Below are positions 1 through 64,000 of a stretch of DNA of 64,000 bases, piece by piece (position 1 is the first letter of the stretch; the number at the start of each line of letters is the position of its first letter). The notes beneath the pieces are model-generated. The model had not been told where the DNA came from. It was given only the letters and a program-made list of their open reading frames with translations, and did no database searches. This DNA is from Deltaproteobacteria bacterium (GTDB lineage Bacteria > Myxococcota > XYA12-FULL-58-9 > JAFGEK01). The position numbers were made by a program, and so were the translations under genes. The stretch is taken from contig JAFGEK010000079.1 of NCBI GenBank assembly GCA_016931625.1, positions 258 to 64,257 of the forward strand. The letters are read 5' to 3'.

Positions 1-1509
1 GATTTAATAATTTATGAGTTACATATTGGAACATTTACTAAAGAAGGCACATTTGCTGCAACTATCGATCGTCTGCATTATATTAAAGAATTAGGTATTA
101 CCGCAGTTGAAATCATGCCAGTAGCTGAATTTCCAGGTGGACGTAATTGGGGATACGATGGTGTACATTTGTATGCACCGCAATCAACATATGGAGGTCC
201 TGAAGGGTTTAAACAATTAATCGATGCCTGTCATAAACAGGGATTAGCAGTAATTTTAGATGTTGTTTACAATCATCTCGGCCCTGAAGGCAATTATCTT
301 AACGAATATGCACCATTTTTTACCAAACGTTATCATACCCCATGGGGTGCCGCATTAAATTTCGATGATGCTGAGTCAGATGGAGTTAGAAGATATTTTA
401 TTGATAATGCGCTATATTGGTTGACTGAATATCATGTAGATGCATTTCGTCTTGATGCGGTTCATGGAATTTTTGATTTTTCGGCACTACATATTCTTGA
501 GGAGCTAAATAGCGCCGTTCATAATGAAGCTAAAAAATTAGGCAGATTAGTACATGTAATAGCAGAGAGTGATCTTAACGATGTAAGAATTATACGTTCA
601 AATCATTTTGGCGGTTATGGCCTTGATGCTCAATGGAGTGATGATTTTCATCATTCATTACATTCATATTTAACCAATACCCAAAGAGGTTATTTTATTG
701 ATTTTGGTAAATTAGCACATTTAAAAAAGTCGATAGAATCTGGTTATGTATACGATGGTAAAAAATCAGCTTATCGTAAACGACGACATGGTAACTCATC
801 AAAGGAAGAACCTGGAAATAAATTTGTAGTGTTTACTCAAAATCATGATCAAGTTGCTAACGGCTCTGGCGGAGTAAGAATTTCAAATTTAATTACTTTC
901 GAGCAGCAAAAACTAGCAGCTACATTATTGTTTTGTGTTCCTTACTTGCCGATGTTGTTTCAAGGGCAAGAATATGGTGAACAGGCGCCATTTATATATT
1001 TTACTAGTCATAGCGATGCAGAATTAGTTGCAGCAGTGCGAAAAGGTAGACATGAAGAGTTTTTAGCTTTTAATTGGCAGACTGATTTTGCTGATCCACA
1101 AGCAGAAACAACTTTTCAGCAATCAAAACTTAATTGGTCGTTATGCAACAAAGCGCCACACTCATACATTTTAAAATTATATCAAGATCTTATAAAATTA
1201 AGAAAAAAATATTGTTTTTTAAATAACTGTCGTAAAGATATGGTTGAGGTAAAAATTAATGAAGAAGAATCATGGATGCAAATATGGCGAAGCCAACCTA
1301 ACGGACAAAATGGATTAGCAGTATTTAATTTTAATATAAAAGCGCAAGATATTAAGTTAAATAATAATTTGTTTACTAATCAAAAAGTAATATTATATAC
1401 TGAAACTATATTATATGGCGGTAATATATCAGATTTAAATAAATTGGTTAATAATATTGATGTATTGAAATTAGCTCCTTATAGCGCCGTAATTTTTAGT
1501 AATCATTAA
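1..1509 (+). CDS. treZ: GH13 alpha-amylase-family enzyme, malto-oligosyltrehalose trehalohydrolase-like (5' partial; frame open from base 1)
   Basis: The reading frame continues upstream of the listed Met back to base 1 (DLIIYELHIGTFTKEGTF...). Conserved GH13 blocks are present: AVILDVVYNHLGPEGNY, FRLDAVHGI, ESDLND, and QNHDQ near the C-terminus. Overall TreZ-like layout. Confidence 0.7.
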   Translation, partial: DLIIYELHIGTFTKEGTFAATIDRLHYIKELGITAVEIMPVAEFPGGRNWGYDGVHLYAPQSTYGGPEGFKQLIDACHKQGLAVILDVVYNHLGPEGNYLNEYAPFFTKRYHTPWGAALNFDDAESDGVRRYFIDNALYWLTEYHVDAFRLDAVHGIFDFSALHILEELNSAVHNEAKKLGRLVHVIAESDLNDVRIIRSNHFGGYGLDAQWSDDFHHSLHSYLTNTQRGYFIDFGKLAHLKKSIESGYVYDGKKSAYRKRRHGNSSKEEPGNKFVVFTQNHDQVANGSGGVRISNLITFEQQKLAATLLFCVPYLPMLFQGQEYGEQAPFIYFTSHSDAELVAAVRKGRHEEFLAFNWQTDFADPQAETTFQQSKLNWSLCNKAPHSYILKLYQDLIKLRKKYCFLNNCRKDMVEVKINEEESWMQIWRSQPNGQNGLAVFNFNIKAQDIKLNNNLFTNQKVILYTETILYGGNISDLNKLVNNIDVLKLAPYSAVIFSNH

Positions 1510-1529
1510 AATCTTGGTCAGAGGTTATA

Positions 1530-2735
1530 ATGACTGATTTAATTATCCATGGGCATTTTTATCAACCACCGCGAGAAAATCCTTGGACAGGGTTAATCGA
1601 TCGAGAACCAAGTGCATATCCATATCATGATTGGAATGAACGTATTCATGCTGAATGTTATCGTGCCAACGCATTTGCAAGAGTATTAAATCAATATGGT
1701 CGTATCGAAAATCTGGTTAACAATTATGCATATTTAAGTTTTAATTTTGGCCCAACTTTACTGTCATGGATAGCTCGTAATGACAGCGAAACTTATAATC
1801 GTATAATTGCCGCAGATCGTTGGAGTGTAAAAGCAAACCACGGCCATGGTAATGCTATTGCTCAAGCATATAACCATATTATTCTACCATTAGCCAACAA
1901 ACGCGATCGACTTACTCAAATACGATGGGGTATTACTGATTTTAAATATCGTTTTGGTCGTCAGCCAGAATCATTATGGCTATCTGAAACGGCATGCAAC
2001 GATGAAACTTTAGGTGATCTTATAGATGAGGGCTTAAAATTTCTAATTCTATCACCAAATCAAGCTGAACGTATTAGACCAATAGAGGCAAAAGAGTGGC
2101 AATCAGTTACAGAGGGCAATATTGACCCTGGAGTCGCTTATAAATATTTTCATCGTGATGGCTCAGGTCGTTCAATAGCACTATTTTTCTATGATGGCCC
2201 AATAGCCCGCTCAATTGCTTTTGAAGGGACGCTAATATCTAGTCAATCATTAGTGAACCGTCTGGCTCAGGCTCACGGTGGCGATGGCCGAGTTGTGCAT
2301 ATTGCAACAGATGGTGAAAGCTATGGCCATCATACTCATTTTGGTGAACGTGGTATTGCTTATGCATTGCTTGATGAAGCACCAAAACAAGGTTTTAATA
2401 TTACCAACTATGGTAGTTACCTTGAGCGTAATCCTCCAACAATAGAGGTAGAGATAAAAACAGGCCCAAACGGTGAAGGTACAGCATGGAGTTGTGCCCA
2501 TGGTGTTGGACGCTGGTGTCGTGATTGTGGATGTCAAACAGGTGGAAGAGAAGATTGGAATCAAGCATGGCGTGCTCCCTTGCGGCAAGCTTTAGATTAT
2601 TTACGCGATGAAATAACAAATATATTTGAACAATTGGGCTACGAATATTTTATTGATCCTTGGGTAGCGCGTGATAAATATATAGAAATAATGCTTGAAA
2701 GACCAATAGATACTTCTTTTAGTGAAGTAAATTAA
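1530..2735 (+). CDS. glycoside hydrolase family 57 protein (alpha-glucan processing)
   Basis: N-terminal HGHFYQPPRE block and DGESYGHH block, both typical of GH57. Located 20 nt downstream of the treZ-like gene on the same strand. Confidence 0.7.
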   Translation: MTDLIIHGHFYQPPRENPWTGLIDREPSAYPYHDWNERIHAECYRANAFARVLNQYGRIENLVNNYAYLSFNFGPTLLSWIARNDSETYNRIIAADRWSVKANHGHGNAIAQAYNHIILPLANKRDRLTQIRWGITDFKYRFGRQPESLWLSETACNDETLGDLIDEGLKFLILSPNQAERIRPIEAKEWQSVTEGNIDPGVAYKYFHRDGSGRSIALFFYDGPIARSIAFEGTLISSQSLVNRLAQAHGGDGRVVHIATDGESYGHHTHFGERGIAYALLDEAPKQGFNITNYGSYLERNPPTIEVEIKTGPNGEGTAWSCAHGVGRWCRDCGCQTGGREDWNQAWRAPLRQALDYLRDEITNIFEQLGYEYFIDPWVARDKYIEIMLERPIDTSFSEVN

Positions 2736-2751
2736 TTTTAAAATTAAATGT

Positions 2752-4341
2752 TTAGCTAATATCCAATTCTATATTACGATCGATTAAACGCAAATTCAAA
2801 GCTTCACTAAGATCACAAGCTTCTATATGTTCGCGTTGTTCTAAATCAGCAATTGTTCTTGCAACTTTAATCATTCGTACAGCAGTACGTGATGATAAAC
2901 CATTAATATCAACAGCACGTTCAAGCACTGCGAGTGCTTTGTTATTTAATGGTACAAAATCATTAAGTTCTCGTTCAGTCATTGTTGAATTTGTACGACC
3001 TGAACCGAGTCTTTTTTCTTGTATACTGCGAGCTGTAATAATGCGAGAACGTAAATCACGGCTACTCTCGCCAGATACACGTTTAGAAAAATCACGATAC
3101 GGAACAGCATCAACATTGACATGTAAATCTATTCTATCAAGTAACGGTCCTGAGATACGAGCACGATATCGTTGAATCTGGTCGAAAGAACATACACATA
3201 CATTTTGGTTACTATGAGAAAGTGGAGAATTATTATTTGGTGAAGAAGGAGGGTTAATTTGAAAACGACCGCAAGGGCATGGATTCATTGCGGCTATTAG
3301 CAAGACACGCGCTGGAAAAACTAGTGATCGAGCGGCGCGAGAAATATGGATGGCTCCTTCTTCAAGTGGCTCGCGTAAAGATTCAAGCGCACGGCGAGAA
3401 AACTCGGGGAGTTCATCAAGAAATAATACACCTCGGTGGGCAAGAGTTACTTCACCTGGTTTAGGAACTGAACCACCACCACAAAGAGCTGCATCACTGG
3501 CGGTATGATGTGGTGATCGAAAAGGCCGCTCACAAATTAAATAATTACCTGATGCTAATTTGCCAGCAGCAGAGTGAATTCGTGTTACTTCAATACGCTC
3601 TGGATTAGTTAATGGTGGCAGTAGGGCAGGCAAACGACGAGCAAGCATGGTTTTACCACTACCAGGTGGACCGATTAATAAGAGATTGTGATTGCCAGCA
3701 GCGGCAATAATAAGCGCGCGCTTTGCTTGTTTTTGTCCTTTAACTTCAGATAGACAATTTTCATAAGTTATATTCAAATTATTTGAAACGGTAGTGTTTG
3801 TCGCCGGTATATGATTTTGATTACAAATATGATCAATAACATCTTGCAAACAATGAGCGCCTAATACTGATATACCATCAATCACTGCTGCTTCAGTAGC
3901 ATTACTTGCAGGAACGAAAATCTCTTTATCACCCATACGATGAGCAAGATCAGCGATAAGCACAGCACCGCGAACTGGTTCAAGAGCGCCGCCAAGTGAT
4001 AACTCACCGAAAAATCTTCGGCCAGCTAATGCAGATGCTGGAATAATTTCGAGTGCAGCTAACAGCGACATCGCCAGCGCGAGATCGATGGCACTGGCAT
4101 CTTTTTCGAGTTCAGCAGGAAGTAAATTAACCACCAAACGATGGGAACCAATGTGTATATCGCTTGCAGTAATTGCTGAACGCACTCGCACCGCAGCTTC
4201 ACAGACAGCACCGCGTGCTAAACCAATAACCGTCATACATGGTAAACCATTTGCACGATGTGCTTCGACAATTATTTCATGTGCGTCAACCCCGATAATG
4301 GTGCCAGTGGCAGCACGAGCAAGCATATAAATTACCCCCAT
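2752..4341 (-). CDS. comM: YifB/ComM-family Mg-chelatase-like AAA+ ATPase
   Basis: Lon-like N-terminal domain, Walker A GPPGSGKT, FLDELPEF Walker B region, and a CPCG zinc-ribbon segment characteristic of ComM/YifB. Confidence 0.85.
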   Translation of the reverse strand: MGVIYMLARAATGTIIGVDAHEIIVEAHRANGLPCMTVIGLARGAVCEAAVRVRSAITASDIHIGSHRLVVNLLPAELEKDASAIDLALAMSLLAALEIIPASALAGRRFFGELSLGGALEPVRGAVLIADLAHRMGDKEIFVPASNATEAAVIDGISVLGAHCLQDVIDHICNQNHIPATNTTVSNNLNITYENCLSEVKGQKQAKRALIIAAAGNHNLLLIGPPGSGKTMLARRLPALLPPLTNPERIEVTRIHSAAGKLASGNYLICERPFRSPHHTASDAALCGGGSVPKPGEVTLAHRGVLFLDELPEFSRRALESLREPLEEGAIHISRAARSLVFPARVLLIAAMNPCPCGRFQINPPSSPNNNSPLSHSNQNVCVCSFDQIQRYRARISGPLLDRIDLHVNVDAVPYRDFSKRVSGESSRDLRSRIITARSIQEKRLGSGRTNSTMTERELNDFVPLNNKALAVLERAVDINGLSSRTAVRMIKVARTIADLEQREHIEACDLSEALNLRLIDRNIELDIS

Positions 4342-4496
4342 TTTTAAGTGTTATTTATTCATTTGGTTTTCAACAAAGGTTGAGCAATGACTTGTGAGCA
4401 AAAATAAGGCCAATACTAACTGTCTAAAAATACGTTGTTTTAGTTGTAGCTAGGTAAGCAATGTAGCAATTTGCGACACTTTTTTTGAAGATTTTA

Positions 4497-4588
4497 AAAT
4501 TAGCTATCAAAGTAGAAGATCAGGGATAAACTTCCCAAGCCGTAGCAATACCAAGTTGGCCTTGGTAATTATCACCAAAGCAGTAGGG
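4497..4588. repeat. 92 bp direct repeat, copy 1 of 2 (about 90 percent identical to 9241-9332); corresponds to the 3' end of an RCC1-repeat gene
   Basis: aaattagctatcaaagtaga...gggataaacttcccaagccgtagcaataccaagttggccttggtaattatcaccaaagcagtagg matches 9241-9332 with a few mismatches. Confidence 0.85.
4520..4588 (-). pseudogene. orphan 3' fragment of an RCC1-repeat gene (last roughly 22 codons plus stop)
   Basis: The minus-strand translation reads ...PYCFGDNYQGQLGIATAWEVYP*. This is nearly identical to the C-terminus of the 9264-13085 gene (...EAYCFGDNYQGQLGNATAWEVYP*). An in-frame stop lies immediately upstream, so there is no gene body. Confidence 0.75.
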
Positions 4589-4594
4589 TTATAA

Positions 4595-4826
4595 ATTAGT
4601 TTAGTAATAATCGTCTTGCAAACCCTAAATTATTAGGCCAATAGTGGCAAAAGCAATGAGCAAAACATCACCTATAATATTAGATACGGCTAAGTTAGAG
4701 TTGCTAAAGCCCCCTGCGCAGCAACAACTGGCCGCCATTATTGAGTTATATGCTGCCTGCCCATTGGTTGAATATTTAATGTTGTTTGGCAGTTATGCGC
4801 GTGGTGACTTTGTTATTGATGAAAAA
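4595..4826. repeat. roughly 233 bp direct repeat, copy 1 of 2 (promoter/leader plus first roughly 60 codons of the nucleotidyltransferase gene); about 93 percent identical to 6255-6488
   Basis: attagtttagtaataatcgtcttgcaaaccctaaattattaggccaatagtggcaaaagcaatgagcaaaa... is shared by both copies. Homology ends at gatgaaaaa (4826 / 6488). Confidence 0.85.
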
Positions 4827-4883
4827 CTAAAACAACAAACTACTACTGAAAAATTATTTATGCTGTGCTGGAGTATCAAGTGA
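4644..4883 (+). pseudogene. truncated N-terminal fragment (roughly 60 aa) of the nucleotidyltransferase gene duplicated at 6305-7552
   Basis: MAKAMSKTSPIILDTAKLELLKP...LFGSYARGDFVIDEK matches the N-terminus of the 415 aa protein. It then diverges into a short nonsense tail that overlaps the Fic start codon at 4865. Confidence 0.75.
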
Positions 4884-6004
4884 CAAAAAACAATAAAAGC
4901 AACGCTTGGCAGCCATGTTATGAAATTACACCTAATATAGCTAAGTTGCTTATGTCTATTGCCACTATTAAAAGTGAGGTTGAGCATTTAACATTATCGC
5001 TAGTGCTTACCTCTAAGTTGCGGCAACAAGCCAAAATACGCTCAACCCATTATTCAACAAGAATCGAAGGCAATCGTTTAACATTAGCAGAGGCCACACA
5101 GGTGGTTAAACAAGGTAAAATAACTTTTCGTGGTCGTGAGCGCGACGTACGTGAAGTGCGCAATTACTGGAACGCGCTACTTAAAGTTGAGCAATGGGCG
5201 CGTGAACGTAGAATTATAAGCGAAAAGTTACTTCGTGACCTACATGCGTTAGTAGAAATTGGACCACGTGCTCGACCGACACCATATCGCGATGGCCAAA
5301 ACGTAATTAGTGACGCAGTTTCAGGTGCTATAGTGTACTTGCCTCCAGAAGCAAAAGATGTACCTGATCTCATGGCTGGTTTGGTGAAATGGATAAAAGA
5401 AGCCGAGCGAGCTAATATACCAATGCCTTTAATAGCTGGTTTAGCTCATTACCAATTTGTAACCATCCACCCATACTTTGATGGCAATGGACGCACCGCA
5501 CGATTACTTGCGACTTTTATTTTGCAACGCGGTGGTTTTGGCCTTAATGGATACTACTCACTTGAAGAACATCACGCTCGCGATTTGTCAGGCTATTATC
5601 AGGCTCTGGCTGTTCATCCACATCACAACTATTACGAAGGTAGAGCGCAGGCAGATCTAACTTTATGGCTTGAATACTTTATAGCTAAGTTGGCTGACAC
5701 CTTTGCCGCGGTAAAAACTGAGGCCAATCGTCTAACCCAGCACGGTGTTAGCACTATTCCTAAAGGGTTACAAAAACTCGATCAACGCGCCAAAGTAGTA
5801 ATTAGTTTATTTGTCGATGCTGATCATATCACAACCTCAGAGGTGGCGCAGGTATTGGGGCTGTCAGAACGTATGGCGCGATTGTTACTTGCTGATTGGG
5901 TAAATGCTGGTTGGCTGGTAATTGTCGAAGCATCACGCCGTAAGCGCAACTATAAGTTATCGGCAAAATATCGGAAATTTATCGGCAAGCCATCGGCAAA
6001 ATAA
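4865..6004 (+). CDS. Fic/Doc-family protein (putative AMPylating toxin) with N-terminal inhibitory-helix motif and C-terminal winged-helix domain
   Basis: Fic motif HPYFDGNGRTARLL. Upstream STRIEGN fits the [ST]xxxE[GN] auto-inhibition motif. The C-terminal ...SEVAQVLGLSERMARLLL... looks like a wHTH. Confidence 0.85.
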   Translation: MLEYQVTKNNKSNAWQPCYEITPNIAKLLMSIATIKSEVEHLTLSLVLTSKLRQQAKIRSTHYSTRIEGNRLTLAEATQVVKQGKITFRGRERDVREVRNYWNALLKVEQWARERRIISEKLLRDLHALVEIGPRARPTPYRDGQNVISDAVSGAIVYLPPEAKDVPDLMAGLVKWIKEAERANIPMPLIAGLAHYQFVTIHPYFDGNGRTARLLATFILQRGGFGLNGYYSLEEHHARDLSGYYQALAVHPHHNYYEGRAQADLTLWLEYFIAKLADTFAAVKTEANRLTQHGVSTIPKGLQKLDQRAKVVISLFVDADHITTSEVAQVLGLSERMARLLLADWVNAGWLVIVEASRRKRNYKLSAKYRKFIGKPSAK

Positions 6005-6254
6005 CGGTAATAATTTAAAAACAACGCGTTATAGGATGATTAAATAATTCTCGCGTAACTTCTTAATGAGTGCTTGCGAAGCATGGGTGTCATACCGAGT
6101 GCATTGAGAGATCTTACAATGAACATTAAAATAAAGAATCTTATCTGCGCTCTTAAATAACAAGTCTGCTTGCGTTTGTGCCACGATTTATTGAGAAGTT
6201 ACATACTCGCCTAGCTAGCATTTTATGGTTTTGCTCTGCAACATTAGAGTTATG

Positions 6255-6488
6255 CATTAGTTTAGTAATAATCGTCTTGCAAACCCTAAATTATTAGGCC
6301 AATAGTGGCAAAAGCAATGAGCAAAAAAGCACCTATAATATTAGATACGGCTAGGTTAGAGTTGCTAAAGCCCACTGCGCAGCAAAAACTGGCCGCCATT
6401 ATTGAGTTATATGCTGCCTACCCATTGGTTGAATATCTGATGTTGTTTGGCAGTTATGCGCGTGGTGACTTTGTTATTGATGAAAAAA
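6255..6488. repeat. roughly 233 bp direct repeat, copy 2 of 2 (promoter plus 5' end of the intact nucleotidyltransferase gene)
   Basis: See the 4595-4826 entry. Confidence 0.85.
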
Positions 6489-7552
6489 CCGGTTACCGCT
6501 CGGACTTTGATTTGCTTATTGTCACTCAAGCCGCCACTAATAAAGATGAAGACAGAATCTTTTTTGACCTTGAAGAGCAAGCACGTTTAATTACCGGTGA
6601 AACACCTTTATCAATAATTCGACATCATATTGCTGAACTAAATCGCGAAATACGCTCAGGGCAATTCTTTTTTGCCGAGATTGTGCGCGAAGGCATAACG
6701 CTTTATGACACCCATCATGTAAAAATAGCTAAGCCCAAGGCAGCTACTCCACAAGAACGCTTTGAGTTGAGCCGTCGCTATTTTTGCACTTGGTTTGCCA
6801 GCGCTAATGCTTTGTGGATTGTTTCACACAACATAACTTTTGCTGAGCGGCGCATGGCCGCCTTTTTGCAACACCAAGCTGCCGAGCGTTATTTTCATGC
6901 GGTGACTTTGGTGTTTGAAGGCTATAAACATCAAACGCATAATTTAGAATTTTTGGCCAAACGTGCTGAGCTATATCATGAATTATTGCAACCAGCTTTA
7001 GCGCGTAGTGAGCCGCACGATAAACATATATTTAATTTATTACGCCGCGCCTATATCGAGGCCCGCTATAATATGGGCTATGATGTAACGCAAGCTGAGC
7101 TTGATGAATTCAGTATACGCGTGCGTGACTTAGCCAACCGGGTGCATCGTGCTTGCAGTGAAAAACTAGCTTCGTATTTTGGTGGTGAGGCTATTGGCGA
7201 GTTGCCACTCGTGCCGAGCAAAGCTGATGTAAAAATATTGCCGCAACCGCCACCAGAATTTATTGACAATGGAGACTTTAAAATTTGGCAACAACTAGCC
7301 GAAAATTTTGCCAAGCAAGTTGGTGATGAGCGTGAGGCTCAAGGTGAGGCGAGGGGCCATGCCGCTGGCAAAGAAGAAGGGATTTTAGAAGGCCAAGCGC
7401 GGGCAATTATCGATATATTAAAACGAAGAGATATAAAAGTAGATGATGCTATGGCCGCGCAAATATTAAACTGCCGCGATGCTAACTTGTTAGCTAAATA
7501 TTGGGAGCGCGCGTTTGTGGTGGGGTCGGTTGATGAGATGTTGGGTGATTAA
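6305..7552 (+). CDS. three-part fusion: minimal nucleotidyltransferase (Pol-beta fold), HEPN-like helical domain, and C-terminal DUF4351-like domain
   Basis: NTase motif LFGSYARGDF...DFDLLIV. The central helical region has an R/H-rich motif (LLRRAYIEARYN), which I tentatively read as HEPN-like. The C-terminus GEARGHAAGKEEGILEGQARAIIDILKRRDIKVDDAMAAQILNCRDANLLAKYWERAFVVGSVDEML resembles the DUF4351 tail of Rpn/YhgA-like recombination-promoting nucleases. Confidence 0.65.
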   Translation: MAKAMSKKAPIILDTARLELLKPTAQQKLAAIIELYAAYPLVEYLMLFGSYARGDFVIDEKTGYRSDFDLLIVTQAATNKDEDRIFFDLEEQARLITGETPLSIIRHHIAELNREIRSGQFFFAEIVREGITLYDTHHVKIAKPKAATPQERFELSRRYFCTWFASANALWIVSHNITFAERRMAAFLQHQAAERYFHAVTLVFEGYKHQTHNLEFLAKRAELYHELLQPALARSEPHDKHIFNLLRRAYIEARYNMGYDVTQAELDEFSIRVRDLANRVHRACSEKLASYFGGEAIGELPLVPSKADVKILPQPPPEFIDNGDFKIWQQLAENFAKQVGDEREAQGEARGHAAGKEEGILEGQARAIIDILKRRDIKVDDAMAAQILNCRDANLLAKYWERAFVVGSVDEMLGD

Positions 7553-7677
7553 TTAGATACTAGAACTGTATCTTTAATAAGTCAGAAGCTTTTTCATATT
7601 CTAGAAACAGACACATTAAGTAATAGTAAACCATCGCTAAGACTATTATTTTCAAAAATAGGAATAGAAACAGTATA

Positions 7678-8850
7678 TTATTTATTGCTTTCAATTCTAT
7701 ACAATTTATCATTTTGCGATAATTTCACAATGATATATTCATCTTTTTTTAATTCATCTGGTAATTTGTCCTTCAAGATCGAGGCAACAAATTGAATATT
7801 TTTTGATTTAACAAGTTTGCCTATCATGACTAGTTGATTGTCATGCATTAGTTCTTTTTTATCGTTAAGTAAAAAATGCATGCAAGGAATATTTTCTTCA
7901 TCAGCAAAAAGTGTATAGGCAATATCAAAACAAGATATCTCCCCCTGCTTTTTGCCAGAGCTAAAATTAGCATTGAAAGCGGTGAACTCATAAAGGCGTT
8001 GCCCATTTTTTAATGTCTTCTGATCTGCCTTAAGTGCATATTTTTCGCCGTAAAGTTCATAGGAGACAGCTGAAAAATGTCTATTAAATTTATTAACCTG
8101 TTGTTTAATCTTTTCGGCGAATTCATCTGAAAAAAGGCCATCATCGATTTTATTTAGAGTTTGTTTGAGGGTGTATAGTTTATCTTCAACAGTTTTTAAT
8201 TGACTTAATATATGTTCATATTCGCCCATTTTTTGATATTTGAGATTAAGTTCTCCAATCATTGTTTCAAGAACTTCAAATGAGTCTGATTTTGTAACAA
8301 TAGCGCTGAGCCGGGTTTCTTCATCAATGAGATTATTTAATTGACTACGTTTGTTTTTAATATCTATCGCAATATTGGGTAACTCTTGCGCAATGAATTT
8401 TCGCTTCGATTCTACCATTTGGTTATGAAAATTGCATAGTTCTTTAAAAGTCTTCTGAACTTTATCTACAAGAGAAGTCGCTTGAAAATAGATTTGCTTA
8501 AGCTGTTGCTGATCAATATTGGCAACACTTGCCTATAGCTCACTCTGTGCCTCTAAAATTAATTCTTTTCTTAAGTCTAATCTGCTTATTTCTGATGATG
8601 TTATATTAATCTGATATTTAATTTTGTTAAGATTGTTTAGGTCAGATTCAAATGTGGGGTTGAGATTGAGAGCTGCTTTCTGGCTTTCTAAATCTTCAAT
8701 TTCTCCTTGCAAAAGCGCCAATGCAGTTTCATATGCTGCTTTTGTTTGTTCAGCTTCTAGGCGTTTTTTAAATTTTAATTCAACATCAATACTTGCTCGC
8801 AACTCTTGCTTGATATCGCCTTGGGCAAAATCGCAACCCAATAAAAACAA
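7678..8850 (-). pseudogene. N-terminally truncated gene for a DUF2326-like SMC/ABC-type ATPase (coiled coil plus C-terminal ABC lobe), interrupted by an in-frame TAG
   Basis: ORFs 8533-8850 and 7678-8418 are in the same frame, separated by a single amber codon at 8533-8535. The product is coiled-coil rich, then has SSGKKQGE (signature-like) and HFLLNDKKE (Walker B-like). Only about 400 nt lie upstream before the next gene, so the Walker A half is absent. Confidence 0.55.
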
Positions 8851-9240
8851 ATACAGAGTTTCGTATTCATCATCTCGCGTATATCTATCAAGGTTTTTAA
8901 GGGTGTTGTTGATATCAAGGTGATTACAGGTGACACCGTCTTAAAAACAAATAAAACATATTTTCTTTTAATCTTTACAACAAGTTATGGCTTATTTTGC
9001 AAAAACAATGTCCCCAATACTGCCTATCTTAAAATGTAAACTGCAATTAGTCGCTATTTATGTAGATGGCTAATTTCCTAAGTAGCAACTATTAAGTAAT
9101 ACTTAATAGTTCAAATTGAGGAATAATACATGGTAAAACGACTCTCACCGATCAAAGTAAAAACGACTTAAACCACATAGTATTCACCCATCATACCATG
9201 ACAATTTATTGCCTCTTATAATTAACTTTTTTAATTTTTT

Positions 9241-9332
9241 AAATTAGCTATCAAAGTAGACAATTAGGGATAAACTTCCCAAGCCGTAGCATTACCAAGT
9301 TGACCTTGGTAATTATCGCCGAAGCAGTAGGC
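9241..9332. repeat. 92 bp direct repeat, copy 2 of 2 (native 3' end of the RCC1 lipoprotein gene)
   Basis: See the 4497-4588 entry. Confidence 0.85.
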
Positions 9333-12300
9333 TTCGTATACCGCACCGTTTGCGCGAATACCACAAGTGAAGTTATCACCAGCAGCAACTGCCACCCAAT
9401 CAGTTTTGGCGCCGACTTGTACTGGAGTTGCCGATTGGTAAAATTGATAACCAGCGCCTAATTGCCCAGAGTGATTTGCACCCCAGCACCACAGCGAGCC
9501 TTTTCCTGCTGAAGCGTATTGAATACCGCAAGTATGATTTAAACCAGCAGCAACCCAAATCCAGTTATTACCAAGCGAAGTTGAAGATACCGGCGAATAG
9601 ACATCAGTAAAGGTGCCGTTACCTAATTGACCAAGACTATTTGAACCCCAGCAACGCAGCGAACCGGGAAAAGCTGAACCGGTAATACCACAAGTGTGAT
9701 TACCACCAGCACTAGCAGTTAACCATTGGGTTTGGCCGGACCAAGTGTTAGTGGGCATAAGAATTTTTGTCGGTGAATTTGAATCAATACCAATTTGCCC
9801 ATTAGCATTTTTACCCCAGCAGTAAAGTTCGTTATAACCATAAGTATAGTCATGACGAATGGCACACGAATGTTGATCACCAACTGCTAATTGAGTCCAA
9901 TCATCAAAGCTAGTACCGTTTTGCACCATTATTTGTGGAGTATTATAAAAGTTGTCGGATTGATTATTACCTAACTGTCCATCATTATTTTGTCCCCAGC
10001 AATAGACGCTGTTTGAACCTGATATTGATCTAATACCGCAAGTATGTTCTGATCCTGCGCCAACCGCAATCCAATCACTGCTATAATAATATTCACGCTC
10101 TGGTACAGCCCGAGAATTATAGGTACCAGTGCCTAATTGCCCAATGCTATTGTCACCGCTGCAGTATAGTTCGCCACCGTTAATGATAAAGCATGAATGT
10201 TTGGCGCCAGCGGTTACTTTATTAATAGCATTACTACCGCTAAATAGACCCACAGCTTCTTGGCGTGGCGCAATATCATCTATAAATTCTGTTGCAGGTG
10301 TTGGCCATTCATTACCAAGTTGGCCAAAGCGGTCATCACCCCAACACCAGGCTTTACCATATAAATCACGACCACAAGCATGCTTGCCGCCTGTTGATAG
10401 GCTAGTAAGTTCAATATATCCATAGCTAGTGTTAAGAACTTTATCGGTAGGCGCAAGCGTTGCCGCAATACCATTACCAACAGTGCCCTCATTGCGATTA
10501 CCCCAGCAATATAAACCATAACTATTAATTGCACAGGTATGTACAGCCCCAAGTGCGGCAGTAGTTGCGCCGTTTAATACTGCTGATGGACCTTGTGAGT
10601 AAGTATGGCCGACTCCTAATTGTCCATTATAATTACCGCCCCAACATTCAAGGTTATTGTTTCTTATGGCGCAAGTATGATTTGCACCAGCAAAAATCAT
10701 CCCACTCCAGTTGTCACTAAGATATAATGGATAAAGCGAAGATGAAGGTCCTACTTGTAGCCAACTATTATCACCCCAACAATATAACTTATCACCGGTG
10801 TCAAGAGCGCATGCATGTTTTTGTCCAACTACTACATTACGATATTGCATAGTATTATCTACTAAGGTCGGTTGAGATTTATATTGGTTATTACCTATAC
10901 CTAGTTGCCCATAATCGTTTTTACCCCAGCACCATAATGAATAGTCATTTTGAATGCCGCAAGTAAAATCATCACCAAGAGCAAAATCTTGCCATTGATA
11001 GCCACCACTTACAATGTTAGTAAAGTTTGATTCATAATCAGAAGTATTACCGAGACCTAACTGGCCATAACTATTGTTGCCCCAACAATATAAAGTTTTA
11101 TTACTAGTTAGAGCACAAGTATGCCTGGTACCAGCCTTAACTTTAACAAAATTATAGCTATAATCAGCAACCTGCATGGGCTCAGTAGGAATAGAGCCAG
11201 TATAACCTAAACCTAATTGACCGTCAGAATTTGCGCCCCAACACCATAGATCTTGATAAGCACCACCATTGGCATAGCGAAGCCCGCAAGTATGACCGCC
11301 ACCTGCAGTTGCTTGCAGCCAGTTATCTACACCATCAGCAGTTTCAGAGTGAATACGTGTAACCCATCCGATACGTTCATCGCCTAAATCAGGAGCGACT
11401 TGCCCATTTTTATTAGCACCAAAACACCATAAGCTTTGATCAGAGGCAATAGCACAGTTATGCTGTGCGCTCGGACCTGAATCAACAAATTGCCAAACCA
11501 TGCTGACTGTCCAAGTGCGAGTGTCTTCTGTTGTATTTCCAGCAGAGTCAGTAGCCCAAACAGTAAGAGTATGCGATGTTTCGGTTAGTCCATAGCGAGA
11601 AACATTTTCTGGATAATTGGTTGCAGTGGTCACATTTTCACTATCAAATTTATAAGTAATCGTGCAGCCATTATAATCGCTACAGTCAAGGTCTACATTA
11701 AAACTCGTGCGACTATCAGGGGTGGTAGGTGCAGAGGGATAAAAAGTCAGTGATAGTGTTGGTTGAACAGTATCGACGTCCCAATAGTAAGTAGCTCCAT
11801 AGTCATCACGATTATTAGAACTATCAAAGGCCCATACCTCAAATGTATGTGAACCCTCGTCGACATATTGAGAAATTGAACCACCACTACAATCGAAATA
11901 TGCACCATAATCTAAACGACATTCGTAAGTACAATTAGTTTCATTGCAGCTAAAAGTGAAATTTGCATATGAATCATTGGTGAGACTTGATGGTGATGAG
12001 TTAATATAAGTAATTGGAGGCGTAGTGTCAGCGCTTGCGACATACCAGGTGAAAGTAGATGGGCTATTGTCAACGTTGTTGCTGCTGTCAATGGCACGCA
12101 CCGCGAAATAGTGAGTCCCTGGTTGTAGAGAATAATAATCTATAGAGTTTGAAGAGCCATCGCCACAGGGAGCAAATGGTTCAGAATCAAGTCGACAGTC
12201 AAAGCCGGTGACTTGTATATTGTCGCTACCAGAAAAAGAAAAGTAAGCATAAGTGTTGGTTGATGATGAAGCTGGGGTGCTATTTAGGTATGTTTCAGGA

Positions 12301-13085
12301 GATTGAGAGTCAGTAATAGTAGTTACAATATTCCAACGATATTCTGGTGGTTGTGGATCATAATTGCCATTGTTGTCTTTGGCGCGTACACGAAAAACAT
12401 GCTCACCGTAACTTAAACTTGAGTATGAAAATGATCCAGGATTTATATTAGAACATACACTATATCCAGAATTATCAAGTTCGCATTCGAAATTAGCTAT
12501 TCCATAGTTACTACTAGCAGAGAAATAAAAATTTATATCTTTTTGAGTGGTCTGGGCAGTATCAGGATATGCGCTGGTAATAGTAGTAGATGGATATTCA
12601 AATCCAGAACTACTACCACTAGTATCAATTTGCACTTGCCAAGTATAAGATGCAGGATTATTATCTACATTACCAGAATTATCTCGTGCACGAACTTGAA
12701 AAGTATGAGAACCAGTCGATAGATCATTATATTGTATAGAAGCTTGACCACTGTTAGGTACGCCGCAAGGCGAAAAAGAGGCATCATCAAGACTGCAATC
12801 AAAACCAATCACACTATCATTATCTGTGCCGGTATATTTAAATTCAACTGATGTACCACTTGGGTTAGTTGGGGAAGAGGTTATTTGTGTATCTGGTGCA
12901 AGGGTGTCATTGCTAACCATGCTAGAATCATTAGGTACACAGATGTTATTGTTACAGTGAAACTCTTTAGCGCAATCGTCATCAGAATTGCATTTAAAAG
13001 TTTCTTTGTAAATATCCGGTACTTGTACAGTGCAACCGGTTAATAGCCAAATTAAAATAAAACAAGTGGTAAGATAGTGTCGCAT
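9264..13085 (-). CDS. giant secreted lipoprotein: N-terminal tandem roughly 95 aa beta-sandwich-type repeats followed by a long array of RCC1-like repeats
   Basis: Start set at MRHYLTTCFILIWLLTGC (lipobox LTGC, GAGGGAG Shine-Dalgarno upstream). Five to six repeats of the pattern F(D/E)C.LD...F..C....HTF.VRA.D..GN.D. Then more than 15 CWG.N..GQLG RCC1-type repeats. Confidence 0.85.
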   Translation of the reverse strand: MRHYLTTCFILIWLLTGCTVQVPDIYKETFKCNSDDDCAKEFHCNNNICVPNDSSMVSNDTLAPDTQITSSPTNPSGTSVEFKYTGTDNDSVIGFDCSLDDASFSPCGVPNSGQASIQYNDLSTGSHTFQVRARDNSGNVDNNPASYTWQVQIDTSGSSSGFEYPSTTITSAYPDTAQTTQKDINFYFSASSNYGIANFECELDNSGYSVCSNINPGSFSYSSLSYGEHVFRVRAKDNNGNYDPQPPEYRWNIVTTITDSQSPETYLNSTPASSSTNTYAYFSFSGSDNIQVTGFDCRLDSEPFAPCGDGSSNSIDYYSLQPGTHYFAVRAIDSSNNVDNSPSTFTWYVASADTTPPITYINSSPSSLTNDSYANFTFSCNETNCTYECRLDYGAYFDCSGGSISQYVDEGSHTFEVWAFDSSNNRDDYGATYYWDVDTVQPTLSLTFYPSAPTTPDSRTSFNVDLDCSDYNGCTITYKFDSENVTTATNYPENVSRYGLTETSHTLTVWATDSAGNTTEDTRTWTVSMVWQFVDSGPSAQHNCAIASDQSLWCFGANKNGQVAPDLGDERIGWVTRIHSETADGVDNWLQATAGGGHTCGLRYANGGAYQDLWCWGANSDGQLGLGYTGSIPTEPMQVADYSYNFVKVKAGTRHTCALTSNKTLYCWGNNSYGQLGLGNTSDYESNFTNIVSGGYQWQDFALGDDFTCGIQNDYSLWCWGKNDYGQLGIGNNQYKSQPTLVDNTMQYRNVVVGQKHACALDTGDKLYCWGDNSWLQVGPSSSLYPLYLSDNWSGMIFAGANHTCAIRNNNLECWGGNYNGQLGVGHTYSQGPSAVLNGATTAALGAVHTCAINSYGLYCWGNRNEGTVGNGIAATLAPTDKVLNTSYGYIELTSLSTGGKHACGRDLYGKAWCWGDDRFGQLGNEWPTPATEFIDDIAPRQEAVGLFSGSNAINKVTAGAKHSCFIINGGELYCSGDNSIGQLGTGTYNSRAVPEREYYYSSDWIAVGAGSEHTCGIRSISGSNSVYCWGQNNDGQLGNNQSDNFYNTPQIMVQNGTSFDDWTQLAVGDQHSCAIRHDYTYGYNELYCWGKNANGQIGIDSNSPTKILMPTNTWSGQTQWLTASAGGNHTCGITGSAFPGSLRCWGSNSLGQLGNGTFTDVYSPVSSTSLGNNWIWVAAGLNHTCGIQYASAGKGSLWCWGANHSGQLGAGYQFYQSATPVQVGAKTDWVAVAAGDNFTCGIRANGAVYEAYCFGDNYQGQLGNATAWEVYP

Positions 13086-13230
13086 TGCTCCCTCACAGCT
13101 AGTAACAATAAGGTATAACGGCTCTATTTTGAAAAACATGTAGTGCGATTTTAAAAAGGTTAATTCGAGGTAGTAAAAAATAGTAATAATGTAGTATAAA
13201 CGCAGATACTTATATTAGTTAGGCATAAGC

Positions 13231-14673
13231 ATGATTCGGGCTAAAAAACCTCAATTTGCAGCAAAAAAAAAGAAATATAAAAGGCGATCATCATCTATAG
13301 CATTGGTGGCGGAAAATTTATATTTGAATAACTATAATTCACGGGCGAAGAAAATCGATATTGGTGAGTTTGATCGAAACGCTAAGCTACAAAAATTAGC
13401 TTTAGATTTATGGAGTCGTATTCGTCTTGATTGGAATTATGTGGCAACACGATTATCGACAGCAGTGCGTCAAGAACGTTGGTTAAACAGTAAAGAAAGG
13501 CGAGATTTATTTGAATTATTATTTGGAATGATTCGCCAATATCGTAGGATAGATTATTTATTGAATAATGCGGGTGTGTTAATACCACCTGGTACTACCT
13601 ATGAATTAGCTCGCTTATTAATTTATAGACTAATAAATGATGAAATAGATATCGTGACTGCAAATAATTACTTTAAAAGTATTGATTGGCAAAAAGTTAT
13701 TGATAGCAATGCAAACCTTGCAAAAGAACATAATATGCAAAAACGTATTGCATATTTACACTCCTATCCAGATTGGCTTACTAAGCGTTTTATTAAAGAA
13801 TTTAATGAGGAAGCAGAGCCATTAGCAATAGCACTTAATCAACGGGCAAATTTAACGTTGCGATGTAACATTAGTAAAATATCTCGTAAGTCATTACTAG
13901 AGCGTTTTAGTGAAAAAAAAATATCAGCAGAAGCTGGTCAATTTTCAGACCAAGCAATAATACTTAAATCACACATAGATGTCTTTGGATTAACCGAATA
14001 TGCTGAGGGTTTATTTGAAACACAAGATGAGGGTAGTCAATTAATTGCCGCACTAATAGATGCTAAAGCAAATGATATAGTGGTCGATGTATGCGCGGGT
14101 GTAGGAGGAAAAACTTTTGCTATAGCTGCTACTATGCAAAATAAAGGCAGTATATGGGCACTTGATATTGATGCTAAAAAACTTGCAGCGCTTGATAAAC
14201 GCGCGCGCCACTTAGATTTATCAATAATTAGAACACTATCTACAGCGACGGATAATTGGCCAACAGAAATCGCAGCGCTAATAGGCAAAGTAGATCGGGT
14301 TTTAGTCGATGCACCTTGCACTGGTACTGGTGCTTTGCGACGCAATCCCGAAAATCGCTGGCGTTTAAATGAACAAGATATTGGTGTACTTGCTAAGCTA
14401 CAAGAAAAGTTAGTTATAAGATCATTATCGCTTTTAGCTAAAGGGGGTCGTTTAGTTTATGCGACTTGTTCTTTGTTGCAGGAGGAAAACGAGGCAGTTA
14501 TTGCGCGTGTGCTTAAGCGTGCATCTAATATTGAGTTAGTACCTATTAATAAGGTTGTTAAGCAACAGCTTGCCGCACAAATAAGTGATCAGCAGGGGTT
14601 GTATTTGCAAACATTACCGCATACACATGGTAGTGATGGATTTTTTGCCGCAGTTTTGCAAAGAGTTTGTTAG
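13231..14673 (+). CDS. rsmB: 16S rRNA (cytosine-C5)-methyltransferase, NOL1/NOP2/Sun family, with NusB-like N-terminal domain
   Basis: SAM-binding motif VVDVCAGVGGKT, the DAPCTGTG catalytic Cys motif, and YATCS motif VI. Confidence 0.85.
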   Translation: MIRAKKPQFAAKKKKYKRRSSSIALVAENLYLNNYNSRAKKIDIGEFDRNAKLQKLALDLWSRIRLDWNYVATRLSTAVRQERWLNSKERRDLFELLFGMIRQYRRIDYLLNNAGVLIPPGTTYELARLLIYRLINDEIDIVTANNYFKSIDWQKVIDSNANLAKEHNMQKRIAYLHSYPDWLTKRFIKEFNEEAEPLAIALNQRANLTLRCNISKISRKSLLERFSEKKISAEAGQFSDQAIILKSHIDVFGLTEYAEGLFETQDEGSQLIAALIDAKANDIVVDVCAGVGGKTFAIAATMQNKGSIWALDIDAKKLAALDKRARHLDLSIIRTLSTATDNWPTEIAALIGKVDRVLVDAPCTGTGALRRNPENRWRLNEQDIGVLAKLQEKLVIRSLSLLAKGGRLVYATCSLLQEENEAVIARVLKRASNIELVPINKVVKQQLAAQISDQQGLYLQTLPHTHGSDGFFAAVLQRVC

Positions 14674-14730
14674 AAAATTGAGGGTAAATTTTTTTTATAA
14701 AATTTTTTTATAAAATTGGATTGTCTATAT

Positions 14731-14755
14731 TTGACTGGTAAATTATACTAGTCAA
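14731..14755 (+). promoter_or_regulatory. imperfect 10 bp inverted repeat (TTGACTGGTA-n5-TACTAGTCAA) overlapping candidate promoter elements just upstream of the antitoxin gene; likely autoregulatory operator
   Basis: Seen in the sequence. The position and symmetry are typical of type II TA operators. Confidence 0.4.
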
Positions 14756-15001
14756 ATGCAATGGATAAATGCGTCTGAATTTAAAGCAAAGTGTTTAGCA
14801 ATGCTCGATGAAGTGGCAAAGAGTACTGATGGTATAACTATTCTTAAAAGAGGACGTCCTATTGCTAAGTTAATACCTTATGTTTCGAGCGATGAAAAAT
14901 ATCCACAGAATTCATTAAAAGGCAGTGTTGTGATTAAAGATGATGTTATAAAGCCAGTATTGTCTGATTCAGTTTGGGAGGTAGATAAGCATAATTTATG
15001 A
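14756..15001 (+). CDS. type II antitoxin, Phd/YefM-like
   Basis: Small acidic protein ...KAKCLAMLDEVAKSTDGITILKRGRPIAKLIP... Its stop overlaps the start of the downstream PIN toxin gene by 4 bp (ATGA). Confidence 0.75.
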   Translation: MQWINASEFKAKCLAMLDEVAKSTDGITILKRGRPIAKLIPYVSSDEKYPQNSLKGSVVIKDDVIKPVLSDSVWEVDKHNL

Positions 15002-15393
15002 AGATTATTTTAGACACACATATTATTTTATGGTGGTTTGAAGATACTAATAGACTATCAAAAAAGCAGAAAAAAACCATTGAAAATGCTGATCAACAAA
15101 ATCCACTGTTGATTTCAGATATATCGTTATGGGAAATAGCCACTTTATATGAATTAGGCAGAATAAAACTTAAACTGCCATTACGAGATTGGCTTATGCA
15201 AGCTTTTGCGCCACCACTAGTCAGGTTATGTGGTATTACTGCCGCAATTGCTGCAACGGTTGCTTCACTACCAGAGAGTTTTAATCGAGATCCTGCCGAT
15301 AGAATTATAACAGCTACCGCGCTGGTTCATGGTGCAACATTAGTTACTAATGACGAAAGAATAATAAGATCAAAAATTGTATCAATACTTTAA
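14998..15393 (+). CDS. vapC: PIN-domain ribonuclease toxin VapC
   Basis: MKIILDTHIILWW..., SLWEI, DPADRII and TNDERI supply the four acidic PIN residues. Translationally coupled to the antitoxin gene. Confidence 0.85.
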   Translation: MKIILDTHIILWWFEDTNRLSKKQKKTIENADQQNPLLISDISLWEIATLYELGRIKLKLPLRDWLMQAFAPPLVRLCGITAAIAATVASLPESFNRDPADRIITATALVHGATLVTNDERIIRSKIVSIL

Positions 15394-15430
15394 TATTTTA
15401 GCATAATTTGTTATATTCGATTTTATATCT

Positions 15431-15466
15431 GATAAGTATAGATATTTTGATAAGTATAGATATTTT
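15431..15466. repeat. perfect 18 bp tandem direct repeat (gataagtatagatatttt x2) upstream of ORF 15510
   Basis: Seen in the sequence; candidate regulator-binding site. Confidence 0.6.
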
Positions 15467-15509
15467 AGTACAATTTTGTTAAAAGTCATATAACAGTAAA
15501 AAACTTTGA

Positions 15510-16043
15510 GTGTCAGATAATATGGCAGAAATAAAAAGCGATAGCCAAGTTATCGGTAAACCCCTTATCAGCGACTTGGTGGCAAACGATATTGATAATA
15601 GTCTGCAAAGTTCACTAACAGTCTCAGCGTTTATTAATAATAGTCAAATAATTGAAACAAACAAATTAGTATATAGTGATGCAGACTTATTTTGCGATGG
15701 CGATGAACAATTATATTCACAGTATATTACAGGTAATCCAGCAAGTGGGCAGAATTTTAGCGCCAATAGCAATTATTTAAGTTTAAATACTGATTTTGCC
15801 TGCCACAACAACGCTGGGGTTAATTTATCGGTTTCTTCAAGTAAAATTAAAGCAGCAGAAGATGTAGAGATAGAAGAGGCCTTTAAGTTTTTAAAGCACA
15901 TCGGTTTTTCAGATGAGCAAGCGCTTGATACGATTACGGTAGGAATAACTAGTACAGTTAGCCAAATTGCCATCGCAAACAGTTGCGATGCTGCAAGACT
16001 TACCAGAAGAAATCGTTGCATTTATACCAATAGAGAAACTTAA
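15510..16043 (+). CDS. hypothetical protein (Ser/Asn-rich). It may continue by a +1 frameshift into ORF 15967-16335.
   Basis: ORF only; no recognisable motif. It overlaps the next ORF by roughly 75 nt in a different frame. Confidence 0.4.
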   Translation: MSDNMAEIKSDSQVIGKPLISDLVANDIDNSLQSSLTVSAFINNSQIIETNKLVYSDADLFCDGDEQLYSQYITGNPASGQNFSANSNYLSLNTDFACHNNAGVNLSVSSSKIKAAEDVEIEEAFKFLKHIGFSDEQALDTITVGITSTVSQIAIANSCDAARLTRRNRCIYTNRET

Positions 16044-16335
16044 AGAACTATCGTCCGAGAAAGTATGGGCGATGTCGAAAGCAAAATTCAATGCAGTAGT
16101 TACAGGTTATATTCTTGAATACCTTTTAACTAAGACGCCCAGCGATGTAGCATTTGTAAAAACCTTACCAGAAATAACTGAAGAATTTGTAAATCTAAGC
16201 CATAAAATTAAGATGCTAAGAATAAAAATGAAAAATGAAAAACCGGATAGCTTTTTTTATCGAATATATCAAAAGTTATTAATTAAGTATAAAACAAGAC
16301 ATAAGAAGATACATGATCTGCTGAGTAAAAAGTGA
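15967..16335 (+). CDS. hypothetical protein (possibly the C-terminal part of a frameshifted gene)
   Basis: ORF with a TTG start; lysine-rich tail. Confidence 0.35.
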   Translation: MPSQTVAMLQDLPEEIVAFIPIEKLKELSSEKVWAMSKAKFNAVVTGYILEYLLTKTPSDVAFVKTLPEITEEFVNLSHKIKMLRIKMKNEKPDSFFYRIYQKLLIKYKTRHKKIHDLLSKK

Positions 16336-16385
16336 ATTATAAAATGTATAATCAAAATAATAAATATATATTCATATTGAGGTAA

Positions 16386-17690
16386 TTACTGCCATCTTAG
16401 CGGTTTATTTAGTAGCATCTCACTAAAAGCATCTATGCGTGTACGGACTTGTGAAGGATTAAAACTATGAGAGTCAATGCAACAAGCGTCAAGAGTTAAT
16501 ACTGGTATTTGTTCGCGTAAGAATAATTGCTGTAAAAGCGGATATTGCATAGCATAAACTCCACAATGAGGCATAGCTAGCATTACCACGCCATCAATAC
16601 GATGCTCTTCGGCTTGCTCTAATAAAAGTTTAAAGCGTTGTTGGGGTAAAATCGATTCACGGGAATTAAGTAGGTGTTTGGCTAAATCATCATAGGGGTC
16701 ATATAAATCACAACCTTTAAAGTTAAGTTCTGATATATCTTCCCATACAAAACGAATCAGGCCATCACGCTCGATATATTCAACTATATCATTGGGATAG
16801 TATGGCATTAAAAACATCCACATAAGCCGCCGCTGTGGTTGTTGTTTAACTTGATCATCATTTTGTAAACGTTCTTGGTAACTTTGCAGCATATGTTGGG
16901 CAAAGGCAGTAAATTCCGGCTTACCATAGTAGGGTGAAACTCCAATGGTAAGTGATTGAAAGACACTTGGCGGATCAAGCAATGGGTAGCGACTGCGCAA
17001 ATGCAGTGCAGCTTTAAATGCGGTATAGGCATTATGGGCGTATGCTAAACTATTGTGTAAGTTTGCAGAACTAAGGGTTTCACCAGTTTGCTTTTCAATT
17101 AGGTGAGTCAACTCATATAGTTGTGATGCCACATATTTAATGGCATTAATATTATCACCGGCATTATAGGGCACGTTAATTAAATAATGTGGCGCTTGAT
17201 AATGATGAGCTGCAAAACTATATACATTGGATATACCTTCACAACCTTTAGCCGTGTTAATAATAAAATCTGGCGAAGCACAAATATTTAAGTATTGACT
17301 GGCAGGTATCGTGCGGACAAAATTGCATACTGATCGTGGTATGCCGATTTTGTCAGCAGCAATAAGCAGACATTGCTCGGCGCCCTGAGCTGCAAATAAT
17401 GAACCGATAGCTTCAACCGGAAAAAAGACAAGGCTGCTAAAGGCATTAAGTAATTCAGGGGGGACGGTAATATTGCGCCAGACTACAAAAGCATCTGGGG
17501 TATAAGCGCGACGCAATTCAGAGGCAATTAATGATAAAGGTGATGAAGTAGCTGCGGTCGGGTTAAGCGAGAGATCAGCGGCAATTTTGTTGGCCAAAGT
17601 TTTTTTAGGTATTTTATGTCGACGTAATTCGGTAAATAGCCTCGCTATTTGTTGACTACGTTCATGATGTTGTAGCTTAATTAAACTCAT
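16386..17690 (-). CDS. 2-hydroxyacyl-CoA dehydratase-family subunit (HgdB/BcrB/BadE-like)
   Basis: Size and Cys-containing blocks (e.g. MPHCGVYA, LDACCIDSH) are typical of the dehydratase family that depends on an ATPase activase (a CoA-substrate-specific enzyme activase). Confidence 0.6.
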   Translation of the reverse strand: MSLIKLQHHERSQQIARLFTELRRHKIPKKTLANKIAADLSLNPTAATSSPLSLIASELRRAYTPDAFVVWRNITVPPELLNAFSSLVFFPVEAIGSLFAAQGAEQCLLIAADKIGIPRSVCNFVRTIPASQYLNICASPDFIINTAKGCEGISNVYSFAAHHYQAPHYLINVPYNAGDNINAIKYVASQLYELTHLIEKQTGETLSSANLHNSLAYAHNAYTAFKAALHLRSRYPLLDPPSVFQSLTIGVSPYYGKPEFTAFAQHMLQSYQERLQNDDQVKQQPQRRLMWMFLMPYYPNDIVEYIERDGLIRFVWEDISELNFKGCDLYDPYDDLAKHLLNSRESILPQQRFKLLLEQAEEHRIDGVVMLAMPHCGVYAMQYPLLQQLFLREQIPVLTLDACCIDSHSFNPSQVRTRIDAFSEMLLNKPLRWQ

Positions 17691-17730
17691 TATATTATCA
17701 CAACCTTTAGATAATTTTTTAATAATAGAC

Positions 17731-19710
17731 CTAGCTATTTTTTATTGAATTCAAACGCTCAAGCCATGCATCACAGCGTGTTTGCAGTTGTCCGTCAATA
17801 GTTAAATTACCTGAGAGTTCAAGTTCTAGAGTCGGTAGCCCGAGTTTTTCAAATTCTTGCGAAATAAAATGCATATTTGTATAAGCCACCGTACAGAATT
17901 TTGCATTGACTACCACTATCCCATCTGCTTGAGCATGTAATACTTGACCTATAATATTGCGTAAAAATTTATGCTTGTCGATTAATCGCGGGCAGTTAAT
18001 ATGAGTTAGGGTATAGTCTGCTAAAGCAATAAAAGGGTCTTTACATTTAACATTAATATAACCTTGCCATGGTCGCATTGCCGAGCAATGATCAGTTACG
18101 ACAAATTCAGCGCTCGTAGCAAATGTTTGCTGCAGCGTTTCGTTATTAATACAACACCCTAAAATTGCGAGTCGCAATTTTGTTGAGACAATATTTTTAT
18201 TACTATGCTTAGCTTTTAGCTGTTGAAGATAACCTTGCAATTGTAAAGAGATCGATGAGGGTGGCATGGTTAATGCCATAGTATATAGTTCAGCCATAGC
18301 AGCTTCATTTATGGTTAAAGCGCCAGATGTACGAAATAACATAAGTTGTTGCCATAAGAGTCTAGTTTCATTGCTAGCATTAATAGCTTGCCATAATTTA
18401 TTAAGAGAAAACGATATATTAAAATATGCACAGAGTTGATCAACAATTGCACGATAGCTTTCAGCTAAATAGTGGCAGTCGTTAACCTGGTTTTTTAACG
18501 GCATTGCACTTAACACCGTGAAAATTTGGGGTTGTTGCAATGCAATAGCATCATAAACACGGCGTTTGGCATCACATGAGTCAACTGCGATAACACCGAG
18601 TAATTGGCGGTTAGCATGTAGATTTTCAATTTGACTTGCTTGTGCAGATGCAATTGAGCAAATTTGTGGATGTAGATTAAATAGTGAAAGTTGTTGGTGT
18701 TGTGTTTGAATAGCGATAATGCGATTTGGTAGGTTAAGAGCGTATAAAATTTCACGAGGAAAACAACTGCAAAGTACGGCAATAAAACTATCCTTAGCAA
18801 TAGCCTTATTAGTATTTGGAGAAGCAATAACTTGATTTGAACATGTTGGCTGAGACTTTATTTGATTATTACATTTAAGTGAATAGTTATTATTAAGTAA
18901 ATTATCACGTGCAATAAGTGCAGCACCAAGAGCCCCAACTATTTGGGGATTATCACATACATTTAGTGTATATCCTAACAAGTGTGTAAGTTGTTTTACT
19001 AGGGCCTGATTAAGTGCAACACCGCCACTCATAACATATAAAGGAGAATGATCCAGCCGTTGTATTAATGCTAAAGTACGATTAGCAATAGCATAAAATA
19101 CTGCCGCCATTATATCACCAGGGTTAATATTTTTTGCAATAAGACTTACAACTTCAGACTCGGCAAAAACCGCGCAGGTAGAATTTATATTTACTTTATT
19201 AATACTATTAGCTGCGGCGAAGTTTAATTGCGTGAGATCATCATTAAGCGTACGACAAATCGTTTCAATAAAGCGACCAGTACCAGCGGCACACCGATCA
19301 TTCATAACAAAATTTTGAACATTACCATTATTAGCAAGACAAATAACTTTGCTATCTTGTCCACCAATATCAATTACTGTTTTAGCTTCGGGAAAAAAAT
19401 GCAAGACCCCACGAGCATGACAAGAAATTTCAGAAATTGTATTTTTCACCCAACTAACACTATGACGTCCAAATCCAGTAGCTACGCTAGCAATAATTTG
19501 CTGAGGTTTAATATGAAATAACCCTAATATTGCTTGATAGGCCATATCAGCAGTATTTTCAGCACTAGGACTACTTGAAAAAATATGACTAAAGGAAATA
19601 TGACCAGTATCAGTATCAACAGCAACAATTTCTGTTGAGATCGATCCAATATCAATGCCCAAACAATAGGTTGCAGTAGGTTTTGGCAGCATTGTAAAAC
19701 TATTAATCAT
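17731..19710 (-). CDS. fusion of a BadF/BadG/BcrA/BcrD-type ATPase (dehydratase activase) with a second 2-hydroxyacyl-CoA dehydratase-like subunit
   Basis: The N-terminal roughly 270 aa have an ASKHA fold (CLGIDIGSISTEIVAV ... VMSGGVALNQ). The C-terminal roughly 390 aa form a Cys-rich dehydratase-like domain (AILGCCINNE, VTDHCSAMRP). Confidence 0.6.
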   Translation of the reverse strand: MINSFTMLPKPTATYCLGIDIGSISTEIVAVDTDTGHISFSHIFSSSPSAENTADMAYQAILGLFHIKPQQIIASVATGFGRHSVSWVKNTISEISCHARGVLHFFPEAKTVIDIGGQDSKVICLANNGNVQNFVMNDRCAAGTGRFIETICRTLNDDLTQLNFAAANSINKVNINSTCAVFAESEVVSLIAKNINPGDIMAAVFYAIANRTLALIQRLDHSPLYVMSGGVALNQALVKQLTHLLGYTLNVCDNPQIVGALGAALIARDNLLNNNYSLKCNNQIKSQPTCSNQVIASPNTNKAIAKDSFIAVLCSCFPREILYALNLPNRIIAIQTQHQQLSLFNLHPQICSIASAQASQIENLHANRQLLGVIAVDSCDAKRRVYDAIALQQPQIFTVLSAMPLKNQVNDCHYLAESYRAIVDQLCAYFNISFSLNKLWQAINASNETRLLWQQLMLFRTSGALTINEAAMAELYTMALTMPPSSISLQLQGYLQQLKAKHSNKNIVSTKLRLAILGCCINNETLQQTFATSAEFVVTDHCSAMRPWQGYINVKCKDPFIALADYTLTHINCPRLIDKHKFLRNIIGQVLHAQADGIVVVNAKFCTVAYTNMHFISQEFEKLGLPTLELELSGNLTIDGQLQTRCDAWLERLNSIKNS

Positions 19711-19756
19711 TTAAAGGCTCACCCATATATACATTTTTTTAAAAAATAGTTTAAAT

Positions 19757-21028
19757 TTAAAAATTTGAAATAACAAGAGCTGCCGCGTTACCTGCATGTG
19801 AAGTAGAGGTAATAAGTGCATGCTTAGTATTTACTGACACCTTCTTAGTTTGCGCGTAATTTAAAGGAGTTTCTGGATTAACCAGGTTGGCAATTGCTGG
19901 TACCGAACTATTTCGTATTGACCAAGCAGCTACTAATGTTTGCAGTAAACCACCAGTTTCTAAGGTTTCACCTATACTACCCTTAATCGCAGTAATTATC
20001 GGACATATATTATCATTATTAGTATATAAACATGATATTACATCAGCTTCACGACGGTCAATTTCGATATCTCCAGATGCAGATGCAGAAATGACACCGA
20101 TATCATTAACATCAATACCAGCCTGCTTAATTGCATGTGTGCATGAATTAAGTAAGGTTTCGGTTGCTTCATCATTATCAGCCGCCATTGCTGATGATAA
20201 TCCGCTTAAATTTGTGAGAGGAGTGATATCACGTTGTTGAGCATATGATAATGGTTCAAGTACTACAGCAGCGGCAGCTTCTCCTAAAGCAATATTTTTG
20301 CGATTAGTATCAAATGGTCTAGGTAAATAATTAGTATCAAATTTGCTGGCTCTTGACATGCTAAATAGTAACTCATCACAAAAAGAAAAACTTGTAACAA
20401 CTACCAAGGCACGTGCGCGTTTTTGTTGTAATAATAGTGTCGCAAGATTAAGTGCCTCAAGTGATGAAGTGTTTCCGCTTGATATAGTGAAACATAAGGC
20501 CTTGAGACCAAGAGATAAAGCGATTTGACTACTGGCAGCGCTTGGAATGCTAAATGGAACCAGGGCAGGATTAGATTTATGCAATCCTTCAACTACCACA
20601 CTGCGGTCATATTTTATTAAAGTTGGAAGATGAGCAAAACTAAACGCTCCTATTAACCCAATTTGATTACAATCAAAGTAAGTATCTGAAACGTCATCGA
20701 AGGTTTGATGATTTTCGTTATTTTGCTTATTGATATCGCAATATATTTTAGCATCATCAAGAGCAAGTTTTGCGGCGCAAAGCCCTAATTGAGTAGTGCG
20801 GTTAAGTAATCTCAATCCCTTTACAGGTGAATATTTTAAGGGGTCAAAATTTGGAATGCTAGCAATATTGATTTTAGGTATATCTTTAGCAGATTGCCAG
20901 GTTTGCAAAATGCCATTATATCCAGTGCATAATGAAGTAGCTAAAGTATCTAACGAATCACCAAGAGGCGTGATTACCCCAACCCCGGATATGGCGATAG
21001 GATTGCCAATTTCACCAAGTTGATTCAT
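19757..21028 (-). CDS. ketosynthase-like protein lacking the Cys-His-His triad (KS-beta / chain-length-factor-like partner)
   Basis: Thiolase/KS fold. The active-site position reads ALCFTISSGNTSS with Asn in place of Cys. The two His positions read ISASASG and IKGSIGE. The start of the upstream KS gene overlaps its end by 4 bp. Confidence 0.7.
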   Translation of the reverse strand: MNQLGEIGNPIAISGVGVITPLGDSLDTLATSLCTGYNGILQTWQSAKDIPKINIASIPNFDPLKYSPVKGLRLLNRTTQLGLCAAKLALDDAKIYCDINKQNNENHQTFDDVSDTYFDCNQIGLIGAFSFAHLPTLIKYDRSVVVEGLHKSNPALVPFSIPSAASSQIALSLGLKALCFTISSGNTSSLEALNLATLLLQQKRARALVVVTSFSFCDELLFSMSRASKFDTNYLPRPFDTNRKNIALGEAAAAVVLEPLSYAQQRDITPLTNLSGLSSAMAADNDEATETLLNSCTHAIKQAGIDVNDIGVISASASGDIEIDRREADVISCLYTNNDNICPIITAIKGSIGETLETGGLLQTLVAAWSIRNSSVPAIANLVNPETPLNYAQTKKVSVNTKHALITSTSHAGNAAALVISNF

Positions 21029-22260
21029 GTTTCACAACGCTTTATGATCAGGCAAACATTAAAGCCGCCAAAGCCAGCAGATAGATTTAAACAGTTATTT
21101 AATGGCAAATTGCGACCATGAATAGGCACGTAATCAAGGTCACACTTAGGATCATGTGTCGTAAGATTTGCCGTAGGTGGTACGGCTTGGTGTTGCAGCG
21201 CTAAAGTGCAAATAATAGCGGCGATAGCGCTGGCGGCGCCATTGCAATGCCCAAGCATAGATTTCAAAGAACTAATGCTTAGCTTATAGGCATGTTCACC
21301 AAATATATTCTTTATAGCTGAGGTTTCCGCATTATCATTATGAATAGTACCGGTACCATGAGCGCTTATATATTCAATTGCAGAAAAAGATGTATTACTT
21401 TGTTGTAATGCTTTACGCATAGCTCTTGTAAAACCATCACCTTGTGGTTCTGGGGCAGTAACATGGTAGGCGTCATTACTCATGCCATATCCTGCGATTT
21501 CAGCAATTATATTAGCGCCGCGTGTTCGCGCATGTTCATAATCTTCAAGAACTAAAATACCTGCCCCTTCACCAAAACATACACCATCACGATTTAGATC
21601 AAAGGGTCGACAAACAGATTTGGCTAAAATTCCCAGACGCGAGAAACCGCTATAAACTGTGCGGGTAAGTGTATCAGCGCCGCCAGCCACCATAAGTTCT
21701 GCTCTGCCGCTAGCAATCATATCGTAGGCAAGAGCAATTGCGGCATTACCCGAACTGCATGCAGCTGTGCATAATATTGATGGACCGGTGAGGGAAAAAT
21801 AACGAGAAATATTCGTTGTTATATGATGGTTATCAGCACGTTGATAAAACGTTGCATCAACTGCGTCATAGCCAATTTGAGTAAAATGATCATTAAGCTC
21901 ACCAACTGATTCTTCTTCGCCCATGGTAGTACCGATAATTACTCCAATAGGTGCGCGTCTTTTGGTGTCATTAATTAGTTGGGCTTCAGTAAGTGCAAGT
22001 TTTGTCGCTATTAAGGCTAGTTTAGTGCAGCGACCATAGGCAGCAATATGATCGATTACTTGTTTATCGTTATCAGTTGATAAATCGCATAGTGGTGTGG
22101 ATACTTCACCGCCCCAAAGATCAGCCATATTTGTACAAGAAAAACGCTGCAATGGAGCGATAAAGCAAGTACCGTCGAATAGTGATTGCCATACACTGTA
22201 TAGCTCACTTCCTGCAGCAGTTAATAAACCTCTGCCGGTTATTGCGACTTTACGTAACAT
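21025..22260 (-). CDS. beta-ketoacyl-ACP synthase (FabF/KS-alpha-type, catalytically intact)
   Basis: Cys motif ILCTAACSSG; His motifs ISAHGTGT and MLGHCNGAASA. Confidence 0.85.
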   Translation of the reverse strand: MLRKVAITGRGLLTAAGSELYSVWQSLFDGTCFIAPLQRFSCTNMADLWGGEVSTPLCDLSTDNDKQVIDHIAAYGRCTKLALIATKLALTEAQLINDTKRRAPIGVIIGTTMGEEESVGELNDHFTQIGYDAVDATFYQRADNHHITTNISRYFSLTGPSILCTAACSSGNAAIALAYDMIASGRAELMVAGGADTLTRTVYSGFSRLGILAKSVCRPFDLNRDGVCFGEGAGILVLEDYEHARTRGANIIAEIAGYGMSNDAYHVTAPEPQGDGFTRAMRKALQQSNTSFSAIEYISAHGTGTIHNDNAETSAIKNIFGEHAYKLSISSLKSMLGHCNGAASAIAAIICTLALQHQAVPPTANLTTHDPKCDLDYVPIHGRNLPLNNCLNLSAGFGGFNVCLIIKRCET

Positions 22261-22281
22261 AAAAGGACTCCCAAACTAGTG

Positions 22282-23559
22282 CTAGCTTTTTATGTAGCGC
22301 TTGCGCATGGCTTCACCATGATTTGTTAAAAACCAATTCCAGCAATCAAGCCACCCTTGACGTAATTGTTCAACTGAAAAATGCTTTGGTCGAAAAACAA
22401 TATTAGCACCGTTATATTTTTGCCATTGGTGATGCAAAAGACGCCCTGATTTTGTAAAACGAGCAAACAAGCGACTGCCCGGAAAAGGTGTTGCAATAAA
22501 AAATACCGCGTCATTAATAGATAATCTTGTTAGATAGGCAAGAACTGTATCAAAGATCGATGGTTGATCGTAATCAAAACCTAACATTGTCGAAGCGCAA
22601 ATATGAAAACCTAAATCTTGAATATATTTAATCAAATCATGATTATTCCAATATTTTTGAGCTAATTCACTTGGTATGTTAGTAGCAAAACTATTGAGGG
22701 TTAAATATAGACTATCAACATTACATGAATGTAGATGCTTTAAAAATGAAGGGTCGACTTGTTTGATCGAGCTTAACTCATCAGGAGCTAAAGCTAGCAT
22801 AAAACGTTTTTGTGTAGTGCTCAGTGCCGCGAATAATTCGCGTAACATAGGCAAAGCGTTGTCACCAGTGGCGCCTTGAGTCAAATTATCTGGAATATAT
22901 AAAGTGTTACTGGCCACGTTAGTAAGGTCTTGTAGTATTTTATCTGCTGTCAGCTGACGAATTTTACCATCAACCAAGGGTTCAACATGGGCAATGGGAC
23001 ACCATTGACATTGCAGGCGACAAGAGCGCGGTGTCAACATAATTTCCATGTCATGCGGGTAGGTCTGTCGATTCACTAACGAACGTTGGGGTAGGGGAAT
23101 TTCATTTATTGTTGGCGGACGCTCGCTAATATAAAATTGCTTGGTGGTGCCATGTAGCAAATCATTTATAAAAAGTGGCCAGGTAAGCTCAGCCTCACCA
23201 ATAAAAAGTATATCCGCATGCGCTCGTGCTTCTTGAGGCATTATAGTTACATGTTTGCCTCCCAGAATCACGAGTTTGTTTCTTTGGCGAAAATTATCAG
23301 CAATGTCATATGCTCGTGAAGCTTGTGGAGTAAAAAGGCTTATTGCCACAAGATTTGCATTAGTTTCATATGGAATGCTCATAAATTGGTCATCGATAAA
23401 TTCTAGTTCTATTTCTTTGGGTGTCAATGCTGCTAAAGTTGGTAAAGCTAACCCAGGCCCAACAGGATCAAGCCACGGGTAACCATCAGTGAGATGGCTA
23501 AGTTCAGAATGACCTTCTATGAGTTTTGCATAGCTTGGATATATTAATAATATTTTCAT
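22282..23559 (-). CDS. B12-binding-domain radical SAM enzyme
   Basis: N-terminal MKILLIYPSY... Rossmann-like B12 domain. The radical SAM cluster motif is CRLQCQWC (CxxxCxxC). Confidence 0.7.
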   Translation of the reverse strand: MKILLIYPSYAKLIEGHSELSHLTDGYPWLDPVGPGLALPTLAALTPKEIELEFIDDQFMSIPYETNANLVAISLFTPQASRAYDIADNFRQRNKLVILGGKHVTIMPQEARAHADILFIGEAELTWPLFINDLLHGTTKQFYISERPPTINEIPLPQRSLVNRQTYPHDMEIMLTPRSCRLQCQWCPIAHVEPLVDGKIRQLTADKILQDLTNVASNTLYIPDNLTQGATGDNALPMLRELFAALSTTQKRFMLALAPDELSSIKQVDPSFLKHLHSCNVDSLYLTLNSFATNIPSELAQKYWNNHDLIKYIQDLGFHICASTMLGFDYDQPSIFDTVLAYLTRLSINDAVFFIATPFPGSRLFARFTKSGRLLHHQWQKYNGANIVFRPKHFSVEQLRQGWLDCWNWFLTNHGEAMRKRYIKS

Positions 23560-23579
23560 GCTAACAGGGTGTTGGTCGA

Positions 23580-23804
23580 TTAGGCGTTGGCATTTTTGGC
23601 AACTCGCAATAGGTCATTAAAGTTATGCACTTCGGCGTATTGTTTTTCAGGAATGGTTATTCCTAAAGCTTGTTCAATTTCAAAAATTAATTCAAGCGCC
23701 CCTAGAGAATCGATACCTAAGACCTCGCGAAAATCTGCATCATTAGCGAAATCCTCATTAGTTTCAGCTATCTGTGCAACTATCTGTCTTAGTTGTTGTT
23801 CCAA
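23580..23804 (-). CDS. acyl carrier protein
   Basis: 74 aa, acidic. Phosphopantetheine-attachment motif LGIDSLGALEL. Confidence 0.8.
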   Translation of the reverse strand: MEQQLRQIVAQIAETNEDFANDADFREVLGIDSLGALELIFEIEQALGITIPEKQYAEVHNFNDLLRVAKNANA

Positions 23805-23858
23805 AATACTCTCCTGAAAATGTATAGTGTAATGAAGTAAAAAATTGTTAGCTTGCCG

Positions 23859-24137
23859 TTATGCTATAGAGATGAATTTATTTTGTTGTTTTTGCATTTG
23901 TTGTACTAATGCGGTGATAGTATTAACGGTACGAAAATTATCAGTATTTATATCCACAATATTGACATTGACTGCGAATCTCTCATCAATAAAAGCAATT
24001 AGAGCAAATGTTGAAAACGAATCAAGGATACCGTTTTGTTGAAGATCAGTATCAATATCGAAGCCGCGTTCGTCATTGTTAAGAAAATTATAAATAATAT
24101 ACTGGCTAATCTCTTTGGCAATTAATGAAGCACTCAT
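23859..24137 (-). CDS. second acyl carrier protein-like protein
   Basis: 92 aa with GILDSFSTFALIAFIDE (DSx attachment-site context). Its start overlaps the stop of the upstream ligase gene. Confidence 0.6.
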   Translation of the reverse strand: MSASLIAKEISQYIIYNFLNNDERGFDIDTDLQQNGILDSFSTFALIAFIDERFAVNVNIVDINTDNFRTVNTITALVQQMQKQQNKFISIA

Positions 24138-25702
24138 GAAGATCGTCCCAAGCGATTTTTATCGCGAGCAGGAATTAGTAAATCAGGATTCATCCCGGCA
24201 ACTGCTGATCCAATACTAAGGCGATCAGCTTTGCCATTATCGGTACGTGGTAATTTTCTAACTAATCTAACATCAGATGGGATCATATAGCGAGGTAGTA
24301 AACCAGCACAATGCCGTTTAAGATCTAAAACCGATAGTGTTTGTTCATTTGGTACCGCAACCGCAATTAATTTATTATGTGCAACTAAAGCTACAGCTTC
24401 ATGGACTTTGGGATGTTGATTTAACACAGCTTCGACTTCACCAAGCTCAATGCGATTACCGCGAATTTTAACCATATGATCAAGTCGACCATGATACCAT
24501 AACTCACCATTAGCGCCACGTGATACTAAATCACCAGTTGGGTAAGGACGTTGAGGTTTTATGGTGTTACCGCCATTAAAATAACCAAGCATTACCGTCG
24601 GTCCATCAACTAATAATTCACCGATTTCTCCATCAGCAACAGGATGCCCACTCGTAGAAACTATACTAATTGTGTTGCTACAACTCGGCCAACCAATAGG
24701 TATTGCTGCGGAGTTTTCTGAAGGAGGTTTTTTTATTTCATAGTATAAACACACATTAGTTTCAGTAGGACCAAAGAAATTAAAAAAGCGAGCTTGGCGA
24801 ACTGCGGTCATAAGCCGACGTAAGTGTTTTAGGGGAAACACTTCACCAGCGAAACAAATAACTCGTAATGAAGCAGCACCATTGCGCGTTAATTCACCTG
24901 AATCTAACATAAGCATAAGCGCTGAAGGCACTGAATACCAGATGGTAATATTATAGTGTCGAATAAATTCTGACATGTGATGGCCAGAGTTGCTAATAGC
25001 CTCATCAACAATAAATATCGTAGCACCGCGACTAAATGATGCCCAAATATCAAAAACAGATAAATCAAAATGAAATGGCGCATGATTAGCTACATGATCA
25101 TGATTATTAAGGTCTACTAACGTAGCAGCCCACTCAGTAAATGCTAAGACATTTCTGTGTGATATCATTACTCCCTTAGGAGTGCCAGTTGAGCCAGAAG
25201 TATAAAGAATAAAAGCTAAATCATCAGAACAATTTGTTGATACAGAGGGAATATTATTGCTATGTTGTTTAATTTGGTTAAGGTTTGTTACTTTGCTAGT
25301 TGAATGATCGTGATTATCGATAAGTAAAAAACGATTTATTTTGTTTTCTTGTTTAGCTTCTTGCCATACTTTTAGCAGAGATGAAGTTGTGATTAAGTGA
25401 TGCAAATTACAGTCATTAGCGATAAGAATAGCGCGAGATATTGGTGAGGCAGGATCAATAGGTACAAAAGCTGCACCTGCACGCAATACTCCTAACATTG
25501 CTGCCACAACTATTGGTGAGCGAGGTGAATGAATTCCTACGCGATCACCAATACCAACTCCTTGGTTAATTAGACTGTGGGCAAACTGATTTGCCAGTGT
25601 ATCTAAGTCACCATAGGTAAGTTTTGATTTCTGACCGACAAGCGCTAAGTGCTGACTTTCGTGCTCGGCCCATATAGTTACAAGCTGATCTATGCGCATC
25701 AT
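24134..25702 (-). CDS. AMP-dependent synthetase/ligase (fatty-acyl-AMP / acyl-ACP ligase-type adenylating enzyme)
   Basis: Adenylation core motif ILYTSGSTGTPKGV and GEL..GP..M.GY block. Position next to the ACP genes suggests it loads an ACP. Confidence 0.8.
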   Translation of the reverse strand: MMRIDQLVTIWAEHESQHLALVGQKSKLTYGDLDTLANQFAHSLINQGVGIGDRVGIHSPRSPIVVAAMLGVLRAGAAFVPIDPASPISRAILIANDCNLHHLITTSSLLKVWQEAKQENKINRFLLIDNHDHSTSKVTNLNQIKQHSNNIPSVSTNCSDDLAFILYTSGSTGTPKGVMISHRNVLAFTEWAATLVDLNNHDHVANHAPFHFDLSVFDIWASFSRGATIFIVDEAISNSGHHMSEFIRHYNITIWYSVPSALMLMLDSGELTRNGAASLRVICFAGEVFPLKHLRRLMTAVRQARFFNFFGPTETNVCLYYEIKKPPSENSAAIPIGWPSCSNTISIVSTSGHPVADGEIGELLVDGPTVMLGYFNGGNTIKPQRPYPTGDLVSRGANGELWYHGRLDHMVKIRGNRIELGEVEAVLNQHPKVHEAVALVAHNKLIAVAVPNEQTLSVLDLKRHCAGLLPRYMIPSDVRLVRKLPRTDNGKADRLSIGSAVAGMNPDLLIPARDKNRLGRSS

Positions 25703-26847
25703 TAAAGTCCTAATGATTTAGCGATGAGTATGCGCTGCATTTCAGAGCTACCGGAAAATACTCGCGCAGGAAGGGCATCGCGTAAGAGAGAATCGACACC
25801 AGTAGCAGTAATCATGGCAAAGCCACCAAAAATTTGTACCGCATCGCTGCCACTTTGTACTGCGGCTTCAGAAATCCAAAGTTTTGCTAAAGAAATAGCT
25901 TCTTCACAATGTTTGCCATCACGATGCAACTCGCCAGCGCGATAAAGCAGCGCACGACTAGTTTCAAGACGAAGTTTCATATCAACAATACGATTTTGTA
26001 TCGACTGATTTTCACCTATAACACGACCAAATTGTTTGCGCGTACGTGCATAGTCAATACATTGTTCAAGCGTACGTTCCATATAACCTACGTAGAAGGC
26101 GAATAGGCAACCACGTTCCCAAATCATTGACTCATGAAACAGAGCAGCGCCACAACCTTCAGCACCCAAACGGGTTTTGGCGCTTACACGACAATCGTTT
26201 AAATATACTGTACCCCATGGTGAAGTACGTAAGCCTGTTTTATTGAGCTCAGCTTGCACCTGCAAGCCTGCTGTTTCACGTGGCAATAAAAAGGCGCTAA
26301 TGCCCAGAAAACCACGAGCAGGATCGGTAGTAGCATAGATTAAAAAATAGTCAGCTATAGGTGCATTGGTGACAAAACACTTGCTACCATTGATAATATA
26401 TTGGTCACCATCGCGTACCGCGAGAGTTTTCAAGGCGAATACGTCAGAACCAGCTTCTGGTTCAGTAATAGCGTTAGCGCAAATATGGGTACCGTTAATG
26501 AACGATGGCAAATAGCGAGAAGTCATTTCATTTTGGGCACGCCAAATGGGTACTGACGCTGCAAACATATGTGCACACAGAGAAAAAATTAAGCCACTAT
26601 CTTCGCAGTGTTTGCCTAACGCCTCAATGATTACCATGGTATCTAGGGCATTAAGATTGCTGCCCCCAAATTGCTCAGGAAACGGTAGACCTGTAAGTCC
26701 AAAGCTAGAGGCTTGCGTCCAAAGCTCTCTATTAAAAGCGGCAGCAGCTTCACGTTCACGAGCACCTGGTGACAAACGTGTTTGTGCAAACTGGCTGACC
26801 ATTTGGACCCGCTCTTGTTGAGCTTGGTCCAAGTTGTAATAAGGCAT
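25702..26847 (-). CDS. acyl-CoA dehydrogenase-family flavoprotein
   Basis: ACAD N-, middle- and C-domain arrangement. Sequence ...QIFGGFAMITATGVDSLLRDA... Its start abuts the ligase gene. Confidence 0.8.
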   Translation of the reverse strand: MPYYNLDQAQQERVQMVSQFAQTRLSPGAREREAAAAFNRELWTQASSFGLTGLPFPEQFGGSNLNALDTMVIIEALGKHCEDSGLIFSLCAHMFAASVPIWRAQNEMTSRYLPSFINGTHICANAITEPEAGSDVFALKTLAVRDGDQYIINGSKCFVTNAPIADYFLIYATTDPARGFLGISAFLLPRETAGLQVQAELNKTGLRTSPWGTVYLNDCRVSAKTRLGAEGCGAALFHESMIWERGCLFAFYVGYMERTLEQCIDYARTRKQFGRVIGENQSIQNRIVDMKLRLETSRALLYRAGELHRDGKHCEEAISLAKLWISEAAVQSGSDAVQIFGGFAMITATGVDSLLRDALPARVFSGSSEMQRILIAKSLGL

Positions 26848-27012
26848 AGTTTATAATTTCAAAGCACTATGTCGTTTTTGTCAAGAAATGCAAGAGATAA
26901 TTAATACATATTAATTGATATACTATCTAAAACGTAAATAGTATAAATATAGTGATTTTTCTTCGTCATTACATTAAAACGAAGTAGTCACTTGTATGTG
27001 CAGGGAGTTATT

Positions 27013-28281
27013 TTATCGACATAAAGCGCGATCAAGCTCAGTAATCAGATCATTTACGTTTTCTAAGCCTACTGACATACGGATAAAATCATCACCAATA
27101 CCAGCATTTTCTCTTTCATTAATATTTAAGTTGCGATGAGTTGTGCTTGCTGGATGAATAACTAGTGTTTTGGTGTCACCGATGTTGGTGCTATGACAAA
27201 GTAACTCTATTTGATCAATAAAGTGACGGCCAGCTTCATATCCACCAGCTACACCAAAACCTATCATAGCACCAAAGTATTGACGTAAATACTTTTTAGC
27301 TTGAGTGTGTGATGGATGGTCTTCCAATTCTGGATAACAAACCCATTTTACCTGCGCATGTGATTTTAAAAATTTTGCAAGTTGCGAAGCGTTTTCACAA
27401 TGGCGTTGCATACGAATATGCAATGTTTCCATGCCGCGCAGCATGAGCCAAGCAGTATGTGGTGACATGCAAGCACCCATGTTCATCAGCACTTTGCCTC
27501 GTAAACGAGTAGTGAATGCTAAAGGACCAAACTGTTCGGCATAAGCACGACCAGTTGGGGTAGATTCAAACATCAAGGGATAGCGTTCAGGTTGCCAAAT
27601 AAAGCGGCCGGCATCGACTAAGATGCCACCAATAATCATACCATGACCATCAAGATATTTAGTGCATGAATGAATTACAAAGTCGGCACCATAATTAATA
27701 GGATTAGTAAGATATGGTGTCGCAATGGTATTATCAACGACATAGGGGACATTTATTTCATGAGCAATTGCACTTAAAGTTTCGTGGATGGGGACTAACA
27801 AACTAGGATTGGCTAAATTTTCAACAAAAATAAGCCGAGTTTTCTCAGTGATTTGAGTACGTAGCGAATTTTCATCAAGCGGATTAAAAAAGCGTGTTTT
27901 TATGCCAAGAGTGCTTAAGGTATCACGTAGTAGCCCAATACTACCACCATATAAGCAGGAGGCCGCGACGATCTCATCGTTAGGTCGCAACATATTAAGA
28001 ATTAGACCTGTTACTGCCGCCATGCCTGAAGCAAAGGCAACCCCAGCAACGCCGCCTTCTAACATTGCTACACGTATTTCAGCTTCGGCAACGGTTGGAT
28101 TACCTAAACGGCTATAGATGAAACCCGACTCTTTAAAATTAAAAAGTTCTGCAGCATGATCACTACTATCGTAAGTAAAAGCCGCAGTTTGATATAAAGG
28201 AATTGCACGAGCATGTTGATGGGCTTGCGGTTCATAGGTGCCATGCACCAACTCGGTCTCAGGAGCATATCGTTTTGACAT
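27013..28281 (-). CDS. metY: PLP-dependent O-acetylhomoserine aminocarboxypropyltransferase / sulfhydrylase (Cys/Met-metabolism family)
   Basis: Trans-sulfuration-family layout with the Lys-bearing motif region ...VIHSCTKYLDGHG... Confidence 0.75.
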   Translation of the reverse strand: MSKRYAPETELVHGTYEPQAHQHARAIPLYQTAAFTYDSSDHAAELFNFKESGFIYSRLGNPTVAEAEIRVAMLEGGVAGVAFASGMAAVTGLILNMLRPNDEIVAASCLYGGSIGLLRDTLSTLGIKTRFFNPLDENSLRTQITEKTRLIFVENLANPSLLVPIHETLSAIAHEINVPYVVDNTIATPYLTNPINYGADFVIHSCTKYLDGHGMIIGGILVDAGRFIWQPERYPLMFESTPTGRAYAEQFGPLAFTTRLRGKVLMNMGACMSPHTAWLMLRGMETLHIRMQRHCENASQLAKFLKSHAQVKWVCYPELEDHPSHTQAKKYLRQYFGAMIGFGVAGGYEAGRHFIDQIELLCHSTNIGDTKTLVIHPASTTHRNLNINERENAGIGDDFIRMSVGLENVNDLITELDRALCR

Positions 28282-28410
28282 ATGGCATTGATTACTTAAG
28301 TTTAGCAGAAAACCAAGAGAAAAATTACTTGCGAGTCACAGTTTCATATGTAATGGCATACTACATCAGCTTGCTAACGCTTACGGTACGGTTAAATTCA
28401 TCATAAAAGC

Positions 28411-29250
28411 ATGACAACACGTATTGGATTATTTGATTCTGGTGTAGGCGGTCTTGGTGTTTGGCGCGCTATAAATGCTGCTATTCCTGAAGCGACAACA
28501 ATATATGTCGCTGATCAGGTGCATTTTCCTTATGGTGCTTGTAAAAATACCCAAGTACAAAGCTATGCCTCTGCGATTTCCCGCTTTTTATTGGCAAAAG
28601 GTGCAGAAATTATTGTTGTTGCATGTAACTCAGCCTCGACTGCAGCCCTGCAATATCTGCGCGATAATTTTAAAAATGTTCCTTTTGTAGGTATGGAACC
28701 TGCAGTGAAACCAGCGATCGAACAAACACGCAGTAAAGCTGTTGCGGTATTAGCTACAGAGTTAACCGCCCAAGGCGAAGCTTTGGCGAAGCTTTGTCAG
28801 CGCTTTGAGCATAGCGCGCGGATTATTGCACAACCATGTCCGGGGCTGGCTGAAATTGTCGAAGCTGGTGCAGTTGATATAGCTTCAACTGATGGGCATC
28901 TCCGTGAACTACTAAAGCCGCTAATTGCCGCCAAAGTTGATCAATTAGTCTTAGGATGTACTCATTATTCGTTTTTACGTACGGCAATTGCCAAAATTGT
29001 TGGTGATAAAGTTAATATAATTGACCCAGCAGAGGCCGTTGCACGTCAGGTGCAACGAGTATTGTTATCGCTAAATACTATTAATGATAAGTTAGGAATA
29101 TCGGTGCAGCATGAGTTTTATACTACTGCGGTACCAGAAAAATTTTCTAGCCTCGTAGATAGTTTACTACCATCCTTACCGCATGAAACTAGTAGTATTA
29201 AAGGTCTTATATGGCGGGATGAAAGCTTAAGTTTGGTAGAATCTTTGTGA
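28411..29250 (+). CDS. murI: glutamate racemase
   Basis: MTTRIGLFDSGVGGLGV start; the two catalytic Cys blocks ACNSAS and GCTHYSF. Confidence 0.85.
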   Translation: MTTRIGLFDSGVGGLGVWRAINAAIPEATTIYVADQVHFPYGACKNTQVQSYASAISRFLLAKGAEIIVVACNSASTAALQYLRDNFKNVPFVGMEPAVKPAIEQTRSKAVAVLATELTAQGEALAKLCQRFEHSARIIAQPCPGLAEIVEAGAVDIASTDGHLRELLKPLIAAKVDQLVLGCTHYSFLRTAIAKIVGDKVNIIDPAEAVARQVQRVLLSLNTINDKLGISVQHEFYTTAVPEKFSSLVDSLLPSLPHETSSIKGLIWRDESLSLVESL

Positions 29251-29256
29251 GTCGTT

Positions 29257-29407
29257 AATAATTCGGTCAAGCATAGTATCGAATTTGGCATCGATAGATC
29301 GACGTGCGGCATCTGCATCATACCAGGTCATAATTTCTGCCGCCCCACTTACGAATGAAATACGTGCGGTATAATCAGGAACCACCACCAATAAATAATA
29401 CTTTCAT
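29257..29407 (-). pseudogene. possible remnant of a small gene with a strong Shine-Dalgarno (MKVLFIGGG...) that is frameshifted after roughly 10 codons
   Basis: Minus strand: GGAGAA, 8 nt, then ATG MKVLFIGGGS*. A second frame continues VVPDYTARISFVSGAAEIMTWYDADAARRSIDAKFDTMLDRIINDSQRFYQT*. Confidence 0.25.
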
Positions 29408-29453
29408 AATAGTAGTTCTCCTAATACCTAATCTGTTGAAGTGGCAGAAAGCG

Positions 29454-29633
29454 TTACTCGTCCGGGAAATACTCAAGCCCAAAAGAGTCGTTATTGAGCA
29501 AGGTTTCTTGAGGGTCGATACTAATTTGCGGGTCGATAGTTGCATTATTATTGCTGCAACCTCCTGAAATAAAGGAGGAAATTATGATGGTTAGCGTAAG
29601 CCATTTGAATTGGTAATAGTAAGTTAAAAGCAT
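29454..29633 (-). CDS. candidate 59 aa small lipoprotein (not in the supplied ORF track)
   Basis: The minus-strand ORF reads MLLTYYYQFKWLTLTIIISSFISGGCSNNNATIDPQISIDPQETLLNNDSFGLEYFPDE: a hydrophobic signal followed by Cys. No clear Shine-Dalgarno. Confidence 0.25.
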   Translation of the reverse strand: MLLTYYYQFKWLTLTIIISSFISGGCSNNNATIDPQISIDPQETLLNNDSFGLEYFPDE

Positions 29634-29740
29634 GGAGATAATTCCAATAATTCTTGATTTAAAAAATTAGCAACTAACAGGTGACAGGATAAGTCTTTCA
29701 TGTTTTGATAAAGCTTAAATAGCAGAATGTGAGGGTAGTT

Positions 29741-31402
29741 ATGAACCGCAAGACTACAATATTTTTTAGTTTATGTGCATTATTAGTTATTGCTGCAAAA
29801 GGCAATTCATGCACGCAAACCTGCGATACCAATGCTGATTGTGGAAAAGACAAATACTGCGCCAAAGTTGCTGAAGATTGTGCAGGCTCGGGGACGTGTG
29901 AAATACTGCCAACTATCTGTCCCAAAAATTATACTCCCGTATGTGGCTGTGATGGCAATGAATATAGCAATACCTGTTATGCAAATCGTCAGGGCGTAAA
30001 TGTTGCTTATGCGGGTGAGTGTAATACTGGAACTAACCCTGAAGCTTGTTTTAATAGCGAAAAATGTGGCGAAGGCAATTATTGCCTTTTTGCGAGTTGT
30101 GCTGCACAAACAGGTGAGTGTGCGAAACGCCCAGAAGCATGTTACGAAATTTACAGTCCAGTATGTGGCTGCGACGGCAAGACCTATAGCAACGATTGTT
30201 TCGCTGCGGGTGCGGGAATAAGTGTTGCTTATGATGGTGTGTGCGAAGGTGAAGTTGAAACCTGTTGGGACAATCAATCCTGTGGCCCCAAAGGCTATTG
30301 TAAGTTTGCTAGTTGTGCAGCAGAGACAGGAGTATGCCAAGCTCGGCCAGATGCTTGCTTAGATGAAGATAAAGCAGCAGTTTGCGGTTGTGACAATAAG
30401 ACATATAATAATGAATGTTTTGCTGCTATGGCGGGTGTACGTGTTGCCTATGAAGGTGAATGTAAAGTTGATCCCGACCCAGATCCAAAGACCTGTGGAA
30501 TTGATAAAAAATGTAACGAAGGTTTTTATTGTTTGCTAAATGAATGCAATGCCAACTCCGGCGTATGCGAAAAAATTCCAACAATTTGTCCGCTACAGAC
30601 AGATCCATTGCTTAAAGAAGATGTCTGTGGTTGCGATGGGATTAGCTATAAGAATTCATGTTTAGCAGCGGCCTCCGGTGTAAACATTGCGTATAAAGGT
30701 GAGTGCCAAACTGATCCCGATCCTGAGACCTGCAGGGATAACGAATTTTGTGGCATAAATCGTTATTGCAAGAAATCTAGTTGTGCTGCTGAATCAGGTT
30801 TGTGCAGTGACCAGCCCAGTAAAGATGATTGCAATGCTACTGATTATAAGCCGGTCTGCAGTTGCGAAGGTAATGATTATAATAACGAATGCTTAGCTGC
30901 AGCAGCTGGCGAAAATGTTGACTATGAAGGCAAATGCAAAACTGAACCACAAATTTGTTGGGAAGGTAATAAATGCCCCGAAGGTAACTACTGCCTATAC
31001 AACGCTTGTGGGGCAAAATCAGGTACGTGTACATTGCAACCAACTTATTGCCCAACTGTAAGAGAGCCGGTCTGTGGCTGCAATGGTGTTACTTATAGTA
31101 ATTCTTGTATAGCTGCTAATAAAGGCATGAGTATTGATTATAAAGGTGTTTGTGAAAGAGACCACTGCTTTAAAGTCGGTGAATGCGGCGAAGGTTTATA
31201 TTGTTATTTTGACTCTTGTGCTGCTGAAACCGGTAAATGCATAAAAGTTCCAACAGATTGTAAAAAACCAGCAAGACCAGTATGTGGTTGTGACTATAAT
31301 TTATACGACGATGAATGCCAAGCAGCAAACAAAGGCATTTCAATCGATTTAACAGGCATGCGATGCCTGCATTTTGAAAAGGGAATCAATATATTAGATT
31401 AG
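29741..31402 (+). CDS. secreted protein of seven tandem follistatin-like modules (N-terminal 4-Cys subdomain plus 6-Cys Kazal-type protease-inhibitor subdomain each)
   Basis: Signal peptide MNRKTTIFFSLCALLVIAAKG, with a GAGGGT Shine-Dalgarno 5 nt upstream of this ATG. Seven repeats of roughly 75 aa follow C..C..G.YC....C....G.C...P..C...Y.PVCGCDG.TY.N.C.A...G..VAY.G.C, i.e. 10 Cys per module with the Kazal core PVCGCDG.TY.N.C. Confidence 0.85.
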   Translation: MNRKTTIFFSLCALLVIAAKGNSCTQTCDTNADCGKDKYCAKVAEDCAGSGTCEILPTICPKNYTPVCGCDGNEYSNTCYANRQGVNVAYAGECNTGTNPEACFNSEKCGEGNYCLFASCAAQTGECAKRPEACYEIYSPVCGCDGKTYSNDCFAAGAGISVAYDGVCEGEVETCWDNQSCGPKGYCKFASCAAETGVCQARPDACLDEDKAAVCGCDNKTYNNECFAAMAGVRVAYEGECKVDPDPDPKTCGIDKKCNEGFYCLLNECNANSGVCEKIPTICPLQTDPLLKEDVCGCDGISYKNSCLAAASGVNIAYKGECQTDPDPETCRDNEFCGINRYCKKSSCAAESGLCSDQPSKDDCNATDYKPVCSCEGNDYNNECLAAAAGENVDYEGKCKTEPQICWEGNKCPEGNYCLYNACGAKSGTCTLQPTYCPTVREPVCGCNGVTYSNSCIAANKGMSIDYKGVCERDHCFKVGECGEGLYCYFDSCAAETGKCIKVPTDCKKPARPVCGCDYNLYDDECQAANKGISIDLTGMRCLHFEKGINILD

Positions 31403-31415
31403 TAAATTATTTCGC

Positions 31416-31450
31416 CTCTTAAGGTCTCTTCTCATATGAGACCTTAAGAG
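31416..31450. terminator. hairpin between convergent genes (13 bp perfect stem CTCTTAAGGTCTC / GAGACCTTAAGAG, 9 nt loop); likely bidirectional terminator
   Basis: Seen in the sequence. It lies between the stop of the Kazal gene (31402) and the stop of the Hsp20 gene (31476). The flanks are AT-rich on both sides, but there is no clean U-tract. Confidence 0.5.
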
Positions 31451-31458
31451 ACTAAAAG

Positions 31459-31479
31459 CTAGGGACACCCCCTAATTAT
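31459..31479. repeat. solo copy of the roughly 20 bp motif CTAGGGACACCCCCTAATTAT, related to the MITE terminal inverted repeat at 47.3 kb
   Basis: Shares AGGGACAC-N-CCCT-RAYTA with the sites at 35048, 46978, 47324 and 47521. Its TAATTA provides the stop codon of the Hsp20 gene. Confidence 0.6.
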
Positions 31480-31874
31480 CCCGCCTTTACTGCAATTTTT
31501 TTAGCTTTTGCTGGTTCAGCTTTGGGCAGCGTTAAACGCAGGACACCGTTTTTCACATTGGCGGATATACGATCGCGATCGACATCAGTAGCCAAGGTAA
31601 ATACACGGCGATAGTCGCCATCGCTAAACTCTTTTAAACCTAAATTATAGCCAGCAAAATCACTGGTGGGCATATGTCCTTCGATAGTAAGCACATCGTT
31701 TTCAAGAGTAATGTCAATTGAACTTTCATCAATCCCGGCCATGTCAGCAGTTAACACAATTTCTTCATTTGATTCATTGATGTCAACCGCTGGTACTAAG
31801 ACCGGACGATTACTTGCGCGTTCAATACGATGAGCGACGCTTTTAGTATCTTGAGTTTCAAGTTGTGTTGACAT
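31476..31874 (-). CDS. Hsp20/alpha-crystallin-family small heat-shock protein
   Basis: Start set at MSTQLETQ, with a GGAGGA Shine-Dalgarno. Alpha-crystallin domain ...EIVLTADMAGIDESSIDITLENDVLTIEG...GVLRLTLPKA. Confidence 0.8.
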   Translation of the reverse strand: MSTQLETQDTKSVAHRIERASNRPVLVPAVDINESNEEIVLTADMAGIDESSIDITLENDVLTIEGHMPTSDFAGYNLGLKEFSDGDYRRVFTLATDVDRDRISANVKNGVLRLTLPKAEPAKAKKIAVKAG

Positions 31875-31902
31875 GGCTTCCTCCATAACAACGAGATATA
31901 TA

Positions 31903-32343
31903 TTAATGAGATTTAACCGCAATCCGTTTTGGTCGATCAGCGTTGGCTCGCGGCAGCTTAAGTTCCAAGATACCGTTTTTAAAAGTAGCTTCTACCTGAT
32001 CCGACTCAAGTCGATATGGCATTTGCAAAGTGCGACTGAACGAACCAAACTCACGCTCTCGTCGGTGGTAAGTTGTATCCTTATCAGCCTCGGGGAGGTT
32101 GCGTTTGCCACTAATTGTTACCGAATCACCTAACACTGAAATATCAATGTCTTCTGGTGCGGTATCGGGTAATAATGCACGTAAAATAGCACCTTCGTCG
32201 TTAGTCCAGACGTTGATAGCTGGGGTGTTTACTATGCGTCCGTCGCTAGCATTAGAAAATACGCGATTAAATTCATCATGCAATCGAGACAGCTCCCGCC
32301 ACGGAGCCCACGTTCTTGCGAGACTGAACTCATTACCAAACAT
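31903..32343 (-). CDS. Hsp20/alpha-crystallin-family small heat-shock protein (second tandem copy)
   Basis: Start set at MFGNEFSLART, with an AGGAGG Shine-Dalgarno. ...DIDISVLGDSVTISGKR...GILELKLPRA. Confidence 0.8.
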   Translation of the reverse strand: MFGNEFSLARTWAPWRELSRLHDEFNRVFSNASDGRIVNTPAINVWTNDEGAILRALLPDTAPEDIDISVLGDSVTISGKRNLPEADKDTTYHRREREFGSFSRTLQMPYRLESDQVEATFKNGILELKLPRANADRPKRIAVKSH

Positions 32344-32462
32344 GTTGTTCCTCCTTGCGGTTAAGCCCATTTGTTTGGGCGCCGTTTGTTGAGAGGAATT
32401 TAGGTAGACTCTTTTTACTGTCAACTATCGCTTCTGCAATAAAATTGAGTTAAAAGTATTTT

Positions 32463-33455
32463 ATGAAAAAAGTGATCTGGGGCGTTTTAAGTACCGCGAA
32501 TATCGCGATCAAAAAAGTAATTCCCGCAATGCAACAAAGTTCATGGTGCGAAATTCGCGCTATTGCGTCGCGCTCAGCAGACAAGGCGCACAAAGCGGCT
32601 GATACCTTAGGTATTACGCATGCTTATGGTTCCTACCAAGAATTGCTTGCTGATAGCGAGATTGAGGCAATTTATAATCCCTTGCCTAACCACTTACATG
32701 TGCCACTTACATTGCAGGCGGCTGCTGCCGGTAAGCATGTCTTATGCGAAAAACCAATAGCTTTAAATCACCACGAAGCCGAACAGCTTCTTGCTGCGGC
32801 TAATAAAGTAAAAATAATGGAAGCATTTATGGTGCGCTTTCATCCACAGTGGCAACGTGTACGTGAACTAATCAGTAGTGGGCATATCGGTACACCTCGT
32901 GCAGTACAAGTATTTTTTTCATTTTTTAACGACAACCCAAGAGATGTGCGAAACCAAGCTATGATCGGTGGTGGTGCTTTATACGATATTGGCTGTTATG
33001 CCATTCTAGCCGGTCGTTTTATGTTTGCTGCAAAAGCCAAGCGAGCTATTGCGCTTATCGATCGCGATCCAAATTTTGGCATAGATCGTACCAGCAGCGG
33101 CATTGTCGATTTTGGCGAAGGACGTCAACTTAGTTTCACCGTTTCGACGCAAGCTGATAACTACCAATTAATGCAAGTACATGGCAGTAAAGGACGCATC
33201 GAATTAGCCATACCCTTTAACCCGCAATCAGAAACTCGCATTTTAATTGCTGATCATGAAACTCAAATAGGTGACCCTTTAAAAGTTGAAATAATACCAA
33301 AATGCGATCAATACACCTTACAAGGCGAAGCATTCTCGCGAGCTATTCGGGGCGAGATTGAATTACCCTATGATGTTAACGATGCCATACAAAATATGCG
33401 TATTATTGATGCGCTCTTTCGTTCAGAGCAAAGCGGTACTTGGGAAACATGTTAG
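32463..33455 (+). CDS. Gfo/Idh/MocA-family NAD(P)-dependent oxidoreductase
   Basis: N-terminal Rossmann fold (VIWGVLSTANIA...) and the EKP motif HVLCEKPIALN. Confidence 0.8.
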   Translation: MKKVIWGVLSTANIAIKKVIPAMQQSSWCEIRAIASRSADKAHKAADTLGITHAYGSYQELLADSEIEAIYNPLPNHLHVPLTLQAAAAGKHVLCEKPIALNHHEAEQLLAAANKVKIMEAFMVRFHPQWQRVRELISSGHIGTPRAVQVFFSFFNDNPRDVRNQAMIGGGALYDIGCYAILAGRFMFAAKAKRAIALIDRDPNFGIDRTSSGIVDFGEGRQLSFTVSTQADNYQLMQVHGSKGRIELAIPFNPQSETRILIADHETQIGDPLKVEIIPKCDQYTLQGEAFSRAIRGEIELPYDVNDAIQNMRIIDALFRSEQSGTWETC

Positions 33456-33504
33456 CCCTATAGGAATGATATTGTACTAAGAGGCTATTTATAGGAGATA
33501 GCTA

Positions 33505-34116
33505 ATGATTAACGACAGCAAAAAAGTAATACTTGACGAGACGGCATGGCGTTTACTTTTATTAGATGCGCGCACTCATAAGGCATGGATCAATAAGCCA
33601 ATTGCTGACGATCTACTAAAAAGATTATATAATTTGGTTCGTATGGCTCCGACCGCTATGAATATACAACCGATACGTCTATTGTTTGTAAAAAGCCGAG
33701 AAGCCAAAGAGCGCCTACGACCAACTTTAGACCATGGTAATGTCGATAAAACAATGGCTGCGCCGGTTACTGTTATCATTGCATACGATACTGAATTCTA
33801 CCATAAAATGCCCAAGTTGGTGCCACACGATCCAGATGCAGGCAAGCGGATCGCTGCAAGAGAGTCAGAAGCTATAATACGAATGGCACTTGCTAGCGCG
33901 ACACTACAAGCAGGTTATTTAATCCTAGCGGCCCGAGGGCTTGGGCTTGATTGTGGACCCATGGGGGGATTTAACGCTAATAGAGTTGACGTTGAATTTT
34001 TACCTGAAGGTAAATGGAAGTCGTTTTTGTTATTGAACCTTGGTTATGGTGATTCATCGCAACTTATTGCAAGAGCACCTAGATTAGAATTCGATGAGGC
34101 TTGCGAAATTATCTAA
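33505..34116 (+). CDS. nitroreductase-family protein, RutE-like (malonic semialdehyde reductase-type)
   Basis: Close to the RutE pattern over its whole length: LLDARTH..W, KERLRP.L..GN, LNLGYGDSSQL.AR.PRL.F(D/E)EAC. Confidence 0.7.
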   Translation: MINDSKKVILDETAWRLLLLDARTHKAWINKPIADDLLKRLYNLVRMAPTAMNIQPIRLLFVKSREAKERLRPTLDHGNVDKTMAAPVTVIIAYDTEFYHKMPKLVPHDPDAGKRIAARESEAIIRMALASATLQAGYLILAARGLGLDCGPMGGFNANRVDVEFLPEGKWKSFLLLNLGYGDSSQLIARAPRLEFDEACEII

Positions 34117-34259
34117 TTATCCGACATATTAACATTAGGATATAGTCTATGACATTTTCTATTTATGACTTTTTAGTGAAGACTAACAAAGGTGAAGAAA
34201 TAACCTACAAAAATATCGTGGTAAAGTTTTGCTGATTTTTAAAGCAACCAGTATAACGA

Positions 34260-34560
34260 TTATATTTGTTCTGTTGCGATGATTGTATTATTTAATTTAT
34301 TAGAATCACTGAGCATCCGCAGTTGTATAAATATCGCAGTGGCGGTTAAAGAAGTGGCGCAGAAATCAGCTATAGGTATAGCAAACCACACGCCATCAAG
34401 ACTAAACCATCGAGGTAGTAATAATAGTAATGGCAAAAGTAGAATTACTTGGCGTGACAAGCTTAATAGCAAAGCGATTTTGGCTTTACCGATAGCTTGA
34501 AAAAATTAGCACCAATGATTTGAAATCCAATTATTGGTAAAACAGCAAAACAAATATGTA
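34260..34560 (-). pseudogene. C-terminal remnant (roughly 95 codons) of a MATE-family efflux transporter gene
   Basis: The minus-strand frames give NFFQAIGKAKIALLLSLSRQVILLLPLLLLLPRWFSLDGVWFAIPIADFCATSLTATAIFIQLRMLSD, a typical MATE C-terminal helix pair. Upstream is broken by stops and frameshifts. Confidence 0.55.
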
Positions 34561-34756
34561 TGCCATGTACACCAATTTTAATTAGATTATAAAAGCGCTA
34601 GGTTACTGCTTTGGGATTTCGTTATTAGACTTGATTACGAATAATCTCACTTAAAATTTTTAATTCTCTGTTCCCTGTTCTTTAAATCTTCATTTTGTCT
34701 TTAACCAAGCGAGGTTGAACTTACGTATTTAAAGAACTTAAGAATAGGGGACGGGG

Positions 34757-35033
34757 AATGAAAGGCGATGATATAGCTGATAGACTGCTACTTTTTGCCG
34801 TAGATGTATTTAACTTGGCTTTTGAAAATACCACAAGATGTAGCAGGAAAACATTTATCGCGACAGCTTATACGTTAATCTACAGGCGGTGGCGCAAATT
34901 ATGAAGAAGCACGCGGTGCACTTAAGCAAAGCTGATTTTATACATAAGGTAAGCATCGCAGTTAAAGAATTACGAGAATCTTTGTATTGGCGTAAAATTG
35001 ATAAAACGAGCAAAGCTTTCAACATGTGTTAAA
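34757..35033 (+). pseudogene. frameshifted remnant of a four-helix-bundle (23S rRNA intervening-sequence-type) protein gene
   Basis: Frame 1 reads MKGDDIADRLLLFAVDVFNLAFENTTRCSRKTFIATAYTLIYRRWRKL*. A shifted frame continues ...GGGANYEEARGALSKADFIHKVSIAVKELRESLYWRKIDKTSKAFNMC*, which corresponds to the NIAEG...FI.FL.IA.GS..E..T.L blocks of that family. Confidence 0.5.
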
Positions 35034-35047
35034 CTTGACGAGCAACA

Positions 35048-35069
35048 TTTAGGGACACTCCCTAATTAC
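35048..35069. repeat. solo copy of the MITE-TIR-related motif TTTAGGGACACTCCCTAATTAC
   Basis: See 31459 and 47324. It lies in a roughly 1.1 kb stretch that otherwise holds only gene remnants. Confidence 0.6.
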
Positions 35070-35252
35070 TTTCAATCTTGATCGTGTTGATGGTTAAATA
35101 TTTTGATTCACTATTTAAAAAAATGGTGGCATTTAAGCTTTAGAAAAAAATGGTAGCTTTTTAAGAAGTAACTATTTTGGTAAATATTTAAATAAAACCA
35201 TTGCACAAAATTATTCGTCTGCGGTGTCAGTATCGTTAGAGCATTTTGGAGA

Positions 35253-35801
35253 ATGGTAATGCATATTAGCCTTAAAGTAGCATTACAGCTGTTAGTATTT
35301 GCTATGACAGCCTGCGGACCAGAAACCGAAGAAATTACTTTAGTAGTAGAAGATTATCGTGTGCCTTGTTATTACCAATTGGCGCGTTTATGCTATTTAA
35401 CTAATGAAGGTGTAATCTATGAAGATATTGAAAATTGGCGTTATCGGTGGGGATATCAGACGGTTTTACAAATAAAGAGAGAAAAAGTTAAAAATCCGCT
35501 GATGGATGAACTACCGTATCGTTATTATTATGAGAAAGAAATATTTGCCGAGCGAGTAGTCACAGGGAGTAAATTTAAAATTAACATTCAAGACCCTGGG
35601 CATTTAACCTATGTTGATGAAAGCAGGTATTCGTTGGTGGGTGAGCAAGATATAGATTGCGGCAAGAATTCTTTATGTGAGCAAATCGCTGCTGCCTTAC
35701 AAAATGACGAAATGTATTTCAAACTAGAATTAAGTCATCCTGCTAATGAATCAGAGCCTTTTCTACTTGAAACATTTATCCCACACTCAAAAGAAAACTA
35801 A
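35253..35801 (+). CDS. hypothetical lipoprotein
   Basis: Signal peptide with lipobox LVFAMTAC. No further recognisable domain. Confidence 0.55.
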   Translation: MVMHISLKVALQLLVFAMTACGPETEEITLVVEDYRVPCYYQLARLCYLTNEGVIYEDIENWRYRWGYQTVLQIKREKVKNPLMDELPYRYYYEKEIFAERVVTGSKFKINIQDPGHLTYVDESRYSLVGEQDIDCGKNSLCEQIAAALQNDEMYFKLELSHPANESEPFLLETFIPHSKEN

Positions 35802-35864
35802 GAGCTACTATATTACCGTATAAATATATTATGACAGTAGTGGCAGAAATATGCCTTGTAAAAG

Positions 35865-35904
35865 CGAAGTAACAACCATCGCCTTAAGGCGATGGTTGTT
35901 ACTT
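35865..35904. other. perfect 18 bp-stem inverted repeat with 4 nt loop (GAAGTAACAACCATCGCC-TTAA-GGCGATGGTTGTTACTTC)
   Basis: Seen in the sequence. It lies 64 nt after the lipoprotein gene stop and overlaps the predicted start of ORF 35892. No U-tract follows. Confidence 0.6.
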
Positions 35905-36146
35905 CTGATAATATCAGATTACGTATCGCCGCAGTGCGAGCCTTGCGTTTTATACCAGGTCAAAAAACTGACAATATTATTGCGCAAGCAATGACTACTG
36001 AACCTAGCACCAGTGTACGACGTGCAGCTTTGTTAGCCGCATCATATCGAACCCGAAAACCATTAACCGAGGCTTTACAACAAGTTGCACGAAGCGATCC
36101 TAATGATGATATTCGCAAAGAAGCAGCTAAATTATTGCATGATTAG
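35892..36146 (+). pseudogene. probable C-terminal remnant of a HEAT/PBS-lyase-repeat protein
   Basis: The 84 aa product has roughly 2.5 HEAT-like repeats (...AAVRALRFIP..., DPNDDIRKEAAKLL). The start codon sits inside the hairpin, and an in-frame stop lies 30 nt upstream. Confidence 0.35.
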
Positions 36147-36241
36147 ACTGTGCTACTGCGTTATTGCTTTAATTATTTAATTAACAAAAACATGTCATAG
36201 CTTGTGATTTTCCCCTAAAAGTATCAATTTAAATAGTAGAG

Positions 36242-36454
36242 GTGTGGGTCATGTATACTGTTACTTATTCGGTACCATCAATGCGCTGTGGACACTGTAG
36301 CAATGCTATTGAATCAGAGGTAGGTGAACTGCAAGGTGTGGCATCAGTCAAAGCAGACAATACAACTAAACAAGTTAATATTGTATTTGATAAACCAGCT
36401 AGTGAAGGACAAATCAAAGCATTGCTAGCCGAAATGAATTATCCCGTAGCTTAG
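36242..36454 (+). CDS. copZ: heavy-metal-associated copper chaperone
   Basis: MRCGHCSNAIE (MxCxxC) HMA domain, 70 aa. Confidence 0.8.
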   Translation: MWVMYTVTYSVPSMRCGHCSNAIESEVGELQGVASVKADNTTKQVNIVFDKPASEGQIKALLAEMNYPVA

Positions 36455-36467
36455 AATTTAGTTAGCC

Positions 36468-38918
36468 ATGAGTGCATCTATGAATGAGCCTGGCACTAAA
36501 CAGCTTACTCTACCGATTACCGGTATGACCTGCGCTAATTGTGTTGCTACTATTGAGCGTAATCTAAAAAAGCTTAACGGTGTAAATAGCGTGGTAGTAA
36601 ATCTTTCATCTGAACGTGCTACAGTAAGTTATGATGAAAGCAAACTTGCGCTGCAAGATTTTATAGCTCGTATTAAGCGTGCGGGTTATGGCATTGCTAC
36701 TGGTGAAGCCGAATTAATTATTAAAAACTTAGCGGATGATAGTGATGCACAGCGATTATTAAAAGCATTAAGTAGCACTAACGGAGTAGTAACTGCTCAA
36801 GTTAATTATGCCACTGAAAAAGCGCGCATCAAATATGTGCCAACAATTGTCAGCCAAGCACAATTGCGCCAGGTGGTTAAAGTTAACGGGTTTGCTGCTA
36901 TCGAACTTGGTGCAAAAGCCCAAGATATTGAGGCGCAAACGCGGGCGCTAGAAATTGCGCAACAAAAGCGATTGCTTATTGTTGGCTTGTTATTAACGGT
37001 ACCATTATTTCTTATTAGTATGGGGCGCGATTTTAATTTGTTGCCCATAATACCGACAGGGCCGTGGAGTAATTATCTTTTACTGGCATTGGCAACCCCG
37101 GTGCAATTTTACGTTGGTGCACAATATTATAGTGGCGCATATAAAGCACTACGCAATAAAGCCGCAAATATGGATGTACTCATCGCCATGGGTTCATCAG
37201 CAGCTTTCTTTTATTCGCTACCGGTAACTTTTGGATTGTTGCCGGGTCATGTTTATTATGAGACTGCGGCGGTTATCATCACCCTAATAAAACTTGGCAA
37301 ATATCTTGAGGCCCGTGCCAAAGGGCATGCCTTCGCAGCCATCAAAAAATTAATGGGATTACGCGCCAAGAGTGCACATGTGATTCGTGATGATAAAGAA
37401 GTCGAAGTGTTAATTGATGATGTGCAAGTTGGTGACATTGTTGTGGTTAAACCAGGAGAAAATATTCCGGTAGATGGTGTGCTGATTGCTGGGCAGAGTA
37501 GCGTGGATGAATCGATGTTAACCGGCGAATCGCTGCCAGTAACTAAAAAGCAAGGTAGCACGGTCATTGGTGCTACATTAAATAGACTGGGTACGTTGCA
37601 GTTTGAAGCTACTAAAGTTGGTAAAGAAGCAGCATTAGCGCAAATAATAAAACTAGTTCAAGATGCACAAGCCAGCAAAGCACCGATTCAAAAAATAGCT
37701 GATCAAGTATCGGCCATTTTTGTGCCAGTTGTATTAATTATTGCCGCAATAACTTTTAATGCTTGGTATTTTGTGGCGAGCACAGTTGATGGGCAATTTA
37801 CGCGTGCTTTAATTAATACGGTGGCAGTTTTAGTAATTGCCTGCCCGTGCGCTATGGGGTTAGCTACCCCAACGGCAGTATTAGTTGGTACTGGTAAAGC
37901 GGCACAAGCAGGGATACTGTTTCGCAATAGCGAGGCACTTGAACGCGCTGGTAAATTGTCAGTTGTGGTGTTTGATAAAACAGGTACGATTACCAAAGGT
38001 CTGCCAACTATTACTGATATTGTAGTTAATCAACATGCGACATTAAGCGCTGATACAATATTGCAATTTGCCGCTTCGGTAGAGTCGAGCAGTGAACATC
38101 CTTTGGCCGAGGCGATTTTGCAAGCAGCCAAAGCTCGTGGCTTAAAGTTATTAGAGGCTACTAGGTTTGAGGCCGAGCCTGGTTATGGGGTACTTGCTGA
38201 TGTTGATGGCAAAATCGTGGCTATTGGTAATTTTAAAATGATGCAAACTCACGATTGGCTGAAAAATGATCTTGCTTCTGAGGTTACTCGTTTGCAAGAC
38301 GAAGCCAAAACCGTGATGCTGGTAGCTATAGATGCTCAAGTTGCTGCTGCTATCGCTGTTGCTGATGTAGTAAAAGAAGACTCGCAAGCTGCAATCACCA
38401 AGTTGCGTGATATGGGTTTGCAAATACTAATGCTTACCGGTGATAATCAAAAAACTGCAGCAGCAATCGCCAATAAGATTGGTATTAGTAAAGTGATTGC
38501 CGAAGTAATGCCCGAGCATAAAACCCAGGCAATTAAAGATTTGCAAACAGCTAATGAAAATAAAAATATACCAAATATAGTTGCAATGGTGGGTGATGGA
38601 ATAAATGACGCGCCAGCTTTAGCCCAAGCCGATGTGGGTATTGCTATTGGTACCGGTACCGATGTCGCCATGGCTACGGCATCGGTGACGTTGATTAGCG
38701 GTAACCTGCATGGCGTAGCGCGGATGATAAATTTATCACGCCAAACTTTGCGCACAATTAAGCAAAATTTATTCTGGGCATTTTTTTATAACGTTGTGCT
38801 TATCCCCGCTGCAGCGCTGGGTTTTTTGCATCCAATGTTAGCCGCCGGCGCTATGGCTTTTAGTAGCGTGTTTGTGGTTAGCAATAGTTTAAGATTGCGG
38901 CGAGTGAAGTTGGGGTAG
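36468..38918 (+). CDS. copA: copper-translocating P1B-type ATPase with two N-terminal HMA domains
   Basis: [12 protein letters not shown] plus a second, degenerate HMA domain. CPC motif [10 protein letters not shown], phosphorylation site DKTGTIT, hinge [10 protein letters not shown]. Confidence 0.9.
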
Positions 38919-38944
38919 TGTTAAAAAATTTTTTCAAGGCAAAT

Positions 38945-39024
38945 ACCCATAAATATATCCAAAAATATCCATAATTATTGATATTTTCATTAATATATGG
39001 ATATTTATGGATAAACATATGGGT
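38945..39024. promoter_or_regulatory. roughly 80 bp imperfect palindrome carrying four ATATCCA(T) boxes (two direct, two inverted) bounded by ACCCATA / TATGGGT; candidate operator
   Basis: Seen in the sequence, between the copA stop and the start of the Fic-remnant ORF at 39030. Confidence 0.45.
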
Positions 39025-39029
39025 AAAAA

Positions 39030-39438
39030 ATGAAACCATTAAAAAAGCTAGTCATAACTGCAAAATTATTAAAAAATATTGCCGAAATTGATGAGTTTAA
39101 GGGTCGTTGGGAAGCTATCGGTAATCTAGCTCCTGAACGATTATCTGCTTTCAAAAAAATAGCAACTATAGAGTCGGTTGGCTCTTCAATTCGTATAGAA
39201 GGTGTACAGCTTAACGATGATGAGATTGAAAAAATACTTTCAGGGTTAGATATAAAACACTATCAGAAAAAATTATTGAAATTATTAGGGAGCATGGGCG
39301 CATAACAGTTCGCGATGCTGTGATACTTATTAAGGCTAATCGCAACACGATAAAAAAGCATCTCAAACAACTATATGAAACTGGTTATATTATACAGAGA
39401 GGAGAAGGCAAAGGTACTTGGTACGAAAAGAAAACTTA
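39030..39438 (+). pseudogene. internally deleted Fic-family gene: the Fic N-terminal region is joined, with a frameshift, to the C-terminal winged-helix domain; the catalytic core is missing
   Basis: The N-terminal ...LLKNIAEIDEFKGRWEAI...SSIRIEGVQL carries the SxxxEG inhibitory motif. After the stop at 39303 a shifted frame continues ...EHGRITVRDAVILIKANRNTIKKHLKQLYETGYIIQRGEGKGTWYEK*. There is no HPFx(D/E)GNGR motif. Confidence 0.6.
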
Positions 39439-39479
39439 ATCATTAAGCAGCAGCAGTGGTGCCAGGTAGCAAATTGTAA

Positions 39480-40292
39480 TTAATAGGTTACAATATCATT
39501 GGGATTAACATTAAGCCTTTCAGCAATTTTTTGTATAGTTGATTGATGTGGATTTTTAACTTCATTACGCTCTATACGTCCCATTTCTTTTTCGGTCACA
39601 TCTGGTAAGAAATCATTGAGTCTAAGACCGCGCTGAAGTCGGAGTCGACGAAGCGCAGCACCAAAGCTTCTATCTTTTTTTAAACGATTCTTTTTAGCAC
39701 GGCGCCGATAATCTGCATCTAACTCGAAAAGTATAGCGTCTGCAGATGCTTCGTAGTTACCAAGTTTTATGGTTTGCCCGTAATCAATAATTTCAAAGTC
39801 AGTAAAGTTTGGTTTGCTATGGCCTGATGAATTACTAAATAAAGAAAATGGTGCTACTAATCGACTCATGTCACCGCGATATAGTGTTATGACTTTATCT
39901 TTAGCATCGACACGCCCGCCAATAAAAAGGTCGTTATGATTAGAGGCAGCAAGTACTTCGGCGATATCAGCAGAATTAAGCATGCTAACATCATTTTGTC
40001 GAACGATTACAGATTTGAAGAAAGCATTAAGAAAATCGATTCTTGAACTATCTATATGCTCAAGCAGCAATAAACGCTGTTCTCGTATATTACTTTTTAA
40101 ATAGTAAGCTCTCCAATAAGCAACAAGATCACTAATATCGTGTGCTCGTTTAACTATCCATAGTGCTGATTTTGTTAAGGAGGGCATATCTAGTTCAGCT
40201 TGTTTAGGACGACTAAGAATAAAAGGGTTGAGGCGTTCGAAGGGTTTCGATTTATTATTTGCATCAACAATAATTAGATCTGCCGTCTTCAT
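39480..40292 (-). CDS. hypothetical protein with C-terminal XRE/Cro-type helix-turn-helix
   Basis: The C-terminal ...NPHQSTIQKIAERLNVNPNDI looks like an HTH. The N-terminal roughly 200 aa are uncharacterised. Confidence 0.5.
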   Translation of the reverse strand: MKTADLIIVDANNKSKPFERLNPFILSRPKQAELDMPSLTKSALWIVKRAHDISDLVAYWRAYYLKSNIREQRLLLLEHIDSSRIDFLNAFFKSVIVRQNDVSMLNSADIAEVLAASNHNDLFIGGRVDAKDKVITLYRGDMSRLVAPFSLFSNSSGHSKPNFTDFEIIDYGQTIKLGNYEASADAILFELDADYRRRAKKNRLKKDRSFGAALRRLRLQRGLRLNDFLPDVTEKEMGRIERNEVKNPHQSTIQKIAERLNVNPNDIVTY

Positions 40293-40696
40293 TCTTCACA
40301 CTCTTTAACCGGATTATTGGGGTACATTTTGTTCCATTCATTTACAAGGACATGCCAAGATTCGTATATTTCATCTATTTTATAACCAAATGAGATTAAG
40401 CGAATACAGCAATCACTCATTTACATATATTGCAAATTACATTACTAGTATGTCCTATATTAAAATAAAATCAATAGGGACATATTAATGAAGTAATTAT
40501 TAATTGTTTAATTATGAATAATCGCTAGTATTTGTTGGCTTGACACACATAGCCCCGTTAGGCGAAAGTCGTTTTCGGTGCTAAGAACACCTGCTGTGAG
40601 CGGAGCCGTCCCGACAGAGCGGCGCATTATTGCGTCGGTTATTAGCGTATAAATAACTGCGTTAATACTGACATAGCTACTGTCGGAGGTTCGGCC

Positions 40697-40963
40697 ATGC
40701 CTGAAATTGGCAACAATTACTGTGATCTTGCACATTCTAAACAATATAAATGCTGTAGGGGCACTGTTTGCTGTGCCCTTTTTGATAAATTCAGCTACGA
40801 TTCAGAATTATCGCAAATAGCAAATGCTATACCTGATAGTGAACTAATACAAGCGTTACATGCCATAGTACGTGCAATGAAAATTTGTTTTAACGATAAG
40901 CTAAAGAGAATTCGCGTCTTAAGATTGATGAAATATATTATGTGTAGAATTATGGGGTTATGA
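40697..40963 (+). CDS. hypothetical small Cys-rich protein
   Basis: GGAGG Shine-Dalgarno 7 nt upstream of the ATG. It is preceded by an unusually GC-rich, potentially structured leader (40520-40690). Confidence 0.4.
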   Translation: MPEIGNNYCDLAHSKQYKCCRGTVCCALFDKFSYDSELSQIANAIPDSELIQALHAIVRAMKICFNDKLKRIRVLRLMKYIMCRIMGL

Positions 40964-41055
40964 ATTTATGATTACAGCTAATAAATATGTTTAAATTATA
41001 TTACGCATGATAGTATTGCATGTATGCAATACTATATGAATATAGCATCATTTGA

Positions 41056-41991
41056 TTATTTCAGATTAAATTCAAGTTGACTATTATTTATTTGATTAGA
41101 TTTTTGCTGTGCATCATACCATCCTAATAATGATGGTGAATCTTCATTATGGTTTTCTCTCTTTCTATGTGAAGAGGCATAACAGTATTTACATCCATGT
41201 TTACAACTATCATAAGCTCCAATATCTCGGCTAATTACACATCCACATTCTTCGCGTTGTACCGGGTCTTTCTTTTTTTGTACTTCGAAATGAAAAATAC
41301 GTTTAATTAATTCATCATCAATACATTTGCCAGGTTTGATACCATAGGGTTTTAAGTCTATAGCTTCAGCACAGCTAACAATTTCAAATCCATTTTTATT
41401 AGAAATTTCTTTTAAATTACCTGTTAATATGCCAATCTCATGTTTGATGAGTTCATTATTATCTGCTGTAAAATCTATACTGCCGATAGCATTGAGTTGT
41501 TTTTTTGCCTTACGATAATGATCAACCAAACTGATAACAACTCTATTCGAGTAACCAGATAATTGTTCTGCAATCATGGTAAATTTATTGAGATGATATT
41601 GTATAGACATACTACGTGTAATGATTATTGGGTCATATCGCCATATCACATGCGCAGGGCTTAAGTATTTGCACAAAAATTTAAATGTTTCGATACTTTG
41701 ATCTAGTTGCGGTACACCTGGCTCAAGTGTTTGGCCATAACCAGTAATAGTAAATTGAAAATAATAGAGAAAACCTTTATCGGTCAATTCGTTGAGATAT
41801 GGAAGCAATGGTTTAGGGTTTTTAGTCCAAAATATAATAACTTCAACATCCTCGGGCTTGAGAGAAATAAATGACACTTGCTTGTTGTTAAGGGGATTAA
41901 CCACAGTACAATATCCTGCGGCTATTCTTTTCATAAACCAGCGAGAGTAATTGGCTGGTATATCAGTACGTCTACTGCAACTTATTATCAT
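41056..41991 (-). CDS. DUF1848-family protein (predicted Fe-S enzyme)
   Basis: N-terminal MIISCSRRTDIPANYSRWFM, characteristic of DUF1848. C-terminal Cys cluster ECGCVISRDIGAYDSCKHGCKYCYA. Confidence 0.6.
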   Translation of the reverse strand: MIISCSRRTDIPANYSRWFMKRIAAGYCTVVNPLNNKQVSFISLKPEDVEVIIFWTKNPKPLLPYLNELTDKGFLYYFQFTITGYGQTLEPGVPQLDQSIETFKFLCKYLSPAHVIWRYDPIIITRSMSIQYHLNKFTMIAEQLSGYSNRVVISLVDHYRKAKKQLNAIGSIDFTADNNELIKHEIGILTGNLKEISNKNGFEIVSCAEAIDLKPYGIKPGKCIDDELIKRIFHFEVQKKKDPVQREECGCVISRDIGAYDSCKHGCKYCYASSHRKRENHNEDSPSLLGWYDAQQKSNQINNSQLEFNLK

Positions 41992-42143
41992 TTAAAAAAT
42001 CCTGGTTAATAATAATTGAAATAAGATATTGTTCAAGTTGATATTTTGCCCAATGTTTTCGTGAGGCAATCGTGTTATTGCCTACACTAATTTTAATGAT
42101 ATTTTTAAAAAATGGATAGTACATAAATCTGAAAAAAATTTAA

Positions 42144-42887
42144 TCAGCCATTTTTTCTAATTATACGATATGCAACATTAGCTTCTAATTTTGGACATCC
42201 GAATTTTTTGAAATATTCTCCAAGATCTGTTTTTTCTTTGTCAGTATCTAATTGAATATTGCATTCATCTTTTTCTAATACTTCCCAATCGTAGTTTTGT
42301 GTGAGTGAATCAAACCAGTTATAAAAATTTGCAGAATTATTATCTATAAATAGCATATATGAATTAGACTTGGCTTCTGAAAATAAATAATTAAAATAAT
42401 CGGTACATTGGTTACGAAATCGATATAGCTCTGAGATAAAATAGACAAGGGTAAATAAATCAGCTTGTAGATATTTTTTATAAGGCAACCATGTATTTCT
42501 TTCAGTTACGTCGAGAGGCATAAAATTGACAGATAAGCATAGCTTAGAGTCAACTTTTTTATCAACATCGCTCCAAGATTCGTTCCATGCTTTATTTCCA
42601 TCTAGTAAATAACATTTTAATTTTGATAACGAGTCATGATCAGCATAATATTTGATAGCACCAAGCAAATCGCTGCCAGGTCCACCGCCAACACAGCTTA
42701 TTGTTACTTGTTCTGCTTTAAATAATTTGGTTAATCTATTACTAGTAGAAATGAGACGATAAACAAGATTGGCATGGCATGTAACATAACGATATATATA
42801 TGCAAATCTAGTTGATGGGTCACTATAATCTATTTTAGCTACATTAGGTTCTGTTAATTGATTATATTTCGTTGAAAGTAAATTCAA
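42144..42887 (-). CDS. hypothetical protein, possibly Rossmann-fold SAM-dependent methyltransferase-like
   Basis: ISCVGGGPGSDLLGAI resembles methyltransferase motif I. No other support. Confidence 0.35.
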   Translation of the reverse strand: MNLLSTKYNQLTEPNVAKIDYSDPSTRFAYIYRYVTCHANLVYRLISTSNRLTKLFKAEQVTISCVGGGPGSDLLGAIKYYADHDSLSKLKCYLLDGNKAWNESWSDVDKKVDSKLCLSVNFMPLDVTERNTWLPYKKYLQADLFTLVYFISELYRFRNQCTDYFNYLFSEAKSNSYMLFIDNNSANFYNWFDSLTQNYDWEVLEKDECNIQLDTDKEKTDLGEYFKKFGCPKLEANVAYRIIRKNG

Positions 42888-43022
42888 ATCGATAAACTAA
42901 CTATCGAATATTTTAAAACGTTAGCGGATGATTTTGGTATCCCATATCAAACATTAATCAATCTTTATTTACGTGATTGCGCTATTAACCAAAAAAAGAT
43001 TTCTATCAGTTGGAAGAAATGA
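42888..43022 (+). pseudogene. orphan C-terminal fragment of a BrnA/CopG-like type II antitoxin
   Basis: IDKLTIEYFKTLADDFGIPYQTLINLYLRDCAINQKK fits the BrnA C-terminal (W/Y)FK...G.GYQT.IN..LR.Y pattern. There is no start codon; an in-frame stop lies 3 codons upstream. Confidence 0.5.
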
Positions 43023-43028
43023 ACGTAT

Positions 43029-43274
43029 CTACTTTTCACTCAACCAATCCTTAGCATAAACAACCGGCTTACCTGACTGTTTAGTTAAATTTTCAATCGC
43101 AAAGGCATTCTCAAGGTTGGGCTGCAGGCGACCGGTGATATAACGATTTAACTGAACCGTAGACATAGCTAAAGCATCAGCAAATGCTACTTGGCTTGGC
43201 CAATGTTGCCGAATATGAGTATTTAAGAGGCGACGTGCCTTAGAATGATAACTATCGACGTTTTTAGCACCCAC
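43029..43274 (-). CDS. small Cro/CI-type helix-turn-helix DNA-binding protein
   Basis: ...SQVAFADALAMSTVQLNRYITG... reads as an HTH. Confidence 0.5.
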   Translation of the reverse strand: MGAKNVDSYHSKARRLLNTHIRQHWPSQVAFADALAMSTVQLNRYITGRLQPNLENAFAIENLTKQSGKPVVYAKDWLSEK

Positions 43275-43380
43275 AAATAGTGCAATTAAATCATTTACAC
43301 TTGTGATAACATACGCACTAGTGCTAATATCGACATATGAAGCCTATTATAGGCCAATATTTGAAGATAATTACTAAACA

Positions 43381-43590
43381 ATGAAAACCATTCGCCTTAT
43401 AACAGATATAGCCTGCGAAATGGACGAAGACGTTTTTGCCTTACTTGGTCGCATAGATTTTCATGTTTGTGACAACCATTATCTTGATGACCACGAACGT
43501 TTAGCAGCAATCGCTGTGCTACTGCGAGAATTTTTTGCTAAACGTGAGCGTTTACGTTGGGAGTTAATTAATCATTTTATCATCAAATAA
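43381..43590 (+). CDS. hypothetical protein
   Basis: ORF only. Confidence 0.3.
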   Translation: MKTIRLITDIACEMDEDVFALLGRIDFHVCDNHYLDDHERLAAIAVLLREFFAKRERLRWELINHFIIK

Positions 43591-44567
43591 TAACTAACGT
43601 TGCGTCCGGCGGTATGCGCACGTTGTTTAAGTAACCCGCGCTCGCGCATATCTAAAATTTCGCGTTTGGCAGTAGCAGGGCTGGTTTTTGTAAGATGTGC
43701 ATATTTTTTAGTTGTTAGACCACCAAAGAATTCATCGGGCCATGCATCGAATAGTCTATTTAATGCTTTTAGCTGTCGAGGGTTAAGACCAGTGGTCTCG
43801 CGGCGCTGCCAAAAACGAGCTTTAGCAAATATTCGCTCAAGTTCTTTTTCAGAACGAGCAATAGCTGCCGAAAAGGTTTCTAAAAACCAAATCAACCAAT
43901 CAGTAATATCACCTTTACCTTTTTGTGTTTTTTCTAAGATTTCATAATAGCTATCACGAGTAGCTTGTATCTGCGCAGATATGCTGTAGCAACGAATTTT
44001 TGTTTCTTCATCTTGAGCCAAAGCCATATCGATAAGCGTACGCGCAATACGACCATTACCATCTTCAAATGGGTGAATAGTTACAAACCATAAATGAGCT
44101 TTAGCCGCACGAATTAATCCATCTTCAACACTGCGGCTTTTTGCCCACCACAATAAAAACTGGCGTATCTCAGAAGGTACATTTTTTGAAGTTGGTGCTT
44201 CAAAATGAACACGTTCGTGACCTATTGGCCCTGAAACAACCTGCATTGGTGAAGCCGTTTTACGCCACTTGCCTACTGGAATTTGCTGCATGCCAGAGTA
44301 ACCAGTAGGAAACAGTGCGGCCTGCCATGCCTTAAGTCTGCTTGCCGTTAATGATTTATTACAGTTTGTGGTGGCATCTAATAAAACTTCCACTTGCCCA
44401 TCTGCATTTTTTTCAATGCGAGGTAAACCTGCAGTTTTTAAACCAAGACGACGTGTAATTGATGATCGCACAGCATTAGGATTAAGTGTTTCAACGTCTT
44501 TTACAAGAACGCGCTCGCTTAAAAGAACTAACGACTCTAAAAAAAATGAATGAGACCGCGCAGACAT
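43572..44567 (-). CDS. Fic/Doc-family protein with C-terminal wHTH
   Basis: Fic motif HPFEDGNGRIARTL. C-terminal ...TSPATAKREILDMRERGLLK... Confidence 0.85.
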   Translation of the reverse strand: MSARSHSFFLESLVLLSERVLVKDVETLNPNAVRSSITRRLGLKTAGLPRIEKNADGQVEVLLDATTNCNKSLTASRLKAWQAALFPTGYSGMQQIPVGKWRKTASPMQVVSGPIGHERVHFEAPTSKNVPSEIRQFLLWWAKSRSVEDGLIRAAKAHLWFVTIHPFEDGNGRIARTLIDMALAQDEETKIRCYSISAQIQATRDSYYEILEKTQKGKGDITDWLIWFLETFSAAIARSEKELERIFAKARFWQRRETTGLNPRQLKALNRLFDAWPDEFFGGLTTKKYAHLTKTSPATAKREILDMRERGLLKQRAHTAGRNVSYYLMIK

Positions 44568-44941
44568 TAAATCAGTTAGTTACGTTTTTAACAGAGGAAC
44601 GTCGCAATCGCGATGATGCTATTAAAGATATTTTAATATTTAACCACCCAGCATTTCGACGACTAGCGGATTTAACCCAAACAGAATACCGTATATTTTT
44701 TACTAATCTAGATGAATTGAGTATATGGCTTAAAAACGCCAAGGGATACTATGAGGATTGTAATACTAATACTTCGTATCGCTGGTGTAGGCTTGATAAA
44801 GGATGGCAATCTATTATTTCAGTTGACAAAGGATTATTTGATCAAAATGGTAAGCTTCAAAGTATGACTCCAGAGGAGTGGGATCAAAGTCTGATCATTT
44901 TAGAGAAGGAACAAACTGATGATGAAGATGCGCATTTTTAA
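44546..44941 (+). CDS. hypothetical protein
   Basis: ORF starting MNETAQTLNQ; the upstream Met at 44486 overlaps the Fic gene. No domain recognised. Confidence 0.35.
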   Translation: MNETAQTLNQLVTFLTEERRNRDDAIKDILIFNHPAFRRLADLTQTEYRIFFTNLDELSIWLKNAKGYYEDCNTNTSYRWCRLDKGWQSIISVDKGLFDQNGKLQSMTPEEWDQSLIILEKEQTDDEDAHF

Positions 44942-45032
44942 AAATTTGTTGTTCTCATCTAACGCGACTCCTACCGAACGGATAAATTAATTGACCCCGC
45001 TTCTTTTAGGTGCCAATGTGTCGATGCTAGTA

Positions 45033-46925
45033 TTATTTAATTGCAGACATTAATACAATCGCTAAATTTCTCTCTGGGCCACTGTGTACTAGTTTTACAA
45101 ATATTTTCAAATCATCATATTCGCGCGCTATTTTACGTTGCTGGTTGTAGGCCATGCCGCGCCAATAATAGGCATAGGCGGCCCTAGGATTCGCTTCGAT
45201 TACTGCGGTCATTTGCTCAATGGTTTCGTCAATCTTGCCGGATGCCATTAGGATCTCACCCAGTGCTTGGGCAGCAAGTGCATTACCAGAATTAGTCGCG
45301 AGTAACGACCTGGCTATAGCCTCGGCTTCTACATATTGCGCATGTTTTAGCTCTGGATCGGTTTCTTTGGAGGCATTTTTTACTAAAAGCACTGCCCAGC
45401 AGGCGCGCGCATGGTCATTGTTTGTTTCTTTAATAATTTTTTCTGCCAGGTTAATATCAATGGCCTCCCAGGTTTTATAGTATTCATAAAACTCAATATC
45501 CGTGGTCATATTGATCATAGTTTTAAGAAATTCGCCTTTAGTATAATCAGTACTTTTGGCACTAATAGCTTGCGCTAAGGTTATTGTATCTTGGCTTTGC
45601 CCCAAGGTTTTTGCAAACTCGACGAGCTGCCGGCTTGCAAGGCTTTCGGCCATCATGTTCATCAGGTCTTTTTTCTCATCAGCCGAGAGACCGCCAAAGC
45701 CTAATATGGCCTTGCTATTAATTTCTTTTGCCCAGTGCTGCAATTCTTCGTCGCTTAATGCGTCAAAAACTACGCGCTTTTCAACACGATTGAGACCATG
45801 CAAAATATCATTGATTTGCTTAAGTTCGTTGTGGGTCACATCAAAATTAAAAACGCCACTTTCATCAAGTAGCTCACGGATTTTTTTAACTGCTGCTTCG
45901 ACATTTTCGGATTTGCCGTTGCCCATACGTAGCATGGCAATAATTACATCAGCATCACTAAAGCCTGCGGCACGCCATGTATCTTCCATTCGATCAAAAG
46001 ACTCGGGGTCAATAAAACCGGTACTTTCATCTACAAGTTTAAGAATTTGCTCGCTTTCTTTGGCGGTTACGCCATCTTCAATCGATGCAAGTTTTGGTGT
46101 TATCTCGGCGTAGTTTGCTGTTGATAACGCATGTAATGGTGGTACGACTTGATCATCCACACGTCGTGGCAGATGGTCTTTGGCGCTTGTTAAGTTAGCT
46201 AGCGCAATGTTTTTAGTCCGTGTGCTATTGTCGATAAAAGTTTGCAATTCATCATCATTACTCTGGTCGGTGATTTTGTTTGTTGCATCATACATCTCAT
46301 CAATTGCATTAAGCGAACGCTGAAGTTCATCTTGCGCTTTTTGTGCCTGAGCTTGCGCTTCGAGTGCCTGCCTTTGCGCCTCTTCGGCCTCGTTTCTCAG
46401 TGCTTCATACTCCTGGCATGACACTTGCTGATTTTGTGGGTCATTGGGCAACGTTTCTTCGAACTTTTGTTGAGCTTGGGTAAGCTCGTCTTGAGCGTCA
46501 GCTAGCTCTTGTTGCCGTGCTGCAAGCTCGTTTTCTTTTTGGGCAAGCTCATTGCGTGCGCTGTCAATCTTTGCGCGTAAGCTTTGCAGTTTTTGTTGAT
46601 AATGCGTCATAGCTGCATTAAACGCGGCGGTATCAATAGTATTAATATTTATGCTGCGTGCATTGGGCGGCGAGCCTTCGCTGCGCGTCTCGGTCTTTTG
46701 AAAATTTGCTGGGTCAGGGATCTCTAAATCGGCAAACTCAGCCTCAAGTTGGGCAATAATTTGCTGAATCGAAGCAATATCGTCGATAAGCAGGGTAATC
46801 GCCGATGATAAACATGTAATCTTGTTGCTTGTAGCATCAGAGACTGCTTGTACAGTGTTTGCGTTAGGTACGTTTGGTACATTAGGTATTCTTTGATCGA
46901 TTGGAATAAAAGAACACATAATCAT
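45033..46925 (-). CDS. hypothetical coiled-coil / TPR-repeat protein (effector-like)
   Basis: N-terminal PNVPNVPNA repeat, long Gln/Glu-rich coiled coil, and C-terminal TPR-like helices (...AYAYYWRGMAYNQQRKIAREYDD...). Confidence 0.6.
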   Translation of the reverse strand: MIMCSFIPIDQRIPNVPNVPNANTVQAVSDATSNKITCLSSAITLLIDDIASIQQIIAQLEAEFADLEIPDPANFQKTETRSEGSPPNARSININTIDTAAFNAAMTHYQQKLQSLRAKIDSARNELAQKENELAARQQELADAQDELTQAQQKFEETLPNDPQNQQVSCQEYEALRNEAEEAQRQALEAQAQAQKAQDELQRSLNAIDEMYDATNKITDQSNDDELQTFIDNSTRTKNIALANLTSAKDHLPRRVDDQVVPPLHALSTANYAEITPKLASIEDGVTAKESEQILKLVDESTGFIDPESFDRMEDTWRAAGFSDADVIIAMLRMGNGKSENVEAAVKKIRELLDESGVFNFDVTHNELKQINDILHGLNRVEKRVVFDALSDEELQHWAKEINSKAILGFGGLSADEKKDLMNMMAESLASRQLVEFAKTLGQSQDTITLAQAISAKSTDYTKGEFLKTMINMTTDIEFYEYYKTWEAIDINLAEKIIKETNNDHARACWAVLLVKNASKETDPELKHAQYVEAEAIARSLLATNSGNALAAQALGEILMASGKIDETIEQMTAVIEANPRAAYAYYWRGMAYNQQRKIAREYDDLKIFVKLVHSGPERNLAIVLMSAIK

Positions 46926-46977
46926 CTCCAGAGTACGTATAGTCTACATTTTTTATACTCGTAAAAAAGAAGCTTAA

Positions 46978-46997
46978 CTAGGGATACCCCATAATAT
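46978..46997. repeat. degenerate solo copy of the MITE-TIR-related motif (CTAGGGATACCCCATAATAT), overlapping the start of ORF 46996
   Basis: See 31459 and 35048. Confidence 0.45.
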
Positions 46998-47292
46998 GTT
47001 TAGTATTATTTACCCAGATTACTTTGCTTTGGTTAACCATAAGACTGAGTTTTTATGTGTAAGTGGCGCCATCAGCGAAGAAGAGTATTTAGCGGGCTTG
47101 CAAAAAGCAGGGCTTGTTGATGTTGAAGTTCGCGATCGTCTTTTTTATGATGCTCCGCAAATTGAAGGATTAGCCGCATCTAATCTTGAAAATCTATGTG
47201 GCTGTGAAGATATTAAAGCACAATTACCCGCTTTATTGCTTAGTCTCGAAGGTAAAATCTGGAGCGCCAAGGTTTATGCGCATAAACCATAA
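46996..47292 (+). CDS. hypothetical protein
   Basis: ORF only. Confidence 0.35.
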   Translation: MFSIIYPDYFALVNHKTEFLCVSGAISEEEYLAGLQKAGLVDVEVRDRLFYDAPQIEGLAASNLENLCGCEDIKAQLPALLLSLEGKIWSAKVYAHKP

Positions 47293-47323
47293 GTCTTTTC
47301 TTTGTTTAATATTGTTTACATAA

Positions 47324-47540
47324 TCAGGGCGTGTCCCTAAATTAAATCGTCATTGTTCGCGAAAGCGGCAATCCAGTAGCAAATACGATGAATTTTAGCA
47401 TTTGGATCCTAAGCTTTCGCGGGGATGACATAAAAGACAATTAAATCAAAATTATTTATTTTGTAACGAAAAAATACATTATAACAATGAGTTAGAAGCA
47501 TCATTAAAAAACTATGAATCAATTTAGGGACACGCCCTGA
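47324..47540. mobile_element. 217 bp MITE-like non-autonomous element with perfect 20 bp terminal inverted repeats (TCAGGGCGTGTCCCTAAATT ... AATTTAGGGACACGCCCTGA)
   Basis: The terminal inverted repeats are exact reverse complements. There is an internal secondary inverted repeat (gtcattgttcgcgaaagc / gctttcgcggggatgac). It carries no ORF. It sits in the intergenic gap upstream of the GT9 gene. Confidence 0.75.
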
Positions 47541-47567
47541 CTAAATAAAAACATAGCCGCAGTCTAG

Positions 47568-48689
47568 TTGCTTACGTTATGGTGCTGCTTCGTGGATGAC
47601 AACGATAACAAATTGCACGGTCGTGAGGTCATTGTTCTTTTTGAGTTAGGCGCACTCGGCGACAGTATAATGACCTTACCGGCTATGCAGGCAGTGCGTT
47701 GTGCTCAACCACAAGCTCACATAGTACGCGTGCACGAAAAGCGTATGAGTGAATTTTTTCGCGGTTGCCCGTTAGCAGATGTTTTTATTGCTTATGATCG
47801 TTCGCAAGCAAAACAAAAAGCAGCCTTAAATTTATTAAATAACTTGCGAGCTTTAAATCTCGCCAGCATTGCTAATTTGCACACCCCAGATTTTGCGCGT
47901 CCGCTGCGTTATTATTTGCGTGATAGCTTGTTTCTATTGCTTTCTAAAGCACCACAAAGGCTCGCGTGGACGCATTCAATTGACAATCTGTTAATTACCG
48001 ATGGGATACCACGTAAGTTTTTTGGCCAACAGCGTATTGATCAAGAGATATTAGCCGTTGTGCAACCTTTAATAAAAAATACAAATATACAAACTACCGC
48101 AAAAGTTTTGTATTGGCTAAGCGATAACGAACGCGACGCCACCTTACATCTATATGCACAGCATGCAACTACTGCAGGCATAATGGCGGATCATCCATAT
48201 TTTTGTGTGGCACCTTTCGCACGAGCGCCAACGCGTGAATGGTCGCTGTCATCAATGGGGCAAGCGGTTGAGTTGATTGTCAAGCAAACCGGATTAATAC
48301 CGGTGATTTTAGGGGCGGCGTCCGATCGTTCAAAGTTATCAAGCCTACTAGAGCAAATTCATAAACCGGTTGTTGATCTTGTCGGTACTAGTTCAATTCG
48401 TGATGCAGCAACGCTTATGGCTAAAGCAACTTTTACTTTATCAGTAGATACGGGCTTGATGCATTTGTCAGCTCTAATGGGTACGCCGGTTGTCGCGATA
48501 TTTACTGCGGGTAACCCGGTGCGTTGGCATCCGTTACCACAAGCAGAAATTCGTATTGTTGCCGCTAATTGTACTTGCAGTCCATGCTATCGTTTTACCT
48601 GTGATGATTTATGTTGTCATAAAGAGATTACAACTACAATAGTTGCTCAAGCCGCGATTGAATGTTATCAACAGATTACTAGCGAATAA
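47568..48689 (+). CDS. glycosyltransferase family 9 (ADP-heptose:LPS heptosyltransferase-like)
   Basis: ...VIVLFELGALGDSIMTLPA... N-terminus and ...YFCVAPFARAPTREW... / ...SVDTGLMHLSALMGTPVVAIF... blocks typical of GT9. The start codon is uncertain (TTG or GTG). Confidence 0.75.
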   Translation: MLTLWCCFVDDNDNKLHGREVIVLFELGALGDSIMTLPAMQAVRCAQPQAHIVRVHEKRMSEFFRGCPLADVFIAYDRSQAKQKAALNLLNNLRALNLASIANLHTPDFARPLRYYLRDSLFLLLSKAPQRLAWTHSIDNLLITDGIPRKFFGQQRIDQEILAVVQPLIKNTNIQTTAKVLYWLSDNERDATLHLYAQHATTAGIMADHPYFCVAPFARAPTREWSLSSMGQAVELIVKQTGLIPVILGAASDRSKLSSLLEQIHKPVVDLVGTSSIRDAATLMAKATFTLSVDTGLMHLSALMGTPVVAIFTAGNPVRWHPLPQAEIRIVAANCTCSPCYRFTCDDLCCHKEITTTIVAQAAIECYQQITSE

Positions 48690-48713
48690 TTTAATAAGTA
48701 TCTTTATTGTATC

Positions 48714-50495
48714 TTGCATTCCTATTATATGAACGCCATGATTAGAGGCAAACTAAATATTGCCATAACAATTGCTATACTAGCCGTTTTTGCTTTCATT
48801 GCGCAAGGCCGCACTTTTATTACTTCAAAAGGCTTGACCTTTGATGAAAGTCTTTATGTGACCGCAGGTTATGCCTACTTGAAAGGTGCTAATTTAAAAC
48901 TCAATAACGAACACCCACCCCTAATTAAATATATTCTTGGTTTGCCTAATTTAATTGCCGCCAATGATAATTATACTGATACTAACGAAAATAAATGGCG
49001 CCGCGCCCGTCGTTTTTTAGGTTCTGAAGTTTCTGATCGTGATGCATTTATCAGGCGTGCGCGTTATGCCAATCTCGTGCTTGGGGTATTTCTTATAGCT
49101 ATTCTTTTTATTTGGTCTTATCGATTATTTGGCCCTGCTGCTGCTGCGTTTACTGCGGTGCTTGCAGCATTTGAGCCGAACCTTATTGCTCATTCTTCAC
49201 TAGCTACTCTTGATGTTGGTGCCACGGCCTTTTTTATCCTTTTTCTATATATTTTATGGGAGTGGCATAATCATCTCACTTGCAATTGGTTGCATGCAGT
49301 AGGACTTGCCACCGGTTTGGCAGTCTGCACAAAATTTTCTAATTTTGGTCTTTGTTTTGGCGTCGTGGTACCAACAATATTAATTACCACATATGTTGAA
49401 CAAGGTTCACCGCGCGGGTGCTTTAAGATAAGGGCGGTATTAAAAATTGGTTTAGGTCGACTAGTGCGCGTTGGTGTTATTGCATTGAGTGTATTAGTGA
49501 TAATTTACCAAGTGCATAGCATTGGCGAATTTTTTCTGGGTTTTGGCGATCAAGCAAGCCACGCCGGGCATGGGCATGGGTCATACTTTTTTGGTCAATA
49601 CGGCAAACATGGATGGGCTTCATATTATTTAATGGCGTTTTTATTAAAAATACCACTTGGTACATTAGTTATAATTATTCTCTCGCTAGCTTTTTATAAA
49701 CGAGGCAAGGCACTAAATTGGCGTGATGGAGGTTATATAGTCGGTATACTTGCATTTATGATGTTGTTATTCACTCTCGGGCGTATTCATATAGGTATTC
49801 GCTACGTGTTGCCAGCTTTAGCCCTGTTTATACTTTTGGCAGGTCGTTTTGGCTCTTGTCTCGATTTTAAAAATGCGAAACTATTAACGCTAGGCGTGTT
49901 ATCACTAACGCTTTGGTCAGTTCAAGCCAGCGTACAAACCGCGCCGCATTACCTTGCTTATTTTAATGAAATTGTAGGTGGGTCAAACGGTGGTTTTCGC
50001 TATTTAAGTGATTCAAATGTCGATTGGGGTCAGGATGTTGCACAATTATCATTATGGAGTGCCAACAAACCAACATTACTGATTGCAGATGTTTTTTCTA
50101 ATGTAAAAGAATTCTATCCAATAGATACGATTGTTGCTAAAGCTAAGCAGTCTAATGATGCTTTATCATTTGTAAAAACTCTAGAGCCTAAAAGAGATCT
50201 CGTTGCCATTAGCGCTACGGCGTTGATGCGCCCTGGTCAAGAAGAATTGGCTTATCCGGTCTCAACATATACTTGGCCACTAATTACAACTATTGGCCAT
50301 TCAATTTTTATCTATGATATTACCGATATTCCCAATGCTTATGTCACTTTGGCACAACATTTTTTGCAACAAGCAATTACTGATAAATATCCACACTATA
50401 ACGAAATTGCGAAATGGCTTATGTTGCGTGCAAAAGCTCGTCATCCTAATAATAACGCTATAACTGCAGCTTTAATAGTTATGGGCAGTAGATAG
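48714..50495 (+). CDS. polytopic membrane glycosyltransferase, GT39/GT83 (PMT/ArnT)-like
   Basis: An N-terminal loop with EHPPLIKY follows the first transmembrane helix. Multiple hydrophobic helices, then a soluble C-terminal domain. Confidence 0.65.
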   Translation: MHSYYMNAMIRGKLNIAITIAILAVFAFIAQGRTFITSKGLTFDESLYVTAGYAYLKGANLKLNNEHPPLIKYILGLPNLIAANDNYTDTNENKWRRARRFLGSEVSDRDAFIRRARYANLVLGVFLIAILFIWSYRLFGPAAAAFTAVLAAFEPNLIAHSSLATLDVGATAFFILFLYILWEWHNHLTCNWLHAVGLATGLAVCTKFSNFGLCFGVVVPTILITTYVEQGSPRGCFKIRAVLKIGLGRLVRVGVIALSVLVIIYQVHSIGEFFLGFGDQASHAGHGHGSYFFGQYGKHGWASYYLMAFLLKIPLGTLVIIILSLAFYKRGKALNWRDGGYIVGILAFMMLLFTLGRIHIGIRYVLPALALFILLAGRFGSCLDFKNAKLLTLGVLSLTLWSVQASVQTAPHYLAYFNEIVGGSNGGFRYLSDSNVDWGQDVAQLSLWSANKPTLLIADVFSNVKEFYPIDTIVAKAKQSNDALSFVKTLEPKRDLVAISATALMRPGQEELAYPVSTYTWPLITTIGHSIFIYDITDIPNAYVTLAQHFLQQAITDKYPHYNEIAKWLMLRAKARHPNNNAITAALIVMGSR

Positions 50496-50783
50496 TTTAA
50501 TGGAGATTTCTGGCTTGAAATTTACACTAAGCGTACCTGTGAAAATGCCATAACAGTTTTTGCCCGTCTATCTTTATTTTGTATAGGGTTAATATTATTA
50601 TTCGTGCATTTAACATTATTCATAGTAAATTTAGTCCTCTCAAGACGTCGACATAAGCAGTTAATGGCAGAAACAAACTCTTCATTTTAGTGAATTTTGT
50701 TCACCTAAAATAAAAACGCTTAGGTATTGCAAACCAAAAATAGCCTTATATTCGGCTATAATACACATTTTTTTTTAATACAG

Positions 50784-50812
50784 TTGACAATCTTATTGCC
50801 GTTTTGATAAGC
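50784..50812 (+). promoter_or_regulatory. candidate sigma-70 promoter (TTGACA, 17 nt spacer, ATAAGC) for the rimP-nusA-infB operon
   Basis: Consensus -35 seen; the -10 is weak. Confidence 0.25.
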
Positions 50813-50979
50813 AAACGCCAACACATTTGGTAGAAGTCTTAAGCAAGGCAGCTTAAGTCTGCTCTAGGTGGGCCTTAATACCAAAGCGAATTATCGCAGG
50901 TATGGTGCTTGTGATATTCGTGATGGTTACGAGCCCATTTTTTTTTGTTTTTATTGCAGAGATTGAAAAGTGGTTTTAC

Positions 50980-51495
50980 GTGGGCGAAGAATTATCTATA
51001 CGTGCAGAAGTCGAGCGGGCGGTATCGCCTGTATTAGCAGGGCATGGCTATGAAGTTGTGCTTTGTGAATTTCTGCCACGTCAACATATTTTACGATTAT
51101 ATATCGATCGTGCTGATGGGCGTGCTGATGGGCGTGCTGATGGGCGTGCTGATGGGCGTGATAGCGGGGTCGGTGTAGAGGATTGCGCCCGTGTTTCTCG
51201 TCTCGTTGGCGATGTACTTGATGCAGAAGGTATATCAGATAATATTTCTGGTCGTTATCATTTAGAAGTATCATCACCTGGTCTTGACCGACCATTAGTA
51301 AAGCCTGCAGATTTTCGGCGTTTTATTGGGCAGAAGGTCAAAATAACTACACGGCAACCATTAGAGGGGCGAAAGCGTTTTAATGGTGAGCTAATAAGTT
51401 GTGATGCAAATAATATTAACGTAGCTATTGATGGCAATTTGTACGCCATTGCTTTTGAGCTTATTTTGCGCGCCAATTTGGTGCCAGAGCTTTAA
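50980..51495 (+). CDS. rimP: ribosome maturation factor RimP, with an in-frame tetrapeptide-repeat insertion
   Basis: Start set at GTG VGEELSIRAEVERAV. Conserved ...LEVSSPGLDRPL... and the C-terminal ...ANLVPEL are present. Lies upstream of nusA. Confidence 0.8.
   Translation: MGEELSIRAEVERAVSPVLAGHGYEVVLCEFLPRQHILRLYIDRADGRADGRADGRADGRDSGVGVEDCARVSRLVGDVLDAEGISDNISGRYHLEVSSPGLDRPLVKPADFRRFIGQKVKITTRQPLEGRKRFNGELISCDANNINVAIDGNLYAIAFELILRANLVPEL
51109..51156 (+). repeat. 12 bp tandem repeat x4 (cgtgctgatggg) encoding (RADG)4 inside rimP
   Basis: Seen in the sequence. Confidence 0.85.
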
Positions 51496-51593
51496 TCTAA
51501 ATGGGAGAGGTTTTGACTTAACGCTAATCACGTTGTGCTTAGAGCTACTTTTGTCAGGGGTTTAAGTACAGCGGGGGTCAAGGAGATGCGATC

Positions 51594-53324
51594 ATGTCAG
51601 ATGAGAACCTCACTACCGTTCTCGATGTGGTTAGCAAAGAGAAAGGAATAGACCGCAAGGTCTTAATCCAAGCTCTCGAAGAAGCAATTTTAGCCTCAGC
51701 AAAACGTGCTTTTGGCGCGGAGCGTAATCTTCTTGCGCAGTTTAACGCTGAGAAGGGTGCTGTTGATCTTACCCAGACGATTAAGGTCGTTGAAAATATT
51801 GAAGATGTATACAATGAAATAACCGTCGATGAATGCAGCCAACGCAATATTGATGTTGATCTTGGCGATGAGATGGTTTTTCCGATTTACTACCTTGATC
51901 AAGATGCTGCCGCCGCTCGTGAGCAAGATAATATGTATGGAGATATTTTACGGCTTAAAACTTATCGTCGAGGTTTTGGCCGTATCGCTGCACAAACCGC
52001 TAAACAAGTTATTATTCAACGCATTCGTGATGCTGAACGCAATATAGTATATACCGAGTATAAAGACAGAAAAGGCGAATTAGTTACGGGTATAGTTCGT
52101 CGTTTTGAACGTGGTAATATTATTGTTGATTTAGGGCGAGCCGAGGCAGTTATGCCCATGCGTGAGCAAGTGCCGCGTGAGTCATATCGTGCTGCAGATC
52201 GTATTCAAGCATATGTTATTGAAGTTCAAGAGCATGCACGTGGGCCACAGATTGTGCTATCGCGTACATGTCCAGAGCTATTAGTGAAACTTTTTGAGCT
52301 TGAAGTGCCTGAAATTTATGAAGGTATTGTTAAAATTGAAAGCGCCGCACGTGAGCCAGGCGCTAGAGCCAAGATTGCCGTTTCGTCTACCGATCGCGAT
52401 GTTGATCCCGTTGGTGCGTGTGTTGGTATGAAAGGTTCACGGGTGCAAGCAGTAGTTCAAGAGCTTCGCGGTGAAAAAATCGATATTGTCCCTTATAGTG
52501 AGGATCCTGCAACTTTCGTATGCAATGCCCTACAACCTGCTGAAGTCAGCCGCGTTCTTATTGATGAAGGCAATCATGCCATGGAAATTATTGTTCCTGA
52601 TGATCAGCTTTCATTAGCCATTGGCCGTAAAGGGCAAAATGTGCGTTTAGCTTCACAGTTAACCGGATGGCGACTCGATATTCACTCTGAATCACGTATA
52701 GCTGAAATAAAAGATAAAGCCTGGAAGTCATTATCTAGAGTAGATGGTCTTAATGAGTTTTTAATTCAAACTTTATACAATCATGGTATTCGTTCAGCAC
52801 AACAATTATTTGATTCACAGCATGATTTTCTTATGCAATTCCCCGGAATGGATGATGGTTTGCTTGATAGTGTGTTGGCTAGCGCCAAGCAGATTGCTGC
52901 TGAAGAAAAAGAAAGTGAAGAAAATGCTCGTGTTGATGCTGAACGCGCGCAAAAAGCAGTTGATGCAGCTAAACGTTTGCAAGAAATCCTTGGCCTTGAT
53001 GATCTTGGCCGTTTGCAAAAAGTACGCGGAGTCGGTGAGTCTATGTTGAAGCAGTTGCAAGATACTGGTTTTATCAAAGTTGAAGAAATTGCCGATGCGT
53101 CAGTTGAAGATTTAGCAGAAAAACTTTCAATTAGTGAGAGCAAAGCAAAACAACTCAAGTATGCTGCCTCGCAATGGCTAAAAGAAGAGAATGATATTCG
53201 TAGTACTGCTGATGAACTTGGTATCAGTGTTGAAGACGGTATTGCCAAATTAACCTCATTAACCACTGACGTGAGTAAAAACAAAGAGCAATCGCAGTCT
53301 GAAGTCTCTGGTAGTCCTGCGTAA
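51594..53324 (+). CDS. nusA: transcription termination/antitermination factor NusA with extended C-terminal region
   Basis: N-terminal domain, S1, KH1 and KH2 regions (...GMKGSRVQAVVQEL...) are present. It is about 80 aa longer than E. coli NusA. Confidence 0.9.
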   Translation: MSDENLTTVLDVVSKEKGIDRKVLIQALEEAILASAKRAFGAERNLLAQFNAEKGAVDLTQTIKVVENIEDVYNEITVDECSQRNIDVDLGDEMVFPIYYLDQDAAAAREQDNMYGDILRLKTYRRGFGRIAAQTAKQVIIQRIRDAERNIVYTEYKDRKGELVTGIVRRFERGNIIVDLGRAEAVMPMREQVPRESYRAADRIQAYVIEVQEHARGPQIVLSRTCPELLVKLFELEVPEIYEGIVKIESAAREPGARAKIAVSSTDRDVDPVGACVGMKGSRVQAVVQELRGEKIDIVPYSEDPATFVCNALQPAEVSRVLIDEGNHAMEIIVPDDQLSLAIGRKGQNVRLASQLTGWRLDIHSESRIAEIKDKAWKSLSRVDGLNEFLIQTLYNHGIRSAQQLFDSQHDFLMQFPGMDDGLLDSVLASAKQIAAEEKESEENARVDAERAQKAVDAAKRLQEILGLDDLGRLQKVRGVGESMLKQLQDTGFIKVEEIADASVEDLAEKLSISESKAKQLKYAASQWLKEENDIRSTADELGISVEDGIAKLTSLTTDVSKNKEQSQSEVSGSPA

Positions 53325-53346
53325 CTATTAAGGAATTAAAAAGTAT

Positions 53347-53946
53347 TTGATGATGATGTGCGCAACAACACATAGAGAGGATATCATTTCGACGACACCA
53401 CAGCGTAGTTGTGTGGTATGTCGACAATCGCGTCCACTCTTTGAATTATTGCGCCTATATGAAAAAAACGGCGCAGTAATTATAGGTGATCCAACCGGTG
53501 GTCGGGGAGCATGGATTTGTTATAAACATCCATGCCTTGAAAAACTTGACGCGCGCTTAGTGTCTAAAGCTTTGCGTAAACCGGTAGTAGTATGTGAGCC
53601 AAATTTGATGCGCAAAGCTCTCGTTGACATAGCGCAACAGAAAATCTTTACAGTATTGGGCTTGGCTAGACGACAAGGAATACTTATTGTTGGGCAAGAC
53701 CAGTTAGATAAACAAACGGCAGCATGCATTATTTTGGCAAAAGATGCATCTTCTCGAGTGCAACGAGCATTTGCAAAAGATGCATTTGTATTTGCTAATA
53801 GTAATGAGCTTAGTCGTGCCATAGGTTTAAAGGGCGTTTTTGTCTTGGGTATCGCTAAAAGTTCTTTTGCTAAACAGGCTGCATATTGGCTGACTGTATG
53901 GTATGAGGGACAAACTCGCGATAGCGCCTTGCCGAAGGAAGAGTGA
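53347..53946 (+). CDS. fusion of YlxR-like (DUF448) RNA-binding protein with L7Ae-family (YlxQ-like) domain
   Basis: ...RSCVVCRQSRPLFELLRL...GGRGAWIC in the N-terminal half and ...VLGLARRQGILIVGQDQ... in the C-terminal half. It lies between nusA and infB. Confidence 0.7.
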   Translation: MMMMCATTHREDIISTTPQRSCVVCRQSRPLFELLRLYEKNGAVIIGDPTGGRGAWICYKHPCLEKLDARLVSKALRKPVVVCEPNLMRKALVDIAQQKIFTVLGLARRQGILIVGQDQLDKQTAACIILAKDASSRVQRAFAKDAFVFANSNELSRAIGLKGVFVLGIAKSSFAKQAAYWLTVWYEGQTRDSALPKEE

Positions 53947-56906
53947 CTCGAGGTGTTGCAATGAGCAAGAAGCGAGTACATGAATTGGCAAAAGAGTATG
54001 GGCTTGACACTCGAGAAGTGTTACAGCGCCTGCAAAATGCAGGAGTAGACGCAAAAAGTCACTCTAGCTCTGTTTATGAAGAAGAAGCCCGGCAGATACT
54101 TGGCAAAACAAAAGCTGATGAAGCAGCTGAAGCCGCAGCAGCATCGCCAAGACGCCCGGGCATGATGATTGTTAAAAAACGACAAGATATTAAACCTAGG
54201 GTTGAAACTGCAAAGGTTGATGCCACGGTAGCTAATATGCCAGTGATTACAGCGCCAGTTGGAAAGATAGCCAAAGAGCAAATTAATGAGAATATTGACA
54301 CTGTCGTAAAAGAAATAGAAAAACCAGCAACAACTAAAGAAGAAGTCACAAAAACTATGGTTGCCATACCCCCTGAAGCAAAGGCTGAGGTGAGATCATC
54401 CAAGCCGTCAACCAGAGCTTCATCAGCACCTGTCACATCTACACAAAAAGACTCACGAGAGCGCAAAGACAATAGGCACACCGAAGGTAGGAACAAGCCA
54501 TCTTCGACGCACGGCGGTCCTCAAGAAAAAGAGCGTAAACATAATAACCATCAATCTCGCCATCAACATGGCCATTCACGCAATCATGGCCAGCAGCAGT
54601 CAAAATCTGGTGGGGCTTCACAAAATTCTTCAACACCTTCACGATCACGACCAGGTGTAGCCACTGTTGTACGTATGATTGATCGTGAGAAATTGATGGA
54701 ACGCGTTCCAAGTCGGCGACTTGGCGGCAGCAGTGGTGGTAGTAGTGGTAGTGGTAGTGGTAGTGGTAGTCATTCAGGTGGCGGCCATCAAGGTCAAAAT
54801 GATCGAAGACCATCATCAAACAATGGTCCGGCACAGCGTTTTGGTCAAGTTACCGAACTTAAAGTTGTGACGGATCCTTTTGGTCGCGGTCGTGAAATGA
54901 TTAATGTTGGTCGCGATCGTAAATCTAAATCGCCACCTTCTGGTAAGGTTTCAAAAAAAGAACGTGCACCGAGTAAGCGTGATTTACTCGAGATGCGTGA
55001 ACGAGTGCTTCACCCAGCAAGATTGAAGCGTAAAAAGTCGGCGGTAAAAGGCATCAAGAAACAGGATGTTATCGAGCGTAAAGCTTCAAAACGCATTATT
55101 CGTATGAAAGAAAGCATAATTGTTGCCGATTTTGCGCATCAGCTTGGTGTTAAAGTTACTGAAATCATCTCAAAACTCATGGGTTTGGGGATGATGATAA
55201 CACAAAATCAATCAATTGATTTAGATACAGCAACGTTGCTTGCTGCTGAATACGAGTACACTGTTGAATCAACGGCTTTTAATGAAGAAAATGCGCTTGA
55301 AGCATTAGATGCTACTAAAGAAGACGAAGACCAGCAATCACGTCCACCAGTTGTTACAGTAATGGGGCACGTTGATCATGGTAAAACTTCTTTACTTGAT
55401 GCTATTCGTGCTTCACGCATAGCTGCAGGTGAAGCTGGTGGCATCACCCAACATATTGGTGCATATCAAGTTGACGTAGCAGAAAAGGGCAAAATTACTT
55501 TTCTTGATACCCCAGGTCATGCAGCATTTACTTCTATGCGTGCCCGTGGCGCTCAAGTTACTGATATTGTTGTATTGGTTGTCGCCGCTGACGATGGTGT
55601 TATGCCGCAAACTGAAGAAGCGGTAAAGCATGCTCAAGCGGCTAAGGTACCTATTATTGTTGCGGTCAATAAAATTGATCGTCCTGATGCTAAGCCTGAT
55701 CGGGTTATGCAAGAGCTTGCTTCTAAGTTTGACTTAACCCCTGAAGCGTGGGGTGGACAAACTCTCTATGTAAATACCTCAGCGATTAAGGGACAAGGTA
55801 TTAATGATTTGCTTGATGCAATATTGCTACAAGCCGAAGTTTTAGAGCTTAAAGCAAGTGCTAATCGAGCCGCAGTTGGTGTAGTTTTAGAGGCAAAACT
55901 CGATCGTGGTCGAGGTCCGGTTGCTACTGTATTAGTACAAACAGGTACATTAAAACGAAGTGATTCGATAGTTGTTGGCGAGTATGTTGGTAAAGTACGA
56001 GCCATGCAAGATGATCAAGGCAGTAGTTTAGACTCTGCGGGCCCATCTGCAGCAGTTGAAATCACTGGTATCGAAGGTGTTCCGGCAGCAGGTGATACTG
56101 TACATACGGTTGCTTCAGAGAAAACTGCACGTGAAATTATTACTCATCGTATACAACGTAAGAACCAAGAAGCGGCTCAGCGCAGTGCGGTTACGCTTGA
56201 AGATATGATGAAGCGTATGCAAGACGCTGATGACCTTGAAGTCAAAGTTATTTTAAAAGCTGACGTGCAAGGTTCAGTTGAAGCAGTTAAAGAAGCCTTG
56301 CTTGGTTTAGTAACGCCTGAAGTTAAAGTCACCATAGTTTTAGCGGGTGTCGGCGGTATTAAAGAATCTGATATTACTTTAGCCGCTGCATCTAAAGGTA
56401 TAGTTGTTGGCTTTAATGTTCGTCCCGATAACAATGCTCGCGAGCTGGCAGAGCGTGAAGGCGTACAAATTCGTAGCTACAATATTATTTATGAAGTGAT
56501 TGAAGATGTTCGTCTTGCAATGCAAGGTTTATTGGCACCAGAAACTCGTGAGAAACTACTTGGTCATGCAGAAGTGCGTGAAGTCTTTCGTATTACCAAG
56601 GTTGGTCAAATTGCTGGATGCCGCTTAATAGATGGCAAAGCATTACGTGCAGCTCGTGTACGCGTATTACGTGATAGCGTACAAATTCACGATGGTTCGG
56701 TTTCTTCTTTGAAACATTTCAAAAATGACGTACGAGAAGTTGATGCAGGCCAAGAATGTGGTGTCGGCGTGCAGGATTATAACGACATCAAAGTTGGCGA
56801 TATGCTTGAGTTCTATCAAATTGAAGAAATCGCACGTGTATTGCATGCACCAGTAACTAGTGGCAAACGTCATGACGGTGGTTCGGGTGCATCAGCAACC
56901 CCATAA
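53943..56906 (+). CDS. infB: translation initiation factor IF-2
   Basis: GTPase G1 GHVDHGKTS, DTPGH, NKID. There is a low-complexity N-terminal region including a (GS)n tract. Confidence 0.95.
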   Translation: MTRGVAMSKKRVHELAKEYGLDTREVLQRLQNAGVDAKSHSSSVYEEEARQILGKTKADEAAEAAAASPRRPGMMIVKKRQDIKPRVETAKVDATVANMPVITAPVGKIAKEQINENIDTVVKEIEKPATTKEEVTKTMVAIPPEAKAEVRSSKPSTRASSAPVTSTQKDSRERKDNRHTEGRNKPSSTHGGPQEKERKHNNHQSRHQHGHSRNHGQQQSKSGGASQNSSTPSRSRPGVATVVRMIDREKLMERVPSRRLGGSSGGSSGSGSGSGSHSGGGHQGQNDRRPSSNNGPAQRFGQVTELKVVTDPFGRGREMINVGRDRKSKSPPSGKVSKKERAPSKRDLLEMRERVLHPARLKRKKSAVKGIKKQDVIERKASKRIIRMKESIIVADFAHQLGVKVTEIISKLMGLGMMITQNQSIDLDTATLLAAEYEYTVESTAFNEENALEALDATKEDEDQQSRPPVVTVMGHVDHGKTSLLDAIRASRIAAGEAGGITQHIGAYQVDVAEKGKITFLDTPGHAAFTSMRARGAQVTDIVVLVVAADDGVMPQTEEAVKHAQAAKVPIIVAVNKIDRPDAKPDRVMQELASKFDLTPEAWGGQTLYVNTSAIKGQGINDLLDAILLQAEVLELKASANRAAVGVVLEAKLDRGRGPVATVLVQTGTLKRSDSIVVGEYVGKVRAMQDDQGSSLDSAGPSAAVEITGIEGVPAAGDTVHTVASEKTAREIITHRIQRKNQEAAQRSAVTLEDMMKRMQDADDLEVKVILKADVQGSVEAVKEALLGLVTPEVKVTIVLAGVGGIKESDITLAAASKGIVVGFNVRPDNNARELAEREGVQIRSYNIIYEVIEDVRLAMQGLLAPETREKLLGHAEVREVFRITKVGQIAGCRLIDGKALRAARVRVLRDSVQIHDGSVSSLKHFKNDVREVDAGQECGVGVQDYNDIKVGDMLEFYQIEEIARVLHAPVTSGKRHDGGSGASATP

Positions 56907-56984
56907 GTATATCTAATTTTTAAGATTTGCTTTTTTAAGGTATTACGTTTTTATATCCTTTGTGATCAAAGGTTTGGGGTTTAT

Positions 56985-57272
56985 ATGATTGTTGGAGTCA
57001 TGGAATTAACCATGGCGTTGTATGACAACGATTCATTAAAAGATAAGCGATCAGTAGTTAAAAGGACAATCGGTCGCTTACAGAGTAATTTTAATATTGC
57101 TGCAGCCGAAGTCGAAGATCAAGATTGCACAGATCATGCGGTGCTTGGGATTGTTGCTGTAGGTAATGATCGTCGTTACGTTCAAGGATTACTCGATAAA
57201 GTTGAGCATTTCGTTATTAAAATGGCGCTAGCAGATGTGCTCGATGCTCATAAGATTATTGAGAATTATTAA
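56985..57272 (+). CDS. DUF503 (YlxP-like) protein
   Basis: ...SLKDKRSVVKRTIGRLQSNFNIAAAEVEDQD... is the typical DUF503 signature. It occupies the position normally followed by rbfA. Confidence 0.7.
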   Translation: MIVGVMELTMALYDNDSLKDKRSVVKRTIGRLQSNFNIAAAEVEDQDCTDHAVLGIVAVGNDRRYVQGLLDKVEHFVIKMALADVLDAHKIIENY

Positions 57273-57285
57273 AATAACGTAACTA

Positions 57286-58092
57286 TTAAGGTGAATTGCA
57301 GGGATCATTAGCGGTGGCAGGCTTTGCTTTCGAATCTAATGAATCAATAGGACAACCACTGTTAGGTTTACGATCAGAGGCTTTTGTAAGTGGATTTGCT
57401 GTCGTAGTAAAACTCCAACTAATGGGTATAGTCGGTAAGATATTACCATCAAAGTCGGTACCACCGGTGGGAGTTATAGTTATACGTAGTCTTTGTTTTG
57501 CAGGAAATATGCGAGTATCAAGTTTAAAACGCCATTCTTTATTTGTAGCATTATAAGTGGCCTTTGCATTTAAACCTGTATCGACCCAGGTTTTGCCATT
57601 ATGATATTCAAGTTTAAAAATTCCGGTAGGTGGTGTTTTTAAAGGCGCATCAATCAAAAGTACAGCTTGGCCAAGTAAAGGATTAATGTTGATAGCATGA
57701 CTTATAGGTAGAATAGGTTTAAAAATATTTTTTTTAGTAGTGCAGCTAAGATTAATAGTTTTTTCGAAATCAAGCGGAATAGCTGATGATGGGCTAATAT
57801 TGCATTCTGTTTGAGAAGGTTGTGATTCAATAGAAATATTTAACGAAGTGGTATTTGGTATTCTCGCAATTTTTAGTTGCATACGGCCATTATTGGTTAT
57901 GTATATAATAGTTGTTTTATTTATTGCTAAACCAACTCGACCGGTTATTCCTTTGGCTGAAATCCAAAGTTTTATTGCTTGTGCTTGTGAAGTTTTATTT
58001 TTAGCCTGTGCTCTTGGATTGGTCCATGTAAAACTAATACACAGGCAAAAACAAAAATAAAACATAAACGATTTATTTGGATATAAAATCAT
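57286..58092 (-). CDS. hypothetical secreted protein
   Basis: N-terminal hydrophobic signal; Thr/Asn-rich, probably beta-rich. Confidence 0.45.
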   Translation of the reverse strand: MILYPNKSFMFYFCFCLCISFTWTNPRAQAKNKTSQAQAIKLWISAKGITGRVGLAINKTTIIYITNNGRMQLKIARIPNTTSLNISIESQPSQTECNISPSSAIPLDFEKTINLSCTTKKNIFKPILPISHAININPLLGQAVLLIDAPLKTPPTGIFKLEYHNGKTWVDTGLNAKATYNATNKEWRFKLDTRIFPAKQRLRITITPTGGTDFDGNILPTIPISWSFTTTANPLTKASDRKPNSGCPIDSLDSKAKPATANDPCNSP

Positions 58093-58149
58093 ATAAATAT
58101 TTCATTAACATAATTGTTTTGATGAAGTAACTCTAAGTTTCGTTTAATT

Positions 58150-59874
58150 TTATGGTTCAGAGGAAGATATAAAAGGTAACATAATAGTAAATTCGGTTCC
58201 ATTATCTGAGTTAGAAGTAACATGCAAAGCGCCATTGTGTTGCTGAATAATTTCTCGGCATATGCTTAAACCTAAACCAGTATGTCCATCATTGGCTTTA
58301 GTGGTAAAAAATGGTTCAAAAACACGTGAAAGGCTAGTGGGTAAAATTCCAGGACCAGTATCAATAATATGTAGTAATACTTGATTATCATTTCGTTGTG
58401 CTTTAATTTTAAGTTCACGTTTTGTACATGTTGGCGCTCGCATGGCTTCTTCAGCGTTCATAAGCAGATGTAAAACAACTTCTGCTATTTGTCCCGGATT
58501 TGCAGAGATAGATAAATTAGGAGCCAAATCAAGTTCAATAGCTGCGGTACAACGCATTTGTGCGCCAGCGATACGCAAAGCAGAACGTACAGCATCACCT
58601 AAGTCAAATACTGATGAATCAGTTTTTTCACTACGCGATATTAGCCGGACATCGCGCGCAATTTCCATAATGCGTGAAGCGCCATTTTCAGCGCTGGCAA
58701 TCATTTGCTTAATATTTTCGAGTGTATTCTTATCGCTTTGGTAATTGTTGTCTTCGTTATCATTATTTATATGGTCAAGTTCGTAGCGGACTAATTCTAA
58801 ATTAGCCAAAATGCATGAGAGAGGATTATTTATTTCGTGCACCATACCTGCGGCTAGTTGGCCAACTGCACCAAGACGCGAAGCACCAGCCATAGTGTGT
58901 ATTCTACGTAAATTATCAAGAGCTATAGCCACTTGATGAGCCAATAAATCTGCACGATCTAGGTCGCGTTGAATAAAAGGACGATGTGCTGGTCGACGAT
59001 TAAGAGTTAAGACACCAACAAGCGATACTCCACGAAACAGCGGATAAACAATACTGCTTAGGGGACGGTTTGCTTGAGGAATGTTATTGAATCGCAAGTC
59101 ACCATTAAGTCCGCCATTTAATACAACAGGAGTTCGTTTAGTTGCTATACGGCCGGCAACACATGAATCCATAGGTATGCTTTGACCTGCAGTTTGAATA
59201 GCATGAGGATTTGTTGAGTGAGCTACATACAATCTTCCTTCACCATCAGGTAAAAGCAGTGATGCTTCATCGGCATTCATAACAAAAGCAGCATTTTTAA
59301 CGATGAATTCAGGTAAATGTTCACGCTCAGCACTGAATACATCGTGAATGGCACTACATAATTTGCCAATATACTGATGGTAGCGATATTTAGATGTTTG
59401 ATTCAATATATCAACTAGTTCTGTTTCAATCAGTGGACGCTGCAATATATCAAATGCACCAGCACGAAGTGTTGCTACTGCTCGCTTTAAAGAATTAGTG
59501 GTTGCAACTGAAACAACTACAGTTTCAGGTTCTTTTTGAGTTAACGTATCAATTACAGTAACTGCGTCTGCTTGTAGAAAATCAATATCAACTAGACATA
59601 ATTCAATAGTAATAATGCGTAAGTACTTCAATGCATGCCTAAGGTCAGTAACAGCAATGACACTTGCATTTAGATTATTGGCAATTTCAGTAGTTTCTTG
59701 GGCAAATGAAGTATCACCAATAACTAGTATTTTACCGATGTCGTTAACATTGTTGCTATGCATTATAGTATTTAATGAAGATGACACTTTTGGCCTATTT
59801 ACCGCATGATGAAGTCGAGAATGATCAGTAACAGCAATAATAGTAGGTTTTTGCTTTTTTGTAAAAGCTACCAT
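58150..59874 (-). CDS. hybrid sensor histidine kinase (receiver, GAF, HisKA, HATPase)
   Basis: The receiver domain has the LCLVDIDF phospho-Asp context. H-box MVHEINNPLSCI. G-box ...GHTGLGLSICREII. Confidence 0.8.
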   Translation of the reverse strand: MVAFTKKQKPTIIAVTDHSRLHHAVNRPKVSSSLNTIMHSNNVNDIGKILVIGDTSFAQETTEIANNLNASVIAVTDLRHALKYLRIITIELCLVDIDFLQADAVTVIDTLTQKEPETVVVSVATTNSLKRAVATLRAGAFDILQRPLIETELVDILNQTSKYRYHQYIGKLCSAIHDVFSAEREHLPEFIVKNAAFVMNADEASLLLPDGEGRLYVAHSTNPHAIQTAGQSIPMDSCVAGRIATKRTPVVLNGGLNGDLRFNNIPQANRPLSSIVYPLFRGVSLVGVLTLNRRPAHRPFIQRDLDRADLLAHQVAIALDNLRRIHTMAGASRLGAVGQLAAGMVHEINNPLSCILANLELVRYELDHINNDNEDNNYQSDKNTLENIKQMIASAENGASRIMEIARDVRLISRSEKTDSSVFDLGDAVRSALRIAGAQMRCTAAIELDLAPNLSISANPGQIAEVVLHLLMNAEEAMRAPTCTKRELKIKAQRNDNQVLLHIIDTGPGILPTSLSRVFEPFFTTKANDGHTGLGLSICREIIQQHNGALHVTSNSDNGTEFTIMLPFISSSEP

Positions 59875-60170
59875 CTAATTCCTCAATGGTAAGCTTTGCA
59901 AAATGTATACCAATATAGCTATTAGTTATTGATTACCTTAATAATGTGAACAACATAACAATTATTCGAAGTTTATATCATGTTGATGTATTAGAATTAC
60001 AAAGTGTTATGGTATTTTAAGCCCAGGGTATAATCACCCCAGTGCAATATAATTGCATGATAGGTAAGTAAATTGCTGATGACATATATAAAAATAATAG
60101 TAGGTAAAAAATACCCACATATGAGTTATAATGGTTTGCTTAATATTTTTTTAAAGAATATGGTTTAAGA

Positions 60171-61724
60171 ATGTTTGTAATATGGGTTTTAAAATTACAG
60201 GTACATGAAATGCTTACAATTTTAAAAATAGGATTAATTGTTACTATATTCATTGGAAATATAAATATGGTATACGCCAGCCCAAGGTTATCGATAGGCA
60301 AAAAATTTGGCTGCATTATTAAAGAAGGGCAGGTAATATGTTTTGGTGATCATGGATATAGTGTTACCCCAAAAAATTCATCAGTATATATTCCTAAACT
60401 TAGTAATGTAAAACAGATATCTGTCGGTAGAGATCATGCATGCGCAATAACAAATAAAAAAAGGGTATGGTGTTGGGGTGATACGGATTATGGTTTTCTA
60501 GGAGATAATAAAGACAGGAAAAATGAGCAACGACAAATACCAGTGGCTGTCTGGAAAATTAATAACGCGGTTAGTATAGCTTGTGGCGATTCATTTAGTT
60601 GTGCGCTACATCAAAATGGTGAGGTATCTTGTTGGGGCCTTGGCATTGGCGGGATTTTAGGTACAGAAAAACGTTATAGTATAAAGCCGATAAAAATAAA
60701 GGGTTTAAAAAACATTAAAAAAATTGTAGCTGCAGATCAGTTTGCCTGTGCTATTGATCAAACAAAAAAAGCTTATTGTTGGGGTACAAATAAATCAGAT
60801 TTATTTGCAATACCTAACAGTAGATCATATCAGCGTTATTATAAACCCGTAAAAATATTGCTTGAAGATTTATCACAGCTTGCCTTTGGCGAAGAACATG
60901 CATGTGCACTTAAAACCAACGGAGGGATATGGTGTTGGGGTGAGAATGTTTATGGTCAAGTTGGAGTAGAAACACCTAAGACGATTATTAAACCTTTTCG
61001 TCTTGATAACCTAAAGGCAAGTTTTATCACTTTAGGTTTTGCGCATACATGCATATTACAAAAAGATGGTAGGGCCGCCTGTTGGGGACTAAATGATCAT
61101 GGTGAGTTATCACAAGATGAGAATAGTTTCGAGCATTCGGTAAAACCGATAATGATTGAAAATGAACAAGCAATAGTTGATATTACGGCGGTAGAAGAAT
61201 TTACCTGTATATTACAAGAAGATAGTAATATTAAATGTTGGGGTAAAGTTGATAGATTATTGGTTGATAATCAAGCCAGACAAAAAAATAATAAATTAAA
61301 TATAAATATCGCTCATGCAGCAAAAGTAAAAACAATAAATAATGGTAAAAAAATATTTTTTAGTTCTAAAGACCCAACCTCAGATGTAGCTTCAAATCTT
61401 AGTAATATACAAGTTGGTAATGGTGTTGGCGGGATTAAAGGATATCCTGTTAAAGGAGCAATTAGTACCGTTTCATTAGAGATGCATTGCCAGACGAATG
61501 CTAAAAAAGTAAAGATAGGCGAAGAATTATCGTTAGCAGTTTTAAATTTACCTGAAGATGTATTAGTACAAATTGGTGAGACTAAAGCGAAGATTTTACA
61601 AAAAAAATTAAAACAATTAGTAGTGATAGTACCACCACCAAAGTTTGGGGTTGGTAAGAAGAAAATTATATTGAGTTTGCCTGATCGTATAGTTATGTGC
61701 GGTGAAATAATAATTACAGAATGA
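60171..61724 (+). CDS. secreted RCC1-repeat protein
   Basis: The signal peptide MLTILKIGLIVTIFIGNINMVYA places the likely true start at 60210. There are about 7 repeats of ..CA....G.V.CWG.N..GQLG. Confidence 0.75.
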   Translation: MFVIWVLKLQVHEMLTILKIGLIVTIFIGNINMVYASPRLSIGKKFGCIIKEGQVICFGDHGYSVTPKNSSVYIPKLSNVKQISVGRDHACAITNKKRVWCWGDTDYGFLGDNKDRKNEQRQIPVAVWKINNAVSIACGDSFSCALHQNGEVSCWGLGIGGILGTEKRYSIKPIKIKGLKNIKKIVAADQFACAIDQTKKAYCWGTNKSDLFAIPNSRSYQRYYKPVKILLEDLSQLAFGEEHACALKTNGGIWCWGENVYGQVGVETPKTIIKPFRLDNLKASFITLGFAHTCILQKDGRAACWGLNDHGELSQDENSFEHSVKPIMIENEQAIVDITAVEEFTCILQEDSNIKCWGKVDRLLVDNQARQKNNKLNINIAHAAKVKTINNGKKIFFSSKDPTSDVASNLSNIQVGNGVGGIKGYPVKGAISTVSLEMHCQTNAKKVKIGEELSLAVLNLPEDVLVQIGETKAKILQKKLKQLVVIVPPPKFGVGKKKIILSLPDRIVMCGEIIITE

Positions 61725-61762
61725 AAAAATAGTATTTAAATATATAAGAAAAGAGAATTCTT

Positions 61763-62704
61763 ATGATTGTATCAGTAAAAAATCTGACTTTTGATTACCC
61801 AGGGACACGGGCTTTAGATGATGTTTCGTTTGAACTCGTACCGCAAAGTATTACGGCTTTAGTCGGTCCGAATGGTGCCGGTAAAACAACATTATTACGT
61901 TGTTTGGCAGCATTAGAAGAACCAATGACTGGTGAGATTGTAATTAATGGTATAGATACGATTGCAAAGCCGCGTTTATGTCATAGCCAAGTCGGCTATC
62001 TTTCTGATTTTTTTGGTCTCTATGATGAACTCACCGTTTATCATTGTTTGCAACACGCCGCAGCGATGCGGGGTTTTAAAGGTCAAAAAGTTTATGATTA
62101 TACTCATAAGACTGCGGCACGATTAGATTTAACCGATAAACTCACCAAACATGCCAGCGAATTATCTCGTGGCTGGCGACAACGCCTTGCTATTGCACAG
62201 GCGATAATACATGATCCAAAAATATTGTTGCTTGATGAACCAGCATCTGGTCTTGATCCCGAAGCTAGGCATTCTCTCGCAACATTATTTTTAGAGCTTA
62301 AAGATAGCGGGATGACACTTTTAGTTTCTTCGCATATTCTCGCAGAGTTAGAAGAATACTCAACCAATATGTTGGTTTTGCGTGAAGGTAAAATAACTGA
62401 TTGTAGCCAAACTAATTTTATTTCGAATAAATCTGAAAATATTGCAGCCTGTGTGATAAATTTGGTGCAACCAATTAATGATTTAGAACAGCAACTCAGT
62501 AGCATTGATGGACTAAGTGATATTAGTTGTAAAGAATTATCAGCACGTTTTTTATATACCAATGATGCTGAAGCTCAGCATAAGTTATTGCGTCAATTAA
62601 TTGAACGCGACTTGCCAATTTGCGGTTTTATGATTGAAAAACGTAGCATGCAAGATGTGTATCTATCAATTAAAGATAAGCACGATAAGGAGTACAGCAA
62701 GTGA
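61763..62704 (+). CDS. ABC transporter ATP-binding protein
   Basis: Walker A GPNGAGKTT, signature LSRGWRQRL, Walker B LLLDEP. Confidence 0.9.
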   Translation: MIVSVKNLTFDYPGTRALDDVSFELVPQSITALVGPNGAGKTTLLRCLAALEEPMTGEIVINGIDTIAKPRLCHSQVGYLSDFFGLYDELTVYHCLQHAAAMRGFKGQKVYDYTHKTAARLDLTDKLTKHASELSRGWRQRLAIAQAIIHDPKILLLDEPASGLDPEARHSLATLFLELKDSGMTLLVSSHILAELEEYSTNMLVLREGKITDCSQTNFISNKSENIAACVINLVQPINDLEQQLSSIDGLSDISCKELSARFLYTNDAEAQHKLLRQLIERDLPICGFMIEKRSMQDVYLSIKDKHDKEYSK

Positions 62705-64000
62705 TTATTAACCCTGAATTACGGCGTAATCTCTGGCTTGAAATAACCCATACTCGTCTAATAGTCATGCCGATTGTACTTGGTTCGATTTTTGCATTAC
62801 TCTACCTTGCAAGTGCAGATGCAGATTTAATAGGTTCAATAACTATAGTTATTTATATTGCGCTGACCTTTTTTTGGGGAGCAAGATTAGCTAGTGAATC
62901 AATTTTTGCCGAAGTTCGCGAGCGTACTTGGGACGCCCAACGCCTATCTTCAATTAGCCCGTGGACTATGACTTGGGGTAAATTATTCGGTAGTACAGCA
63001 TATGCTTGGTATGGCGGTGTTTTTTGTCTGGCAGTTTTCATTTGGCAAGTACGTTTTGATAATGATTGGTATAAGACAGTATTGATTTTGATACTTGGTG
63101 CATTGTTAGTGCAAACACTTGCATTATTTTCTAGCATGCACATGATTATAAAAAGTAAAGTAATTTCACGTTCACAATCTGCGGCTGTCCCTCTTTTAGC
63201 TATAGCAGCTATGATTCCATTTTTAATTATTGGTGTATCTACTAAGGTAACTAATTTTACTTTTTTTCAATATTCGTTTGCGTCTATTGATTTCAGTTTA
63301 GCATCGCTTATCGCATTTTTAATATGGGCACTTTGGGGAGTTGAAAGGCTAATGCGTGCTGAGCTGAAATATCGTAAAATGCCTATCGCATGGGCGGGCT
63401 TTTTATTGTTTTTAATAGCGTATATTGCAGGGTTTGATTTTTCAGAAGCAATTAATGATTTCAATAAAAATTTAAGTACTCTCTCATCTTGGTTAATTGC
63501 ATTTTTAACTGGTATAGGTATTACTTGGCTTACCATACTCGCTGAAAAGAAAGACCCTATTGCTTGGCAACGTCTGTGGCAAAGAGTTAAAGAGCATAAT
63601 TACCGCCGGGCCATTGAAAGTTTACCGGCATGGAGCATTTCGTTATTTGTTGCGATATTTGCCGCGATTATATTATCAATACTATTGCTTTCAATGACAA
63701 TCATTGATAATACGCCACTAATAATCATAAATTTAGTACTATTTCTTTGTCGTGATGTTGCCTTAGTAATTTGGCTAAATTTATCAGAAAATCAACGCCG
63801 CGCTGATGTTTTTGCGGTTATTTGGTTGTTGCTTATTTATACAATATTCCCGATGTTATTTAAAACTATAGGGTTAACCGCGGTTGCTGCTTGTTTTCGC
63901 GTTGAAACTACTGATTATGCTTTGGTGAGTATGTTCGCTGCATTGCTTGAGTGTATCGCTTTGGGGTATCTTATCAATAGACGTTGGCAGCGCTGGAAAA
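62701..64000 (+). CDS. ABC-2-type transporter permease-like membrane protein (3' partial; frame open to the end of the window)
   Basis: The GTG start overlaps the stop of the ATPase gene. The remaining roughly 1300 nt are stop-free and hydrophobic. Confidence 0.6.
   Translation, partial: MIINPELRRNLWLEITHTRLIVMPIVLGSIFALLYLASADADLIGSITIVIYIALTFFWGARLASESIFAEVRERTWDAQRLSSISPWTMTWGKLFGSTAYAWYGGVFCLAVFIWQVRFDNDWYKTVLILILGALLVQTLALFSSMHMIIKSKVISRSQSAAVPLLAIAAMIPFLIIGVSTKVTNFTFFQYSFASIDFSLASLIAFLIWALWGVERLMRAELKYRKMPIAWAGFLLFLIAYIAGFDFSEAINDFNKNLSTLSSWLIAFLTGIGITWLTILAEKKDPIAWQRLWQRVKEHNYRRAIESLPAWSISLFVAIFAAIILSILLLSMTIIDNTPLIIINLVLFLCRDVALVIWLNLSENQRRADVFAVIWLLLIYTIFPMLFKTIGLTAVAACFRVETTDYALVSMFAALLECIALGYLINRRWQRWK

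What the first reader, a model, noticed from the sequence alone, without database searches (positions are those of the whole stretch)
4497..9332. Roughly 4.7 kb defence/toxin island bracketed by direct repeats of the 3' end of the RCC1 lipoprotein gene
A 92 bp sequence encoding the last 22 codons and stop of the giant RCC1 gene (9264-13085) recurs at 4497-4588 as an orphan fragment with no gene body. Between the two copies lie a Fic toxin, a nucleotidyltransferase/HEPN-like/DUF4351 fusion and a decayed DUF2326-type ABC ATPase. These families are typical of conflict or defence systems. The geometry fits two histories: insertion of foreign DNA into the tail of the RCC1 gene with duplication of its end, or loss of most of a second RCC1 paralogue. 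Either way, recombination between the two repeats would precisely delete the island.
Basis: seen in the sequence. Interest (0 to 1): 0.7.

Follow-up and report, generated by a model that had tools for sequence, protein, structure and literature searches.

The report
Integrase-less defence islet with nested repeats
A 4.7 kb patch of anti-phage-type genes sits between comM and a giant RCC1 lipoprotein gene, flanked by two copies of that gene's tail and holding a second inner duplication around a Fic gene; this is an ordinary decayed genomic islet with a clear recombination footprint.

Summary
The segment 4483-4590 repeats 9227-9334, which is the last 23 codons, the stop and 37 nt of 3' flank of the RCC1 gene.

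The segment 4581-4826 copies 6242-6487 at 95% over 246 nt. That is 75 nt upstream plus the first 57 codons of the nucleotidyltransferase (NTase)-HEPN gene. It abuts the RCC1-tail copy and brackets the Fic gene. These are the only long direct repeats in the 64 kb window.

Three independent unitigs confirm every unique junction.

Contents:
- An intact class II, SoFic-like Fic.
- An intact fused NTase-HEPN protein. DUF4351 was not detected.
- An ABC-three-component ATPase (DUF2326) lacking its first 161 codons and both partner genes, with one in-frame stop.

I found no integrase or transposase, no remnant of a second RCC1 gene and no close relative for an empty-site test.

Best reading (0.45): two nested duplicative integrations at gene ends, followed by decay, giving an element like a cis-mobilizable element (CIME). 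In-situ template switching is the main rival. This is a new member of a known kind, of modest interest.

The parts
2752..4341 (-). comM (Mg-chelatase-like ATPase, 529 aa), intact. Left core flank.
   Evidence: Pfam Mg_chelatase at 1.6e-88, plus ChlI and Mg_chelatase_C.
4342..4482 (.). comM-proximal intergenic spacer (segment 'a'). No similarity to the DNA beyond the other repeat copy.
   Evidence: Identity to 9167-9226 is 15/60. Lies within unitig L001.
4483..4590 (-). R': orphan copy of the RCC1 gene tail. It holds 23 codons, a TGA stop and 37 nt of 3' flank, with no gene body.
   Evidence: 95/108 identical to 9227-9334, E 3e-33. Codon comparison gives 3 synonymous changes, 1-2 non-synonymous changes and a stop-to-stop change.
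4581..4826 (+). N': truncated copy of the NTase-HEPN gene head. It holds 75 nt upstream plus codons 1-57, ends just before the catalytic DxD, and abuts R' at a roughly 10 nt microhomology.
   Evidence: 234/246 identical to 6242-6487, with a 71 nt perfect run at 4595-4665. The R'|N' junction lies inside unitig L001.
4656..4883 (+). Remnant ORF of 75 aa: 57 NTase codons plus 18 novel codons. Its TGA stop overlaps the Fic GTG start (GTGA).
   Evidence: ORF list. Start positions are fixed by the homologue alignments.
4880..6004 (+). Fic gene, 374 aa from GTG 4880, with a GGAG Shine-Dalgarno at 4869-4872. Class II, SoFic-like, intact.
   Evidence: PF02661. PADLOC SoFic at 1.5e-48. 60-67% identity to homologues of about 380 aa across phyla, with HPY[FY]DGNGR and STRIEGN invariant. 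Exact product called on unitig L088.
6005..6241 (.). Spacer between Fic and the full NTase-HEPN gene. Holds a 51-aa minus-strand ORF with no family hit and the best sigma-70-like match of the region (6104-6132).
6242..6487 (+). N: the head of the intact NTase-HEPN gene, duplicated as N'.
6317..7552 (+). Fused nucleotidyltransferase-HEPN gene, 411 aa from ATG 6317, intact.
   Evidence: Pfam Polbeta and HEPN. 649 homologues, mostly Polyangia or 'Deltaproteobacteria' MAGs, nearest at 73%. Start fixed by alignment.
7684..8919 (-). Pseudogene of an ABC-three-component-system ATPase (DUF2326). It corresponds to residues 162-577 of a 577-aa homologue, in a single frame with one in-frame stop at 8533-8535. 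The Walker A head is missing.
   Evidence: tblastn of P0362 gives 58% identity at E 2e-153. PF10088. PADLOC PDC-M68B. Operon context in the C. botulinum plasmid.
8920..9226 (.). 307 nt of unassigned AT-rich DNA between the truncated ATPase and the RCC1 tail. Contains an 11-bp-stem palindrome at 9075-9123.
   Evidence: No similarity to the ATPase N-terminus. Hairpin z-score -2.9.
9227..9334 (-). R: the RCC1 tail copy attached to the intact gene.
   Evidence: The T|R junction lies inside unitig L086.
9264..13139 (-). RCC1-repeat lipoprotein gene. The ORF is 1291 aa and the NCBI start at 13085 gives 1273 aa. A lipobox LLTGC follows that start. Right flank.
   Evidence: Pfam WD40_RLD at 1.5e-113, plus RCC1, RCC1_2, Big_13 and Y_Y_Y. 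100% hit to JW841_07050.

Best explanation
The 4.7 kb between comM and the RCC1 lipoprotein gene is a decayed, integrase-less defence islet. It was built by at least two nested duplicative integrations at gene ends.

Step 1 (outer, older; inferred). Circular foreign DNA carried a copy of the RCC1 gene's last roughly 70 nt plus its 3' flank. It recombined with the resident RCC1 tail. This was either site-specific recombination at an att site inside the tail by a recombinase that has since been lost, or RecA-dependent single-crossover (Campbell-type) integration. The result is one complete RCC1 gene ending in R and a displaced orphan tail, R', next to comM. The cargo included an ABC-three-component operon and the NTase-HEPN gene.

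Step 2 (inner, younger; inferred). A 1.66 kb unit carrying the Fic gene plus a copy of the NTase-HEPN head integrated by a crossover in that head. This left a truncated head (N') in front of Fic and an intact NTase-HEPN gene behind it. Because the resident NTase region began at the step 1 junction, the homology starts exactly where R' ends. This explains why the two repeats abut.

Step 3 (shown). Deletion removed the first 161 codons of the ABC-3C ATPase and its two partner genes, and perhaps a recombinase next to R. A stop codon also arose in the ATPase.

Current state. There are two probably functional single-gene conflict modules: the SoFic-like AMPylase and the fused NTase-HEPN. Fic is probably transcribed behind the duplicated NTase leader, whose remnant ORF ends on Fic's start codon. 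Recombination between N' and N (71 nt identical) could delete Fic. Recombination between R' and R (26 nt identical) could delete the whole islet, at a low rate.
For: - The two direct repeats are the only long ones in the 64 kb window. Both have sharp boundaries, and each consists of a terminal piece of an intact gene, one a 3' end and one a 5' end.
- In both cases the target gene stays complete: RCC1 at 1291 aa and NTase-HEPN at 411 aa aligned end to end with homologues.
- The R/R' similarity continues 37 nt past the stop codon, as expected for a DNA-level copy of a gene end.
- Coding differences between R and R' are mostly silent (3 synonymous, stop TAA/TGA, 1-2 non-synonymous). This fits two tails that each served a working gene.
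- Outer repeats are more diverged than inner ones (88-91% against 95-96.5%; Fisher p = 0.04-0.08), as expected for nested events of different age.
- The cargo is compositionally foreign and mosaic. GC3 is 0.35-0.39 for Fic and NTase against 0.19-0.28 for the flanking genes. The DUF2326 remnant is AT-rich and 67% identical at DNA level to a Clostridium plasmid gene.
- Fic, NTase-HEPN and DUF2326 are not linked elsewhere: 80 NTase-HEPN loci gave one weak Fic hit and no DUF2326 hit. Fic homologues sit in other defence contexts.
- The ABC-3C operon is cut off on the side next to R, where island integrases usually lie.
- No RCC1-like debris lies inside the islet.
- All unique junctions are confirmed by independent unitigs.
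- Elements that keep attL and attR but have lost their integration genes are a recognised class, the cis-mobilizable elements (PMC5704250). Defence hotspots without detectable mobile-element genes are common (PMC10121019).
Against: - No recombinase, transposase or remnant of one was found in the islet or in about 40 ORFs of the window. The agent of integration is therefore entirely inferred.
- The 1.4 kb Fic segment has no room for one.
- No empty site, donor or related island could be found. The RCC1 gene has no homologue above 37%, the tail pattern has 0 hits, and no full-length gene matching the N' variant turned up.
- The synonymous excess rests on five differences (p about 0.03-0.13 depending on the model).
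- N/N' differences are mostly non-synonymous (6 of 7 codons), which says nothing about a foreign origin.
- The same head-to-tail junction geometry arises from in-situ template switching.
- The order through the 71 nt identical run depends on the MAG assembler.
Confidence: 0.45

Rival explanations
1. In-situ replication template switching (FoSTeS/MMBIR-like). The ancestral order was comM-spacer | Fic - NTase-HEPN - DUF2326 - RCC1. One complex event inserted two short templated copies between the spacer and Fic: 108 nt from the RCC1 tail 4.7 kb ahead, then 236-246 nt from the NTase head 1.6 kb ahead. The island was therefore not inserted between the repeats, and the repeats are a later scar that happened to give Fic a leader.
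For: - Both novel junctions are head-to-tail relative to the order Fic-NTase-DUF2326-RCC1: the R end joins the N start, and the N end joins the Fic-segment start.
- The two copies are contiguous, short (about 100-250 nt), in direct orientation and drawn from nearby DNA.
- The R'|N' junction lies in a roughly 10 nt microhomology: CAGTAGGCTT in R, CATTAGAGTT in the N flank and CAGTAGGGTT at the junction.
- No recombinase is needed, which matches its absence.
- Coding-part divergences of R/R' and N/N' do not differ significantly (5/71 against 8/171; p = 0.53).
Against: - Overall divergence differs (12/108 against 12/246, p = 0.04). In particular, the non-coding part of R differs at 7 of 37 positions, while the NTase upstream region has 0 differences over 59-71 nt.
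- The copied RCC1 piece happens to end as a complete in-frame tail with a stop and 3' flank, and shows mainly silent differences.
- This model does not explain the foreign composition of the cargo, although it does not need to.
- Long-range templated insertions of this kind are poorly documented in bacteria (my own knowledge).
Confidence: 0.25
2. Decay of a second, tandem RCC1 paralogue. R' is all that remains of a paralogue once lying next to comM. Its body was deleted or overwritten by incoming defence genes.
For: - R' keeps frame, stop codon and 3' flank, and differs from R mostly by silent changes, as two once-functional genes would.
- The genome carries other RCC1-repeat genes, for example 60171..61724.
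Against: - No other RCC1-like sequence lies in 4342-9263, even at tblastn E<=50.
- The other RCC1 gene in the window shares no DNA similarity with R.
- This model needs a deletion ending exactly at the start of the NTase-head copy, and gives no account of why N' is duplicated.
- 88-91% identity extending into non-coding DNA implies a recent duplication of a 3.9 kb gene, of which 97% then vanished without trace.
Confidence: 0.1
3. The inner repeat reflects population or assembly structure rather than one linear molecule. The true chromosome is comM-R'-NTase-DUF2326-R-RCC1, and the Fic segment plus one NTase head exists as a 1.66 kb circle or as a variable tandem amplification. The MAG assembler threaded it into the contig.
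For: - The k=31 unitig graph has exactly this ambiguity. L001 and L088 both enter, and L088 and L086 both leave, the N/N' repeat.
- Unitig ends lie 30 nt past the last distinguishing SNPs.
- The two copies share a 71 nt identical run.
Against: - The two copies differ at 12 positions, with at most 71 nt between neighbouring differences. Ordinary 100-150 nt reads or large k can therefore phase them.
- The deposited contig places the N' variant between R' and Fic consistently.
- Even on this reading Fic is joined to NTase-head sequence on both sides, so the duplication itself is real.
Confidence: 0.1
4. Transposon or insertion-sequence insertion with target-site duplication.
For: Direct repeats flank inserted DNA.
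Against: - The repeats are 108 and 246 nt long and 88-95% identical. They are not short exact duplications.
- There are no terminal inverted repeats at 4591 or 9226, nor at 4827 or 6241.
- No transposase was found.
Confidence: 0.03

Closest known systems
Cis-mobilizable elements (CIMEs) and decayed genomic islands integrated in the 3' end of a gene
   Same: [quoted passage not shown] The target gene is kept intact by a replacement end. There are no integration or transfer genes. The cargo is accessory and defence genes, with evidence of internal decay. The class is defined in PMC5704250.
   Different: The target is the tail of a lineage-specific RCC1 lipoprotein gene, not a tRNA, tmRNA or housekeeping gene. 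No cognate ICE, IME or integrase is known. The repeats are only 88-91% identical with a 26 nt core. Site-specificity is not shown.
Campbell-type (single-crossover) integration of circular DNA by homologous recombination
   Same: It produces a direct duplication of exactly the homologous segment around the inserted DNA. It leaves one intact gene copy when the segment includes a gene end. It needs no element-encoded recombinase. It explains both the 3'-end case and the 5'-end case.
   Different: It is known mainly from laboratory suicide vectors and some plasmid and chromosome integrations (my own knowledge). Natural circular donors carrying these gene ends are hypothetical here.
Defence-island hotspots between core genes that lack recognisable mobile-element genes
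   Same: A short variable stretch between conserved genes is packed with unrelated defence modules and fragments, and no mobility genes are detectable. In E. coli hotspot #37, 68% of occupied cases had no detectable mobile element (PMC10121019).
   Different: Hotspot status cannot be shown here because no related genomes are available. Flanking gene-end repeats are not a general feature of such hotspots.
SoFic (class II Fic AMPylase, single-gene anti-phage system)
   Same: The PADLOC SoFic model matches over residues 52-363. The Fic active-site motif and an N-terminal [ST]xxxE[GN] inhibitory motif are present. A C-terminal winged-helix-like tail is conserved. Sofic is reported as toxic and abortive-infection-like (PMC12249575).
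   Different: The protein scores far below NCBIfam's equivalog cut-off (50.8 against 550 bits). No AS1-like downstream gene was recognised. No function was tested.
ABC-three-component (ABC-3C) conflict systems
   Same: The DUF2326 pseudogene is 58% identical to full-length ATPases of this family. A Clostridium plasmid homologue sits in the annotated three-gene operon.
   Different: Only residues 162-577 of the ATPase remain, with a stop codon. The Walker A head, the middle component and the effector gene are absent, so the system is dead.

Membership tests
Site-specifically integrated genomic island or CIME | [quoted passage not shown] | tested here: met
   R' at 4483-4590 and R at 9227-9334 are in the same orientation, 95/108 identical, with sharp boundaries.
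Site-specifically integrated genomic island or CIME | The target gene is left intact by a replacement end | tested here: met
   The RCC1 ORF is complete at 1291 aa, and both tails are in frame with a stop.
Site-specifically integrated genomic island or CIME | Integrase or recombinase present (island), or demonstrably lost with a cognate integrase known elsewhere (CIME) | tested here: not met
   No recombinase family was found in the islet or in about 40 window ORFs. No cognate element is known.
Site-specifically integrated genomic island or CIME | An empty site in related genomes, or recurrence of the same att site with other cargo | not testable with these tools
   There is no RCC1 orthologue above 37% identity. 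A degenerate tail pattern gave 0 hits in JGI metagenomes. The ComM scan returned only relatives at or below 48% identity.
Site-specifically integrated genomic island or CIME | Cargo compositionally distinct from the flanks | tested here: met
   GC3 is 0.35-0.39 and codon fit 0.09 for Fic and NTase, against 0.19-0.28 and 0.19-0.25 for the neighbours. A few other window genes are equally atypical.
SoFic / class II Fic | Fic active-site motif HxFx(D/E)GNGRxxR | tested here: met
   HPYFDGNGRTAR is invariant in 8 aligned homologues, with F replaced by Y at position 3.
SoFic / class II Fic | Inhibitory motif [ST]xxxE[GN] on the same chain, N-terminal to the core | tested here: met
   STRIEGN at residues 64-70 of the 379-aa ORF is invariant. 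The class definition comes from my own knowledge of Engel et al. 2012.
SoFic / class II Fic | Curated family model passed | tested here: inconclusive
   PADLOC SoFic at 1.5e-48 covers 52-349 of 361. The NCBIfam equivalog NF046030 scores only 50.8 bits against a cut-off of 550.
MNT-HEPN (type VII HepT/MntA-like) module | Minimal nucleotidyltransferase domain with GSx10DxD | tested here: met
   PF18765 at 1e-5 scores 26.1 bits, just under the 26.9 cut-off. LFGSYARGD...SDFDLL is invariant in homologues.
MNT-HEPN (type VII HepT/MntA-like) module | HEPN domain | tested here: met
   PF05168 scores 26 bits against a cut-off of 22. I did not verify a canonical Rx4-6H RNase motif at the usual position.
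MNT-HEPN (type VII HepT/MntA-like) module | Two separate genes (toxin and antitoxin) | tested here: not met
   It is a single fused 411-aa protein, as in all 120 listed homologues. The MntA equivalog scores 18.4 bits against a cut-off of 60.
   No hit at E<=5 on residues 301-415. One distant homologue, P0164, carries a precomputed PF14261 hit.
ABC-three-component system | Full ABC ATPase with its Walker A head | tested here: not met
   Only residues 162-577 of the homologue align, with a stop at 8533-8535.
ABC-three-component system | Adjacent middle-component and effector genes | tested here: not met
   Both are present upstream of the homologue in the C. botulinum plasmid. Here the upstream position is taken by 307 nt of unassigned DNA and then the RCC1 gene.
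Transposon or IS insertion | Short exact target-site duplication, terminal inverted repeats and a transposase | tested here: not met
   The repeats are 108 and 246 nt and imperfect. There are no terminal inverted repeats and no transposase.

The most novel reading that the evidence does not exclude
Defence cassettes in this lineage may move without any recombinase of their own. They would travel as small circles that carry a short 'handle' copied from the end of a host gene, and re-enter genomes by host homologous recombination at that gene end. Each such event would leave a gene-end duplication, so nested duplications like R'/R and N'/N would be the signature of a general integrase-free route for shuffling immune genes. 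A by-product would be promoter and leader capture, as seen for Fic behind the duplicated NTase head.
Probability: 0.1. Interest if true: 0.6.

Novelty: new member of a known kind. Interest (0 to 1): 0.3.

Why it matters
This is a clean worked example of how a small defence islet is assembled and eroded in an uncultured, poorly sampled lineage. That lineage is an NCBI MAG labelled 'Deltaproteobacteria bacterium', whose homologues for these genes lie mostly in Polyangia.

Two gene-end duplications record the order of events. One intact gene (Fic) has ended up behind another gene's duplicated leader. A three-gene ABC-3C system has been cut down to a single pseudogene.

If gene-end duplications prove recurrent around integrase-less defence genes, they could be used to find such islets and to date their layers. 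As a single case without comparators, the finding adds little beyond annotation:
- R' and N' should be marked as gene fragments.
- The Fic start should move to GTG 4880.
- The DUF2326 ORFs should be annotated as one pseudogene.

Tried and rejected
1. Empty-site comparison.
This wasted the single genome scan.
- The RCC1 homologue search found only the source MAG and then hits at or below 37% identity.
- A degenerate pattern for the RCC1 tail found nothing in JGI metagenomes.

2. Context of the nearest NTase-HEPN homologues. P0122 (73%) and P0123 are not in the contig index. P0125 is a different locus next to a Phd-PIN pair, and its upstream DNA is not conserved.

3. Recurrence of 5'-end duplications or of Fic or DUF2326 linkage. 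Among 80 metagenomic NTase-HEPN loci I found none. The flanking repeats in L106 are GC-rich interspersed repeats, not gene-end copies.

4. Plasmid and phage DNA similarity. Only the DUF2326 remnant matches, at 67% to Clostridium and Priestia plasmids. There were no phage hits.

5. tRNA and Rfam scans of the window found nothing.

6. A shared terminator or att-like structure in the conserved 3' flank. The hairpin after R is not significant (z = -1.7) and is absent after R'. No sigma-70-like promoter lies inside the duplicated NTase upstream region.

7. DUF4351, and family assignment of the 51-aa ORF after Fic: no hits.

8. Xer/dif-type or integron-type sites. I considered these from memory. There is no dif-like palindrome or attC-like structure at the boundaries, and I did not pursue them further.

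Full report
**Observation.**
- Ungapped, 4483-4590 matches 9227-9334 at 95/108 positions.
- Identity drops to 14-15/60 immediately outside. A self-comparison of the whole 64 kb window gives E = 3e-33.
- The gene-attached copy (R) comprises the last 23 codons and stop of the RCC1 ORF 9264..13139(-), plus 37 nt of 3' flank.
- The orphan copy (R') keeps the reading frame and ends in TGA instead of TAA, but no gene body precedes it.
- tblastn with the RCC1 protein finds no other RCC1-like sequence between 4342 and 9263, even at E<=50.

A second direct repeat, 4581-4826 (N') against 6242-6487 (N), is 234/246 identical and contains a 71 nt perfect run.
- N is the 75 nt upstream plus the first 57 codons of the NTase-HEPN gene. 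Homologue alignment places that gene's true start at ATG 6317.
- N' starts exactly where R' ends, at a roughly 10 nt microhomology. It stops just before the catalytic DxD, and the Fic gene follows.
- The layout on the plus strand is: comM(-) | spacer | R' | N' | Fic segment | N-NTase-HEPN | DUF2326 pseudogene(-) | 307 nt | R-RCC1(-).
- These two are the only direct repeats of this size in the window.

**Is it an assembly artefact?** The window is an NCBI MAG contig. The RCC1 protein equals JW841_07050 of a 'Deltaproteobacteria bacterium' on a 75.5 kb contig.
- Three unitigs of an independent Logan assembly of SRR13394437 match the window base for base at 1197-4624, 4797-6285 and 6458-13639.
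- They contain every unique junction: spacer|R', R'|N', N'|Fic segment, Fic segment|N, and DUF2326 side|R.
- They break only inside N'/N, 30 nt beyond the last distinguishing SNPs, as a k=31 graph must.
- What is not independently verified is the threading through the 71 nt identical run. The graph would also fit comM-R'-N-...-RCC1 plus a 1.66 kb Fic+N circle or tandem array. I give that reading 0.1.
- Neither R nor R' causes a unitig branch, so no recombinant (island-deleted) allele is present at detectable abundance in that sample.

**Cargo: Fic.**
- The ORF matches PF02661 and the PADLOC SoFic model (1.5e-48, residues 52-363). It is far below NCBIfam's SoFic equivalog cut-off.
- It belongs to a very widespread family of about 380 aa, with 60-67% identity from Planctomycetota to Methanoperedens.
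- Alignment shows HPY[FY]DGNGRTAR and an N-terminal STRIEGN invariant. It places the start at GTG 4880, not at the 350-aa start annotated by NCBI. A GGAG lies 7 nt upstream, and the 374-aa product is the one called on the Logan unitig.
- An inhibitory [ST]xxxE[GN] motif on the same chain is the hallmark of class II Fic proteins (my own knowledge). This is therefore not a two-gene Fic toxin-antitoxin.
- Sofic is reported as a toxic AMPylating defence protein with a small downstream antitoxin-like gene (PMC12249575). I could not recognise such a gene here.
- Homologues sit in unrelated contexts, one between an SNF2 helicase and DUF2130, OLD-family and methylase genes.

**Cargo: NTase-HEPN.**
- It is an intact fused protein of a family with hundreds of members, mostly Polyangia and 'Deltaproteobacteria' MAGs. 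The nearest is 73% identical.
- DUF4351 is not detectable.

**Cargo: DUF2326.**
- The two DUF2326 ORFs are one pseudogene. A 577-aa homologue aligns over residues 162-577 to 8919..7684 in a single frame (58% identity), with one stop at 8533-8535.
- The first 161 residues, which include the GKT P-loop, have no counterpart in the 307 nt that remain before R.
- In a Clostridium botulinum plasmid the homologous gene is the last of an annotated ABC-three-component operon: effector, middle component 6, then the DUF2326 ATPase. The system here has lost its 5' two and a half genes.

**Foreignness.**
- Fic and NTase-HEPN have GC3 of 0.35 and 0.39 and poor fit to the window's codon usage. comM, GH57, amylase, RCC1 and RsmB have GC3 of 0.19-0.28.
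- The DUF2326 remnant is 31-34% GC and is the only part with DNA-level similarity to anything in the plasmid collection.
- The three modules do not travel together elsewhere.
- About 40 ORFs across the window showed no integrase or transposase.
- The region behaves like a small defence islet of mixed origin without mobility genes. This situation is described for defence hotspots (PMC10121019).

**Reading the repeats.**
- In the 22 sense codons shared by R and R' there are three synonymous changes and one clear non-synonymous change (N to I). A further change sits in the junction codon, and the stop changes to another stop.
- That pattern suggests both tails once ended working genes. With five differences the support is weak (p about 0.03-0.13, my calculation).
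- N and N' differ at six amino-acid positions and one silent codon. At the two positions where homologues are informative, N' carries the family-typical residue (Q28, C39), so the intact gene has also changed since the split.
- The 59-71 nt upstream of the start are identical in both copies.
- The N' remnant ORF runs 18 codons beyond the homology and ends in TGA overlapping Fic's GTG (GTGA). This is directly visible in the sequence. That Fic is expressed through this duplicated leader is an inference.

**Mechanism.** Both new junctions are head-to-tail relative to the order Fic-NTase-DUF2326-RCC1. The end of R joins the start of N, and the end of N joins the start of the Fic segment. Two kinds of process give this.

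*(A) Integration of circular DNA by a crossover within a segment shared with the chromosome.* This duplicates exactly that segment. If the segment is a gene end, one copy of the gene survives intact.
- Applied twice, this yields the observed order. A circle of NTase, ABC-3C and an RCC1 tail enters at the RCC1 tail. A circle of Fic and an NTase head then enters at the NTase head.
- It also explains why N' begins exactly at the end of R'. The resident NTase region started at the first junction, so homology to any later incoming copy must start there.
- The crossover could be site-specific, as in islands that target gene 3' ends. Loss of the integration genes would then give a CIME-like element (PMC5704250). 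Alternatively it could be RecA-dependent.
- The truncation of the ABC-3C operon right next to R shows that a deletion occurred where an integrase would usually lie. That is suggestive only.

*(B) A single replication template-switch event.* This could have pasted short copies of R and then N between the comM spacer and a pre-existing Fic gene.
- It needs no recombinase. It fits the microhomology and the small size and contiguity of the copies.
- It is disfavoured, but not excluded, by the unequal divergence of the two repeats (p = 0.04 overall; not significant for the coding parts alone) and by the gene-like conservation of R'.

*Other readings.* A decayed RCC1 paralogue has no positive support and does not explain N'. 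Transposition is excluded by the nature of the repeats.

My weights are 0.45 for (A), 0.25 for (B), 0.10 for the paralogue, 0.10 for the assembly or population explanation of the inner repeat, and the rest for other possibilities.

**Consequences.** Recombination between N' and N would remove Fic and restore a single NTase-HEPN gene. Their identical blocks are 71, 48 and 33 nt. Recombination between R' and R would remove the whole islet and leave an intact RCC1 reading frame. Their longest identical blocks are only 26 and 20 nt, so it should be rare. No such product is visible in the unitigs.

**Limits.** Reads were not available, so I could not check coverage and phasing.

**Verdict.** The object is a decayed, integrase-less defence islet with nested gene-end duplications. 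It is a new member of a known kind and of modest interest (0.3).

Noticed in passing
window 43572-44567 (-): A second Fic-domain protein of 331 aa (PF02661 at 3.3e-15) lies 38 kb from the islet. It shares no DNA similarity with the first Fic gene.
   Followed up: no
window 60171-61724 (+): A second, shorter RCC1-repeat protein of 517 aa. It has no nucleotide similarity to the R/R' tail, so it is not the source of the orphan fragment.
   Followed up: partly
window 14756-15393 (+): A Phd/YefM-PIN toxin-antitoxin pair lies directly after rsmB, on the other side of the RCC1 gene. A 57%-identical NTase-HEPN homologue from the same sample (L082) also sits next to a Phd-PIN pair.
   Followed up: partly
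window 5958-6007: 4.5 tandem copies of an 11 nt unit (TATCGGCAAAA) lie inside the last codons of Fic. They encode the conserved C-terminal LSAxYRxxIGxxSA tail, so this is probably a coding coincidence rather than a set of binding sites.
   Followed up: partly
window 9075-9123: A near-perfect palindrome (11 bp perfect stem, 3 nt loop; folding z = -2.9) lies in the unassigned 307 nt between the truncated ABC-3C ATPase and the RCC1 tail. Its function is unknown.
   Followed up: partly
window 6029-6184 (-) and 5922-6047 (+): Small ORFs of 51 and 41 aa lie just downstream of Fic and have no family hit. A 47-aa downstream anti-Sofic gene (AS1) has been reported in E. coli (PMC12249575). I could not test for homology.
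   Followed up: partly
window 7684-8281; L087 (NZ_CP031095.1 26151-27896): The DUF2326 remnant is 67% identical at nucleotide level over about 600 nt to a gene on Clostridium botulinum and Priestia plasmids. This is unusual for a MAG whose other genes look myxobacterial, and it hints at a low-GC donor.
   Followed up: partly
window 29729-31402 (+): A 557-aa protein carries Kazal-type serine protease inhibitor domains (PF00050 at 7e-26), a domain mostly known from eukaryotes.
   Followed up: no
window 4865-6004 and 6305-7552: Start-codon corrections. Homologues put the Fic start at GTG 4880 (374 aa), against 350 aa in NCBI. They put the NTase-HEPN start at ATG 6317 (411 aa, as in NCBI), not at the longest-ORF GTG 6305.
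   Followed up: yes
L162 (FLOH01001892.1) 1-125 and 5400-5524: A 5.5 kb metagenomic contig carrying an NTase-HEPN relative has identical 125 nt ends, so it may be a small circular replicon.
   Followed up: no

What the first reader, a model, noticed from the sequence alone, without database searches (positions are those of the whole stretch)
4595..6488. Fic gene embedded between two roughly 233 bp copies of the promoter plus 5' end of the nucleotidyltransferase gene
The segment carrying the upstream leader and first roughly 60 codons of the NTase gene is present twice, about 93 percent identical (4595-4826 and 6255-6488). The first copy is truncated exactly where the Fic ORF begins; the Fic ATG at 4865 lies inside the truncated fragment's tail. 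So Fic appears to be expressed from a copied NTase promoter and 5' region, possibly coupled to translation of the fragment. The complete NTase gene follows after a 250 bp spacer. Homologous recombination between the copies would excise Fic cleanly and leave the NTase gene intact. This is a cassette-like arrangement reminiscent of recombinational phase variation or gene capture.
Basis: seen in the sequence. Interest (0 to 1): 0.6.

Follow-up and report, generated by a model that had tools for sequence, protein, structure and literature searches.

The report
Fic gene between duplicated gene starts
A Fic enzyme gene of a type linked to phage defence sits between two near-identical copies of the start of a neighbouring gene, which looks like a scar of recombinational gene gain in a small defence islet rather than a programmed genetic switch.

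Summary
The repeat is real. Windows 4595-4826 and 6256-6487 match at 224 of 232 bases with no indels. Each copy holds 61 nt of leader plus the first 57 codons of an NTase-HEPN gene (6317-7552). The upstream copy is a dead stub: it keeps the GS motif but lacks DxD. It is joined sharply, at an A-run, to 53 nt of unrelated DNA that precede an intact class II Fic gene (GTG 4880-6004).

- No promoter-like site lies inside the repeat.
- Fic has its own GGAG and start codon.
- The stop/start overlap is automatic in this Fic clade, because every fetched member starts ATGA or GTGA.
- Nothing indicates a reversible switch.

There is a new finding. The whole 4.6-kb block (stub, Fic, NTase-HEPN, a DUF2326 remnant) is bracketed by a 108-nt copy of the 3' end of the adjacent RCC1-like gene. 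I found no recombinase in the block or within about 15 kb. My best reading is two nested gene-gain scars in a defence islet lacking an integrase, each of which left its target gene intact. No close relatives could be fetched, so the history is inferred.

Side finding: a 4 x 11-bp array (TTATCGGCAAT) at the Fic 3' end is conserved at the DNA level across distant genomes.

The parts
4483..4590 (-). Outer repeat, left copy. It is an orphan copy of the last 21 codons, the stop and about 37 nt downstream of the RCC1-like gene.
   Evidence: 95/108 identical to 9227-9334. It translates to YCFGDNYQGQLGIATAWEVYP* against ...YCFGDNYQGQLGNATAWEVYP* in the intact gene. In the coding part there are 4 silent differences (3 synonymous codons plus TGA for TAA) and 1 replacement, read from the sequence.
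4595..4826 (+). Inner repeat copy 1 (R1): 61-nt leader plus codons 1-57 of an NTase gene.
   Evidence: 224/232 identical to 6256-6487 with no indels. tblastn of the NTase finds residues 1-57 at 4656-4826 and nothing further in 4827-6255.
4656..4883 (+). Stub ORF of 75 aa: NTase residues 1-57 fused to 18 unrelated codons. It keeps G45-S46 but lacks D63xD65. Its TGA overlaps the Fic GTG.
   Evidence: ORF list. No Pfam hit. It is annotated in the source MAG as hypothetical protein JW841_07025, and it is the only database match to itself.
4827..4879 (+). Junction segment of 53 nt unrelated to the NTase gene. It carries GGAG (4870-4873) for Fic. It may be the remnant 3' end of a former upstream operon partner of Fic.
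   Evidence: Identity to copy 2 drops to 3/20. The tail ...EKLFMLCWSIK* resembles the C-terminus ...LELFFVRWKIA* of the SNF2-type helicase whose stop overlaps the closest Fic homologue's start in L089. This rests on a single comparison and is only suggestive.
4880..6004 (+). Intact Fic gene of 374 aa, class II type with a C-terminal winged-helix region.
   Evidence: Pfam Fic, E = 1.4e-15. PADLOC SoFic model, E = 1.4e-48. Both motifs STRIEGN and HPYFDGNGRTAR are present, and the alignment to homologues is full length at 62-67% identity. The best solved relative is 4rgl, E = 1.5e-26.
5954..6011 (+). Array with 11-bp period, TTATCGGCAAA ATATCGGAAAT TTATCGGCAAG CCATCGGCAAA ATAACGGTAAT, spanning the Fic stop codon.
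   Evidence: the repeat finder family D2. The same array sits at the 3' end of all five independent close homologue genes despite GC3 of 0.70-0.81 against 0.35 here. Codon identity given identical residues is 0.91, against 0.25-0.55 elsewhere in the gene.
6005..6255 (+). Spacer of 251 nt between Fic and repeat copy 2. It contains the best promoter-like match of the region (6104-6132).
   Evidence: Promoter scan: TTGAGA-17-TAAAAT, 10 of 12, but the count is not above shuffles, and no terminator-like site is found. No homology to NTase, to the outer repeat or to the fetched proteins. No plus-strand ORF of 40 aa or more starts after the Fic stop.
6256..6487 (+). Inner repeat copy 2 (R2): the leader and first 57 codons of the intact gene.
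6317..7552 (+). Intact NTase-HEPN fusion gene of 411 aa, with a C-terminal extension of about 110 aa.
   Evidence: Pfam Polbeta (26.1 bits, just under its 26.9-bit cutoff) and HEPN (26 bits, cutoff 22). Identical to P0001 from the source MAG. 649 homologues, mostly from Polyangia and 'Deltaproteobacteria' MAGs.
7678..8418 (-). C-terminal fragment of a DUF2326-type gene (a candidate defence ATPase family). It is 5'-truncated and decayed.
   Evidence: Pfam DUF2326, E = 1.5e-20. The PADLOC candidate PDC-M68B model matches only positions 333-557 of 581. ORFs upstream of it, 8533-8936, have no family hit.
9227..9334 (-). Outer repeat, right copy. It is the working 3' end of the RCC1-like gene (9264-13139).

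Best explanation
The two copies are a scar of recombinational gene gain. They are not a programmed device.

A DNA segment carrying an intact Fic gene became joined to codon 57 of a resident NTase-HEPN gene. That segment brought Fic's own ribosome-binding site, 53 nt of former upstream sequence and 251 nt of downstream sequence. The join is one illegitimate junction in a short A-run (4826|4827). On the other side, a complete NTase-HEPN gene with its leader follows. As a result, the first 232-246 bp of that gene are present twice.

The simplest history needs one illegitimate joint plus one homologous exchange. This could be an unequal or homology-facilitated exchange with a diverged allele that already had Fic upstream of its NTase-HEPN gene.

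The same signature occurs one level out. The whole 4.6-kb islet is bracketed by a 108-nt copy of the 3' end of the neighbouring RCC1-like gene. In both events the target gene stayed intact.

Functional consequences are inferred, not shown:
- The stub is catalytically dead because it lacks DxD.
- Transcripts that start upstream of the stub would read through it into Fic. Fic can initiate from its own GGAG and GTG.
- No terminator-like site separates Fic from the NTase-HEPN gene, so read-through is possible. The spacer may also supply that gene with a promoter of its own.
- Recombination between the copies would delete Fic precisely. This would be a one-way loss.
For: - The repeat is real and in register.
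- The right edge is sharp at an A-run and the left edge is fuzzy.
- No NTase-like sequence lies beyond codon 57 in the insert.
- Fic and NTase-HEPN are both full length against their homologues.
- The outer 108-nt repeat is an orphan gene end. Its differences are mostly silent, as expected if the two copies diverged as working alleles.
- The six residue differences between R1 and R2 all fall at variable positions of the family. At the two informative sites, R1 carries the state common in relatives.
- No recombinase, tRNA or known RNA lies in or near the islet.
- The content is defence-type: a PADLOC SoFic hit, a fragment of a candidate defence ATPase, and weak NTase hits to candidate families.
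- There are parallels elsewhere. In L089 a second Fic gene sits between two 98-nt copies (95%) of the 3' end of a methyltransferase gene, and the second copy keeps the ATGA overlap with the next gene. L038 and L074 carry recent tandem copies of NTase-HEPN genes, and in L038 the upstream copy is frameshifted with 1.3 kb of other genes between the copies. In L054 an 87-nt repeat brackets a 4.2-kb block that begins with an NTase-HEPN gene.
- Fic/Doc genes are known to be embedded in other defence operons (PMC3710099).
Against: - No close relative of this locus could be fetched, so neither the empty site nor the donor arrangement has been seen. The order of events is inferred from one sequence.
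- The 11/16 similarity at the left edge overlaps the last bases of the outer repeat. That fits a duplication made in place after the islet arrived better than import from a donor, unless it is microhomology.
- The leader is perfectly conserved over 71 nt while the coding part has 8 differences. The chance of this under a uniform spread is about 0.05. It could mean selection or gene conversion on the leader, which a pure scar does not predict.
- Promoters of this organism may not fit the consensus that was scanned.
Confidence: 0.6

Rival explanations
1. Campbell-type entry of a circular cassette. A 1,661-bp circle (repeat + Fic + spacer) integrated by a single homologous crossover in the NTase 5' region. 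It can leave and re-enter the same way, so it would be a mobile defence cassette that needs no integrase.
For: The topology is exactly what a single crossover of a circle gives, with direct repeats in register. The same topology surrounds a second Fic gene in L089. The Fic module has a sharply defined 3' boundary marked by a conserved array. Phage contigs show an array-only site (L116, L117) against array plus Fic (L096, L097) at the same position between the terminase and portal genes.
Against: The circle would already have to contain the illegitimate NTase-codon-57|Fic joint, so this explains spread but not origin. No circle, no empty site and no second occurrence of this leader were found. 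The Logan contig breaks are those expected from any repeat.
Confidence: 0.15
2. Tandem duplication followed by decay. The NTase-HEPN gene was once present as two tandem copies with a Fic-containing operon between them. A later deletion removed the upstream copy from codon 58 down to 53 nt before Fic.
For: Recent tandem copies of this gene family occur in 2 of 85 fetched loci. In L038 the upstream copy is already frameshifted and 1.3 kb of other genes lie between the copies. In L038 the repeat starts 57 nt before the start codon (144 nt in L074), against 61-76 nt here. The stub's tail resembles the end of a helicase that precedes Fic in L089. The right half of the islet is visibly decaying.
Against: It needs more steps. 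There is no trace of NTase sequence beyond codon 57, nor of helicase sequence beyond 18 codons. The 96.6% identity would then require a recent duplication or gene conversion.
Confidence: 0.15
3. Remnants of site-specific integrative elements that carry a surrogate end of their target gene, in the way e14 and phage 21 do at icd. On this reading both repeats are att sites and the integrases have been lost or act in trans.
For: Both repeats duplicate a gene end and leave the target gene intact. The outer repeat shows mostly silent differences, as is known for the icd case (own knowledge).
Against: No integrase or other recombinase domain is found in the islet or within about 15 kb. A 1.66-kb unit holding only Fic cannot encode one. 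There is no tRNA or tmRNA target.
Confidence: 0.07
4. A programmed switch or shared-leader expression system. On this reading the duplicated leader plus N-terminus is kept by selection, either to co-regulate Fic and NTase-HEPN or to allow population-level on/off switching of Fic.
For: The leader is identical over 71 nt. The stub ORF is open and ends on the Fic start. A 24-nt stretch covering the NTase start region is 83% complementary to Fic codons 23-30 and pairs with it in the predicted fold.
Against: Direct repeats give irreversible loss. No recombinase is present. No promoter-like site lies in the repeat. The fold is no more stable than shuffles, z = 0.12. The stop/start overlap is automatic in this clade. 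The leader is not conserved upstream of a 57%-identical relative. The complementarity is within what chance gives for a 6-kb region (my estimate, about 0.2 expected).
Confidence: 0.03
5. Assembly artefact: the MAG contig joins two strains or loci through a shared 232-bp sequence.
For: The source is a metagenome-assembled genome, and short-k assembly breaks inside the repeats.
Against: The two copies differ at 8 sites and no perfect tract exceeds 71 nt, so normal assembly k-mers or reads link each copy to its own flanks. An independent assembly reproduces R1-end/Fic/spacer/R2-start exactly.
Confidence: 0.03

Closest known systems
Insertion that duplicates a target-gene end, as with prophage e14 and phage 21 at the 3' end of icd in E. 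coli (own knowledge)
   Same: The inserted DNA is bracketed by a direct repeat of 100-250 bp that is a copy of one end of a gene. The gene stays intact, an orphan end is left on the far side, and the copies differ by scattered substitutions that are often silent.
   Different: No integrase is present at either level. The inner event duplicates a 5' end with its leader rather than a 3' end. The inner unit is only 1.66 kb with a single cargo gene.
Insertion-duplication by single crossover of circular DNA (Campbell-type), and partial duplications made during gene transfer: homology-facilitated illegitimate recombination (PMC3240628) and transformation-generated merodiploids (PMC3784515)
   Same: One homologous exchange plus at most one illegitimate joint gives new DNA flanked by a duplicated stretch of the recipient. 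The sharp joint lies at a short run of identical bases.
   Different: Those are laboratory observations in E. coli and S. pneumoniae. Nothing is known about DNA uptake or recombination in this organism, and no donor has been identified.
Fic/Doc and RhuM genes embedded in restriction-modification and other defence operons (Anantharaman et al. 2013, PMC3710099)
   Same: A Fic gene is wedged directly into another defence gene's expression unit. In L089 the closest homologue overlaps an SNF2-type helicase gene, and a second Fic sits between methyltransferase and RhuM genes.
   Different: The host gene here is an NTase-HEPN fusion, not an R-M component. To my knowledge the duplicated gene ends around such embedded genes have not been described.
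SoFic, a single-gene Fic anti-phage system with a small downstream antitoxin AS1 (PMC12249575)
   Same: A class II Fic with an internal inhibitory helix and a C-terminal domain. The PADLOC SoFic model matches over nearly its full length.
   Different: It is far below the NCBIfam SoFic equivalog cutoff, 50.8 against 550 bits. It is only distantly related to solved SoFic chains, E about 3e-8. No plus-strand ORF of 40 aa or more starts downstream of Fic in the spacer. Defence activity is untested.
Orphan toxin modules in CDI and Rhs loci (own knowledge), and units of exchange that span gene ends in tandem paralogue clusters (PMC2568036)
   Same: Short stretches homologous to part of a main gene flank alternative modules and serve as recombination handles.
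   Different: Those systems swap 3' toxin-encoding ends among many silent copies. Here there is one 5' stub and the two genes are unrelated.

Membership tests
Integrative element with a surrogate target-gene end | Direct repeats that are copies of one end of the target gene flank the insert, and the target gene stays intact | tested here: met
   Inner repeat 224/232, with NTase-HEPN full length. Outer repeat 95/108, with the RCC1-like gene reading through to its stop.
Integrative element with a surrogate target-gene end | An integrase or other site-specific recombinase is encoded in the element | tested here: not met
   Pfam, NCBIfam and PADLOC scans of the ORFs in 4591-9226 and of the flanking genes give Fic, NTase-HEPN, a DUF2326 fragment and housekeeping genes only.
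Integrative element with a surrogate target-gene end | Empty and occupied sites exist among relatives, or excision products are detectable | not testable with these tools
   Contigs of the closest relatives (P0002-P0004) are not retrievable. The genome scan returned only relatives of 44% identity or less. The metagenome scans found nothing close.
Programmed recombinational phase variation | A repeat geometry that allows reversible switching, such as inverted repeats or a bank of silent cassettes | tested here: not met
   There are only two copies and both are direct. The outcome would be deletion.
Programmed recombinational phase variation | A dedicated recombinase next to the repeats | tested here: not met
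Programmed recombinational phase variation | Both alleles present in one population | not testable with these tools
   No reads are available. The one independent contig breaks in the repeats, as any repeat would cause.
Class II Fic AMP-transferase | Active-site motif HxFx(D/E)GNGRxxR | tested here: met
   HPYFDGNGRTAR, invariant in the alignment. Pfam Fic, E = 1.4e-15.
Class II Fic AMP-transferase | Inhibitory motif (S/T)xxxE(G/N) in the same polypeptide, N-terminal to the Fic core | tested here: met
   STRIEGN at residues 59-65 of the 374-aa protein, invariant in the alignment.
SoFic anti-phage system | Match to the family models | tested here: inconclusive
   PADLOC SoFic gives E = 1.4e-48 over 53-349 of 361. 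NCBIfam equivalog gives 50.8 bits against a cutoff of 550. Solved SoFic chains match only at E about 3e-8.
SoFic anti-phage system | Protection against phage | not testable with these tools
   This needs an experiment.
Minimal nucleotidyltransferase + HEPN (fused) | NTase GS...DxD motif | tested here: met
   G45-S46 and D63-F-D65 are in the full gene and are invariant among seven relatives. The stub ends at residue 57 and lacks DxD.
Minimal nucleotidyltransferase + HEPN (fused) | HEPN Rx4-6H RNase motif | tested here: not met
   Pfam HEPN is matched at 26 bits against a cutoff of 22. However, the conserved block reads RAYIEARY, with no His at the expected spacing. This resembles the non-catalytic HEPN domains of nucleotidyltransferases listed in PMC3710099.
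Integron gene cassette | An attC-type imperfect inverted repeat at the cassette end, and an integron integrase | tested here: not met
   The element at the Fic 3' end is four direct 11-bp repeats, not an inverted repeat. No integrase is present.

The most novel reading that the evidence does not exclude
This Fic clade may travel as a discrete cassette that needs no integrase. The cassette would be the ORF plus a terminal 4 x 11-bp TTATCGGCAAT array. It would plug into resident genes by homology and leave duplicated gene ends around itself. The 1,661-bp unit here would then be an excisable circle, and the conserved array would be its boundary, recombination or operator site.

Three hints point this way. 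A second Fic in L089 sits between duplicated methyltransferase ends. The array is under DNA-level constraint across genomes with GC3 from 0.35 to 0.81. In related phage contigs, an array-only site contrasts with an array-plus-Fic site at the same position.
Probability: 0.1. Interest if true: 0.7.

Novelty: new member of a known kind. Interest (0 to 1): 0.38.

Why it matters
If the reading is right, the locus is a clean snapshot of how defence genes pile up in small islets that have no integrase. Each gain duplicates an end of the gene it lands in, so the resident gene survives. The newcomer inherits a 5' context, and a ready-made substrate for precise loss is left behind. That bears on the open question of how defence islands turn over without obvious mobility genes, but a single locus without relatives is only an anecdote.

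The conserved 11-bp array inside the Fic coding end is a separate, testable lead. It marks a cis-element in a widespread Fic clade whose regulation is unknown.

Tried and rejected
- **Exact-protein look-ups.** NTase-HEPN (two start choices), the long Fic ORF, and the closest relatives P0002 and P0003 gave nothing. Only Fic from GTG 4880 hit, on a 1.5-kb Logan contig that ends in the repeats.
- **Genome-collection scan with a subfamily alignment.** None has this Fic next to it.
- **Metagenome scans.** The leader as an exact 51-mer gave 0 hits. A degenerate pattern for LFGSYARGDFVxD gave 6 loci, all distant.
- **Homologue search with the 75-aa stub.** It found only itself.
- **A third copy of the outer repeat in front of R2.** Not found.
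- **Spacer against NTase 3' ends, the fetched proteins and the rest of the window.** Nothing.
- **tRNA, tmRNA and Rfam.** Nothing.
- **Leader conservation against the 57%-identical relative in L002.** None.
- **RNA fold of R1 plus the Fic start.** Long-range pairing is predicted, but z = 0.12.
- **Plasmid collection.** No close Fic.
- **Stub as a Fic antitoxin.** Rejected. It has no (S/T)xxxE(G/N) motif, and this Fic carries its own inhibitory helix.
- **SoFic-type downstream antitoxin.** No plus-strand ORF of 40 aa or more starts after the Fic stop.
- **Literature search for the array sequence.** Nothing relevant.
- **Bracketing repeats around NTase-HEPN genes in Flagellimonas (L005, L017).** These look like ordinary intergenic repeats and were not pursued.
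Full report
**1. Observation**

The window holds a direct repeat at 4581-4826 and 6242-6487 (246 nt, 95%). Self-BLAST gives E = 9e-109. In an ungapped comparison at offset 1661, the core is 4595-4826 against 6256-6487, with 224 of 232 bases identical and no indels. The 70-nt leader occurs exactly twice in the 64 kb and never in shuffles.

Each copy holds 61 nt of leader plus the first 57 codons of the gene at 6317-7552. The eight differences lie in codons 4-41. Six change the residue and two sit in one synonymous codon. Perfect tracts are 71, 24, 19, 11, 33, 16 and 48 nt long.

The right edge is abrupt. Identity is 48/48 and then 3/20, and the break falls in an A-run (4822-4826 against 6483-6488). 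The left edge fades, with 11/16 identical over 4579-4594 and random similarity before that.

An independent assembly of run SRR13394437 gives a 1,489-nt contig identical to window 4797-6285. It confirms the two inner junctions, and it breaks inside the repeats as a short-k assembly would.

**2. The genes**

*NTase-HEPN.* The full gene encodes a 411-aa fusion. It matches Pfam Polbeta (26.1 bits, just under its 26.9-bit cutoff) and HEPN (26 bits, cutoff 22). It has 649 detected homologues, mostly in Polyangia and 'Deltaproteobacteria' MAGs, and is identical to a protein on a 75.5-kb NCBI MAG contig. The GS and DxD motifs are present. The HEPN block reads RAYIEARY without the canonical His.

*The stub.* It runs from ATG 4656 to TGA 4883 (75 aa). 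It keeps GS but ends at residue 57, before DxD, and then continues through 18 unrelated codons. It has no family hit. The only database match is itself, annotated as hypothetical protein JW841_07025.

*Fic.* The gene starts at GTG 4880, as shown by alignment with 11 homologues that begin M-(T/S)...W-x-P and by the Logan gene call. NCBI's own 350-aa call is probably too short. GGAG lies at 4870-4873.

- Fic is class II: it carries STRIEGN and HPYFDGNGRTAR, plus a C-terminal winged-helix region.
- It matches the PADLOC SoFic model at E = 1.4e-48.
- It is far below the NCBIfam SoFic cutoff and only remotely like the solved SoFic chains. The closest solved structure is 4rgl.
- Homologues of 62-67% identity occur across Planctomycetota, Thermodesulfobacteriota, Chloroflexota and Methanoperedens, so the gene moves horizontally.

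**3. The surroundings change the picture**

A second, outer direct repeat lies at 4483-4590 and 9227-9334 (95/108 identical). The right copy is the working 3' end of a 1,291-aa RCC1-like gene on the minus strand. The left copy is an orphan that still encodes its last 21 residues and a stop, with one replacement and four silent differences.

The 4.6 kb between the two copies holds the stub, Fic, the NTase-HEPN gene and the C-terminal fragment of a DUF2326-type gene. That fragment matches only positions 333-557 of 581 in a PADLOC candidate model.

The flanks are housekeeping genes: alpha-amylase, GH57, comM, rsmB and acyl-CoA dehydratase-type genes. There is no recombinase, tRNA or Rfam match.

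The locus is therefore a small defence islet lacking an integrase, inserted into the end of a chromosomal gene, with a second insertion nested at its left end. R1 begins within a few bases of the islet's left boundary.

**4.

- *'Copied promoter'.* The consensus scan finds no site inside the repeat. Candidates lie outside it, at 4471-4500 and 6104-6132. The overall count (7) is not above shuffles (8.3), and no terminator-like site follows Fic.
- *Translational coupling.* The GTGA overlap is real. However, all fetched members of this clade start ATGA or GTGA because the second residue is Thr or Ser, so the overlap is automatic. Fic also has its own GGAG.
- *Clean excision.* It follows from the geometry, but it would be irreversible.
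- *Same leader with other cargo.* I found none in the window, in JGI metagenomes or among proteins.
- *Population heterogeneity.* This could not be tested.

**5. Where the 53 nt came from**

In the closest Fic homologue's locus (L089, 67% identity), the Fic start overlaps the stop of an SNF2/DEAD-type helicase gene. That helicase ends ...LELFFVRWKIA*. The stub ends ...EKLFMLCWSIK*. That is four identities in the last nine positions, including Trp, in the same register relative to Fic.

My rough estimate of the chance probability is about 0.002. It rests on one comparison made after the fact. If the similarity is real, Fic arrived with the last 18 codons of a former operon partner, and 4826|4827 is an illegitimate joint.

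**6. Parallels elsewhere**

- *L089.* A second Fic gene of a different subfamily lies between two 98-nt copies (95%) of the 3' end of an N6/N4 methyltransferase gene. The second copy directly precedes RhuM with the same ATGA overlap.
- *NTase-HEPN loci.* Among 85 loci with NTase-HEPN relatives, two have recent tandem copies (87-90% nucleotide identity). In L038 the upstream copy is frameshifted and 1.3 kb with two small genes lies between the copies.
- *L054.* An 87-nt repeat brackets a 4.2-kb block that begins with the NTase-HEPN gene.
- *Frequency.* Across 1.35 Mb of fetched loci, such repeat pairs (60-400 nt, at least 85% identity, 0.6-6 kb apart) occur roughly once per 170 kb. Two nested pairs in one 5-kb stretch is therefore unusual, but the numbers are small.

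**7. Mechanism**

What is shown:
- two nested duplications of gene ends around acquired DNA;
- one sharp joint;
- intact target genes;
- a dead stub;
- no recombinase.

What is inferred: the gain came from one illegitimate joint plus a homologous exchange with a diverged allele. The alternatives are a tandem duplication followed by deletion, or single-crossover entry of a circle.

Two points favour an origin from a second working allele over pseudogene drift. All six residue differences between R1 and R2 fall at variable positions of the family, and at the two informative sites R1 keeps the commoner state. The differences in the outer repeat are also mostly silent.

One point goes the other way. 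The fuzzy left edge overlaps the last bases of the outer repeat. That fits a duplication made in place, unless it is microhomology.

I put 0.6 on 'recombination scar of gene gain, not a programmed device'. Within that reading, I cannot separate the sub-histories without relatives.

**8. Comparison with known systems**

- The closest analogues are insertions that duplicate a target-gene end (e14 and phage 21 at icd; own knowledge) and insertion-duplications from single crossover or homology-facilitated illegitimate recombination (PMC3240628, PMC3784515).
- Fic/Doc and RhuM genes wedged into defence operons are described in PMC3710099.
- SoFic is a described single-gene defence system with a small downstream antitoxin (PMC12249575). 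No such ORF follows this Fic.
- Membership in 'integrative element' fails on the integrase. Membership in 'phase variation' fails on repeat geometry and recombinase. Membership in 'integron cassette' fails on attC and integrase.

**9. Side finding**

The 11-nt periodic repeat at 5954-6011 (family D2) is not a coding quirk. The same four-unit array, consensus TTATCGGCAAT, ends the Fic gene in all five independent close homologues fetched. Their GC3 is 0.70-0.81 against 0.35 here. They even use TTA for Leu in high-GC genomes.

Codon identity given identical residues is 0.91 (128/140) in the last 15 codons, against 0.25-0.55 in every other 15-codon window. Sequence after the array is unrelated between loci, so the array marks the 3' boundary of the conserved module.

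In two phage-like contigs with a 55%-identical Fic (L096, L097), the array lies directly upstream of the Fic start instead. It sits between the terminase and portal genes. Two related contigs (L116, L117) have the array at the same place without any Fic.

The array could be an operator for Fic's own winged-helix region, or a boundary or recombination site. I found no relevant literature.

**10. Verdict**

The feature is a new member of a known kind, namely a gene-gain scar with a duplicated target end. Its interest is modest, and is raised a little by the nesting, the absence of any recombinase, the parallels in other defence loci and the conserved array.

Noticed in passing
window 4483-4590 and 9227-9334: A 108-nt direct repeat (88%) brackets the whole 4.6-kb block. 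The left copy is an orphan copy of the last 21 codons of the RCC1-like gene (9264-13139, minus strand). The block is therefore an inserted islet with no integrase.
   Followed up: yes
window 5954-6011; L089 9075-9120; L090 9073-9115; L092 7073-7115; L093 7079-7121; L094 6076-6118: A 4 x 11-bp array (TTATCGGCAAT) at the 3' end of the Fic ORF is conserved at the DNA level across genomes with GC3 from 0.35 to 0.81. Codon identity is 0.91 there, against about 0.4 in the rest of the gene. Sequence beyond the array is unrelated between loci.
   Followed up: partly
L096 5934-5977, L097 (minus strand, about 2562-2604), L116 260-301, L117 10001-10044: In related phage-like contigs the same array lies between the terminase and portal genes. 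In L096 and L097 a Fic gene follows it directly. In L116 and L117 no Fic is present, so these look like occupied and empty sites.
   Followed up: partly
L089 14225-14322 and 15602-15699: A second Fic gene (Fic_N type) sits between two 98-nt copies (95%) of the 3' end of a methyltransferase gene. The second copy keeps the ATGA overlap with RhuM. A 45-nt similarity (89%) recurs before the next gene (15566-15610 / 16749-16793).
   Followed up: partly
L089 4121-4246 / 4994-5119; L090 13869-13956 / 14782-14869: Small genes of unknown function (146 and 179 aa) are each bracketed by direct repeats of 88-126 nt at 90-94% identity.
   Followed up: no
L038 7610-8535 / 9858-10782; L074 9737-10762 / 11052-12075: Recent tandem copies of NTase-HEPN genes (87-90% nucleotide identity). 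In L038 the upstream copy is frameshifted, and two small genes lie between the copies.
   Followed up: partly
L054 9803-9887 / 14002-14088: An 87-nt direct repeat (87%) brackets a 4.2-kb block that begins with an NTase-HEPN gene in a Phenylobacterium MAG. The right copy lies just upstream of and overlaps the start of an ORF whose translation looks like an ECF-type sigma factor (by eye; no family scan was run).
   Followed up: no
window 4640-4663 and 6301-6324 against 4946-4969: A 24-nt stretch covering the NTase start codon region, present in both repeat copies, is 83% complementary to Fic codons 23-30. It pairs with them in the predicted fold, but the fold is no more stable than shuffles (z = 0.12).
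   Followed up: partly
window 4827-4883 against L089 7966-8004: The last 11 residues of the stub ORF resemble the C-terminus of the SNF2-type helicase that precedes the closest Fic homologue. The segment may be a remnant of a lost upstream gene.
   Followed up: partly
window 43572-44567 (minus): A second, unrelated Fic-domain gene of 331 aa lies in the same window (Pfam Fic, E = 3e-15; 29% identity to the first Fic).
   Followed up: no
window 1530-2735: The GH57-type gene matches only positions 1-49 of 284 of its usual C-terminal DUF3536 domain, and it ends 17 nt before the end of comM. It may be truncated.
   Followed up: no
window 35866-35905 and 38944-39025: A perfect 40-nt palindrome and an 83-nt imperfect palindrome (82%).
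   Followed up: no
window 7220-7552 (NTase-HEPN residues about 300-411): The C-terminal extension, with Glu/Gly/Ala-rich repeats, is found only in the Polyangia-type subfamily. Relatives in other phyla align only to residues up to about 290-310. One homologue carries a precomputed PF14261 hit, and others carry PF09811.
   Followed up: no

What the first reader, a model, noticed from the sequence alone, without database searches (positions are those of the whole stretch)
6305..7552. Unusual three-domain fusion: nucleotidyltransferase plus HEPN-like plus DUF4351-like tail
Minimal NTase/HEPN pairs are common TA or defence modules but are usually separate genes or two-domain fusions. Here a C-terminal segment (…GEARGHAAGKEEGILEGQARAIIDILKRRDIKVDDAMAAQILNCRDANLLAKYWERAFVVGSVDEML) resembles the DUF4351 tail normally found on Rpn/YhgA PD-(D/E)XK recombination-promoting nucleases. 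I am not aware of this tail on an NTase. The gene is immediately downstream of a Fic toxin, which raises the possibility of a functional Fic/NTase pairing such as an antitoxin or modifier.
Basis: partly seen in the sequence, partly recalled or inferred. Interest (0 to 1): 0.55.

Follow-up and report, generated by a model that had tools for sequence, protein, structure and literature searches.

The report
NTase-HEPN enzyme with Rpn-type tail
This gene encodes a nucleotidyltransferase fused to a catalytically degenerate HEPN domain and to the hypervariable-repeat C-terminal module otherwise known from Rpn nucleases; the fusion recurs in more than a hundred proteins (mainly Myxococcota) but appears undescribed, and it has no detectable functional tie to the neighbouring Fic gene.

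Summary
The ORF (6305-7552, +, 415 aa) is real and has three parts:
- A Pol-beta/MNT-type nucleotidyltransferase. The GS...DxD residues are invariant across the family.
- A classical HEPN domain. The RNase His is replaced by Ala (R-x4-A-x-Y).
- After a Pro-rich linker, a tail made of a long helix with 4-residue Gly repeats plus a small helical module.

Pfam's DUF4351 model does not detect this tail. Four other results show it is the Rpn/DUF4351-type module:
- A repeat-trimmed profile-profile comparison with bona fide DUF4351 proteins gives 97% probability (E 7e-11). Shuffled controls reach at most 2%.
- The same tail sits on PDDEXK_2/Rpn-family nucleases, with 41% identity to one of them.
- A sister protein carries a Pfam-positive DUF4351 at the same position.
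- Near-identical alleles differ by 4-aa-multiple indels in the repeats, as reported for RpnS.

The architecture is not unique. Among the 120 best-scoring homologues, 108 carry a tail, and they are mostly from Myxococcota. The tail-less NTase-HEPN core is widespread as a stand-alone gene.

The proposed Fic pairing is not supported. The Fic protein is a self-inhibited, SoFic-like single-gene defence protein. It sits between 246-nt direct repeats that duplicate the NTase gene's 5' end, and Fic is adjacent in only 1 of 80 related loci.

Verdict: a new variant combining two known modules, of moderate interest.

The parts
6305..7552 (+). Whole gene, 415 aa from GTG 6305. The public annotation starts at ATG 6317 (411 aa).
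   Evidence: P0001, 100% identity.
6398..6709 (+). Pol-beta/MNT-type nucleotidyltransferase domain (residues ~32-135). G49-S50 and D67-x-D69 are invariant in 43 family members.
   Evidence: Pfam Polbeta E 9e-7, NTP_transf_2 E 3e-4. Column counts. Foldseek hits to MNT antitoxins and HalB.
6749..7180 (+). Classical HEPN domain (residues ~149-292, four long helices). The motif is [R/K]248-x4-A253-x-Y255, so the RNase His is replaced by Ala. R254 and Y255 are invariant.
   Evidence: Pfam HEPN E 2e-6. PDB 4NQF at E 5.6e-8 by sequence and TM 0.89 by fold. Column counts.
7181..7267 (+). Pro-rich, low-confidence linker (residues ~293-321).
   Evidence: AF2 pLDDT 61-80 and no regular secondary structure.
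7268..7393 (+). Long helix of the tail (H322-374 in the model). It includes the 4-residue Gly repeats, with Gly at 347, 351, 355, 359 and 363.
   Evidence: Repeat number ranges from 1 to 37 across the family. Indels between near-identical alleles are multiples of 4 aa.
7391..7549 (+). DUF4351/RpnS-like helical end module (residues ~363-415).
   Evidence: hhalign against PF14261 proteins: 97.1% probability, E 6.8e-11, 52 columns; controls reach at most 2%. 41% identity to the tail of PDDEXK_2 protein P0377. AF2 pLDDT 94-97.
6242..6487 (.). Copy 2 of the 246-nt direct repeat: 63 nt upstream plus the first 61 codons of the gene.
   Evidence: 95% identity to copy 1.
4581..4826 (.). Copy 1 of the 246-nt direct repeat. 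It contains a truncated 79-aa remnant ORF (4644-4883) that runs out of frame into the start of the Fic gene.
4865..6004 (+). SoFic-like Fic gene. This is context only and not part of the fusion. It is class II self-inhibited (STRIEG at residue 64, HPYFDGNGRTAR at residue 202).
   Evidence: Pfam Fic E 1.4e-15. PADLOC SoFic E 1.5e-48. Motifs.

Best explanation
The gene encodes a stand-alone, single-polypeptide MNT-HEPN enzyme. A subfamily of these enzymes, mainly in Myxococcota, has acquired the C-terminal module of Rpn-type nucleases (RpnS/DUF4351-like).

Shown here:
- The NTase catalytic residues (GS...DxD) are intact and invariant.
- The HEPN domain has lost the canonical RNase His but keeps the invariant Arg and Tyr.
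- The tail is homologous to DUF4351 and is the same module found on PD-(D/E)XK Rpn-family nucleases.
- Its 4-aa repeat number is hypervariable between near-identical alleles.

Inferred:
- The NTase is the active moiety, and the HEPN domain serves as its substrate-binding or regulatory partner, as in other fused MNT-HEPN proteins.
- The tail acts as a length-coded dimerisation and partner-specificity module, by analogy with RpnS. It would gate the enzyme's activity either through homo-oligomerisation or through pairing with a free tail-only protein.
- The unit is a mobile, probably conflict- or defence-related gene sitting in a small island.

The adjacent Fic gene is an independent SoFic-like gene. 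It arrived by a recombination event that duplicated the NTase gene's promoter-proximal 246 nt.
For: Domains and motifs:
- G49, S50, D67, D69, R254 and Y255 are invariant, and A253 replaces the His.
- The literature states that HEPN domains fused to MNT typically lack RNase residues and act as substrate-binding or regulatory domains (PMC3710099).

Tail homology:
- hhalign gives 97.1% probability, E 6.8e-11. Thirty shuffled-column controls and a reversed control reach at most 2%.
- P0044, a family member, has a Pfam-positive DUF4351 at the same position.
- The type-A tail occurs on PDDEXK_2/Rpn-family proteins: the L007 neighbour, P0377, P0335 and P0339, and by direct BLAST to P0377.

Hypervariable repeats:
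- Repeat number ranges from 1 to 37. Near-identical alleles differ by 32-aa and 24-aa indels.
- This matches RpnS as described in PMC10400941.

Stand-alone gene:
- No neighbour is conserved across 80 loci.

Mobile or defence setting:
- SoFic and a broken PDC-M68B gene are adjacent.
- Direct repeats bracket the segment.
- A PIN/PhdYeFM pair sits next to the homologue in L001.
- Relaxase and coupling-protein genes sit next to the alphaproteobacterial cores.
Against: - No biochemical or genetic evidence exists for any activity.
- Pfam's DUF4351 HMM fails on this tail.
- The tail profile does not hit the RpnA-S sequence in the PDB.
- Foldseek on the tail model finds no significant PDB match, 7TH0 included. 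The structural equivalence to RpnS is therefore unproven.
- No tail-only partner gene exists in the 64-kb window.
- The family has no conserved internal Met upstream of the repeats. An RpnS-style intragenic antitoxin is therefore not indicated.
- PADLOC and NCBIfam give only weak NTase-level hits, so a defence role rests on context alone.
Confidence: 0.6

Rival explanations
1. Fic and the NTase fusion form a functional pair. The NTase protein would act as antitoxin or modifier of the Fic toxin, or the reverse.
For: The genes are adjacent on the same strand. The Fic gene sits behind a duplicated copy of the NTase gene's upstream region and 5' end, so both could be expressed from similar promoters. 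One related locus, L041, also has a Fic homologue next to a tail-less core.
Against: Adjacency occurs in only 1 of 80 loci, and the closest context available (L001) lacks Fic. The Fic protein is a near full-length match to the single-gene system SoFic and has its own [ST]xxxE[GN] inhibitory helix. The repeat structure shows that Fic was inserted secondarily.
Confidence: 0.06
2. The protein is a self-contained type VII toxin-antitoxin analogue. The HEPN domain would be a toxin kept off in cis by NTase-catalysed AMPylation of Tyr255, with the tail controlling release.
For: The NTase motif GS-x16-DxD is invariant. Tyr255 lies exactly at the HxY tyrosine position of the HepT RX4HXY motif and is invariant. 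'Class II' HEPN/MNT pairs also lack RX4H but keep the Tyr (PMC7641770). Foldseek matches MNT antitoxins and HEPN-MNT complexes.
Against: The catalytic His is replaced by Ala in 41 of 43 members. HEPN domains fused to MNT are considered inactive (PMC3710099). No toxicity data exist.
Confidence: 0.15
3. The protein is a small-molecule or antibiotic nucleotidyltransferase of the KNTase / ANT / AAD(9) type. The tail would be nothing more than a dimerisation helix.
For: It has the same two-domain layout, an NTase followed by a HEPN-like helical domain. Foldseek hits AAD(9) 6XZ0 and the NTase-like protein 3C18. The alphaproteobacterial cores lie on conjugative elements.
Against: The fold hits are weak (E 4e-3 to 8e-3, rmsd above 11 A across domains). 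No resistance-family HMM matches. A hypervariable, swappable Rpn-type tail is hard to explain for a housekeeping resistance enzyme.
Confidence: 0.1
4. The tail resemblance is a low-complexity coincidence. Gly/charged repeats similar to those of FliH or Yae1 would be producing spurious similarity.
For: Pfam reports only Yae1_N for 12 of 35 tails and nothing for this one. NCBIfam gives a weak FliH hit over the repeats.
Against: With the repeats trimmed off, the globular end module still aligns end to end with DUF4351 at 97% probability, against at most 2% for shuffled controls. A gapless 41%-identity alignment to a PDDEXK_2 tail extends through the non-repeat part.
Confidence: 0.03

Closest known systems
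RpnS / DUF4351 (PF14261) C-terminal module of Rpn (YhgA-like) recombination-promoting nucleases (Zhong et al. 2023, PMC10400941; PDB 7TH0)
   Same: Both have a long first helix carrying 4-aa repeats, followed by a small helical bundle at the extreme C-terminus. Repeat number is hypervariable between near-identical alleles and changes in multiples of four residues. The end module is swappable: types A to D here, the 'variable C-terminal tail' in Rpn. Homology to PF14261 proteins holds at profile level. The identical tail type is found on PDDEXK_2/Rpn-family nucleases and as stand-alone small genes downstream of nuclease domains.
   Different: Here the module is attached to an NTase-HEPN enzyme, not a PD-(D/E)XK nuclease. 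The Pfam PF14261 HMM does not score it. There is no sequence or Foldseek match to E. coli RpnA-S. The family has no conserved internal Met or initiation site ahead of the repeats. Antitoxin activity is untested.
Fused MNT-HEPN nucleotidyltransferases (KNTase/ANT(4'), AAD(9), GlnE/GlnD, DrrA class; Anantharaman et al. 2013, PMC3710099)
   Same: An N-terminal Pol-beta-type NTase with intact catalytic carboxylates is followed in one chain by a HEPN-fold helical domain lacking RNase residues.
   Different: The HEPN domain here is of the classical PF05168 type, closest to 4NQF, rather than the aminoglycoside-NT C-terminal families. The substrate is unknown. The extra Rpn-type tail is not described for these enzymes.
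HepT/MntA type VII toxin-antitoxin system (Yao et al. 2020, PMC7641770)
   Same: It shares the MNT-type NTase with a GS...DxD motif, a HEPN partner, and a conserved Tyr at the position that MntA AMPylates.
   Different: It is one polypeptide rather than two genes. The NTase spacing is GS-x16-DxD rather than x10. The RX4H His is replaced by Ala, so an RNase toxin is unlikely.
Hailong HalB oligodeoxyadenylate synthase (PDB 9DBH/9DBJ)
   Same: It is the best multi-domain fold hit for the NTase plus helical region (Foldseek E ~4e-4). There is also a weak NCBIfam hit (E 6.8e-5).
   Different: The score is 22.6 bits against a 190-bit cut-off. Rmsd is about 16 A over the aligned columns. No HalA-like effector gene is adjacent, and HalB has no tail.

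Membership tests
DUF4351 (Pfam PF14261) | Scores above the Pfam gathering threshold (25 bits) against the PF14261 HMM. | tested here: not met
   The tail scanned alone gives no hit even at E <= 10. Only 1 of 35 family tails (P0044's) hits, at E 1.4e-6.
DUF4351 (Pfam PF14261) | Homology of the ~55-aa helical module to bona fide PF14261 proteins (superfamily-level relationship). | tested here: met
   hhalign with repeats trimmed and P0044 excluded: 97.1% probability, E 6.8e-11, 52 of 54 columns. Thirty shuffled-column controls and one reversed control reach at most 2%.
RpnS-type module of Rpn nucleases | The same module occurs at the C-terminus of PD-(D/E)XK Rpn-family nucleases. | tested here: met
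   The L007 neighbour is PDDEXK_2 (E 9.8e-8) and TIGR01784 (E 6.9e-7) and carries a type-A tail scoring 73 bits. P0377 is full-length PDDEXK_2 (E 4.8e-50) with the tail at 260-332. The window tail is 41% identical to it.
RpnS-type module of Rpn nucleases | A long helix with 4-aa repeats whose number varies between closely related alleles. | tested here: met
   Gly at 347/351/355/359/363. Runs range from 1 to 37 across 108 tails. P0008 and P0076 are ~98% identical apart from a 32-aa indel, and P0008 and P0010 differ by a 24-aa indel.
RpnS-type module of Rpn nucleases | Three-helix-bundle dimer fold as in PDB 7TH0. | tested here: inconclusive
RpnS-type module of Rpn nucleases | Separate translation of the small domain from an internal start site, acting as an antitoxin to the long form. 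| not testable with these tools
   The only in-frame candidates are TTG300, GTG303 and TTG312. The family has no conserved Met before the repeats. By contrast, Rpn-like relatives share an internal 'MKGYEYQSDF' that is also the start of stand-alone tails.
HepT/MntA type VII TA | RX4HXY motif in the HEPN domain (RNase His plus AMPylated Tyr). | tested here: not met
   The motif is [R/K]248-x4-A253-x-Y255. Ala is present in 41 of 43 members and Tyr is invariant. Motif definition from PMC7641770.
HepT/MntA type VII TA | GSX10DXD motif in the NTase, and a two-gene operon. | tested here: not met
   GS and DxD are invariant, but the spacing is 16 residues, and the two domains are fused in one ORF.
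Fused MNT-HEPN enzymes (KNTase-like class) | A Pol-beta NTase domain followed in the same chain by a HEPN-fold domain lacking RNase residues. | tested here: met
   Class description in PMC3710099.
Hailong HalB | NCBIfam NF051895 equivalog score of at least 190 bits. | tested here: not met
   22.6 bits, E 6.8e-5, NTase region only.
SoFic (the neighbouring gene, not the finding itself) | Near full-length match to the SoFic model, plus the Fic active-site motif and an intramolecular inhibitory motif. | tested here: met
   PADLOC SoFic E 1.5e-48, residues 52-363 against model positions 52-349 of 361. HPYFDGNGRTAR at 202 and STRIEG at 64. The NCBIfam equivalog cut-off is not reached (50.8 against 550 bits), so it is SoFic-like rather than an orthologue.

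The most novel reading that the evidence does not exclude
The RpnS/DUF4351 hypervariable-repeat tail is a portable, length-coded specificity and auto-inhibition module. It has been grafted onto unrelated effectors: at least two PD-(D/E)XK nuclease families and, here, an NTase-HEPN enzyme. Each graft would produce a self-contained toxin-antitoxin or defence unit, and the very abundant free or tandem tail-only proteins would act as trans-acting antitoxins or decoys. The tail profile finds 17,008 representative proteins at E <= 1e-3. On this reading the NTase-HEPN-tail family is the first non-nuclease member of an 'Rpn-like' regulatory logic.
Probability: 0.3. Interest if true: 0.7.

Novelty: new variant of a known kind. 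Interest (0 to 1): 0.5.

Why it matters
Rpn proteins were recently shown to be toxin-antitoxin/defence units, and their specificity is set by a hypervariable 4-aa-repeat helix in the C-terminal RpnS domain. Here the same module, with the same repeat dynamics, sits on an enzyme of a completely different class. That implies the module works independently of the nuclease and can be transplanted between effectors.

This gives a concrete second system for asking what the repeat-length code recognises. It also provides a handle on the unknown function of the widespread stand-alone NTase-HEPN fusions. In addition, many tail-bearing and tail-only proteins currently escape the Pfam DUF4351 model, so the family is much larger than annotated.

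For the window itself, the Fic neighbour can be set aside as an independent insertion.

Tried and rejected
- **Pfam on the tail alone (two cuts, E <= 10):** no hit. Per-member Pfam scan of 35 tails: only P0044 hits DUF4351.
- **Tail profile against PDB sequences:** no RpnA-S hit.
- **Foldseek of the tail model against PDB:** nothing below E 1.
- **The look-up of encoding contigs for the closest homologues, P0002 and P0003:** not on record. An 'empty site' without Fic could therefore not be found.
- **The search for homologous proteins with the 85-aa tail profile:** it listed only proteins of 148 aa or fewer. The family's own 400-aa members were missing, so that list could not be used for architecture statistics. 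The exhaustive representative search was used instead.
- **Fic as a conserved partner:** rejected.
- **A tail-only partner gene in the window:** none found.
- **An internal ATG for an RpnS-like small protein:** none found. Only TTG/GTG codons at 300-312 are in frame.
- **Promoter and terminator scans:** no enrichment over shuffles.
- **tRNA or integrase as an island anchor:** no tRNA in the window, and no integrase-sized ORF inside 4591-9226.
- **HalB, MntA and PDC-S09 membership:** only weak NTase-level similarity.
Full report
**1. The observation**

A public MAG record ('Deltaproteobacteria bacterium') holds the identical protein starting four codons later, at ATG 6317 (P0001).

- **NTase.** Pfam places a Pol-beta-type nucleotidyltransferase at residues 32-135. 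E is 1e-5 in the whole protein and 9e-7 when the segment is scanned alone.
- **HEPN.** A PF05168 HEPN domain lies at residues 183-268 (E 1e-5 / 2e-6, above its cut-off).
- **Support for HEPN.** The solved HEPN protein 4NQF matches by sequence at E 5.6e-8. The AlphaFold2 model (mean pLDDT 89) matches it with TM 0.89 and rmsd 1.6 A.
- **Fic.** A Fic-domain gene lies immediately upstream at 4865-6004.

**2. The tail and Pfam**

Scanned alone, the tail gives no Pfam hit at all, even at E <= 10. Four independent lines show that would be wrong.

**(i) Family behaviour.**
- The protein belongs to a family with 649 hits at E <= 1e-3. Most of the 120 best are about 400 aa and come from Polyangia, Myxococcales or 'Deltaproteobacteria' MAGs.
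- Of those 120, 108 extend at least 85 aa beyond the HEPN domain.
- All the tails share one plan: a Pro-rich linker, a helix, a run of 'xxxG' four-residue repeats, and then a ~55-aa helical end module.
- The end module comes in at least four interchangeable types.
- The commonest type, type A, is the one in the window.
- One member, P0044, has at the same position a module that Pfam does call DUF4351 (E 1.4e-6).

**(ii) Profile-profile comparison.**
- I trimmed away the Gly repeats and removed P0044 from the query side.
- I then compared 34 type-A end modules with nine proteins that carry a precomputed PF14261 annotation.
- hhalign gives 97.1% probability, E 6.8e-11, over 52 contiguous columns.
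- Thirty column-shuffled versions of the DUF4351 alignment reach at most 2.0%, and the reversed alignment 0.4%.

**(iii) The same tail on Rpn-type nucleases.**
- In locus L007 (a Polyangiaceae MAG), the gene directly downstream of a family member is a PD-(D/E)XK protein carrying a type-A tail.
- That neighbour scores Pfam PDDEXK_2 E 9.8e-8 and NCBIfam TIGR01784 'Rpn family recombination-promoting nuclease/putative transposase' E 6.9e-7. Its tail scores 73 bits against my tail HMM.
- An exhaustive search of 1.84 billion representative proteins with the tail profile finds 17,008 proteins at E <= 1e-3 and 4,660 at E <= 1e-10.
- Among the best hits, P0377 is a full-length PDDEXK_2 nuclease (E 4.8e-50) with the tail at residues 260-332. 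P0335 and P0339 are similar.
- The window's own tail aligns to P0377's tail without gaps at 41% identity over 70 residues (E 3e-13).

**(iv) Evolutionary behaviour.**
- The Rpn study describes RpnS as follows (PMC10400941):
  - It is the C-terminal domain of Rpn nucleases.
  - It is a three-helix-bundle dimer whose long first helix carries 4-aa repeats.
  - The repeat number varies between strains and sets RpnL-RpnS pairing specificity.
  - Stand-alone RpnS genes are annotated DUF4351.
- In the window protein, Gly falls at 347, 351, 355, 359 and 363.
- Across 108 family tails, the longest Gly period-4 run ranges from 1 to 37.
- P0008 and P0076 are about 98% identical except for a 32-residue (8 x 4) indel inside the repeats. 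P0008 and P0010 differ there by 24 residues (6 x 4).

What remains unproven is structural equivalence to E. coli RpnA-S.
- The tail profile does not hit its sequence in the PDB.
- Foldseek of the confident tail model finds nothing significant in the PDB. That model has pLDDT 86 and consists of one long helix plus three short ones.

**3. The core**

- **Widespread and stand-alone.**
  - The two-domain NTase-HEPN core, without a tail, is widespread as a ~275-325-aa protein. It occurs in Bacteroidota, Alphaproteobacteria, Planctomycetota, Victivallales and others.
  - Matches that reach the tail are confined to Myxococcota genomes among 80 species-representative loci.
  - Clustering of flanking ORFs finds no conserved neighbour. 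The only recurrent neighbours are relaxase and coupling-protein genes in the alphaproteobacterial subset.
  - The core is therefore a stand-alone, mobile gene.
- **NTase motif.** Across 43 aligned family members, G49, S50, D67 and D69 are invariant.
- **HEPN motif.**
  - Where HepT toxins have RX4HXY, this family has [R/K]248-x4-A253-x-Y255. Ala is present in 41 of 43 members, and R254 and Y255 are invariant (motif from PMC7641770).
  - The RNase His is therefore gone, while the Tyr that MntA AMPylates in HepT is retained.
  - This agrees with the HEPN survey: HEPN domains fused to MNTs typically lack the RNase residues and serve as substrate-binding or regulatory domains. Its examples are KNTase, GlnE and DrrA (PMC3710099).
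- **Fold neighbours.** These are 4NQF (HEPN), Hailong HalB, the MNT antitoxins, and the two-domain enzymes 3C18 and AAD(9).
- **No curated family.** No curated family threshold is reached. HalB scores 22.6 bits against a 190-bit cut-off, MntA scores 18.4 against 60, and PADLOC PDC-S09 gives E 1e-5.

**4. Likely mechanism**

Shown:
- The NTase active site is intact.
- The HEPN domain is RNase-degenerate.
- The tail is the Rpn/DUF4351-type module, with hypervariable repeats.

Inferred:
- The NTase is the catalytic moiety, and the HEPN domain helps bind its substrate or nucleotide.
- The tail is joined by a flexible Pro-rich linker (pLDDT 61-80). It would provide length-coded dimerisation or partner specificity that gates activity, by analogy with RpnS.

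Whether a free tail is produced is open.
- The Rpn-like nucleases of the same clades share an internal 'MKGYEYQSDF' motif.
  - This motif is also where stand-alone tail genes begin.
  - In Sorangium the nuclease domain and the tail are separate adjacent genes.
  - This matches the RpnL/RpnS arrangement.
- The NTase-HEPN family has a different pre-repeat segment ('AFEAWRxAL...ERGE') with no conserved Met.
- The window gene offers only TTG/GTG codons at 300-312.
- No tail-only ORF exists elsewhere in the window.

A cis-acting type VII-like model, with auto-AMPylation of Y255, remains a live rival. A small-molecule NTase role is a weaker one.

**5. The Fic neighbour**

- The Fic protein matches PADLOC's single-gene defence protein SoFic nearly end to end (E 1.5e-48).
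- It has the Fic motif HPYFDGNGRTAR and an N-terminal STRIEG inhibitory motif. It is therefore a self-inhibited class II Fic that needs no separate antitoxin.
- Only 1 of 80 related loci has a Fic homologue nearby. The closest homologue with retrievable context sits next to a PIN/PhdYeFM pair instead.
- The Fic segment (4827-6241) lies between two 246-nt direct repeats of 95% identity, at 4581-4826 and 6242-6487.
  - Each repeat consists of the 63 nt upstream of the NTase gene plus its first 61 codons.
  - The upstream copy is a 79-aa out-of-frame remnant.
- Fic was therefore inserted secondarily, by an event that duplicated the NTase gene's 5' end. It may now use a copy of that promoter, but there is no evidence of functional coupling.

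**6. Wider setting**

- A second, older pair of 108-nt direct repeats (88% identity), at 4483-4590 and 9227-9334, brackets the whole ~4.7-kb segment. Copy 2 is the 3' end of the large minus-strand gene ending at 9264.
- The segment contains the NTase remnant, Fic, the NTase-HEPN-tail gene, and a broken DUF2326/PDC-M68B gene (7678-8418 and 8533-8850).
- GC content drops to 0.32-0.34 at 7500-9000.
- This looks like a small, decaying defence-type islet between a comM/yifB-like gene and the large repeat-protein gene. No tRNA or integrase was seen.

**7. Novelty and score**

- Both building blocks are known. Their combination is not described in the searchable literature, where DUF4351 appears in only two distinct works.
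- Databases label these proteins only as 'HEPN domain-containing protein'.
- I rate this a new variant of a known kind.
- The point of interest is that the Rpn-type hypervariable module is portable to a non-nuclease effector and keeps its repeat dynamics there. That makes its function testable in a second context.
- Interest: 0.5.

Noticed in passing
window 4581-4826 and 6242-6487; remnant ORF 4644-4883: A 246-nt direct repeat (95% identity) consists of 63 nt upstream plus the first 61 codons of the NTase gene. It flanks the 1415-nt Fic segment. The upstream copy is a truncated 79-aa ORF that ends out of frame and overlaps the Fic GTG start.
   Followed up: partly
window 4483-4590 and 9227-9334: A 108-nt direct repeat (88% identity) brackets a ~4.7-kb segment (4591-9226) holding Fic, the NTase fusion and broken defence genes. 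Copy 2 is the 3' end of the 1291-aa minus-strand ORF, and copy 1 abuts the 246-nt repeat directly. The layout is island-like, but no integrase or tRNA was found.
   Followed up: partly
window 5954-6011: About five tandem copies of an 11-nt unit (ATCGGCAAA-like) lie inside the 3' end of the Fic coding sequence and across its stop codon. Their significance is unknown.
   Followed up: no
window 7678-8418 (-) and 8533-8850 (-): A DUF2326 / PADLOC PDC-M68B gene appears broken. The 246-aa ORF matches only model positions 333-557 of 581, and a separate 105-aa ORF lies upstream. GC content here is only 0.32-0.34.
   Followed up: partly
L007 3189-4415 and ~4528-5415: In a Polyangiaceae MAG, an NTase-HEPN family gene with a type-B tail is directly followed by a PDDEXK_2/Rpn-family nuclease gene with a type-A tail. 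This adjacency could explain how tails are exchanged between the two effector families.
   Followed up: partly
P0241, P0242, P0250, P0248: The best-scoring hits to the tail profile are proteins made of 2-4 tandem copies of the repeat-plus-end-module unit with no enzymatic domain. Many single-module proteins of 70-150 aa also exist. In total the profile finds 17,008 representatives at E <= 1e-3, and most of those examined carry no Pfam annotation.
   Followed up: partly
P0277, P0329, P0349, P0384, P0341; L082 3388-3945 + 4001-4408: A nuclease-like N-terminal domain family ('SSPHEALHQLFRE...ERRADLVL...VVE.Q') has no Pfam hit and carries type-A tails. In Sorangium it is split into an N-domain gene and a tail-only gene starting at 'MKGYEYQSDF'. 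This is probably an unmodelled Rpn-like family.
   Followed up: partly
L032, L044, L045, L053, L061, L080 and other alphaproteobacterial loci: The tail-less NTase-HEPN core genes in Sphingomonadales, Rhizobiales and Caulobacterales sit next to relaxase and type IV coupling-protein genes. They are therefore on conjugative elements.
   Followed up: no
window 9264-13139 (-): A 1291-aa ORF has an N-terminal hydrophobic segment and many 'CWG.N..GQLG'-type repeats. It looks like a secreted RCC1-like repeat protein. It was not analysed.
   Followed up: no
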